The position numbers were made by a program, and so were the translations under genes. DNA of 32,000 bases from assembly GCF_000020025.1 (NCBI RefSeq), contig NC_010628.1, positions 5,970,001-6,002,000 of the forward strand, written 5' to 3'. Positions 1 to 32,000 of this stretch are shown here, piece by piece; within the stretch, counting starts at the first letter, position 1; every line of letters begins with the position of its first letter. The notes under the pieces are model-generated. The model saw nothing but the letters and a program-made list of their open reading frames with translations. It did no database searches and was not told the DNA's origin. The stretch is from Nostoc punctiforme PCC 73102 (lineage in GTDB: Bacteria; Cyanobacteriota; Cyanobacteriia; Cyanobacteriales; Nostocaceae).

Positions 1-256
1 TACTACCTTTTGAGAAGTCATCATCTCGGCATTAACATCTTTTTTTGACCATTACACGGTAAGATAAATCTAATCAGTCAAATGTTCATTTAAGTCCTAG
101 GTTTTGGTGAGGACAATAATAGAGCTGAAAGCATAATGTCAAGTTGCGCGAGAGGATGTTTATTCAACCTGTATTTTGTAATCAAAGTTACAATTTTTCA
201 CATAGTTGGATAAACATCTGAATAATCAATATGTATATTATCTAGGAAGTTAATTT

Positions 257-583
257 ATGATTATAACTACTACTGACGTAATTCAAGGAGCCGTGATTGA
301 GTCATATTTAGGCATTGTGACAGCAGAAGTAGTCTACGGCAGCAATTTCTTACGGGATTTTTTGGCTGGTATTCGCGATATTATCGGTGGACGCACTGCT
401 AGCTATGAGCGTCTATTTGAGCAGGGTCAACGCAAGGCATTAGAAGAATTAGAACAACGGGCACAACGTTTAGGAGCAAATGCTGTAATCGGGATTGAAA
501 TTGACACTGGCACAATCAATCTTGACCAATCAGGAGTTCTTTTGCTGATTACTGCCACAGGTACTGCTGTAAAAATGCGTTAG
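257..583 (+). CDS. YbjQ/UPF0145-family small protein (heavy-metal-binding-domain-like)
   Basis: 108-aa ORF with ATG start. The pattern MIITTT...IESYLGIV..E.V.G.N..RDF.AGIRDIIGGR...YE...AL.EL...A..LGANAV.GI..D matches the YbjQ/UPF0145 family as I remember it. Confidence 0.8.
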   Translation: MIITTTDVIQGAVIESYLGIVTAEVVYGSNFLRDFLAGIRDIIGGRTASYERLFEQGQRKALEELEQRAQRLGANAVIGIEIDTGTINLDQSGVLLLITATGTAVKMR

Positions 584-928
584 TTTTTATTGGCTATATA
601 AATTACTTGGTTAGGAATTTTAAAGTATTACAAAAGTTTTTTATTAAGTTAAAGCTCCAGCCAGATAGATTGTTTTATTATGTCAGAGAATAATTATATT
701 TTAATTTAAGTATTTTCCTGAAAAAGCTCTAAAAAATTATTAAAAAATAAATGCTAGTTTTTGGATTAAATATTGTTAAATAAATTTGAATTTTATTACT
801 AAAGATAGATTAAATAAGTATTTCTATTGATAGATAGAAAATTATATGATTTAGCTATTTAATTTTAAGCATAAACATGAATATACCTGAGATAAAGTTT
901 GCGGAAACAGTACTGGAGAACATAAGCT

Positions 929-1561
929 ATGTCATACGTAAATCGGACAGGTAATGACGTTATTTCTACTGAGCCTGTGGTAGCAGGGCGAGTAGCCGAG
1001 TATCACGACCTTGTTCGCTGGGGACCGATTATTTCGGGTTTACTAGTATCTTTAGCTACTCAACTAATTTTAAGCGCTATAATTGGTGCGGTTGCAGCAG
1101 GCACAGTCGAAGGTTCAGGTGCGCCCAGATCAATTGCTCCTAACGCTGCAGGTAATGCGGGACTTTGGTCAACTATCGCTTTGCTAATATCCTTATTTAC
1201 TGGTGGTTGGGTTACAGCCCGTGCTTGTGGACCAATGAACCGTAATACCGCTCTTCTTAATGGTGCAATTCTTTGGGCAACGACTTTGGCAGTTAGCTCA
1301 TGGTTGTTAGCAAGTGGGGTATCTGGTGCTTTTGGTGTTGCTGCTTCTAACGCTGGGGAAGTTATAAACCAGGTACAACAGCAAGGTGGTGTTAATGTAC
1401 CACGAGCAAACATAAGTGCCCAACAAGCTCGTGATGCGGCTGCTAATTTGCGTTCGGGACTGTGGTGGTTTGTGTTTGGTTCTTTGTTGGGTTTAATAGC
1501 CTCAATGATTGGAGCCGTAACTGGAGCTCGTAGTCCTCGGGCTAACACTTACAATCCTTAA
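929..1561 (+). CDS. Gly/Ala-rich integral membrane protein, function unknown
   Basis: 210-aa ORF with GGAGA about 10 nt upstream of the ATG. About four hydrophobic helices (e.g. IISGLLVSLATQLILSAIIGAVAA and LWWFVFGSLLGLIASMIGAV). A rho-independent terminator follows. The mirror ORF on the minus strand is judged spurious. Confidence 0.6.
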   Translation: MSYVNRTGNDVISTEPVVAGRVAEYHDLVRWGPIISGLLVSLATQLILSAIIGAVAAGTVEGSGAPRSIAPNAAGNAGLWSTIALLISLFTGGWVTARACGPMNRNTALLNGAILWATTLAVSSWLLASGVSGAFGVAASNAGEVINQVQQQGGVNVPRANISAQQARDAAANLRSGLWWFVFGSLLGLIASMIGAVTGARSPRANTYNP

Positions 1562-1595
1562 ATAATTATTCGACAAGCAAAATATTATCAACTTC

Positions 1596-1624
1596 AAAAG
1601 CACTTAAAAAAGTGCTTTTTGTTT
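1596..1624 (+). terminator. Rho-independent terminator after the membrane-protein gene
   Basis: 9-bp stem aaaagcact / agtgctttt with a 6-nt loop, followed by a T-run (tttttgttt), 35 nt after the stop codon. Confidence 0.6.
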
Positions 1625-2082
1625 ATTATTCAAGACTGGCATTTGTAGCATCCAATTGATTCTGCCGTTGTCAAAATACGACTATAAATTGCTTTTAAAA
1701 TTTAGCTTAAACTTTAAAAAAGTAGCGATGGATGCTACTGGGAAAATACGAACCATCGTAACCAAATTCAAAACAATATTTTACTTGTACTACTTTATAA
1801 GATAGCTCTTGATCGGACTATGCAATTTTAATCAGATATTTTTTTTAAAAGAGAAATATATTAATCTCACAACTTTTTGCATACTAATTTTATAAGTAAA
1901 TTGCAACTTTAGTTGTATATCCGAAGTTGAGTATCAGTATGGAATGTTTCTTACTAAAGGATCATGAATATATCGTATTTGAATAGCTAAATTAAAAAAG
2001 TCAATGTATTAATACAAAACCGAGATAGGGTTTTGACTTGCTAAAAAAGCAAGAGTTTTATTTGATTACAAGGAGTACTATC

Positions 2083-2412
2083 ATGGCAGACACAAGCAAA
2101 CGTGGTTTTGCTTCGATGGATGATGACAAGCAACGCGAAATAGCAAGTAAGGGCGGACAAGCTGCCCATGAAAAGGGTACTGCCCATGAGTTTACATCTG
2201 AAGAAGCTCGTGAGGCTGGGCACAAAGGTGGTGAAGCTGTGAGTCAGGATAGAGAACACATGGCTGAAATCGGTCGTGAGGGTGGCAAGAAATCTCACAG
2301 TGGCGGTCGTAATCAAGATAGTGATGATGCTGATAGTGAAGAAAAAGGTACCCAAGGAGGCACGCCAGAACAACATGCTGAGGCTGGGCGGCAAAGTCAC
2401 AAAAATAAATAG
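2083..2412 (+). CDS. KGG-repeat general stress protein (YciG/GsiB-like)
   Basis: Repeated motifs SKGGQAAHEKG, GHKGGEAV, GREGGKKSHSGG and a highly charged composition. AGGAG at 2071-2075 sits 7 nt upstream of the ATG at 2083. The TTG at 2038 in the ORF track is probably not the real start. Confidence 0.8.
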   Translation: MADTSKRGFASMDDDKQREIASKGGQAAHEKGTAHEFTSEEAREAGHKGGEAVSQDREHMAEIGREGGKKSHSGGRNQDSDDADSEEKGTQGGTPEQHAEAGRQSHKNK

Positions 2413-2489
2413 ACTCATCGCCTGGCATTTAAAAGATTCTCACTTTAGTATTGGGGTTTAGGATAATTTCCAACATATCCTATTTGTTA

Positions 2490-2535
2490 ATATCCCGCTT
2501 CTAAGCAACAATAATGTTTTTTAGATGCGGGATAT
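2490..2535. terminator. Hairpin between convergent genes (possible bidirectional terminator)
   Basis: atatcccgcttcta (2490-2503) pairs with tagatgcgggatat (2522-2535), 13 of 14 bp, with an ~18-nt loop. It lies between the KGG gene stop (2412) and the minus-strand 86-aa ORF stop (2589). T-runs are only moderately placed. Confidence 0.35.
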
Positions 2536-2588
2536 CCTATATGAATATTTTTTCAAAGTCAATTAAATGTAAATTATACTACTACAGA

Positions 2589-2849
2589 TCACCATTTAAG
2601 ATATGAACCTTCAATGCCCTCTTCACGGCGGATTTTACCATCTTTTTCAAACCAAGCTATTATTTGCTGCGCTGTCAAATCTTCAATAACAACACCATAT
2701 TCTTGGGCGATATGTTTCAACAGCTTAAGTGATGAAATTGTCAATCTTGTTAAAAATTTTTCTGGGGAAGACAACAACGCTGCGTCTACTTTTGCTGACT
2801 CTTCCAGAGTTAAAAATTGTGCTGATGGTTGCTGTGTTGGTACATCCAT
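2589..2849 (-). CDS. Small acidic hypothetical protein (86 aa)
   Basis: ATG-initiated ORF 58 nt downstream of sufR on the same strand. Its amino-acid composition is natural (E/L/K-rich), whereas the fully overlapping plus-strand ORF (2614-2880) is Cys/Ser-rich in the way antisense artefacts usually are. Confidence 0.5.
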   Translation of the reverse strand: MDVPTQQPSAQFLTLEESAKVDAALLSSPEKFLTRLTISSLKLLKHIAQEYGVVIEDLTAQQIIAWFEKDGKIRREEGIEGSYLKW

Positions 2850-2907
2850 AAACGCTATCTCAAATTTAGTTGATTATTAAAGAGGGGGTAGTAGTTTTCA
2901 CAAATGA

Positions 2908-3597
2908 CTAATGACGAACTTGTACTAAATAGCCACAACGATGTTCGCCATCGATAATCCAGTGGGTGCGCTCTACGGTACAATCTGGTAAGACAGCTGC
3001 AAACATTTCTAATTCGTGACCACAGATGCTGGGGAAAGACTCGGCAACGTTGGAAATGGCGCAGTTATGTTCCATTAAGATAAAGCGATCGCTCTCAAAG
3101 GTGTCATTCACATCAACAGCGTGATACTCTGCCATGAAGCCTTCCGCTTTTCTCAACTCGACTAAGTTGGCTACACGTTCTCGCAGTGAACCGTTACCGA
3201 CGCGATCGCGGTATTCTTTGGCTTTGCGCTGCCACTGTTTCTCTAAAATCGATTTAAATTGATCGTGTCCTACAGTTTCGGCTAAGGTGTCTAGCAGCGA
3301 AACCGCAAAATTTCCGCTTGCATCACCAAAGCGATCGCTCATTGTTCGATGCAAGCGATCGCGTCCTTGACGACTCAGTTCATAAAGATGCTGCGGCCGC
3401 CCCATCCCCGCCGCCTGCACTGATGTCGAATACAAAACTAGCTCCTCCGTCTCCAAATCTTTGAGATGGCGACGAATAGCTTGGGGGGTAACGTCTAAAA
3501 CTTCAGCTAGCTCCAAAGCCGTTGCTTTTTCGTGTTTGTGCAGATACTCAAGGATATCTTGCTTGGTTGAGGACTGGTGGGTAGTCGCCATCTTCAT
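2908..3597 (-). CDS. sufR: SufR, Fe-S-cluster-sensing transcriptional repressor of the suf operon
   Basis: N-terminal winged-helix region (QDILEYLHKHEKATALELAEVLDVTPQAIRRHLKDLE). C-terminal four-Cys cluster (C-x12-C-x13-C-x14-C: CAIS...ICGH...DCTV...RCGY). Divergent from sufBCDS. ATG at 3597 (MKMATTH) or 3591 is preferred over the TTG at 3627. Confidence 0.88.
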   Translation of the reverse strand: MKMATTHQSSTKQDILEYLHKHEKATALELAEVLDVTPQAIRRHLKDLETEELVLYSTSVQAAGMGRPQHLYELSRQGRDRLHRTMSDRFGDASGNFAVSLLDTLAETVGHDQFKSILEKQWQRKAKEYRDRVGNGSLRERVANLVELRKAEGFMAEYHAVDVNDTFESDRFILMEHNCAISNVAESFPSICGHELEMFAAVLPDCTVERTHWIIDGEHRCGYLVQVRH

Positions 3598-3653
3598 GTG
3601 GTGCGAGACGTTCAGCGAACGTCCCAAAAATTTATTTGAAAATTTGACTTTGA

Positions 3654-3667
3654 CAACATTGTTGTTG
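3654..3667. promoter_or_regulatory. Candidate SufR operator 1 (CAAC-N6-GTTG)
   Basis: caac attgtt gttg in the sufR-sufB divergent spacer. It matches the published cyanobacterial SufR inverted-repeat consensus CAAC-N6-GTTG. Confidence 0.5.
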
Positions 3668-3695
3668 TTAATTTAGCGTAAAATGAAGATAGATT

Positions 3696-3715
3696 AAACA
3701 ACATAGCTGTTGTTT
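3696..3715. promoter_or_regulatory. Candidate SufR operator 2 (aaaCAAC-N6-GTTGttt)
   Basis: aaacaac atagct gttgttt has 7-bp perfect inverted arms with a 6-nt spacer, about 130 nt upstream of the sufB ATG. Confidence 0.55.
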
Positions 3716-3841
3716 TACTCTCCACAACTATTCTAGCAGCCGTGTAACCATTCCGTAACGGTAGGTGGGAATCGGCTAAAGAAACCCCGTCTCCCATCCT
3801 TTTAGAGAGATTCAAGTTCCGAACACGAGAGATTATTACTG

Positions 3842-5281
3842 ATGAGTGCCACTGTCAAAACCTTAGTCAACCAACCCTACAAGTACGGCTTTGTCACGGA
3901 CATTGAGGCCGACACTATTCCGCGTGGACTAGACGAGGACGTTATCCGCTTGATCTCCTCTAAGAAGAACGAGCCGCAGTTCATGCTCGACTTTCGTCTC
4001 AGAGCTTATCGCCAGTGGCAAAAAATGACGGAGCCAACTTGGCCGAATGTCAAGTATCCGCCAATAAATTATCAGGATATTATTTACTATTCAGCACCAA
4101 AACGTAAGAAAGAAAAGCTAAACAGCTTGGATGAAGTTGATCCAACCCTTTTAGAAACCTTCGAGAAGTTAGGCATTTCCCTATCTGAACAGAAGCGGCT
4201 AGCAAATGTCGCCGTTGATGCAATTTTTGATAGCGTTTCTGTCGCCACTACATTTAAAGAAAAGCTAGCGGAAGATGGCGTTATTTTCTGTTCGTTTTCC
4301 GAAGCGTTGCAAGAACACCCAGAACTGATCAAAAAATATTTGGGTAGCGTTGTTCCCATCGCTGACAATTATTTTGCTGCCTTGAACGCCGCCGTATTTA
4401 GCGATGGTTCTTTTGTCTATATTCCTAAAGGCGTAAAATGCCCAATGGAACTATCTACCTACTTCCGCATCAACTCTGGTGACACGGGACAATTTGAGCG
4501 GACTTTGATTGTCGCCGAAGAAGGTAGTTATGTTTCTTACCTCGAAGGTTGCACCGCACCGATGTATGATAGCAACCAACTACACGCCGCAGTTGTGGAA
4601 CTCGTCGCCCTCGACAACGCCGAAATTAAATACTCCACTGTACAAAACTGGTACGCTGGAGATGCTAATGGTAAAGGCGGTATTTACAACTTTGTCACCA
4701 AGCGCGGTTTGTGTCAGGGCGTAAATTCCAAGATTTCCTGGACTCAAGTAGAAACAGGTTCGGCAATTACTTGGAAATACCCTAGCTGTGTGTTGGTGGG
4801 TGATAACTCCGTGGGTGAGTTTTACTCTGTGGCGCTGACAAATCATCAGCAGCAAGCTGATACAGGTAGTAAGATGATTCACGTAGGTAAGAATACCCGC
4901 AGTACAATTATTTCTAAAGGAATCTCCGCAGGTAATTCTAGTAATAGCTACCGGGGTTTGGTGAAAGTTAATCCAACGGCGAATGGGGCGAGAAATTATT
5001 CTCAGTGTGACTCAATGCTGATTGGGGATAATGCCCATGCGAATACTTTCCCTTATATTCAGGTGCAAAATAACGGTGCGAAGGTGGAGCATGAAGCTTC
5101 TACTTCTAAGATTGGGGAAGATCAGTTATTTTACTTTGCTCAACGGGGTATTTCTTCAGAAGATGCCATTTCGATGATGATTAGCGGCTTCTGTAAGGAT
5201 GTTTTCAATCAGCTACCGATGGAGTTTGCTGTGGAAGCTGATAAGTTGTTGAGTTTGAAGTTGGAAGGCAGTGTTGGATAA
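3842..5281 (+). CDS. sufB: SufB, Fe-S cluster assembly scaffold
   Basis: 479-aa ORF. Strongly SufB-like throughout ([76 protein letters not shown]). First gene of the sufBCDS order. Confidence 0.95.
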
Positions 5282-5290
5282 GTGGCAGCA

Positions 5291-5331
5291 AGGATAAACA
5301 CAGAGACATCGGTGTTCTGTGTTTATCTTTT
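5291..5331 (+). terminator. Terminator-like hairpin inside the suf operon (sufB-sufC spacer)
   Basis: Stem gataaacacag (5293-5303) / ctgtgtttatc (5317-5327), extendable by 2 bp, with a 13-nt loop, followed by tcttttgg. It starts 10 nt after the sufB stop. Confidence 0.4.
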
Positions 5332-5342
5332 GGAAGAATCAA

Positions 5343-5385
5343 CGAACCGCAAAGGGCGCAAAGAGCGCAAAGAAAGAGAAGGGAG
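5343..5385 (+). repeat. Purine-rich short dispersed repeat, copy A (intergenic)
   Basis: cgaaccgcaaagggcgcaaagagcgcaaagaaagagaagggag. Built from (g)cgcaaag sub-repeats. About 90% identical to copy B at 6831-6869 apart from a 1-nt and a 3-nt gap. Confidence 0.7.
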
Positions 5386-5390
5386 AGAAG

Positions 5391-6182
5391 ATGATTATTG
5401 AAAATAGTGAAGTTGTGCTGTCGGTACGGAATCTGACGGCTAATGTTGATGGGACACCGATTTTGAAAGGTGTGAATCTTGAGGTGCGATCGGGTGAAAT
5501 TCATGCGATCATGGGGCCGAATGGTTCTGGTAAGAGTACTTTTTCTAAGGTGTTGGCTGGGCATCCGGCGTATGAGGTGACTGGCGGTGAGGTGATTTTC
5601 CAGGGGCAAAATCTCCTGGAGTTGGAACCGGAGGAACGCGCAAGAAGTGGTGTGTTTTTGGCGTTTCAGTATCCGTTAGAAATTCCGGGTGTGAGCAATT
5701 TGGATTTCTTGCGGGTGGCGTACAATTCCCGTCGGAAGGCGCAAGGTTTAGAGGAAATAGACGCTTTTGATTTTGACGATTTGATTGAGGAAAAGCTGGA
5801 TGTGGTGAAGATGAATGCCAGTTTTCTCAGTCGTAGTTTGAATGAAGGGTTTTCTGGTGGTGAGAAAAAGCGGAATGAAATTCTGCAAATGGCGTTGCTG
5901 GAACCAAAGTTAGGAATTTTGGATGAAACTGATTCGGGTTTGGATATTGACGCGCTCAGAATTGTGGCGAATGGGGTAAATCAACTGGCAAGTCCAGAAA
6001 ATTCGACAATTTTGATTACTCACTATCAAAGATTACTCGATTATATTGTGCCTGATTTTGTGCATGTGATGGCACAAGGGCAGATTATTACGAGTGGTGG
6101 TAAAGAACTGGCGCTGGAATTAGAGTCTCGCGGTTATGACTGGGTGCTAGAAGAATTTGCAGCTGCTGAGGTGGGTGTGTAA
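5391..6182 (+). CDS. sufC: SufC, Fe-S assembly ATPase
   Basis: Walker [13 protein letters not shown] signature FSGGEKKR, Walker [20 protein letters not shown] lies upstream of the ATG at 5391. The GTG at 5319 in the ORF track falls inside the hairpin and would translate the repeat, so it is rejected. Confidence 0.95.
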
Positions 6183-7555
6183 TGAATATTCAAGTATCTC
6201 CTAGTCCAATACCTAATTCAAATGCAGTCAGTTTGACATCGATGTTAGATAGAGATGATTATCTGACTGGGTTGTTAAATCAAGTAACAGCGACTAAAAC
6301 AGAAGGTTGGTTGCAGGAATTACGCCAAAGTGCCGCTAATTGGGTACGCCACTCGATTATCCCGACTACCCGCGAGGAAGAATGGCGATTTACTGATTTG
6401 TCGTCTCTACGAAAGGTGCAATTTAATATAGAGACGGTAAATTATGCGTCTTTAGAATTTGATATTTTGCCAGAGGCGGCTAATAGTCGTTTGGTATTTG
6501 TTAATGGCGTTTTTGCACCGGAGTTATCCGCAGTTTCAGATTTACCATCTGGAATTGTAGTGAGTAATTTGGCTGGTTTGTCTGTACTTGAGCAGGAAGG
6601 TGTACGGCAGTTTTTAGCTCAAGCTGAGGGAGCGCAGGAAGTTTTTACTGCTCTCAATACGGCTGGGATAACTGATGCAGCTGTGGTGTGGGTGAAGAAA
6701 AATGTGGTAGTTGAAACGCCAATTCATTTGGTGTTTATTTCGGTTGTGGGTGAAACGGCGACGATTTCGCAGCCGCGTTGTTTGGTGGTGGCGGAGAGTG
6801 GTTCGGAGGTGACGTTGGTTGAAGAGTATACGAACCGCAGAGGTGCAGAGAGCGCAGAGAAAGAGGGAGTATATTTCACCAATGCAGTTACGGAAGTTTG
6901 GGTTGGTGACAATGCCCAAGTGAGCCACACTAGGGTTGAGCAAGAAGGTGCAGAGGCTTTTCATATTGGGAAAACTGCGATCGCACAAGCTCGTGATAGT
7001 CGATATACTTGTCATGCCATAACTTTAGGTGCAAAGTTGTCGCGGCACAATTTAGAAATTTTGCAAACTGGCGAGCAGACACAAACTACTCTCAATGGTT
7101 TAACGATAATTTCTGGTAAACAATTGTCTGATACTCACAGTGCGATCGCACTCAATTATCCTCACGGTACAAGTGACCAATTGCATAAATGTATTGTAGG
7201 CGATCGCGCTCATGCGGTGTTCAATGGTAAAGTTTTTGTACCCAAACTAGCGCAGTTAACAAATGCATCCCAGTTGAATCGCAATTTGCTGCTATCGTCT
7301 AAAGCCAGAGTTGATACCAAACCCCAATTGGAAATTACTGCGGATAATGTTAAATGCGCTCACGGTGCTACTGTTAGCCAATTAGAAGATGACGAAATAT
7401 TCTATCTGCAAAGTCGGGGAATTGATGAAAACGATGCTCGGAAGTTGTTAATTAACGCCTTCGCTGCTGAAGTTATCAACCAAATACCGATTCCCTCTCT
7501 GCGAGAAATCCTTTTAAACACAGTGAATAATCTCAAGTCCCTGACTAATGAGTAA
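6182..7555 (+). CDS. sufD: SufD, Fe-S assembly protein
   Basis: 457-aa ORF whose start overlaps the sufC stop (TAATG). C-terminal SufB/D signature [28 protein letters not shown]. Correct position in the sufBCDS order. Confidence 0.92.
6831..6869 (+). repeat. Purine-rich short dispersed repeat, copy B (in frame within sufD)
   Basis: cgaaccgcagaggtgcagagagcgcagagaaagagggag, encoding [12 protein letters not shown] of SufD. See copy A. Confidence 0.7.
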
Positions 7556-7569
7556 TAACTAATCTACCA

Positions 7570-8832
7570 ATGACTTTTACTCCTACCAAAACCCTTGCTG
7601 ATAAAGTTCGCGCTGACTTCCCGATATTGCATCAGGAAGTCAATGAGAAACCCTTGGTTTATCTCGATAATGCTGCGACATCGCAAAAGCCTTTATTCGT
7701 ATTAAATACCCTACGGGATTATTACGAGCAATATAATGCTAACGTGCATCGAGGTGCCCATTCTCTGAGTGCTAAAGCTACTGATGCTTATGAAGGTGCT
7801 AGAGATAAAGTTGCCAAATTCATCAATGCTGCATCGCGTCAGGAAATTGTCTACACGCGCAATGCAAGTGAGGCGATTAACCTAGTAGCTTATAGCTGGG
7901 GAATGAATAATTTGCAGCCGGGAGATGAAATTATTCTGTCGGTGATGGAACACCACAGTAATATTGTGCCTTGGCAATTGGTGGCGCAAAAAACTGGCGC
8001 AGTACTTAAATTTGTGGAACTGACACCAGAAGAAACTTTTGATTTAGAACAGTTTAAAAAACTGATTTCTGAAAAAACAAAGTTAGTGTCAGTGGTACAT
8101 ATTTCTAATGCTTTGGGTTGCATTAATCCAGTTGAAGAAATTGGTGCGATCGCACATAAATACGGTGCTAAATTTTTAGTTGATGCTTGCCAAAGTGTTC
8201 CCCACTATCCTGTGGATGTGCAGAAAATAGATTGTGATTGGTTGGTAGCATCTGGTCATAAAATGTGCGCTCCAACTGGGATAGGATTTCTGTATGGCAA
8301 GTTGGAATTGTTAGAATCAATGCCGCCATTTTTTGGTGGTGGTGAGATGATTGCAGAGGTGTATTTAGACCATTCTACTTATGCAGAATTACCGCATAAA
8401 TTTGAAGCTGGTACACCTGCAATTGGAGAAGCGATCGCACTTGGTGCTGCGATCGATTATCTTAGCAGTATCGGCATGGATAAAATCCACGCCTACGAAG
8501 CAGAATTAACGGCTTATTTGTTCCAACAATTAGAGCAAATTCCCCAAATTAGAATTTACGGCCCCAAACCAAATGCAAAAGGTGAAGGTAGAGCCGCTCT
8601 TGCGTCATTCACAGCCGGAGAAGTTCACGCTAACGACTTATCTACATTATTAGATCAAGAAGGCGTTGCTATCCGTTCTGGACACCACTGCACGCAACCA
8701 TTACACCGTTACTTAGGTCTTGCTGCAACCGCACGAGCAAGTCTATCTTTCTACAACACCCGTGAGGAAATTGATATTTTCATCAAAGCACTGAAAGAAA
8801 CTCTTGACTTCTTTGCAGGTTTCCTTGCTTAA
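7570..8832 (+). CDS. sufS: SufS, group II cysteine desulfurase
   Basis: 420 aa. PLP-lysine motif [17 protein letters not shown], active-site Cys loop RSGHHCTQP, and N-terminal [11 protein letters not shown]. Confidence 0.95.
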
Positions 8833-8855
8833 AGTTACAAAATATTCCGATAGTG

Positions 8856-8901
8856 ATTGTGCCAAATATCAGCAACATATCTTGCTAATAGTTGGCACAA
8901 T
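8856..8901 (+). terminator. Hairpin after sufS (possible terminator or processing site)
   Basis: Perfect 10-bp arms attgtgccaa (8856-8865) / ttggcacaat (8892-8901) with a 26-nt loop, followed by ttaatt. The large loop and weak T-run lower confidence. Confidence 0.35.
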
Positions 8902-8935
8902 TTAATTATCTGGATTATTTACAGGAGTAACTCAA

Positions 8936-9544
8936 GTGTCATACAGTGACTTTACTTTAGATAGAGTTAGAAAAACCTTTGGACTAACTATTTCTGATAA
9001 AGTTGATATATTTGCATCTGTACATAAAATAGAGTGTCCACCATTACTTGCAGAACTATTGCGGGAAAATGTACCTTTAGCTCTTGCTAGTAATACAGAA
9101 AAATCTCGGTCAGAAATGATTATTGCACCAATCTTAATTGCTGTAAGAAAATATTTAAATAATCAAATAAGTTTATTTTCTGGTATCGATTTTACCGTTG
9201 ATTCAACACAAGGTTTAAATGGAAATTGCGATTTTATTATTAGCCGTTCGCCAGAGTTGCTAATTCTGAATGCACCAGTTATGACAATTGTAGAAGCTAA
9301 GAAAGAAAATATCAATGCAGGATTAGGTCAGTGTGTAGCAGAGATGTTAGCAGCTAAATTGTTTAATGAACGTGAAGGTAATAACATTCACACCATTTAT
9401 GGAACTGTCACCACTGGAACTAACTGGAAGTTTTTAAAACTTATTGGGCAAGTGATTGAAATTGACTTAAGCGAATATTATATTAATGACATAGGTAAAA
9501 TTATCGGGATTTTATCTAACATCCTGACAGAAGAAGTATTGTAA
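8936..9544 (+). CDS. Standalone PD-(D/E)xK nuclease-fold protein, HsdR N-terminal-domain-like
   Basis: 202-aa ORF with a GTG start 9 nt after AGGAG. Motif order SEMIIAPIL ... GNCDFIIS ... VMTIVEAKKEN ... GQCVAEMLAA follows the E...D...ExK...Q layout of type I restriction R-subunit N-terminal nuclease domains. Confidence 0.55.
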   Translation: MSYSDFTLDRVRKTFGLTISDKVDIFASVHKIECPPLLAELLRENVPLALASNTEKSRSEMIIAPILIAVRKYLNNQISLFSGIDFTVDSTQGLNGNCDFIISRSPELLILNAPVMTIVEAKKENINAGLGQCVAEMLAAKLFNEREGNNIHTIYGTVTTGTNWKFLKLIGQVIEIDLSEYYINDIGKIIGILSNILTEEVL

Positions 9545-9545
9545 T

Positions 9546-10178
9546 ATGCTTGTCAAGTCAACGCCTGCTGAACAAAGAACAGTGCTACAGAACATTACCT
9601 GGGAAACCTTTGAAGCCTTGCTGAGAGATACAGGTGAAGATAGAGGTTCTCGCTTTGCTTATGACTGCGGTGTTTTAGAAATCATGACTCCACTTTTTGA
9701 ACACGAAAATCCTAAAATTCAGTTTGACCGATTGATATTCGCTTTAGCAGTGGAATTAAAAACTAAAATTAGAAGTGCTGGTTCTACAACATTAAAACGT
9801 CAATCAATAACAAAAGGAATAGAACCCGATACTTGCTATTATATTCAAAATGAGCCACTAATTAGAGGTAAACAAGAATTAGATTTAACAACAGATCCAG
9901 CACCGGATTTAGCAGTTGAAATTGATATTACTAGCAGTTCTGTTAATAAATTTAATATTTATGCGGCTTTAGGTGTAGGAGAATTATGGAGATATGACGG
10001 TGAAGTTTTAAAATTTTATCAACTAATAGAAAGCGAATATATTGAGATTAAGTTGAGCAGAGCTTTTCCTTTAATTTCTGTTAGTGAGATGAATAGATTT
10101 ATCCAGCAAAGTAAAACTATGGATGAAATTGATCTGGTGCAATCTTTCAGCGCTTGGGTGCGTGGAAAGATAGCTTAA
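9546..10178 (+). CDS. Uma2-family (DUF820) endonuclease, copy 1
   Basis: 210 aa. W.TFE.L....G......AYD.GVLEIM.P...HE ... GIEPD.CYY ... PDLAVEIDITSSS ... Y..LGV.ELW.YD is the typical cyanobacterial Uma2 pattern. The start follows the upstream stop as TAAtATG. Confidence 0.85.
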   Translation: MLVKSTPAEQRTVLQNITWETFEALLRDTGEDRGSRFAYDCGVLEIMTPLFEHENPKIQFDRLIFALAVELKTKIRSAGSTTLKRQSITKGIEPDTCYYIQNEPLIRGKQELDLTTDPAPDLAVEIDITSSSVNKFNIYAALGVGELWRYDGEVLKFYQLIESEYIEIKLSRAFPLISVSEMNRFIQQSKTMDEIDLVQSFSAWVRGKIA

Positions 10179-10208
10179 AATCATAAATTAATTACGAATT
10201 ATTTTAAT

Positions 10209-10841
10209 ATGCTTGTCAAGTCAACGGTTGGTGAACAAAGAACAGTGCTACATAACATTAGCTGGGAAACCTTTGAAGCCTTGTTGAGAGATACAGGTGA
10301 AGATAGAGGTTCTCGGTTTGCTTATGACTGCGGTGTTTTAGAAATCATGACTCCACTTTTTGAACATGAAAACCCCAAAAGTAATTTTGGTAATTTTATT
10401 ATTGCTTTAGCTGAAGAATTAGGAATTGAAATTAGAAGCGCTGGTTCTACAACATTGAAGCGGAAAATATCAAAGCGGGGAATAGAGCCAGATACTTGCT
10501 ACTATATCCAGAATGAACTAGCTATTAGGGGTAAGCAAACTTTAGATTTAGAAAATGATCCACCGCCTGACTTAGCAATTGAGATTGACATTACCAGTAG
10601 TTCAGTTAACAAATTAGGGATTTATTCAGCGTTGGGTGTAATTGAACTTTGGAGATATGATGGTCAAAATTTGAAATTTTATCAGTTGGTAGAAGGGCAA
10701 TATGTCGAGTGTAAGCTTAGTATTGCCTTTCCTATAGTTTCAGTGAGTGAGATAAGCAGATTTATTGAGCAGAGTAAAAGTATCGGAGAAATTGCTTTAC
10801 TCAAATCATTTCGTGCTTGGGTGAGGGAAAAGATAAGATAA
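10209..10841 (+). CDS. Uma2-family (DUF820) endonuclease, copy 2 (tandem paralogue)
   Basis: Also 210 aa, with the same motifs (PDLAIEIDITSSS). The first ~170 nt are ~93% identical to copy 1 and the remainder is clearly more diverged. Confidence 0.85.
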   Translation: MLVKSTVGEQRTVLHNISWETFEALLRDTGEDRGSRFAYDCGVLEIMTPLFEHENPKSNFGNFIIALAEELGIEIRSAGSTTLKRKISKRGIEPDTCYYIQNELAIRGKQTLDLENDPPPDLAIEIDITSSSVNKLGIYSALGVIELWRYDGQNLKFYQLVEGQYVECKLSIAFPIVSVSEISRFIEQSKSIGEIALLKSFRAWVREKIR

Positions 10842-10875
10842 TGGAGTCGAGAATTTAACCTTTTTTAGGTAAAAT

Positions 10876-11952
10876 TTAGTGTATCTTGTCCACAAATAAT
10901 TCTATCTCTTCTAAAGCTTGTGAGTAGTTACTAATAGGAAGTCTAACAACACTACCATCTGGCATTATATATTTAGACTCTTTGGGAAGCATAGACATAG
11001 GAATTCCAAGAGACGATGATACTTTACCCGATGTGTGAAAATCTTTTATGCCTGAAAAATAATAGTTTTCCCATTCCTTACTAGAAGTTGGGGTATGTTG
11101 ACAAGGTGCAAATAATGAAGGAAATTTATTAAATTGCTCGTAACAAAAATCAATTAGTTCTGTTCTTATAGAATCAAATGCTGTTGCGACTCCATCCTTA
11201 ATTGTATAGTTATTAAAAACAAACTCGTAAATTAGTGGCAATTTCAGTTGAAAGTGTTCTACTTGATTATTAAAAGTAATGATACCATCAGCATACTGTT
11301 TCAAAGCGGCAGAAGGATATTTCCCAAAAAGTAGCATAAAAAGACTTTTTATGCCTTCAAGAGAGCTAAAATCTGCCATCATTGGAACCACAATTTTATC
11401 TGAAGAAACTAGAGCCATTTGTGTATACATAGAAAAGCTAGGATTGCAATCTATAAAAACAACCATATCCTTATAAGTTTCACTATTATACTCATATTCA
11501 CATAATCTTCTTATAGCCGTCATGTATTCTGACCATGCTTTTATATTTGCCGGATTAATGACTGCATAGTTTAAAGCTAATGAAAGAGATTCTAAAAAAG
11601 AATCACCAGCTATTAAATATAAATTTTCCGAGATATTTGGATTGTAACGGTACACTGGAACTTGATATGAAGTATTAGGTTTTCGGAAGTTTGAGTTTCC
11701 CTTTAAAAGCCAATCTATAAACCCAACTATGTTTTTTCTAGTAGCTGAAGATTGTAGCCTCTGATTGATTTGGTATCCCTTTTTCCCTCCTCCAAGCAAA
11801 AATTGAGAGATATTTGCTTGAGGACACATATCAATAACTAAAACTTGGGTTTTTGGGTTTTTTTCAGCATAAAGTGTTGCAGCGTTAGAACAAAGCGTTG
11901 TTTTACCAACACCACCTTTATTGTTGTAAAAGGCATAAATACTAATGCTCAT
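10876..11952 (-). CDS. ParA/MinD-superfamily P-loop ATPase with C-terminal extension (orphan)
   Basis: Deviant Walker A YNNKGGVGKTT, A-prime VLVIDMCPQAN, Walker B VVFIDCNPS. About 358 aa from the ATG at 11952 (GAGGAA upstream), preferred over the TTG at 11967. By eye ~33% GC, well below its neighbours. Confidence 0.8.
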   Translation of the reverse strand: MSISIYAFYNNKGGVGKTTLCSNAATLYAEKNPKTQVLVIDMCPQANISQFLLGGGKKGYQINQRLQSSATRKNIVGFIDWLLKGNSNFRKPNTSYQVPVYRYNPNISENLYLIAGDSFLESLSLALNYAVINPANIKAWSEYMTAIRRLCEYEYNSETYKDMVVFIDCNPSFSMYTQMALVSSDKIVVPMMADFSSLEGIKSLFMLLFGKYPSAALKQYADGIITFNNQVEHFQLKLPLIYEFVFNNYTIKDGVATAFDSIRTELIDFCYEQFNKFPSLFAPCQHTPTSSKEWENYYFSGIKDFHTSGKVSSSLGIPMSMLPKESKYIMPDGSVVRLPISNYSQALEEIELFVDKIH

Positions 11953-12601
11953 AGGTAAGTTCCTCAAATAAAAATGGTTAAATTAGCTAAGTATAAAATA
12001 GCATATAGTACAGGCGATCGCACCTCTTAACTAAGCCACAACTAAAACGCGATCACTATCTAACCCAGTATTATCTCTCTTAGACGTGTGAGGATTGATA
12101 GATTGGTAAATACTGGTATTACTAATAGAACCATCTTATATAGGAGTTTTGCCCAAATAGCTAATTATGTAAATAGTTAAAATTATACCTATAAATTTAC
12201 GTATTCGATCAATAATCATTCAGGCAATCATAACAATTTACTACTTTTGTAAAGCAATAATAAGTATGTATTCTTGCTGAGTTCTTAAATAAACATTTAA
12301 TCTGAGTACTAAAAATCAGGTTTTGTGGTATTTTTATCAGAAACACTCAATTTTTCGCCCATAAACTTGGGTTATCAAGCTTTATTGGGAATTGTGACAG
12401 ATATCCAATTGATGAATTTTTATTTGAATATACTATATAGCTTTTATGAAAATGACTTTTATCAATTGAGAAATTTATTACACAATATTGAATATATACA
12501 TTTGAATAATCAAACCACAAAAACGATTGTCACTTTTTCGCAGATATTAATTTTTTAATAGTATTAGTCATGGAAAATAATAAAATAGTATAAATAATAG
12601 C

Positions 12602-14836
12602 ATGGAAAAAAGTGTTATTAATGCCAGCCTTTCTACTCAGAACCTAACCTTTCGTCCAGGTGATACTCCTGTATCATTTGAGGTAACTGTCAATAATGAC
12701 AGCGATCGCTTTGTCAATTTTCAGGTAGAAATTACCGCCGCCGGAGAAACCCGGAACACTGGATACCGATGGTATCGACTCGAACCAGAGGTGGCAGCAG
12801 CTAAACCACCGGGTAGCAGTACCATATTTCAAGTCTTCATATTCAATACACCCATTTCAGGATTTGTCGGTACTGTCAACCTGATGGTTAATATTTTTTC
12901 GCCGCAATTAGCACAACAGTGCAGACTTGTGCTGCGTCTGAAAATCGAACGAGATAATAGACCAACACACTTAAGTGTCGAATTGCCTGTGCGAGAGTTT
13001 CAAGTTTATCCCCGCAATTCAGTAGATATACCAGTACGAGTGCGGAACTTGGGGCAACAACCAACTGATGTGGGGCTACATTTTACAGGCGTTGAGCCAT
13101 CTTGGCTAGCAGGTAGTGCAGAACGCCGATTATCTCTAGATCCAGGTGGATTAGCAGAAGCCACATTTCAATGTCAACCTCCTTCTGTAGTGCAAGCGCC
13201 TAGTCAAAATTACCCTTTTACCATTGAAGCTGTTAGCAATAATGGTTATCCAACCAGTGCTGAAGGCAACATTGAAGTCTTACCAGTCGGTTTTATAGAC
13301 TTTACCACCACTCAAAAACACCTCAAAATTCCTAGTAAATCGGTATGGTTGCCTGACTGGAAATCTGATACAGCTTCCTTTGAATTACTATTTAAAAACG
13401 CTAGCAACCTCAACCAGCAAATTAATGTTCAGGTACAGGGTAGAGACTGGCGAAAATGTACTTTCAAAAAGCTTCCTGAAAATGCCAATCTCCATTTAGG
13501 AGAGACAAGTAAGGTCATCCTTGATGTTAAAACAAAACGCCCTTGGGTAGGAATCGGTAAAACTCTTTTATTAGAGGCTAAATCTGAATTATCCGACCAA
13601 CGTTTAGGGAGTACAGACCCCGCCACGCAGACATTAGAAGTGGAGGCTTTGGCAATTATACCTCTATGGTTACAGCTAGCTGCGATCGCACTCTTAGCTG
13701 CACTCCTAGCATTAATACTGCAACCAAGAGATATAATGCATACACGTTCTGTAAACTCAATACGCTTTAGTGGTATTGGTTTATCTGTGGTCAGTGGCTC
13801 AGATGATTGCACATTAAGACTTTGGAGAATTGCTGCTGACAGCTTAAACCCCGATGACACAGTAACATACGCTGGGCAACCCGTAGCTTGTGACCAACGG
13901 CAACAGCCTAAAGGTTTAATGGCGATTACTGATGATGCTGTAGAAGTCTTACGCTTCATGCCATTACAAAATGATCGTGTTGCCGTTGGTCTTGATAATG
14001 GTGTAATTGAACTCAGAGATGTACCATCAGGTCTAAAGATTAGCGAACTTCAAGACCTTAAAGATCCTAAAGCAAAAGGCGATCGCGTCTTTGATTTAGC
14101 TTTCACTTCAAACTCACTTAACTTATTCAGTGGCTATGGCAGTGGTAAAGTTAGAGTATGGTCAAGAACAGCGCCTAACAGCGATTTTCTGCCAGAACCG
14201 CAAGTTATCGATGTACAAAGTACATTGAAACTATCAGGTTTCCAAGTCCGGGCATTAAATCTCAACCCAGATGCCAAAACTCTAGTAATTGCGGGAAACT
14301 TTAAGCGTTTTATCTTGTGGCAGTGGAACCCAACTCAATCTGATAAAAAATTCCCAGGTTTATCAGTGCAAAATCTAGAAAAACTAGACCCATTAGTTGG
14401 GCGTGAAGACTATATTTGGGGATTGGCTTTTGTTCCTAACTCGACAGAAAAAATCCTAGCAACCTCCGATTCAGCGGGATTCATTACGATTTGGAATTTG
14501 AATCAGTGCCAAACTCTAAAAAATCCCAATCCACAGGAAAAAATTAATGAACTCAATTGTTCGCCAATAGATCGCTGGCCAGCATCAAAAACATCTGTGC
14601 GTAGTCTGGCATTTAGTGATGATGGTGGTTTGCTAGTAAGTGGTGGCGATGATGGACGAGTGGTGCTTTGGTACTTAACTCCCGAGCATAAGCTTGACAA
14701 AATAAAGGCAGCAGAAGGTAAAACAATTTACCAAAGCTCTAAAAAAATCAATAGTATCGACTTGAAAACTAATCAAGGAACCATGATTGTTAGTGGTGGT
14801 GAAGATTTTCAAGTCAAACTACACCGCATAAAATAA
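12602..14836 (+). CDS. Single-pass membrane protein: triple beta-sandwich-like N-terminus, TM helix, C-terminal WD40 propeller
   Basis: 744 aa. Three ~110-aa segments carry CARDB/NEW3-like patterns (FRPGDTPVSFEVTVNNDSD; VDIPVRVRNLGQQPTD ... LSLDPGGLAEATF). TM helix LAIIPLWLQLAAIALLAALLALIL (about nt 13649-13720). At least 6 WD40 blades (SGSDDCTLRLWRI, GLDNGVIELRDV, SGYGSGKVRVWS, TSDSAGFITIWNL, SGGDDGRVVLWYL, SGGEDFQVKLHRI). Confidence 0.75.
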   Translation: MEKSVINASLSTQNLTFRPGDTPVSFEVTVNNDSDRFVNFQVEITAAGETRNTGYRWYRLEPEVAAAKPPGSSTIFQVFIFNTPISGFVGTVNLMVNIFSPQLAQQCRLVLRLKIERDNRPTHLSVELPVREFQVYPRNSVDIPVRVRNLGQQPTDVGLHFTGVEPSWLAGSAERRLSLDPGGLAEATFQCQPPSVVQAPSQNYPFTIEAVSNNGYPTSAEGNIEVLPVGFIDFTTTQKHLKIPSKSVWLPDWKSDTASFELLFKNASNLNQQINVQVQGRDWRKCTFKKLPENANLHLGETSKVILDVKTKRPWVGIGKTLLLEAKSELSDQRLGSTDPATQTLEVEALAIIPLWLQLAAIALLAALLALILQPRDIMHTRSVNSIRFSGIGLSVVSGSDDCTLRLWRIAADSLNPDDTVTYAGQPVACDQRQQPKGLMAITDDAVEVLRFMPLQNDRVAVGLDNGVIELRDVPSGLKISELQDLKDPKAKGDRVFDLAFTSNSLNLFSGYGSGKVRVWSRTAPNSDFLPEPQVIDVQSTLKLSGFQVRALNLNPDAKTLVIAGNFKRFILWQWNPTQSDKKFPGLSVQNLEKLDPLVGREDYIWGLAFVPNSTEKILATSDSAGFITIWNLNQCQTLKNPNPQEKINELNCSPIDRWPASKTSVRSLAFSDDGGLLVSGGDDGRVVLWYLTPEHKLDKIKAAEGKTIYQSSKKINSIDLKTNQGTMIVSGGEDFQVKLHRIK

Positions 14837-14849
14837 GAGAGTCAATGAT

Positions 14850-17132
14850 ATGCAAGCTAAATTCAATCCACTGCAAGTTATTATCAACCCACCTGGAATT
14901 CAATTTGGAATGCCAGGAGATACTATTGAACTCTATATTGTTGTGATCAATCAAGGAGACCAAGATGCGGTTATTGATTTACATTTTGTTTTTGACGAAG
15001 TATTTCAAAATTTAACCGGTTGGTCTAGTTCTCCTAGAGAAAGTTTAGCATTAGCTTCCCAACAGAATAGCGACGAAGTAAGATTTGAGTTTCAAATTGC
15101 CGCAAATACTCTTCCCGGAACCTATGACTATACATTAGTCGTAGATTCACCTCTACATTATCCTCAAGATACACCCATAACCTTCCCAAACCAAATTAAG
15201 GTTCTGCTACAAGAACAGACTGCAATTCGGGTGAATGACCCGACATTTTCCATTAGACCTAACACCAACCCCAACAAGCCGCTAATTTTCAATCCTAGTG
15301 AGCCTCTGCAAGTAGAGGTTATAGTTGATAATCGCTCTTATCTCGTCGATAGGTTCCGCTTGAGTTGTCCAGATTTAGACGAAAACTGGTTCACAATTAA
15401 TTACCCTGCAAGTGGATACGAAGGTTCTGGATTGGTATCTGAAGTTACTGCACTAGAACTAAACCCTGGTACTAAAGGTCAAATATTGTTGAAATTTCAC
15501 CCACCTGGGGATACACTTGCAGGAAGCTATTCTCCTACAATCCGCTTGTATTCGGAGAACTCTCCCGACTTAGTACTACTAGACTTGGTGTACATTCAAA
15601 TTCCGACAAATTATCGCTTAGATATAGAACTTCATACGATTTTGGGACAAGTTAGCCGTAGTCTGGGCAAGTATGAATTATCACTAGCGAACCAGGGTAA
15701 TATTGTCCGTGAACTGATATTAAGCTTAAAAAGTCGAGACGAAGAAGAACTATATACTTACAAATTTGATCCGGCTGAAATAAGATTATTACCAAATAGA
15801 AGTGCTGTGGCCAACTTGACGGTCAAACCCAGACCTTGGTGGCGAAAACCGTGGTTTGGCTCAGGGTTGGTGGTTAACTTTCAACTCGACATCAAAGACC
15901 AAAAAAATTTACCCCTACCTAACACATTGCCTCAAGGCAGCTTGATATGGAAACCCCGTCCTTTGTGGCAATTTATTCTGTTAATTTTGGTAATTTTGGG
16001 ATTATTAGGAGGAATAGGATTTATCATTTGGCGAATTTTAAATCCCTATCCTTTAAAATTAGAAAATTTTAGTGCAAAAGATTCTCAAATTACTGAAGGT
16101 GATGAGGTTGCTTTGAACTGGGAGATTCACCACTATAAACAGTTGCAAAAGTTGGTTCTGACTGCTAAAGGTTCCCAACCCATTGAGCCTATTACCTATG
16201 ACTTTAGCAATGGCATTCCTGAAGCACTGGGTAAGGGAAGTACACCTCTTTGTCAGATACAAGAAGAACAAGAGCTTATTTGTAGCAACGTGAAAACTGG
16301 AGTGAAAACAAAAGGAAATTACACTTTTCAGTTACAAGCCTCTTATCAAAATGGTATACAGTTATTTTCTCGAACCAATCAAGTAGCAACCCAAACAACT
16401 CAAGTAGAAATAGCTGAGAAACCAATTGCTGAAGTTGTTAATTTTCAAGCAGATAAACCACAGTATACAAAAGGTCAAAATATTCTTTTAAGTTGGACTA
16501 TTGCGCGTCCATTACTGCTGCAACAAATTCAAATTGCTGGCAGTGCAGATGATGAGACATCCTACGGCGAACCAATTGTTTATAAAATTAATCAAGGCAA
16601 TCTTGCAGACCCCAAGCTTAAAAAGCTATGTACACAACAAAATCAAGAGCTACGATGTATAAATATTCCTATACCTGCATATAAAGCAGGAAAATTTGCC
16701 TTTCAAATCAAAGCTTTTTCTAATGGAAGTCAAAAAACTAGTTTTAAAAAGACTGAATCTAAAATAGAAATTTTACCAAAACCATTTAGGATTGTTTCTT
16801 TCACAATCAACGGTAGCGATCAACCAAATCTGGTTCTCAATGAAGGAACAACTGCTACCCTGAGTTGGAGAGTAGAAGGGGAAAAAGGAAATATTCAAGT
16901 TAAACTTTTGCCATACGGCGATGAAGTTGCATTAAGTGACTCAAAGCAGTTTCCAGTTAATTTAGCCTTCCCACCTCAAATCACTCTGCAAGTTAATGAT
17001 ATATCTAATAAGCAACCACCCCAGCAAAAAGGATTTGTAATCACAGTCCTCAAAAAAGTAGTACCTACTCCTATACCTACAATTAACTCGATTCCACCTA
17101 ACTCATCTCAAAGCCCCTTACCTCTAAGGTAA
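14850..17132 (+). CDS. Single-pass membrane protein paralogous in its N-terminal half to the upstream gene, with three C-terminal Ig-like repeats
   Basis: 760 aa, starting 13 nt after the upstream stop with AAGAGAG upstream. N-terminal segments resemble those of the 744-aa protein (MPGDTIELYIVVINQGDQD; LELNPGTKGQILLKFHPPGDTLAGSY; ...KPRPW before the TM). TM WQFILLILVILGLLGGIGFIIW (about nt 15963-16034). Three ~95-120-aa repeats follow. Confidence 0.7.
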   Translation: MQAKFNPLQVIINPPGIQFGMPGDTIELYIVVINQGDQDAVIDLHFVFDEVFQNLTGWSSSPRESLALASQQNSDEVRFEFQIAANTLPGTYDYTLVVDSPLHYPQDTPITFPNQIKVLLQEQTAIRVNDPTFSIRPNTNPNKPLIFNPSEPLQVEVIVDNRSYLVDRFRLSCPDLDENWFTINYPASGYEGSGLVSEVTALELNPGTKGQILLKFHPPGDTLAGSYSPTIRLYSENSPDLVLLDLVYIQIPTNYRLDIELHTILGQVSRSLGKYELSLANQGNIVRELILSLKSRDEEELYTYKFDPAEIRLLPNRSAVANLTVKPRPWWRKPWFGSGLVVNFQLDIKDQKNLPLPNTLPQGSLIWKPRPLWQFILLILVILGLLGGIGFIIWRILNPYPLKLENFSAKDSQITEGDEVALNWEIHHYKQLQKLVLTAKGSQPIEPITYDFSNGIPEALGKGSTPLCQIQEEQELICSNVKTGVKTKGNYTFQLQASYQNGIQLFSRTNQVATQTTQVEIAEKPIAEVVNFQADKPQYTKGQNILLSWTIARPLLLQQIQIAGSADDETSYGEPIVYKINQGNLADPKLKKLCTQQNQELRCINIPIPAYKAGKFAFQIKAFSNGSQKTSFKKTESKIEILPKPFRIVSFTINGSDQPNLVLNEGTTATLSWRVEGEKGNIQVKLLPYGDEVALSDSKQFPVNLAFPPQITLQVNDISNKQPPQQKGFVITVLKKVVPTPIPTINSIPPNSSQSPLPLR

Positions 17133-17146
17133 GTTTTATCAGGCTC

Positions 17147-17830
17147 TTAGGGAGATTCTTTATAGACTGTGAAAGATTTGGTTAAACCGAAAAACTTTTC
17201 TTCATAAAGTTGCGATTCAGGGAACAGATTTAGGAATTCTCTCTTACTCAGCAGCCTAATTGAAGTTGCTATCTTTCTAGCCAGCTCTTTATCAGCTACC
17301 TTGTCGTACCATCCAATAGCAAAATTTGTTAGTAGCCATACCCGAGAACTTACGGGAAGAAATTGAAATAAAGGAAATACAAAGTGGGGTTCAATCGGAA
17401 AAAAAACATTTGGTGTTTGAACAAAATATCTTTTTCCCACTCGCATTACTTCAGTAGCCATCTGGTACTGTTGATCGTAATCTCCGACATGTTCAATCAC
17501 TGAATTGGAAAAAACTATATCAAACTCATTGGATTGAAAATTTACCATATTTGTAGCACTCCCAATAACTTGCTTGATTTTTGGATGTGTTGAGCTTGTT
17601 TTGGGAAATTTTAAATTTAGTAAAGTAATTTCTATGTCTTTATTTTCTTGATTCAAAAAGCCTAAATTCTCCCAAAAGCCTACTGTTCCTCCAACATCGA
17701 GTATTTTTATAGGTGAGGGCAGTGAGTCTAATATAGATACGAACAAAGAGAAGCGCTTTTTTCTTAGGCTACTTGCCCACGAGTCGGAAAGAGTAGAGTC
17801 ATATACTTTACGGCCTATGAGTTTATTCAT
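17147..17830 (-). CDS. Class I SAM-dependent methyltransferase
   Basis: 227 aa. Motif I ILDVGGTVGFW, downstream DIVFSNSVIEHV (Methyltransf_11-like). AT-rich. Its stop lies only 14 nt from the stop of the convergent 760-aa gene. Confidence 0.7.
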   Translation of the reverse strand: MNKLIGRKVYDSTLSDSWASSLRKKRFSLFVSILDSLPSPIKILDVGGTVGFWENLGFLNQENKDIEITLLNLKFPKTSSTHPKIKQVIGSATNMVNFQSNEFDIVFSNSVIEHVGDYDQQYQMATEVMRVGKRYFVQTPNVFFPIEPHFVFPLFQFLPVSSRVWLLTNFAIGWYDKVADKELARKIATSIRLLSKREFLNLFPESQLYEEKFFGLTKSFTVYKESP

Positions 17831-18084
17831 TTATTTGTTACCACTAAAATTAGTTTATTTAACAAATGAAATATTGTTTAAGATATGTTGTAAAAACGCT
17901 CTGGAGGTAGTATATTTTTACAGTGTTTTTTTGTCAATACTTTATATCTAAATTGTTATAAGTACTTATGAGCAATGATTCCAAGTAAAGAATTGTAGGG
18001 AGAGCAAGCGAGTCTTTGTGGTAAAGATCGAGAGATGCCTTTAAAAAGAAACCGTAAAAGTTTGCCTGCCCTATTTCCTACAGG

Positions 18085-19287
18085 TCAATTCTTATTTTTC
18101 TGAAAACTCCCACGTCTGCGCCCATTTTCAAGCAGGGGTTTTCGTAACGGTACTACCTCAGCCTCATTACTCTCGCGTGCTACCCGAATCAACAACCCAG
18201 CAGCTATTAAGCTAGCAATCATAGAATTACCACCATAGCTAAACATGGGCAAAGGCAAGCCTGTAGTTGGTAGAGAACCTGTAGCCACACCAATATGGAG
18301 CAATGATTGTCCTACCATCACAATCGTCACGCCGATCGCTACTAATCGATGTACTGTATTTTTAGCCTTCAGCGCCACAATTAATCCGAGAGTAGCGAAT
18401 GTAGCTAAAAGTGCCAACAACACCATACTGCCAACAAAGCCGAACTCCTCAGCGAACACGGCAAAAATAAAATCGGTATCCTGAATGGGTAAATAAAACA
18501 GTTTTTGTTGAGAAAGCCCAAACCCGGCTCCCCAAGTTCTACCAGAACCCACAGCTAGTAGACTTTGCACCAACTGGTAGCCATCTCCTGTAGCATCTGC
18601 CCAAGGATTGAGGAATGACATCACCCGCTTACGCTGATACTCTTTTATGCTAATACTGAGTATCGCCAACATTACTCCGCCAATTGCTGTTCCCCCTAGG
18701 TACTTGTAAGGTAAGCCAGCCGCTAGAGCAATTAGCCAAATAGTCATACCGCAAAGTGCTGTTGTACTTAAGTTGGGCTGGGCAAGAATTCCTAAAAGTA
18801 CCAAACCGAAAATGCCCAACCAAGCAAAGCGAACCCGCCAACTGATACGTTCCCACTGACCAAAAAGCCGCGCACTTTGCAGCACCAAAAAGGGTTTAAT
18901 TAATTCTGAAGGTTGAATAGGAATTGGCCCGATCGCAATCCAACGGGCTGCATCAAAAGCCTTTTTTCCCAATCCTGGAATCAGTGTGACAAAAATTAAT
19001 GCCAAAAACAGCAACAAAAACCAATGGGATACTCCCAAAATTTTCTGCAACGGCAAATTAACAATAATATTAAATCCGATTAAAGAAACTAAGACCCAAA
19101 GCAGTTGACGCTTAAAGTAGTACAATCCATCACCCTGACGCGCGTCAGCGACGGGATAAGATGCTGAAAATAGCATTATCAAGCCGACAAACAGCCAAAT
19201 CAACGTTAACCAGCGCAACAACCGCGCTTCTAATGCCCAGTTGGAAACTGAACTATCAAAAATTGGAATGAGGCGGCGTAGATTCAC
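18085..19287 (-). CDS. ftsW: SEDS-family peptidoglycan polymerase, probable FtsW
   Basis: 400 aa and about 10 TM helices. Conserved SEDS blocks (LLRWLTLIWLFVGLIMLFSASY, IQPSELIKP, QSLLAVGSGRTWGAGFG, LPIQDTDFIFAVFAEEFGF, GLPLPMFSYGGNSM). GTG start. FtsW versus RodA cannot be settled without phylogeny. Confidence 0.85.
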   Translation of the reverse strand: MNLRRLIPIFDSSVSNWALEARLLRWLTLIWLFVGLIMLFSASYPVADARQGDGLYYFKRQLLWVLVSLIGFNIIVNLPLQKILGVSHWFLLLFLALIFVTLIPGLGKKAFDAARWIAIGPIPIQPSELIKPFLVLQSARLFGQWERISWRVRFAWLGIFGLVLLGILAQPNLSTTALCGMTIWLIALAAGLPYKYLGGTAIGGVMLAILSISIKEYQRKRVMSFLNPWADATGDGYQLVQSLLAVGSGRTWGAGFGLSQQKLFYLPIQDTDFIFAVFAEEFGFVGSMVLLALLATFATLGLIVALKAKNTVHRLVAIGVTIVMVGQSLLHIGVATGSLPTTGLPLPMFSYGGNSMIASLIAAGLLIRVARESNEAEVVPLRKPLLENGRRRGSFQKNKN

Positions 19288-19632
19288 GAGCAGTACAGGT
19301 AAAAAGTTAGGAATTAGAAGTTAGAAATAAAACTCATAAATCATAACTTATAACTCATAAGTAGTCTTTAAAACTATAAATCTTAGAGTTGTTAACTTCA
19401 ATACACTGTTAGTTAAATATTTTTGACAAATTTGGTTGGCTATGAATGCCATATCCTTAGACGAAACAAGCTATGCTTACCATCCCGTAGAGATCGCATC
19501 ACTACACGTAAACTAAAAAAATATTTTATACATTAAACGCAGTAGTTTTAAAAATAATTGAGAATTCAGAGAGTTAAAAAATAAATGGTTAGTGCTTCTC
19601 TCTCACTGCAAGCATTTCTTAATTCTCATAAT

Positions 19633-21081
19633 TCACAAAACATAACTCAACGATTTGACGCAATCAACTGCTTGTGTATCCATAGAGAGGGGAATTTCAA
19701 TCCAGAATTCAGTACCATGCCCGGGTTCTGATACACATTTCAGTCTTCCCCTATGTTTTTCAACTACAATTTGATAGCTAATTGACAAACCTAGCCCTGT
19801 ACCCTTACCCACAGGCTTAGTTGTGAAAAATGGATCAAACAGTCGTTCTTTAACTGCTTCTGTCATTCCTGAACCATTATCGGCAATTCGAATAACACAG
19901 TTCGTTTCAATGACTTCTGTAATAATTTTAATTATATTCGGACTGGCATGAATTTCTGCGATCGCGCGTTTATCGTTATGACTTTCGAGTGCATCGATGG
20001 CATTACTGATAATATTCATGAACACTTGATTGAGTTGTCCGGCGTAGCAATCTACCAAAGGCAAGTTTCCATAGTTTTTAACTACTTTGATCCCAGGATG
20101 ATCTACGCTATTTTTAAACCGATTTTGTAAAATCAGCAAGGTACTATCTAGTCCGTGATGAATATCAACCTTTTTCATTCCTGCTTCATCAAGACGAGAG
20201 AAGTTCCGCAGAGACAAGACAATTTCAGAGATCCTTTCGGCTCCTACTTGCATCGAATCTAGAATTTTGGGCAAATCATCTCGTAAAAAATCTAATTCGA
20301 TTTCATTAATGCATTCTTTAATTTCTGGCACAGGATTGGCATAAAATTGCTGGTAAAGAAGCACAAGCTTTAGCAAACACTGTGTATAATCTTTTGTATA
20401 TTTTAAATTCCCGTAAATAAAGTTAACGGGGTTGTTAATTTCGTGAGCAACTCCTGCAACCAACTGCCCCAAGCTGGACATTTTCTCAGCCTGAACCAAT
20501 TGGGCTTGAGTTTGCTGTAGCTCCCGGAGGGATTTTTCCAATCTTTTAGCCTGAGCCTCAGCAATTTCCGCTAGATTCTCCTTAATTTGCAGCGCACTCC
20601 GCAGTTGTGCCCTTTGTTGTTTCAGTTCGCTTGTTAACTTTTTGGCATCACCCAAAGCGGTGTTTTGAGATTGTAGTAAAAACAGAAAATCAACTATTGG
20701 GTCGTGAATCGCAAAGTCTTTGAGTTTGATACCCAAAGGAGCCAAGCTAGTTGTATCTGTAATCCAGGGAGAACCTAAAAAAAATATTACCTCCTCCTCT
20801 GGTTGATACATCATCTGACCCTTGAGCTGCATTCCATTGTGGAGAAACTCTAAAATAAATAGGGCACGAGGCTGTTTACTAATAGCATCAAAATCAATCA
20901 GAATCTTTGGACGGTTAATTTGAAAATGTTGCTCAATCAATTTACCAACTAATGGCTCAGGACTAATGCGTTCCAAGACCTCACCAGTTTGTACAATTTC
21001 ACGATTACGGCTAAATGCAAAGTGGAAGGGAAAAGCTTTCGCCAGTAACTCTGGTGAAAGCGTAAGGTGAGGAGGAGCCAT
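19633..21081 (-). CDS. Soluble histidine kinase with N-terminal HNOBA (H-NOX-associated, PAS-like) domain
   Basis: 482 aa. The N-terminus aligns by eye with the sGC beta1 HNOBA region (MQLKGQMMYQPEEEVIFFLGSP ... FAIHDPIVDFLFL vs [22 protein letters not shown] ... IPLHDATRDLVLL). A coiled coil follows, then H-box VAGVAHEINNPVNFI, N-box NIISNAIDAL, G1 IADNGSGM, G2 GKGTGLGLSIS. It starts 10 nt after the H-NOX stop. Confidence 0.9.
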   Translation of the reverse strand: MAPPHLTLSPELLAKAFPFHFAFSRNREIVQTGEVLERISPEPLVGKLIEQHFQINRPKILIDFDAISKQPRALFILEFLHNGMQLKGQMMYQPEEEVIFFLGSPWITDTTSLAPLGIKLKDFAIHDPIVDFLFLLQSQNTALGDAKKLTSELKQQRAQLRSALQIKENLAEIAEAQAKRLEKSLRELQQTQAQLVQAEKMSSLGQLVAGVAHEINNPVNFIYGNLKYTKDYTQCLLKLVLLYQQFYANPVPEIKECINEIELDFLRDDLPKILDSMQVGAERISEIVLSLRNFSRLDEAGMKKVDIHHGLDSTLLILQNRFKNSVDHPGIKVVKNYGNLPLVDCYAGQLNQVFMNIISNAIDALESHNDKRAIAEIHASPNIIKIITEVIETNCVIRIADNGSGMTEAVKERLFDPFFTTKPVGKGTGLGLSISYQIVVEKHRGRLKCVSEPGHGTEFWIEIPLSMDTQAVDCVKSLSYVL

Positions 21082-21091
21082 GCTGCTACAC

Positions 21092-21643
21092 TCAATTTGG
21101 TTTATAAATCACTAAAAATTCATCATGTTCAGCACCTTCATCCCGATTCTGGGTTTGGGTAATATGAACTTCTGTATCAAACCTTGTCCCCAATCCTTTG
21201 ATTAGACCAATAACCATTGGAGTTAGCCCTTCTCGATCAGAACGATAGTGTAAACTTAGAGAATTTTCCTCCATATCAGTACACTCAAATGATGGGGGCT
21301 GGAGTTTAGGAAAGCTAACTCCTACACGAGCATGAAGATTGTCGAGGTTTTCTAAAAACTCAGGCAATGTATCTCCACTCATGTCCAGCATTTCACCATA
21401 GCCTTCTTGTGCTGTGTACTGAACCCAGAATTCCCCAAAGGCTTGCATAATTTGTTTGGGAGATAAACTTAGAATGACACTAGCAGCTTTTACCAACTTG
21501 TGGGTGATGTCATCGGGATAGCCTTCCATACTGAGGAAAACATCTACGTCCACCTCTGCTTTGTGCTTAATTTGTTTCCAAGTCTCTTCGCCAAAACGAC
21601 TGCATACCATGTCTTGAATCGCCTTGTTCACTAAACCGTACAT
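21092..21643 (-). CDS. H-NOX (heme nitric oxide/oxygen binding) sensor protein
   Basis: 183 aa. N-terminus MYGLVNKAIQDM, proximal-His context LENLDNLHARVG, and heme-propionate motif Y-x-S-x-R (HYRSDR). Closely resembles the structurally characterised Nostoc H-NOX. Confidence 0.95.
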   Translation of the reverse strand: MYGLVNKAIQDMVCSRFGEETWKQIKHKAEVDVDVFLSMEGYPDDITHKLVKAASVILSLSPKQIMQAFGEFWVQYTAQEGYGEMLDMSGDTLPEFLENLDNLHARVGVSFPKLQPPSFECTDMEENSLSLHYRSDREGLTPMVIGLIKGLGTRFDTEVHITQTQNRDEGAEHDEFLVIYKPN

Positions 21644-21947
21644 GGAAGCCTCCTGATGACTACACCTAATTTTGCTTTGTGAATTTGCCCAAGACTCGAC
21701 AACTAATTTCTTAAAAAGATTATTTTAATGACAAAATTTTCTGTAGTTATACTTTGAAAATGCTTTATTACAGATTTAAAATCCCAAAAAAACAAGTAAA
21801 ACTGTTTGTATTCTAATGCTACAAATCCTCATTGTTACAACCGTATTTTTACTTATTGCTTTGCCCAGCTAGTTTTGAGGATTTGTAGTAAGGACTTTAG
21901 TGCTTACTACAAACTTATTTACCCATCAATTTAAACTTGACACAATA

Positions 21948-22682
21948 CTACAGCAATGCATCAAAATGCACCCATGAATCAGGATACAAGCTGTATTTAG
22001 AGATTTGACGCTGAATTCCATTAAAAAATTGGACACGCGCATCCATAGCTTCTACAATAGCCAGTTTTACCTTGATATCCTCCTCATTCATGGGAATTCG
22101 AGGTTCAATCACTGCTGCTAGCTTTGCTGCATGACTATCATCTACATCAATATGGACTTCAAAAAAGATCAGGGCTTCTTTGGGTAAGGGAGTAGCACCA
22201 ATAATTCCTTTATATAGTTGCGTGTAGAGTGAGCTAACAATCCCTTCGGAAGCATAACAGACAGCACCCAGTGCAGCTAAGTAGCCATATTTATGTGGTA
22301 TCTGCAAGTAAGTTTCAATCAGGGCACGAGTTTCAGGTGCAGTGGGTAGTGCTGCCAAAGTTTCGTCGTCGATACCAAGGGCGCGGGTAAATTGACGAAA
22401 CAACTCTGGGTGGGACTGAGTTATATCTCCTTGTCCCATTTCGTCAAAGAGGTTTTCTAAGATGACTAACTGACTACTTTCATCTTCGCAACAAGATAAG
22501 ATGCTAGCTAAAATCCGATTAAATTCTTTGGAGAATTTGTACATCTGAACAGCTAGTATCTGTACGTCTGGTAAAAATAAATTTCCAGCCCGACAACGGA
22601 TTAGGAACTCATGGCTCCATAGAGGATGATTAACCGTTATTTCACGGAAGGAATTTATCACTAAAGAAGATGTCTGTGTCAT
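21948..22682 (-). CDS. Heme-oxygenase-like diiron oxidase/oxygenase (HDO) family protein
   Basis: 244 aa, all-helical-looking. Candidate ligands E81-x9-H91, E146, H177-x3-D181-x2-H184 (own numbering) reproduce the six-ligand HDO pattern. The start overlaps the upstream methyltransferase stop (ATGA). Confidence 0.7.
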   Translation of the reverse strand: MTQTSSLVINSFREITVNHPLWSHEFLIRCRAGNLFLPDVQILAVQMYKFSKEFNRILASILSCCEDESSQLVILENLFDEMGQGDITQSHPELFRQFTRALGIDDETLAALPTAPETRALIETYLQIPHKYGYLAALGAVCYASEGIVSSLYTQLYKGIIGATPLPKEALIFFEVHIDVDDSHAAKLAAVIEPRIPMNEEDIKVKLAIVEAMDARVQFFNGIQRQISKYSLYPDSWVHFDALL

Positions 22683-23446
22683 CGTAATATTTGTAGGGCT
22701 AGATGAAGTGGTTGGTCAAGCAAGGGGCTAAAAAATGATTTGTCTACTGCGATATGTTCTGAAGTTACACGCAATTCCTGTAAAATTGGCATAGTATTAA
22801 AGCCAGCAATTCTAAGGGCATTAAAATAATCTTCAAGAGTTTTGTGAATCAATTGGACATTTAACCAGGAGCCATCTCGTTTCCAAATACGACCAGGAAA
22901 CTGCTGATCTCGATTACTAAAATAGCCTGCACCCTCAACTTGAAAATAAAACGGATATGCTGCCTCCCGCATATATGGAAAAGATGGATGGGGAACGCTA
23001 AATACAAATCGACCGCCGGGACGAAGAATGCGTGCAACTTCTGCCATACATTCTTGGGTTTGAGAAATTGTCAAATAGTTAAATAGAAATACTGCAACAA
23101 CTAAGTCAATTTCGCTATCATCAAACCGCTTGAGATTGGTAGCACATCCTACTTCGTAGCTAATACTTAAAGGATGTTCTACTTCTTGCAACTTTGCGGC
23201 TTCAATCATGCCTTGGGAAAGGTCTATTCCATATACTTGTGCAGCACCACGCCTATGTAATTCTCGACTGCAATAACCTTCTCCACAACCTATATCAACT
23301 ACTCGCAGTCCACTAACAGGCTCACAAAGCTCTAGTACAGAAGGGCGTGCTGTAAAGTCTGAGAGAGAACTAGGTTCTCCTCTAATCCAGTCTGATGCTG
23401 TGTGATTGTATAAGTTTATAGTTGAGTCTTTGTGATTATTTGACAT
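22679..23446 (-). CDS. Class I SAM-dependent methyltransferase (coupled to the HDO gene)
   Basis: 255 aa. Motif I VVDIGCGEGYCS, post-I YGIDLS, motif II/III LVVAVFLFNYL and LRPGGRFVFSV. Confidence 0.8.
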   Translation of the reverse strand: MSNNHKDSTINLYNHTASDWIRGEPSSLSDFTARPSVLELCEPVSGLRVVDIGCGEGYCSRELHRRGAAQVYGIDLSQGMIEAAKLQEVEHPLSISYEVGCATNLKRFDDSEIDLVVAVFLFNYLTISQTQECMAEVARILRPGGRFVFSVPHPSFPYMREAAYPFYFQVEGAGYFSNRDQQFPGRIWKRDGSWLNVQLIHKTLEDYFNALRIAGFNTMPILQELRVTSEHIAVDKSFFSPLLDQPLHLALQILR

Positions 23447-23943
23447 TTTTAACTATCTATTTATATTAGATTTATGTTGCTTTTAACCAATCGGGGTTTA
23501 GTAAGTATTAAATACTGTATATGTTTTAACATTTTGCTAATTTAATGCTAATGTTGATTTTACTGATTTTTGTTTTCTGGTTAATTTTGTGTTAAAAAAG
23601 CATAGTTTTCAAGATATAACCTAGTTCAAATATTCTAAACTTTTTAATTTCTTCAAATAGAAAAAAATTAATATAATCAGGCTTCATGAAGTTTTCGGAA
23701 TACTTAGTTAATGCCTACTCCACACATAAATACTTTGAGGTTTAAACCTTACCTTTACATATACTTTACTAATCTGGTTAAAATTAACTCTTTAAATCAA
23801 GATAAAAAATAGAAAGTAAACAGTATATTTTACGAAGTATAAGGAGAATAATCTTGTTAGGTTGTAATAGTCAGATCGTTTTTAAAATGAAATGGCTTGG
23901 GATGTATGAGTGATTTAAATAATTTAGAATAACCTTGGAAGAT

Positions 23944-24948
23944 ATGATGTTACAAAAACTGTTAGCCAAGTCAGTAGTGGGCGATCGCGTAGAATACGAT
24001 CGGGCGATCACATTCTCTCAACTTGGCGATCAACTCTTTGATGAACTTGCTGATAAAATTGCTACAAGACGACAGTATCGGCTACTGTTTGAACACACAT
24101 TAAAGGCTGAGTTGTTCCAGCAGATCCGCATTGCTGCTGCTGGTTATATTTCAGGATGTCTGAATAGTCACATAATTCTTTCAGAAGCTGAAATGCTTGA
24201 ACGACTATTGGAAACAAGAAATACATTACCGAACTACACCGGCACTGGTCTTTTGATGCCTAAGCGAGAACATACTCTCGCATTTAACCTTTTTCAAAAA
24301 AGCGTAGCTGAGGCTTTCTACCAACTAGGAGCAAATGAACTGATTGATGCAGTAGATTTACCAGTCAATCTCCGTATGGTTTATGGTAAAACTGACGCAA
24401 AAAAATTGAGTTTACCCTTCGCTAGCTCAAAATGCCATAGCGATGTCTGGGCAGGTGTTGCAGCTGATGCGACTGTAGTAGTTCTGCCACTATTTGGCGA
24501 CATCGATAATATAACCATTGAAGCAGGTGAGATGCCCCGCGAGATGGAACTACAGTCTATGCAAGTGATGTCAGACTTCGATGAAGGTCGGGATGTTCCA
24601 ATGGTTGTCTCCTATACAGAAGCACAACTACAACATGGCACAATGTACTTCAATGATGCCCGTGGATTGCACCAAACAGTAAGAAGGAAAACTGAAGGTC
24701 TAAGGATTTCTGTAGATTTCCGGTTTCGCAGGAAATTCAATGAAGCTTACCGGGCAATGGTAGCACCTAGTATTGGTGGTGTTGAAGAAGATATGAGCGT
24801 GCCTTATGAAGACTGGCTGAAAGTTGGTAAGGAAACGCTAATTGTGTTTGATGAAAGTTGTGAACAAGCCAGAAAAAAACACAATTCTGGCGCTCCAGTT
24901 CCTCTATATACTCGTGGGTATCGCCTTGTAGAAATGTTCAACTCTTAA
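23944..24948 (+). CDS. Fe(II)/2-oxoglutarate-dependent oxygenase-like protein (tentative)
   Basis: The ORF-track protein carries H168-S-D170 ... H246 ... R257-I-S259, i.e. an HxD...H facial triad plus RxS about 11 residues after the distal His. ATG at 23944 is preferred over the TTG at 23935. The assignment is motif-based only. Confidence 0.5.
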   Translation: MMLQKLLAKSVVGDRVEYDRAITFSQLGDQLFDELADKIATRRQYRLLFEHTLKAELFQQIRIAAAGYISGCLNSHIILSEAEMLERLLETRNTLPNYTGTGLLMPKREHTLAFNLFQKSVAEAFYQLGANELIDAVDLPVNLRMVYGKTDAKKLSLPFASSKCHSDVWAGVAADATVVVLPLFGDIDNITIEAGEMPREMELQSMQVMSDFDEGRDVPMVVSYTEAQLQHGTMYFNDARGLHQTVRRKTEGLRISVDFRFRRKFNEAYRAMVAPSIGGVEEDMSVPYEDWLKVGKETLIVFDESCEQARKKHNSGAPVPLYTRGYRLVEMFNS

Positions 24949-24976
24949 CTTTCAGAAATACAAGTAACAAAAAAGC

Positions 24977-25000
24977 AAGAGGTCTGATATCAGACCTCTT
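24977..25000. terminator. Perfect 24-nt palindromic hairpin, terminator of the 2OG-oxygenase-like gene
   Basis: aagaggtctgat|atcagacctctt, flanked by an A-run upstream and tttatcaattttt downstream, 29 nt after the stop. Confidence 0.65.
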
Positions 25001-25102
25001 TATCAATTTTTATCATCCATAGACCTAGATTGATAAATTTTGCGATAGTCTAATTTTCCGAAATAAAAAACAGATTTTTTGTAGTATTAACTCTCAACAA
25101 AA

Positions 25103-25124
25103 AAGAGGTCTGTTTCAACCTCTT
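25103..25124 (-). terminator. Rho-independent terminator of apcC
   Basis: On the minus strand: aagaggt-tgaaacag-acctctt followed by ttttgttg, about 35 nt after the apcC stop. Confidence 0.65.
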
Positions 25125-25158
25125 ATCAATTCCCTAAAATAATATTCTATTTACAAAA

Positions 25159-25365
25159 TTACGACAAGCCAGTATTAGCACCTTGCTTACCAGTTGCCAG
25201 TTCTACTTTGATAATTTTACCACCTGCTTTTTGAATACGTTGCTGTTCACGGAACCAGTTTTCATAAGGAACTAGCTTAGTGAAATAGGTATTTTGCAGT
25301 TCGCGTTGGGTACGAATTCGGGTTTGGCTGGGAACTAGAGCAGTAATTTTAAACAAACGGGACAT
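25159..25365 (-). CDS. apcC: ApcC, phycobilisome core linker Lc7.8
   Basis: 68 aa. MSRLFKITALVPS...RELQNTYFTKLVPYENWFREQQRIQKAGGKI is the canonical CpcD-like small core linker. Lies downstream of apcAB. Confidence 0.95.
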   Translation of the reverse strand: MSRLFKITALVPSQTRIRTQRELQNTYFTKLVPYENWFREQQRIQKAGGKIIKVELATGKQGANTGLS

Positions 25366-25588
25366 ATTTTGAAAATCTCCTGTAAACTTTGTGAAAACTT
25401 TTTTTATCTCAAAACCTTGAGTGCAAATCTTTTAATCATTCCAAGGCTGGAAATCAAACATCAATACTAGACCACCAACACTCATCACTGATAATCTACC
25501 AAGATAAGCAATATAACGTTCTAGCACTCACGGTTGATTTCCAGACCTTAATAAAGCCGCACCTAAATTCTTAAGCGCAAACTAGCTC

Positions 25589-26077
25589 TTAGCTTAAGCC
25601 AGAAGAGATATAGTCTAAGTAAACGCCCATTTCCTTACCAGCGTCAGAACCAACCAAGCTAGCGGTTACTTCCTTGATTGCTTGGATAGCTTGCACGGTA
25701 GCACCAACGGGAACTCCTAAAGAGTTGTAGGTTTCCTTCAAGCCATTTAATACACGCTCATCCAAAATGGAAGGATCGCCAGCTAACATAGCGTAGGTGG
25801 CATAGCGGAGGTAGTAGTCCAAATCACGGATGCAAGCAGCATAGCGGCGGGTGGTGTACATGTTGCCGCCGGGACGGGTGATGTCAGAGTATAGCAAAGA
25901 TTTTGCTACAGCTTCTTTGACGATCGCAGCAGCATTAGCGCTGATGGTGCTAGCAGCACGTACCCGCAATTCGCCAGTAGCGAAGTAGCCTTTTAGTTTT
26001 TCTAAAGCAGAGTTGTCTAAGTATTTACCTTGAACGTCTGCGGAGTTAATGACAGCGGTAATTGCGTCTTGAGCCAT
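25589..26077 (-). CDS. apcB: ApcB, allophycocyanin beta subunit
   Basis: 162 aa. [21 protein letters not shown] ... [25 protein letters not shown] (chromophore Cys context). Confidence 0.97.
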
Positions 26078-26142
26078 GTTGTTAATTCCTTATTTCCAAC
26101 CGTATTGCAATACTTCTGTTTCGGCAGGGAAACAGCATCACC

Positions 26143-26628
26143 CTATAGCAGGGCACCAACTAGGTAGTCGAAGTAGGTACCAGCTTCAGAAGCATCATCA
26201 CCAGACAGCAATGTAGTAGCTACATTCTTCAGCCCACGGATACCTTCAGCAACACCATCAATAGGGGTTCCCAAGGACTTGTACAGTTCACGGGCACCGA
26301 TAACACCAATTTCTTCAATCGGTGTAACATCACCAGCAACGATACCGTAGGTAACGAGGCGGAGGTAGTAATCTAGGTCACGCAGGCAAGTAGCAGTCAA
26401 TTCTTGACCGTAAGCGTTACCACCAGGAGACACAACATCAGGACGCTTTTGGAACAATTGATCGCCAGCTTGCTTAACCAGCCGCTCACGATTTTCTGTC
26501 AAAATTTGAGCAATCCGCACGCGGCGTTCACCACTGGCAACAAAGGATTTGATCCGATCCAATTCACCAGGGCTGAGGTAGCGAGCTTCTGCATCAGCAT
26601 TCACGATAGCTTTCGTGACGATACTCAT
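26143..26628 (-). CDS. apcA: ApcA, allophycocyanin alpha subunit
   Basis: 161 aa from [26 protein letters not shown], with GGAGGA upstream of the ATG at 26628. [22 protein letters not shown]. The 7-codon upstream extension in the ORF track is rejected. Confidence 0.97.
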
Positions 26629-26993
26629 TAATGGATTCCTCCAATACAAATGAAACCAGGATTTGATTAAACTGGTGAGACTCTAAATTTGGTTTACTGA
26701 GTTTGTTCTCTCGTGCTTTTAGACACAACAGTTTGATAACTGCTACGACTAATTAATTACGAGTTTTCTTGAGTCAACACAAGCACACAAGCTTTTAAAC
26801 TCAGTTACCTTCCGCAAAACATTTTCCGGCATTCTGTTGAGCATTTATGACTGCTCTTAACACTTTGTAATATTACCTTTCAGAATTCCCTGTTTTAGCT
26901 GTAATCTGAGAGCAATATTACGAAAGGTTACAAAGGAGAATTGGGAATTGGGAAAAATTAAATTCCCAGTCCCAAGTCTCCAGTTTTTAATCT

Positions 26994-30401
<3,408 letters not shown>

Positions 30402-30859
30402 TTATGAGCCTGAGAGTATTGCCTGCAAAACTGCCAGTAAATTAACCCAGTTAGCTTTTAGATTAGAACGTTTTGCGTTCTCAAGGCTGGTTTATTAAGA
30501 AGTGTGTAGAACCTGTAGCTTAGATACATCCAGTCTCAAGAGTACATACTCTTGTTTGGCTGAGATCAAATCTAAGTTTTGTAACTCAGGAATAGGCTAG
30601 GCATGGTCTACTGATGCCGAAAACCTCTGTTTTGATGTTTGTGGCAGTATCCATTTTACGATTATTGCAACTGTTGCAAAATCTTAGTTGAAACTAAATT
30701 TCCTTCAGCAATGATCGGTGGACAGTAGTCACTAGTCGATGTTAAGTTGTTTTTGCTACTGATGACTGAATATTACGAAATAACGCCGCCCTGGAAATAA
30801 TTCTCAAATTGCGGTGTTTTTTAGCTTTAGCTATCAGTATTCTTTAACGGGAAAATACT

Positions 30860-31390
30860 ATGCGCAAAAGTTCTAAATTTAACTATTTAACCCAAGTTGC
30901 CTTGTCTGCGATCGCAGTTATTTTAGCTGTCACTCCTGCAAATGCGCTTCCCGAGCAGAACATCAACACCGTTGTTAAGTGGGCAAAGACTCGTTCGCAA
31001 CTACCAACTTTGAGATACAACAGTGAAGCCCACGGCTACGAGGGAACAAAAGGAAAATTATACTTTTATGCTAATGTCACCGAAGAAAATGGGACAGTGA
31101 CCAAAGAAGGAATAACCGTGAGTGGTGACTCAAGCATCAAATTCACCACAAAAAATGCCAAAACGGTGAAACTATTAGAAAATATTTATAATTCTAATAT
31201 TGCTAATGACTTCCAGAAGTCTCGGTATGCCACCAAGGTTGGACGTGACCAGTTTTATCGTGGACAAAAGTTTGCTTACATCACGACGGCGGTGCAAGGT
31301 GGGTCATCATTCCAGATAATTCCCTTGAATAAGTTGCAAGAGTTTATAGATAATGCCAAATATTGCCAAACTAATCAATGCGACATTTAA
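30860..31390 (+). CDS. Secreted hypothetical protein
   Basis: 176 aa. Sec-type signal peptide (KFNYLTQVALSAIAVILAVTPANA | LPEQ) and a C-terminal Cys pair CQTNQC. I recognise no family. Confidence 0.55.
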   Translation: MRKSSKFNYLTQVALSAIAVILAVTPANALPEQNINTVVKWAKTRSQLPTLRYNSEAHGYEGTKGKLYFYANVTEENGTVTKEGITVSGDSSIKFTTKNAKTVKLLENIYNSNIANDFQKSRYATKVGRDQFYRGQKFAYITTAVQGGSSFQIIPLNKLQEFIDNAKYCQTNQCDI

Positions 31391-31418
31391 TTAAGTGTGT
31401 TATTAAATTTGGTATTTC

Positions 31419-32000
31419 ATGCTGATAAAGCGACGTAAATTTATAGGCTTAATTCCTGCTTTGGTAACAGCTAGTACTAGCTGCATTCTTTTGAGTTTCA
31501 ATACCACCAAATATTTAACAGTTAATCGGAAACGAAATTTACCCTTCTTCTTAGGCTGGTATGACCACATTTACAATATTGATGTTTCAACCCAAGTATC
31601 TTCTAAAGGAATTGATCTATTAATACCTTATGTAGTACAAGCAGACAAGGGAAAAATTCAAGCATTTCTGGATATTTCTAAGAAAGCAGGAGTAAAAGTT
31701 TTATTAGAAATTTATCGTCCCCTAGTTGAATCAGAAAATATCTTAGGAGTAAAACATTTTATTCTTACTTATAAAAATCATCCTTCTGTTTATGGTTGGT
31801 ATCTTTATGATGAACCAGAGATTAAAAAACCTACACCGCTCTCTCCAGATTTATTAAAAAAGATATACCAAGCTATTAAGGAAGAAGATAATTATAAGCC
31901 AGTTGCTTTAGTCTTTGCTGACATTAAAAAAATTGAATCTTACGCCGATGCAATGGATATACTGATGTGGGATCGTTATCCTTGCGAGGAGGGAGTTTCA
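31419..32000 (+). CDS. Partial (5-prime) CDS: exported TIM-barrel glycoside-hydrolase-like protein
   Basis: Open frame from the ATG at 31419 to the window end (194 codons, so absent from the ORF track). N-terminus MLIKRRKFIGLIPALVTAS resembles a twin-arginine signal. HPSVYGWYLYDEPE resembles the acid/base strand of clan GH-A hydrolases. Confidence 0.5.
   Translation, partial: MLIKRRKFIGLIPALVTASTSCILLSFNTTKYLTVNRKRNLPFFLGWYDHIYNIDVSTQVSSKGIDLLIPYVVQADKGKIQAFLDISKKAGVKVLLEIYRPLVESENILGVKHFILTYKNHPSVYGWYLYDEPEIKKPTPLSPDLLKKIYQAIKEEDNYKPVALVFADIKKIESYADAMDILMWDRYPCEEGVS

Follow-up and report, generated by a model that had tools for sequence, protein, structure and literature searches.

Five genes at the locus

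Within the window (the whole stretch of DNA analyzed, 32,000 nucleotides of Nostoc punctiforme PCC 73102) a methyltransferase gene (MT) and a gene for a haem-oxygenase-like diiron enzyme (HDO) precede, on the same strand, the genes for an H-NOX protein and its histidine kinase, and a fifth gene, U337, is divergent from MT (Table 1). The open reading frames, domains and coordinates that an earlier note on this DNA had given for MT, HDO, H-NOX and the kinase were all borne out by ORF and domain calls. The same note had described a cassette of two enzymes; the MT and HDO pair stands, but the cassette was incomplete, its third member U337 having been missed, and the locus is a five-gene module rather than two operons side by side. 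MT, HDO and U337 are referred to together below as the trio. The start of HDO overlaps the stop of MT by 4 bp (ATGA). For U337 the ATG at 23944 is favored over the TTG at 23935 of the mechanical ORF, based on homologues and on an identical 334-aa database protein.

Table 1. Features of the module and their positions in the window
Feature	Position	Strand	Description
HNOBA-domain histidine kinase	19633-21081	minus	482 aa, cognate partner of H-NOX
H-NOX	21092-21643	minus	haem NO-binding protein, 183 aa (Nostoc punctiforme H-NOX)
HDO/H-NOX spacer	21644-21947	minus	304 bp
HDO	21948-22682	minus	haem-oxygenase-like diiron oxidase/oxygenase, 244 aa
MT	22679-23446	minus	class I SAM methyltransferase, 255 aa
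MT/U337 divergent intergenic region	23447-23943	none	two conserved sequence blocks
U337	23944-24948	plus	334 aa, divergent Fe(II)/2-oxoglutarate-oxygenase-fold protein, third cassette enzyme

Assignment of the three enzymes

MT is predicted to be a class I SAM methyltransferase with a Rossmann-type SAM-binding domain, as it matches PF13649 at 1.2e-22 and PF08241 at 3.5e-22 in Pfam and gives 39 PDB methyltransferase matches, the top one being the ToxA N-methyltransferase (4.7e-17, limited to the Rossmann core). In the Pfam, NCBIfam and PDB searches it matches generic class I models only, and these libraries contain no SznE model.

HDO matches PF14518 (Haem_oxygenas_2) at 8.4e-28 in the Pfam search. 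Its metal ligands E81, H91, E146, H177, D181 and H184 show no variation among 16 orthologues and align with the ligands of CADD, consistent with a PF14518-type helical fold carrying a 3-His/3-carboxylate diiron ligand set. Against the PDB the HDO profile finds CADD-type pABA synthases (2.5e-16), BesC (8e-13) and HrmI (3e-8), while SznF is reached only at 0.33 (E = 0.33-0.35 and 13 bits for chains 6m9r and 6vzy); assignment as an SznF-type N-nitrosating enzyme was rejected for want of this homology. Assignment as a CADD-type pABA synthase was likewise rejected, the score against NCBIfam TIGR04305 being 90.3 bits (below the cut-off of 200) and the alignment placing Leu27 and Leu156 where CADD has Tyr27 and Lys152, the residues that CADD sacrifices.

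U337 gave zero Pfam or NCBIfam matches, even at E <= 10 and with PF05721 (PhyH) and PF02668 (TauD) included, and is therefore a divergent family absent from the descriptions in those libraries so far; hhalign against a TauD-family neighbour returned a probability of 0.2%. The AF2 model of U337 (pLDDT 95, pTM 0.92) nevertheless allows a PhyH-like Fe(II)/2OG-oxygenase fold, a double-stranded beta-helix, to be predicted confidently: Foldseek returned 73 PDB matches at E <= 1e-3, and each of the 50 listed is an Fe(II)/2OG oxygenase or has the 2OG-oxygenase fold, the best being SnoN, PtlH, AndA, KanJ and the CurA halogenase domain (probability 1.00, TM 0.35-0.46). Across 105 homologues, with identity down to 21%, H168, H246 and R257 never vary and D170 is kept in at least 90%, giving the motif HxD...H-x10-R, that is, a 2OG-type facial triad with an arginine about 10 residues past the distal histidine; the spacing was compared with that of TauD and PAHX. 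Like the invariant diiron ligands of HDO, this motif argues for catalytic competence. A 3-His cupin site like that of SznF (H407, H409, H448) was considered and rejected, since the site is H168-x-D170...H246...R257 and PhyH-like 2OG oxygenases were matched instead.

Sensor and kinase

H-NOX matches PF07700 (HNOB) at 1.3e-57 with 194.7 bits (cut-off 25.5), and in the PDB it matches Alr2278 (5.5e-69) and the sGC beta1 H-NOX domain (4.5e-37). H104 and Y133/S135/R137, the proximal haem histidine and the propionate-binding Y-x-S-x-R motif of H-NOX proteins, are invariant among 15 orthologues. The residues in the window agree with those of the published Nostoc punctiforme H-NOX (NMR paper). The kinase begins 10 bp beyond H-NOX and has the domains of an H-NOX-associated histidine kinase, namely PF07701 HNOBA (2.3e-29) followed by PF00512 HisKA (6.5e-10) and PF02518 HATPase_c (1.2e-23). 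In most loci it trails H-NOX by a few tens of bp, and by up to ~250 bp in a few; among loci whose H-NOX is an orthologue with 58% identity or more, the rearranged L120 is the sole exception.

Linkage of the trio to H-NOX

An HDO profile search, taking one genome per species, yielded 80 loci. MT is found at all 80 and U337 at 70, and the MT and HDO genes share the ATGA overlap in most loci and lie within a few bp of each other in all others except L077. HDO is fused to U337 in P0225, P0231, P0240, P0362 and P0363, and U337 is fused to MT domains in P0375, P0393 and P0399; to judge from its co-variation with MT-HDO and from the HDO fusions, U337 is a member of the same cassette. H-NOX lies downstream of HDO on the same strand at 73 of the 80 loci (gap 40-486 bp in 71, ~3 kb in 2) and is divergent and adjacent in one more, leaving 6 with no H-NOX. 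Co-occurrence, which the earlier note had itself named as a test of its proposal, is thus strong in the direction from HDO to H-NOX (74/80 loci). Most of the 80 loci are Nostocales with a common Apc...FtsW neighbourhood, so that many of the observations are not independent.

This shared neighbourhood is what would be expected if the adjacency were inherited synteny of no functional meaning, and the modules are indeed separable, H-NOX and the kinase being lost in L029 and the trio in L081, L083, L091, L092 and L094. However, the five genes stay joined while both flanks turn over, in at least 12 contexts that span Nostocales, Leptolyngbyaceae, Alkalinema, Rivularia, Mastigocoleus and others. The linkage also outlives inversion, insertion and gene fusion, as seen in four gene orders: U337< >MT-HDO-HNOX-HK; U337-MT-HDO-(HNOBA-GGDEF-EAL)-HNOX-HK; MT-HDO::U337 fusion-HNOX-HK; and HK-HNOX< >MT-HDO-TauD-like. 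It appears again, in a different order, in a high-GC non-cyanobacterium: L171, a contig of 73% GC and the only cross-phylum example recovered, carries a tightly packed H-NOX-HDO-U337-MT operon whose products are 47%, 30%, 42% and 57% identical, respectively, to the proteins of the window. By a rough estimate, a random gene in a genome of 7 Mb would be expected to fall 5 kb or less from a given single-copy gene in ~0.1-0.2% of cases. Coincidental adjacency, which the earlier note had allowed for, is contradicted by these data, and inherited synteny is effectively refuted and very improbable. Because the linkage outlasts flank turnover, changes of order and fusion and recurs outside cyanobacteria, functional coupling of the cassette to the H-NOX/kinase sensor is, at the level of comparative sequence data, well supported. 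No paper describing a link between the trio and H-NOX was found in the literature.

One-sided dependence

The functional link proposed earlier between MT-HDO and H-NOX is therefore upheld, but the dependence runs one way: the trio is almost never found without H-NOX, whereas about half of the orthologous H-NOX/kinase pairs have no trio, so that the trio resembles an accessory to the sensor, which does not itself need the cassette. The trio was lost as a block in Nostoc loci that retain the Apc | H-NOX-HK | FtsW synteny, and a U337 remnant is retained in L102.

Such a pattern would be expected of enzymes that depend on the sensor, and H-NOX might then act on the enzymes, sensing gas or serving as a redox partner so as to gate or supply the diiron/2OG cassette directly, with the kinase as a parallel output; variants include NO-controlled synthesis of a secondary metabolite, NO as nitrogen donor for an N-N bond, and H-NOX as electron donor to HDO. 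HDOs depend on a reductant from outside, and in the HDO-locus neighbourhoods the cassette has no gene for one. In L171 the operon starts with H-NOX, which shares an 8-bp overlap with HDO, and there is no HNOBA kinase; a direct partnership between the proteins would account for this arrangement no less well than a signal-and-sensor relay, which counts against the relay. However, the H-NOX of L171 has an altered YxSxR haem-propionate motif and may be an atypical protein, and cyanobacterial H-NOX is nearly always a few tens of bp from the kinase, with HDO beyond an untranslated spacer of 40-486 bp. Moreover, the stand-alone H-NOX proteins so far characterized are regulators of kinases or c-di-GMP enzymes (PMC4436077). 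An action of H-NOX on the enzymes is considered unlikely.

Intergenic regions

The 304-bp spacer between HDO and H-NOX holds two mutually exclusive stem-loops (inverted repeats 21882-21913 and 21819-21831/21876-21888) and a promoter-like TTGTAA-N17-TAGAAT, conserved in close Nostoc strains only, and matches no Rfam family; in other genomes the spacer measures 40-486 bp (median 262). Its promoter-like site and hairpins would allow separate transcription of the two parts. The MT/U337 intergenic region, ~480-500 bp long in most Nostocales, has promoter-like hexamers on both strands and presumably houses bidirectional promoters, and its conserved blocks extend as far as Rivularia and Mastigocoleus.

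These blocks could be the binding site of a regulator, as might be expected if the cassette were a response or clearance arm that serves to consume, detoxify or repair a compound derived from NO or N-oxygenated, or to end the signal, and that has stayed beside the sensor because one stress calls on both. The earlier note had already allowed that the cassette "makes, or destroys" its compound, and one-sided dependence suits an accessory useful only beside a sensor. Against this, no conserved DNA-binding response regulator that would tie the kinase to cassette expression is found in the module across the HDO-locus neighbourhoods, and biosynthetic tailoring is a more typical role for a methyltransferase than gas detoxification. 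To our knowledge, recognized NO detoxification proceeds via flavohaemoglobin, flavodiiron proteins or NO reductases and not via MT/HDO/2OG enzymes. We regard a clearance role as improbable.

Comparison with known systems

The closest solved relatives of HDO are the self-sacrificing p-aminobenzoate synthases of the CADD (CT610) type, which have ~240 aa and an identical six-ligand diiron site, but which act without MT or 2OG partners and whose sacrificed residues are not conserved in HDO. Next come BesC and HrmI, at the E-values given above. BesC works with BesD/BesE, and HrmI, an N-oxygenase, with HrmJ, so that both combine an HDO with Fe/2OG enzymes on lysine-derived substrates. Unlike the Nostoc genes, however, these pairs belong to larger natural-product clusters, with no overlap-coupled methyltransferase and no signalling genes; U337 retains the facial-triad Asp and is therefore not a halogenase like BesD.

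The analogy drawn by the earlier note was with streptozotocin biosynthesis, where SznE (a methyltransferase) and SznF (an HDO domain followed by a C-terminal mononuclear-iron cupin) make an N-nitrosourea from arginine (PMC11705231), a product that the title of a cited work ties to NO release. It holds for the architecture, as the SznE/SznF (StzE/StzF) system has the same three cofactor modules (SAM methyltransferase, diiron domain and mononuclear-iron beta-barrel domain) and the HDO::U337 fusions share the SznF domain order, HDO then C-terminal iron domain; it fails for sequence kinship of the HDO (SznF E = 0.33). The iron domains also differ, SznF having a 3-His cupin and U337 a PhyH-like 2OG-oxygenase fold with HxD...H...R, and in Nostoc the proteins are separate, the iron-domain gene is divergent, and there are no sugar or other tailoring genes.

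A pairing of NO maker and H-NOX sensor like that suggested here exists in animals (NOS-sGC) and in Silicibacter sp. TrichCH4B, where one organism makes NO by NOS and senses it via an H-NOX that controls a histidine kinase (PMC4436077). The difference is that the producer there is NOS, whereas here there is no NOS and the candidate is the MT/HDO/2OG-fold trio linked to the sensor genes.

A possible source of the H-NOX ligand

The origin of the NO sensed by bacterial H-NOX proteins is described as unknown in PMC4436077. The gene arrangement suggests that Nostoc, many other cyanobacteria and the one unrelated high-GC bacterium, all with these uncharacterised oxidative enzymes beside H-NOX, may themselves produce or process the ligand of the sensor. 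The reading that we favor tentatively, at somewhat less than even confidence, is that the five genes form one module in which the trio acts on a primary metabolite and yields a product that is, or releases, the H-NOX ligand and so modulates the kinase. As the cassette in the HDO-locus neighbourhoods includes neither a transporter nor a carrier protein nor any further biosynthetic gene, the substrate would most likely be a common primary metabolite, for example an amino acid, guanidine or amine compound. What the data show is which genes are present, their folds and metal ligands, and their coupling in evolution. We infer, for substrate, product and the flow of information from enzymes to sensor, the following scheme: methylation would be followed by O2-dependent oxidation at the diiron site, after which the mononuclear iron site would bring about another oxidation or a rearrangement; the product would be or release the physiological haem ligand, NO or an N-oxygenated equivalent; and binding of this ligand to H-NOX would modulate autophosphorylation of the adjacent kinase.

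The broader proposition is that the trio, with U337 as its hitherto unclassified member, gives many cyanobacteria, as well as at least one high-GC bacterium, a way of making NO or an NO-mimicking haem ligand by enzymes other than NOS, genetically hard-wired to H-NOX. It is doubtful, but if true it would represent a bacterial counterpart of animal NOS-sGC, with a gasotransmitter acting in autocrine or paracrine fashion. The reactions of the nearest relatives of HDO include pABA formation and C-C cleavage besides N-oxygenation, which counts against the scheme favored above. So does the occurrence of MT-HDO away from H-NOX and U337 in five genomes, where the pair lies beside cox genes and a che cluster.

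In the proposed scheme the sensor would also work alone on exogenous NO, which would explain its frequent occurrence without the cassette. The haem-pocket residues of H-NOX show no difference between loci with and loci without the trio, which fits one small ligand, NO, in both.

Gene organization

The earlier note had placed a class I SAM methyltransferase (MT) and a haem-oxygenase-like diiron oxidase/oxygenase (HDO) on the minus strand, followed by a 304-bp spacer, H-NOX and an HNOBA-domain histidine kinase; the ORFs, domains and coordinates are as it described, and its observation is therefore confirmed. Five genes make up the region 19633-24948, the four just named and, on the plus strand, U337, predicted to be a divergent Fe(II)/2OG-oxygenase-fold protein (MT, HDO and U337 are referred to here as the trio, or the cassette). 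The MT stop and HDO start codons overlap as ATGA, the kinase starts 10 bp past the end of H-NOX, and MT and U337 are divergent; the mechanical ORF of U337 begins at TTG 23935. The H-NOX residues in the window agree with those listed for Npun H-NOX. Among the loci listed by the HDO-profile scan described below, the nearest to the window is that of Nostoc sp. LEGE 12447.

Features of the window, with positions counted along it
Feature	Position	Strand	Length	Description
SufR-like gene and suf operon	2908-8832			winged-helix regulator (minus) and sufB-sufC-sufD-sufS
Uma2-family genes	9546-10841		210 aa each	two in tandem
Second methyltransferase	17147-17830		227 aa	class I, downstream of ftsW
Kinase	19633-21081	minus	482 aa	HNOBA-HisKA-HATPase_c
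H-NOX	21092-21643	minus	183 aa	PF07700, 1.3e-57
HDO/H-NOX spacer	21644-21947		304 bp	non-coding
HDO	21948-22682	minus	244 aa	PF14518 haem-oxygenase-like 'iron-containing redox enzyme'
MT	22679-23446	minus	255 aa	class I SAM methyltransferase
MT/U337 divergent region	23447-23943		497 bp	intergenic
U337	23944-24948	plus	334 aa	no Pfam or NCBIfam match
Palindrome	24977-25000		24 nt	perfect, directly after U337
Related hairpin	25103-25124			about 100 bp beyond the palindrome

Conservation of the linkage

An HDO-profile scan of one genome per species (GTDB set) listed 80 cyanobacterial loci with 10-kb flanks, and counts over these loci were obtained by tblastn with the window proteins and ORF clustering. 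MT adjoins HDO in all 80, mostly with the ATGA overlap, and in only one locus (L077) do the two genes not abut to within a few bp. H-NOX lies downstream of HDO on the same strand in 73 of the 80; the spacer between them is 40-486 bp long in 71 of those loci (median 262) and ~3 kb in two (L071, L072), where it is occupied by one 933-aa gene (about 10783-13584) with an HNOBA-like start followed by GGDEF and EAL motifs, as read from the sequence rather than from a Pfam scan. This gene suggests that in Leptolyngbyaceae-type genomes the same H-NOX has a second, c-di-GMP output. At an Acaryochloris locus (L079) H-NOX and its kinase are adjacent to the cassette but divergent from it, and no H-NOX was found within 10 kb of HDO in six of the 80 loci. 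Co-occurrence across genomes, which the earlier note had proposed as a check on the adjacency, thus holds: H-NOX adjoins HDO in 74 of the 80 listed loci, and is kept there despite turnover of the flanks.

Most of the 80 loci are from Nostocales and have a common ApcE-ApcA-ApcB ... FtsW neighbourhood, so that they are not independent. However, the five genes are still linked where both flanks wholly differ, in at least a dozen contexts (for example in Fortiea, Cyanomargarita, Anabaena subtropica, Rivularia, Alkalinema, Mastigocoleus, Drouetiella and a Leptolyngbyaceae MAG); the Leptolyngbyaceae-type order is U337-MT-HDO...HNOX-HK, with U337 upstream of MT-HDO and co-oriented with it. A 73%-GC metagenome contig (L171), clearly not cyanobacterial, carries an operon of H-NOX (47% identical to the window protein), HDO (30%), U337 (42%) and MT (57%), whose genes overlap or stand a few bp apart and which has no HNOBA kinase. 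No other single finding argues as strongly for a functional link as the presence of these four families together in another phylum, in another order. Coincidence alone can effectively be dismissed, and the cassette is very probably coupled functionally to H-NOX. A GAF-like/SpoIIE-like phosphatase, judged from sequence, flanks the operon; the contigs looked up for other U337 homologues were only short or unrelated.

A search with U337 brought up HDO::U337 fusion proteins of 554-564 aa, the HDO half being orthologous to the window HDO. At fusion loci an overlapping MT, the HDO::U337 gene, H-NOX and an HNOBA kinase are followed by more two-component and SpoIIE/STAS genes, all on a single strand. 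Downstream in one of them (L168, 12599-20748) are an HNOBA-kinase-REC hybrid, a second hybrid kinase, a single-domain response regulator, a HisKA-REC-SpoIIE phosphatase, a DUF6272 protein and a STAS protein, a gene set that points to a partner-switching output.

The enzymes of the cassette

The six HDO diiron ligands (E81, H91, E146, H177, D181 and H184) are invariant in the orthologue alignment, and because this set is complete HDO is neither a true haem oxygenase nor a TenA thiaminase. Among solved structures the HDO profile comes closest to CADD-type pABA synthases (2.5e-16), BesC (8e-13), HrmI (3e-8) and UndA (about 1e-4). Orthology to CADD was rejected: HDO reaches 90 bits where the cut-off is 200, and it has Leu at the positions aligned with the CADD sacrificial residues Tyr27 and Lys152; a role in essential folate metabolism was likewise rejected because the cassette has been lost repeatedly. 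Four HDO cysteines (C30, C64, C65 and C142, the last four residues ahead of ligand E146) are invariant in the orthologues; no characterised HDO is known to have these four, and a redox or S-nitrosation role for them is conceivable. MT matches generic class I models only, and its best structural relatives, over the SAM-binding core only, include N-methyltransferases. The second class I methyltransferase in the window is unrelated to MT and occurs in only one of the 80 loci (L002), and is thus not part of the module.

U337 belongs to a large family, with 388 representatives at E ≤ 1e-3 when 1.84 billion representative proteins were searched by profile, that has no Pfam model and also includes more HDO fusions and fusions to methyltransferase domains. 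No meaningful Pfam match was obtained at E ≤ 10 with 25 U337 orthologues, and a PDB profile search gave no match. An initial AF2 model built on 25 close homologues reached a pLDDT of only 59.8 and its Foldseek search was uninformative; it is replaced by a model from 105 diverse homologues with pLDDT 95. Foldseek with the latter gave 73 PDB hits at E ≤ 1e-3, and all 50 listed are of the Fe(II)/2OG-oxygenase type, including SnoN, PtlH, AndA, KanJ and the CurA halogenase domain. In the same 105 sequences G105, R147, H168, H246 and R257 are invariant and D170 is conserved in at least 90%. The invariant columns, the model and the Foldseek matches therefore identify U337 as a predicted divergent 2OG-oxygenase-fold protein with a putative H-x-D...H-x10-R site.

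At two Acaryochloris-type loci (L079, 10869-11918; L132, 2300-3349) U337 is absent and a gene unrelated to it follows HDO in its position. In L079 this is a TauD-family Fe/2OG dioxygenase (PF02668), whose sequence is nearly identical to that of the L132 copy; it looks like a non-orthologous replacement of the third enzyme. An hhalign comparison of U337 with this TauD-family neighbour gave a probability of 0.2%, and the local motif resemblance was set aside as evidence. A cysteine-desulfurase-like gene comes next after the TauD-type gene in L132.

Loss and relocation of the trio

Metagenome contigs were scanned with the H-NOX profile, and the counts cover the determinable loci among those listed. 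Where H-NOX shares 58% identity or more with the window protein the trio is present in 24 loci and absent from 21; it was found in none of the 19 more distant H-NOX loci on the metagenome contigs listed. In Nostoc sp. PCC 7524 and Nodularia NIES-3585 the syntenic site holds the Apc and H-NOX-HK genes and cleanly lacks the trio, and H-NOX-HK likewise stands there without the trio in three Nostoc metagenome bins (L091, L092, L094); another locus (L102) retains a short U337 remnant. One Nostoc (L029) has retained the trio and lost H-NOX and the kinase. In one Nostocales lineage (L059, L063, L066, L067, L077) MT-HDO is relocated, without U337 or H-NOX, to a position downstream of cytochrome oxidase-like (cox; judged from sequence) and DapA-like genes, and in L077 a transposase-like gene (IS element) separates MT from a 5'-truncated HDO. 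The relocated pair converges on a gene for a REC-histidine kinase, which is followed by apparent CheB-CheA-CheW-MCP genes; the core of this kinase shares 55% identity with the HNOBA kinase.

The trio thus comes and goes as one unit, and behaves as an accessory of the sensor and not as a requirement for it. Upstream of H-NOX in the trio-less loci are housekeeping genes (lgt, dnaN, truB and similar), so that no alternative enzyme cassette is evident there. Between loci with and without the trio H-NOX shows only conservative, lineage-type residue differences, and the alike haem-binding residues fit one common small ligand. The one-sided dependence of the trio on the sensor would also suit an H-NOX that directly gates or serves the enzymes, possibly through control of biosynthesis by NO, use of NO as a nitrogen donor or donation of electrons. 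The L171 operon, in which H-NOX overlaps HDO and there is no kinase, fits such a role as well as it fits the trio as signal source; on balance a direct role is rather unlikely.

Proposed function

The cassette is minimal, with no transporter, carrier protein or NRPS/PKS, and so should act on a common metabolite. SAM-dependent methylation would be combined with two O2-dependent iron sites to yield an N-oxygenated or NO-releasing metabolite, which would load the H-NOX haem and modulate the adjacent kinase; a sensor without the trio would still detect exogenous NO. A product of this kind is favoured because of the tight evolutionary coupling to an NO-type H-NOX, and the scheme as a whole is put forward tentatively, as possible rather than probable. 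That the cassette is instead a clearance or response arm is rather improbable. HDO and Fe/2OG enzymes are paired on free amino acids in BesC with BesD and HrmI with HrmJ, further precedents for the pairing. The supply of an NO equivalent had been suggested in the earlier note by analogy with SznE and SznF, which convert arginine to an N-nitrosourea (PMC11705231) and which the title of a cited paper links to NO release. The analogy stands for the cofactor logic (SAM methylation plus two iron sites) and for the domain order of SznF, seen in the HDO::U337 fusions, but not for kinship of the HDO sequence, as SznF matches the window HDO profile at E = 0.33 only.

As structural models of the human NO receptor sGC, the H-NOX proteins of Nostoc rank among the most studied. 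The source of NO for bacterial H-NOX sensors is stated to be unknown (PMC4436077), the physiological role of these proteins is stated as not firmly established (PMC10411614), and a role for H-NOX in sensing NO from the plant has been proposed for Nostoc symbiosis (PMC5702739). Full-text literature searches found no paper tying HDO/diiron enzymes to H-NOX and none describing this cassette; what is new here is an H-NOX two-component module that comes with its own dedicated cassette of three uncharacterised enzymes. A compact, conserved cassette tied to the sensor is a concrete, expressible candidate that makes the ligand-source question directly testable. Should its product be NO or an N-oxygenated ligand, the cassette would be a new biosynthetic route to a gasotransmitter, would assign functions to both a widespread HDO subfamily and the large Pfam-less U337 family, and could account for NO signalling in plant-cyanobacterium symbioses, where H-NOX is already implicated (PMC5702739). 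If H-NOX instead regulates the cassette, a cyanobacterial H-NOX system would for the first time have an enzymatic output.

Non-coding regions and other genes

On the minus-strand transcript the spacer can form two stem-loops (21882-21913, and 21819-21831 paired with 21876-21888) that share bases and are mutually exclusive, and that stop just upstream of a -10-like TAGAAT. The promoter-like TTGTAA-N17-TAGAAT is conserved among close Nostoc strains only, and the exact hairpin motif is matched in a subset of these only; the repeats may serve to control read-through, or may be no more than an inserted Nostoc short repeat. The folding z-score of the spacer (-1.5) is not significant, and an Rfam scan of 19000-25600 at E ≤ 1 gave one spurious eukaryotic match only, so no known riboswitch lies in the spacer. 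Separate transcription of H-NOX and the kinase, with read-through possible, is plausible.

The MT/U337 divergent region is about 480-500 bp long in most of the Nostocales among the 80 loci (L001-L080). Two sequence blocks in it, one around 23540-23575, are conserved as far as Rivularia and Mastigocoleus and may be regulator binding sites; no conserved NtcA site (GTA-N8-TAC) was found in this region. Between U337 and the apc genes lie the perfect palindrome AAGAGGTCTGATATCAGACCTCTT, which has T-runs on either side and is a predicted bidirectional terminator-like site, and the hairpin related to it.

Elsewhere in the window, the SufR-like gene is divergent from a complete Fe-S cluster assembly operon, and a 202-aa ORF with no Pfam match precedes the two Uma2-family (putative restriction endonuclease-like) genes.

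Follow-up and report, generated by a model that had tools for sequence, protein, structure and literature searches.

A conserved methyltransferase and oxygenase cassette beside the H-NOX sensor gene of Nostoc punctiforme

Three genes of Nostoc punctiforme PCC 73102, encoding a class I SAM-dependent methyltransferase (MT), a heme-oxygenase-like diiron oxidase/oxygenase (HDO) and a putative PhyH-like Fe(II)/2OG oxygenase (ORF3), behave as one unit and are recurrently linked in operons to the gene of an H-NOX sensor. This conserved cassette beside an NO sensor points to an undescribed small-molecule pathway tied to NO signalling, and the trio is probably coupled functionally to H-NOX signalling. 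No report of the link was found in the literature searched, nor any described H-NOX operon containing biosynthetic oxygenases. The Nostoc H-NOX has for years served structural work as a model of the mammalian NO receptor. All positions are counted within the window, the whole analysed stretch of 32,000 nt.

Genes and protein families

The MT gene (22679..23446, minus strand, 255 aa) and the HDO gene (21948..22682, minus strand, 244 aa) are joined by an ATGA stop/start overlap. ORF3 is divergent from them (23944..24948, plus strand, 334 aa from an ATG). A longer form of 337 aa can be read from a TTG (23935..24948, plus strand), but the ATG at 23944 is favoured by the homologues and by the identical NCBI protein P0121 (334 aa). 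The genes, coordinates, overlap and motif residues of the original prediction were all recovered in the open reading frames. The AT-rich stretch separating the divergent MT and ORF3 genes (23447..23943, 24% GC; 488 bp when counted to the TTG) presumably contains both promoters. Promoter-like matches in it do not exceed the shuffled expectation, and neither an Rfam family nor an NtcA box was found there. A hairpin with a 15-bp stem (21882..21913, minus strand, inverted repeat I6) lies just past the HDO stop codon. Two copies of a AAGAGGTCTG...CAGACCTCTT hairpin, terminator-like sites forming direct repeat D1 (24970..25124), lie one past ORF3 and one past apcC.

Directly downstream of MT-HDO is the gene of the H-NOX sensor (21092..21643, minus strand, 183 aa; Pfam HNOB, PF07700, 1.3e-57, 194.7 bits). 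It is followed after 10 bp, as in HnoX-HnoK operons, by the gene of an HNOBA-HisKA-HATPase histidine kinase, HK (19633..21081, minus strand, 482 aa; Pfam HNOBA 2e-29, HisKA and HATPase_c). The statement in the original prediction that no regulator is attached was thus wrong, and the link is conserved across phyla.

By its sequence, MT clearly belongs to the class I SAM methyltransferases (Pfam Methyltransf_25, 1.2e-22, 80.8 bits; Methyltransf_11, 3.5e-22, 79.3 bits). It has a Rossmann-type domain with a GxGxG motif I (VVDIGCGEGY, residues 49-58) and YGIDLS from residue 72. In the PDB it is closest to the N-methyltransferases ToxA (5e-17) and PEAMT (1e-13). It is 55-60% identical to MT of orthologous modules in bacteria of 62-74% GC.

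The 244-aa protein is, as had been proposed, an HDO with the complete ligand set of a 3His/3carboxylate site. It matches Pfam Haem_oxygenas_2 (PF14518) with 97.8 bits (E 8e-28, cut-off 28.9) and TENA_THI-4 more weakly (40 bits). The ligand residues E81, H91, E146, H177, D181 and H184 are all present, are invariant both in 18 cyanobacterial orthologues (alignment A1) and in six sequences across phyla including bacteria of 62-74% GC (alignment A5), and align one to one with the E-H-E-H-D-H positions of CADD. The AF2 model (pLDDT 89, pTM 0.86) is all-helical and matches the heme-oxygenase-like helical bundle fold. The structures retrieved by Foldseek were CADD, UndA, HrmI and BesC on top (TM 0.75-0.77), and FlcD (TM 0.74-0.77 over all five). 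The Pfam match, the invariant ligands and the Foldseek matches place the protein in the metal-binding branch and not in the TenA/PqqC branch. Since the Pfam score of HDO is far past its cut-off, MT matches at E 1e-22 and the HDO ligands are invariant, these assignments are not due to chance.

The special likeness of HDO to SznF, which had been read from the ligand spacing, proved generic, as the same spacing occurs in CADD. Indeed, in a PDB search the cross-lineage HDO profile retrieved BesC (4e-24), the p-aminobenzoate (pABA) synthases including CADD (~3e-23), HrmI (8e-9) and, non-significantly, SznF (0.1); the single HDO sequence did not match SznF at E<=1. Thus HDO is, judged by sequence, nearest to BesC and CADD and not to SznF. 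The SznF site is of the 3His/4carboxylate type, with an extra Glu189 from auxiliary helix 2 (PMC7848743). No conserved equivalent was seen in the HDO orthologues: no D or E is conserved at HDO residues 30-66 across lineages, which rests on the lack of a conserved acidic column in a region where the auxiliary helix aligns poorly. E53 is specific to Nostocales; other lineages have K, W, R or N in its place. The missing seventh carboxylate is not decisive, since HrmI, an N-oxygenase with a 3His/3carboxylate site like that of HDO, does not have it either (PMC13108848). HrmI is a structural neighbour of HDO (TM 0.76), with a sequence match of only 8e-9 and with an extra N-terminal domain (362 aa). 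The score of HDO against the NCBIfam BesC equivalog (NF042919) is 35.7 bits, far under the cut-off of 500. HDO represents an uncharacterised clade near BesC and CADD, new to enzymology.

ORF3 has no Pfam or NCBIfam match at E<=1, PhyH, 2OG-FeII_Oxy and TauD included, and no PDB sequence match was found with the single sequence or with a 34-sequence profile. An hhalign comparison with the PhyH domain gave E 0.36, the aligned segment being the distal-His motif. Across 34 relatives (23-45% identity), H165, H243 and R254 (numbered from the ATG) are invariant, and D167 is conserved in at least 90%, with E otherwise. The motif of an HxD/E...H facial triad with an Arg for the 2OG C5 carboxylate is therefore found family-wide, and the H-to-R spacing of 11 is presumably the same as in human PhyH (H264/R275). 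The AF2 model (pLDDT 75, pTM 0.81) retrieved with Foldseek solely PhyH-class structures, KanJ, FtmOx1, AndA, CurA-Hal and P3H1 (E ~1e-4, TM ~0.3). At the loci of two Acaryochloris-type genomes, ORF3 is replaced by a TauD-family oxygenase. In the original prediction ORF3 had been called an Fe(II)/2OG enzyme from H168, D170, H246, R257 and S259 (numbered from the TTG). All five residues are present, and the conserved H, D/E, H and R, the PhyH-class matches and the TauD replacement agree with the prediction; on the other hand, S259 is not conserved across the 34 relatives, and the TM of ~0.3 is low. A PhyH-type Fe(II)/2OG oxygenase is thus a plausible, moderately supported assignment, and the enzyme would depend on 2OG. 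ORF3 belongs to an unannotated oxygenase-like family without a Pfam model, comprising 389 cluster representatives at E<=1e-3, some members of which are fused with HDO, MT-like and PhyH domains. Remoter members are located in sugar or polysaccharide clusters.

Conservation of the trio and its link to H-NOX

ORF3, MT, HDO, H-NOX and HK occur together in 68 of the 80 species-representative cyanobacterial loci, whereas the flanks vary. In three Nostoc relatives (L091-L093) the synteny apcEAB - H-NOX - HK - FtsW is kept, and precisely the window region 21.9-25.1 kb is absent. The cassette is thus inserted or deleted as a 3.2-kb block, with the left boundary at 21875-21940 and the right boundary at 25069-25098. 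The hairpin at 21882..21913 sits at the left edge of this block, and the AAGAGGTCTG...CAGACCTCTT copies flank its right edge. HDO and ORF3 are fused into a single protein (P0225, P0231, P0240, P0242) in Pleurocapsales-like cyanobacteria and in bacteria of 62-67% GC. The tight coupling of MT and HDO and the expected co-conservation of all three genes were both confirmed.

In cyanobacteria H-NOX adjoins the trio in 74 of the 80 loci, and in seven module-linked H-NOX proteins the proximal heme ligand His104 and Tyr133/Arg137 of the YxSxR motif, which contacts the heme propionates, are invariant. The gene order differs between lineages. In Nostocales ORF3 is divergent from MT-HDO-HNOX-HK. The Leptolyngbyaceae locus L072 is collinear (ORF3, MT, HDO, HNOBA-GGDEF-EAL, H-NOX, HK), its additional HNOBA-GGDEF-EAL protein being reminiscent of H-NOX/diguanylate-cyclase operons. 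The order at L081 is MT, HDO::ORF3, HNOB, HNOBA-HK-RR. The loci L082, L086 and that of P0398 have HNOB, HDO::ORF3, MT with a divergent HK-RR alongside; the HNOB stop overlaps the HDO::ORF3 start by 4 bp at L082 and the P0398 locus, and the corresponding gap at L086 is 20 bp. At L087 (74% GC) HNOB, HDO, ORF3 and MT are separate, overlapping genes. Thus the link recurs in rearranged, overlapping operons of bacteria with 65-74% GC. The high-GC genes are orthologues of those in the window, with identities of 42-49% for ORF3 and 41-47% for H-NOX in addition to that of MT given above.

In low-GC metagenome loci the presence of the trio tracks the similarity of H-NOX: the trio lies beside H-NOX proteins at least 74% identical to that of the window in 16 of 19 loci, and beside those with 60-73% identity in one of 16. 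The trio without H-NOX was found at L029. Also without H-NOX, five species have the arrangement DHDPS-like, MT, HDO, and high-GC contigs have HDO::ORF3, MT, MgtC. Conversely, many H-NOX/HK pairs have no trio. Thus neither partner requires the other.

Candidate roles of the trio

The explanation we prefer, tentatively, is that a small N-/O-oxidised metabolite produced by the trio supplies H-NOX with a ligand. MT, HDO and ORF3 would form one O2-dependent pathway whose precursor is small and probably amino-acid-like, and this pathway would serve the neighbouring NO-sensing system of H-NOX and HNOBA kinase as a dedicated accessory. The precursor would be methylated by MT and then oxidised sequentially by ORF3, using Fe(II) and 2OG, and by the diiron HDO, by analogy with the HDO/mononuclear-iron pairs BesD/BesC and HrmI/HrmJ and with the two domains of SznF. 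The product or a released fragment would be a diffusible N-/O-oxidised species, such as NO, an NO donor or a nitroso compound, and would bind to the ferrous heme of the H-NOX encoded alongside. The sensor would in turn modulate the HNOBA kinase, and also the HNOBA-GGDEF-EAL protein where a genome encodes one. The trio would thus provide a self-made signal for the NO sensor, with no NO synthase needed. That the product is the H-NOX ligand is, above all, an inference of ours, as are the substrate and the sequence of the reactions. A fuller version is more doubtful: an NO-synthase-independent route to NO or another ferrous-heme ligand (an NO donor or C-nitroso metabolite) for the cell's own H-NOX, forming a synthase-plus-receptor gas-signalling module spread horizontally between cyanobacteria and high-GC bacteria. 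If ligand production is the true role, this is a new enzyme route feeding an NO sensor.

Each of the model pairs resembles the trio in part. In the BesD/BesC pathway of Streptomyces cattleya (4-chloro-allylglycine / terminal-alkyne amino acid) an Fe(II)/2OG enzyme and then an HDO act successively on an amino-acid side chain, and BesC is the best PDB match of the HDO profile. However, no similarity in sequence was detected between ORF3 and any solved 2OG enzyme, and the Bes pathway has neither the methyltransferase nor the H-NOX of the trio locus. In HrmI/HrmJ and BelK/BelL (nitrocyclopropyl-alanine) an HDO is paired with an Fe/2OG enzyme acting on lysine; here too there is no MT and no H-NOX. 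The second domain of SznF, a 3-His cupin, works without 2OG, whereas ORF3 has the HxD/E...H...R motif typical of 2OG oxygenases. On the other hand, a methyltransferase pairs with an HDO in SznE/SznF (streptozotocin N-nitrosourea) as in the trio. The HDO family includes N-oxygenases, and SznF combines an HDO domain with a C-terminal mono-iron beta-barrel domain and uses N-methyl-arginine as the substrate (PMC7848743). The HDO::ORF3 fusions mirror this two-domain chain. The title of He et al. 2019 connects an SznE/SznF-type pair with NO.

Ligand production is favoured by the behaviour of the trio as a unit, by the recurrence of H-NOX beside it in gene orders that are independent of one another, by the precedent of HDO/SznF chemistry and by the canonical H-NOX heme sensor. 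Against it, the nearest relatives of HDO, BesC and the CADD-type pABA synthases, perform C-C cleavage or radical chemistry, HDO has no conserved SznF/RohS-type seventh carboxylate, and the trio and the H-NOX/HK pair also occur without each other. Besides, an SznF-type N-methyl-N-nitroso product would be both genotoxic and ill-suited as a self-signal.

Another possibility, nearly as probable and likewise doubtful, is that the metabolite made by the trio serves as a signal, protectant or symbiosis factor and that its production is switched on or off by the H-NOX system in response to outside NO. Control could be exerted via co-transcription, or H-NOX could bind the enzymes directly, in the way it controls kinases and diguanylate cyclases. 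Unlike canonical H-NOX operons, the lineages of 65-74% GC place hnoX in a predicted operon with the enzymes, the kinase being divergent or absent, and the stop and start codons overlap at L082, the P0398 locus and L087; such a pattern is the usual criterion for an H-NOX effector. An optional output would also fit the occurrence of each partner without the other, and HDO is more like the C-C-cleaving BesC/CADD clade than like the N-oxygenases. This explanation would mean the first metabolic pathway under H-NOX control. However, we know of no precedent for H-NOX control of a non-signalling enzyme, and a family of enzymes with N-O chemistry beside an NO sensor is left unexplained. Consistent with an outside source of NO, the N. 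punctiforme H-NOX and HK are induced on contact with moss, within a co-located regulon of 12 genes, and the authors of that study assigned the NO source to the host (PMC5702739).

It is rather unlikely that the trio is an independent tailoring cassette, as originally proposed, whose product, a small modified amino acid, plays no part in signalling, and that the trio adjoins H-NOX only through inherited synteny or co-transfer. The clean presence/absence block, the several contexts without H-NOX and the sugar or polysaccharide surroundings of remoter ORF3 relatives would agree with this. However, the adjacency to H-NOX occurs in at least four gene orders, with fusions and overlapping frames, both in cyanobacteria and in bacteria of 65-74% GC, and the presence of the trio follows H-NOX similarity.

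Still less likely is a pathway using or removing NO, in which the iron enzymes nitrosate, nitrate or clear NO or an NO-derived metabolite and H-NOX/HK is the cognate sensor. Two-component sensors often adjoin genes processing the sensed compound, NO is readily bound by non-heme iron centres, and the operon link fits a sensor beside a catabolic or detoxification operon. However, the known NO detoxification proteins are flavodiiron proteins, Hmp or Nor and not HDO, and it is not obvious what a SAM methyltransferase or a 2OG-type oxygenase would contribute to NO removal.

Finally, a CADD-type self-sacrificing p-aminobenzoate synthase for folate is very improbable: the Nostoc HDO does have CADD and NePabS among its nearest structurally solved relatives (E 2e-12, TM 0.76/0.87), but the sacrificial Tyr27 and Lys152 of CADD (PMC13108848) correspond in the alignment to Leu27 and Leu156, Leu27 being conserved in at least 90% of the 18 cyanobacterial orthologues, the score of HDO against fol_rel_CADD (TIGR04305) is 90.3 bits with a cut-off of 200, and MT, ORF3 and H-NOX would be left without a role.

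With the cassette cleanly present in some Nostoc strains and absent from others, the latter serve as natural knock-outs. The region was reported to be missing from a Nostoc strain unable to form the moss symbiosis (PMC5702739), and the presence or absence of the cassette may bear on that report.

Composition and enzymology of the cassette

ORF calling and profile searches identified a class I SAM methyltransferase gene (MT, 22679-23446, 255 aa) and the gene of a 244-aa candidate heme-oxygenase-like diiron oxidase (HDO, 21948-22682); the HDO start and the MT stop share the sequence ATGA. After a 304-bp gap the same, reverse strand encodes the heme NO sensor H-NOX (21092-21643, 183 aa) and, 10 bp beyond it, an HNOBA-HisKA-HATPase kinase (19633-21081). 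On the forward strand, across a divergent spacer of 488 bp with 24% GC, lies ORF3, which encodes 337 aa from TTG 23935, or 334 aa from ATG 23944, the start indicated by homologues. All genes and residues named in the original prediction are present in these ORFs. Housekeeping genes border the region: ftsW lies to one side, apcC-B-A-E to the opposite side and sufBCDS farther out. The proteins of the region are 96-99% identical to those of Nostoc sp. LEGE 12447.

The co-occurrence of these genes was analysed in 80 species-representative cyanobacterial loci. MT and HDO are always paired, and ORF3, MT, HDO, H-NOX and the kinase occur together in 68 loci, most of the others being cut by contig ends. 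Three Nostoc-type metagenome contigs retain the synteny apcE-A-B - H-NOX - kinase - FtsW at 84-94% DNA identity and lack exactly positions ~21.9-25.1 kb of the window, that is, ORF3, the spacer, MT, HDO and nothing else. In another cyanobacterial group HDO and ORF3 form a single fused chain (HDO::ORF3) of 554-564 aa, and in high-GC bacteria one of 631-666 aa. Thus the trio is one unit, inherited, lost and fused together, which bears out the idea of a cassette. Two of its products, and probably all three, are tailoring enzymes that depend on O2 or SAM, encoded in operons shared with an NO sensor.

To judge by its sequence, MT is of a generic class I type; the N-methyltransferases ToxA and PEAMT are its closest solved relatives.

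The 244-aa protein, by profile and predicted fold, is a heme-oxygenase-like diiron enzyme, as originally proposed. It matches Pfam Haem_oxygenas_2 with E 8e-28 and TENA/PqqC more weakly. None of the six ligands varies among 18 cyanobacterial orthologues or among the orthologues of bacteria with 62-74% GC, and all six align one-to-one with the ligand positions of CADD. The AlphaFold model is all-helical (pLDDT 89), and Foldseek matches it to CADD, UndA, HrmI, BesC and FlcD at TM 0.74-0.77. The ligand set and the Pfam ranking rule out the non-metal TenA/PqqC branch. A cross-lineage HDO profile searched against PDB retrieved BesC (4e-24), NePabS and CADD (~3e-23) and HrmI (8e-9), followed by FlcD (~2e-6), UndA (4e-5) and SznF (0.1). 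The initial emphasis on SznF is therefore misplaced. Of the ligand numbers given for it, Glu215, His311, Asp315 and His318 agree with the published ones (PMC7848743), but their spacing is common to the whole superfamily. The HDO alignment shows no conserved seventh carboxylate like that of SznF/RohS. This would still be compatible with N-oxygenation, since the N-oxygenase HrmI also has a 3His/3carboxylate site (PMC13108848); for the same reason the extra glutamate was dropped as a discriminator of N-oxygenases. Between the ligands E81 and H91 the high-GC HDO domains (loci L082, L085, L086, L087) carry an insert of ~60 residues (alignment A5, columns 98-165), which the cyanobacterial proteins lack.

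ORF3 has no match by sequence in Pfam, NCBIfam or PDB, and phmmer, a 34-sequence profile searched against PDB and hhalign against the PhyH domain all gave non-significant results for its fold. The family around it is large and unannotated, with 389 cluster representatives at E<=1e-3. In members with 23-45% identity H165, H243 and R254 are invariant and position 167 is D or E. The predicted structure (pLDDT 75, pTM 0.81) matches only 2OG oxygenases and halogenases, mostly of the PhyH class, at TM of only ~0.3, and its HxD loop is poorly modelled. Since the motif is conserved yet the structural match is low and the loop poor, ORF3 is a likely but unproven Fe(II)/2OG oxygenase. Of the residues originally named, these four positions are conserved; the serine, S256, is not, and no curated family is matched. 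Two Acaryochloris-type genomes lend independent support: in them a genuine TauD-family Fe/2OG oxygenase follows MT-HDO in the place of ORF3 (L079, 8869-9918; L134, 2300-3349). The two proteins are 75% identical, and among solved structures they are closest to FrbJ and gamma-butyrobetaine dioxygenase (BBOX). In L134 the next gene encodes a class-V aminotransferase fold.

Among the more distant members of the ORF3 family (proteins P0254, P0275, P0278, P0302; loci L083, L088), some domains are fused to a weak MT-like or a genuine PhyH domain, and single-domain proteins reside in clusters of sugar-nucleotide, glycosyltransferase or radical-SAM genes. The relatives with ~29% identity, found in sugar/polysaccharide clusters, probably do something else, and the family, which is broad and has no Pfam model, probably covers several functions.

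Linkage to H-NOX

The cassette had been described as having no regulator attached. However, H-NOX and the HNOBA kinase lie directly downstream, and they adjoin the trio in 74 of the 80 cyanobacterial loci, with variable outer flanks. The arrangement differs between lineages. ORF3 is divergent from MT-HDO-HNOX-kinase in Nostocales. The genes are collinear in the Leptolyngbyaceae (L072; ORF3, MT, HDO, HNOBA-GAF-PAS-GGDEF-EAL, H-NOX, kinase). The order is MT, HDO::ORF3, HNOB, HNOBA-kinase-response regulator in L081, a Pleurocapsales-like locus. In the contigs with 65-67% GC (L082, L086 and the locus of protein P0398) a divergent kinase-response regulator gene stands beside HNOB, HDO::ORF3 and MT, and HNOB overlaps HDO::ORF3 by 4 bp in L082 and the P0398 locus. 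In a contig with 74% GC (L087) HNOB, HDO, ORF3 and MT are unfused but overlapping, next to a Ser/Thr kinase. The high-GC proteins are orthologues of the Nostoc ones, with identities of 55-60% (MT), 42-49% (ORF3), 41-47% (H-NOX) and 22-30% (HDO). The heme histidine and the YxSxR residues are kept in the module-linked H-NOX proteins.

In L072 (Drouetiella) the protein between HDO and H-NOX is 933 aa long (8783-11584); as it coexists with the kinase, this locus has both a c-di-GMP and a kinase output. L071 has an insert of ~3 kb which, judged by position, is the same. In L082 (10714-12596) and L086 (8684-10640) MT is followed by a conserved convergent pair, an unannotated protein of ~190-210 aa and an FAD_binding_3 monooxygenase, which may belong to the same pathway.

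The linkage is not universal. L029 has lost H-NOX and the kinase and retained the trio. Five Nostocales species (L059, L063, L066, L067, L077) have a DHDPS-like gene directly upstream of MT-HDO, at ~5.8-8.7 kb in each locus, and have no ORF3, H-NOX or kinase; this gene of the DHDPS family (class I aldolase/dehydratase-like) seems to take the place of ORF3. Two high-GC contexts contain HDO::ORF3, MT, MgtC and a beta-lactamase-fold gene and no H-NOX. Conversely, many H-NOX/kinase pairs have no trio. In a sample of metagenome H-NOX loci with adequate flanks, the trio is present in 16 of 19 low-GC loci whose H-NOX is at least 74% identical to that of the window, whereas in the 60-73% identity band it is present in only one of 16. 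Therefore the trio accompanies a single H-NOX subclade, and the others can do without it.

Possible role of the cassette

MT, HDO and ORF3 may work one after another on a single small substrate, as do BesD/BesC, HrmI/HrmJ and the two domains of SznF, and the analogy makes a basic amino acid or a similar amine the probable substrate. The product, either NO itself, a donor of NO or a nitroso compound, would then be read by the co-encoded H-NOX. We consider such production of the H-NOX ligand by the trio the leading, though tentative, reading. The precedent is SznE/SznF, which combines a methyltransferase with an HDO and an iron barrel (PMC7848743); this layout has been linked to NO.

The coupling may be the reverse, with the trio making an output metabolite under H-NOX control. 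This is slightly less probable than ligand production, and is favoured by the BesC/CADD-like sequence of HDO and by the ability of the trio and of H-NOX/kinase to exist alone. Incidental adjacency is improbable; mere inherited synteny is disfavoured, as the link recurs with the genes rearranged, fused and coupled in translation. Use or removal of NO by the trio is a still weaker candidate. Synthesis of pABA by HDO can practically be dismissed, as Leu27 and Leu156 stand in place of the sacrificial Tyr27 and Lys152 of the self-sacrificing enzyme CADD (PMC13108848), and HDO scores 90 on TIGR04305, for which the cut-off is 200.

A full-text literature search found nothing connecting HDO, SznF or "iron-containing redox enzyme" with H-NOX, and the strings "cyanobacteri", "methyltransferase" and "nitric oxide" are absent from the text of a 2026 mini-review of HDOs (PMC13108848). 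In N. punctiforme contact with moss induces H-NOX and the kinase, within a co-located 12-gene "Heme NO-binding" regulon, six gene families of which are missing from a strain unable to form moss symbiosis; NO was assumed to be host-derived, and the regulon enzymes were left uninterpreted (Warshan et al. 2017, PMC5702739). Each of the enzyme superfamilies is known, but the cassette appears undescribed, as do the ORF3 family and the coupling to H-NOX; these plausibly offer a route to something categorically new. The finding brings the origin and role of NO signalling via cyanobacterial H-NOX within reach of a three-gene experiment.

Regulatory signals and other features of the window

An Rfam scan upstream of the cassette genes (E<=1) produced a single chance-level match and no riboswitch or other RNA element naming a metabolite. 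NtcA boxes (GTA-N8-TAC) are absent from the spacers, and their counts across the whole window are at chance. Promoter and terminator matches do not exceed those in shuffled sequence, and the interval between HDO and hnoX contains no terminator, only a hairpin that lacks a U-tract. A different, G+C-rich hairpin (AAGAGGTCTG-loop-CAGACCTCTT) occurs in two copies, one past ORF3 (24970-25000) and one past apcC (25096-25124). As the cassette indel has its right boundary between these copies, they may mark a recombination site or be paired terminators.

Directly past the sufBCDS operon (3842-8832) there are three tandem ORFs of ~200-210 aa (8936-10841), at least one of them encoding a Uma2-family putative endonuclease. 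An ORF of 760 aa with no Pfam match (14850-17132) immediately follows the gene of a 744-aa WD40-repeat protein. Finally, GC skew over sufC/sufD (5001-7000) reaches 0.29-0.36, which is unusually high compared with the remaining window.
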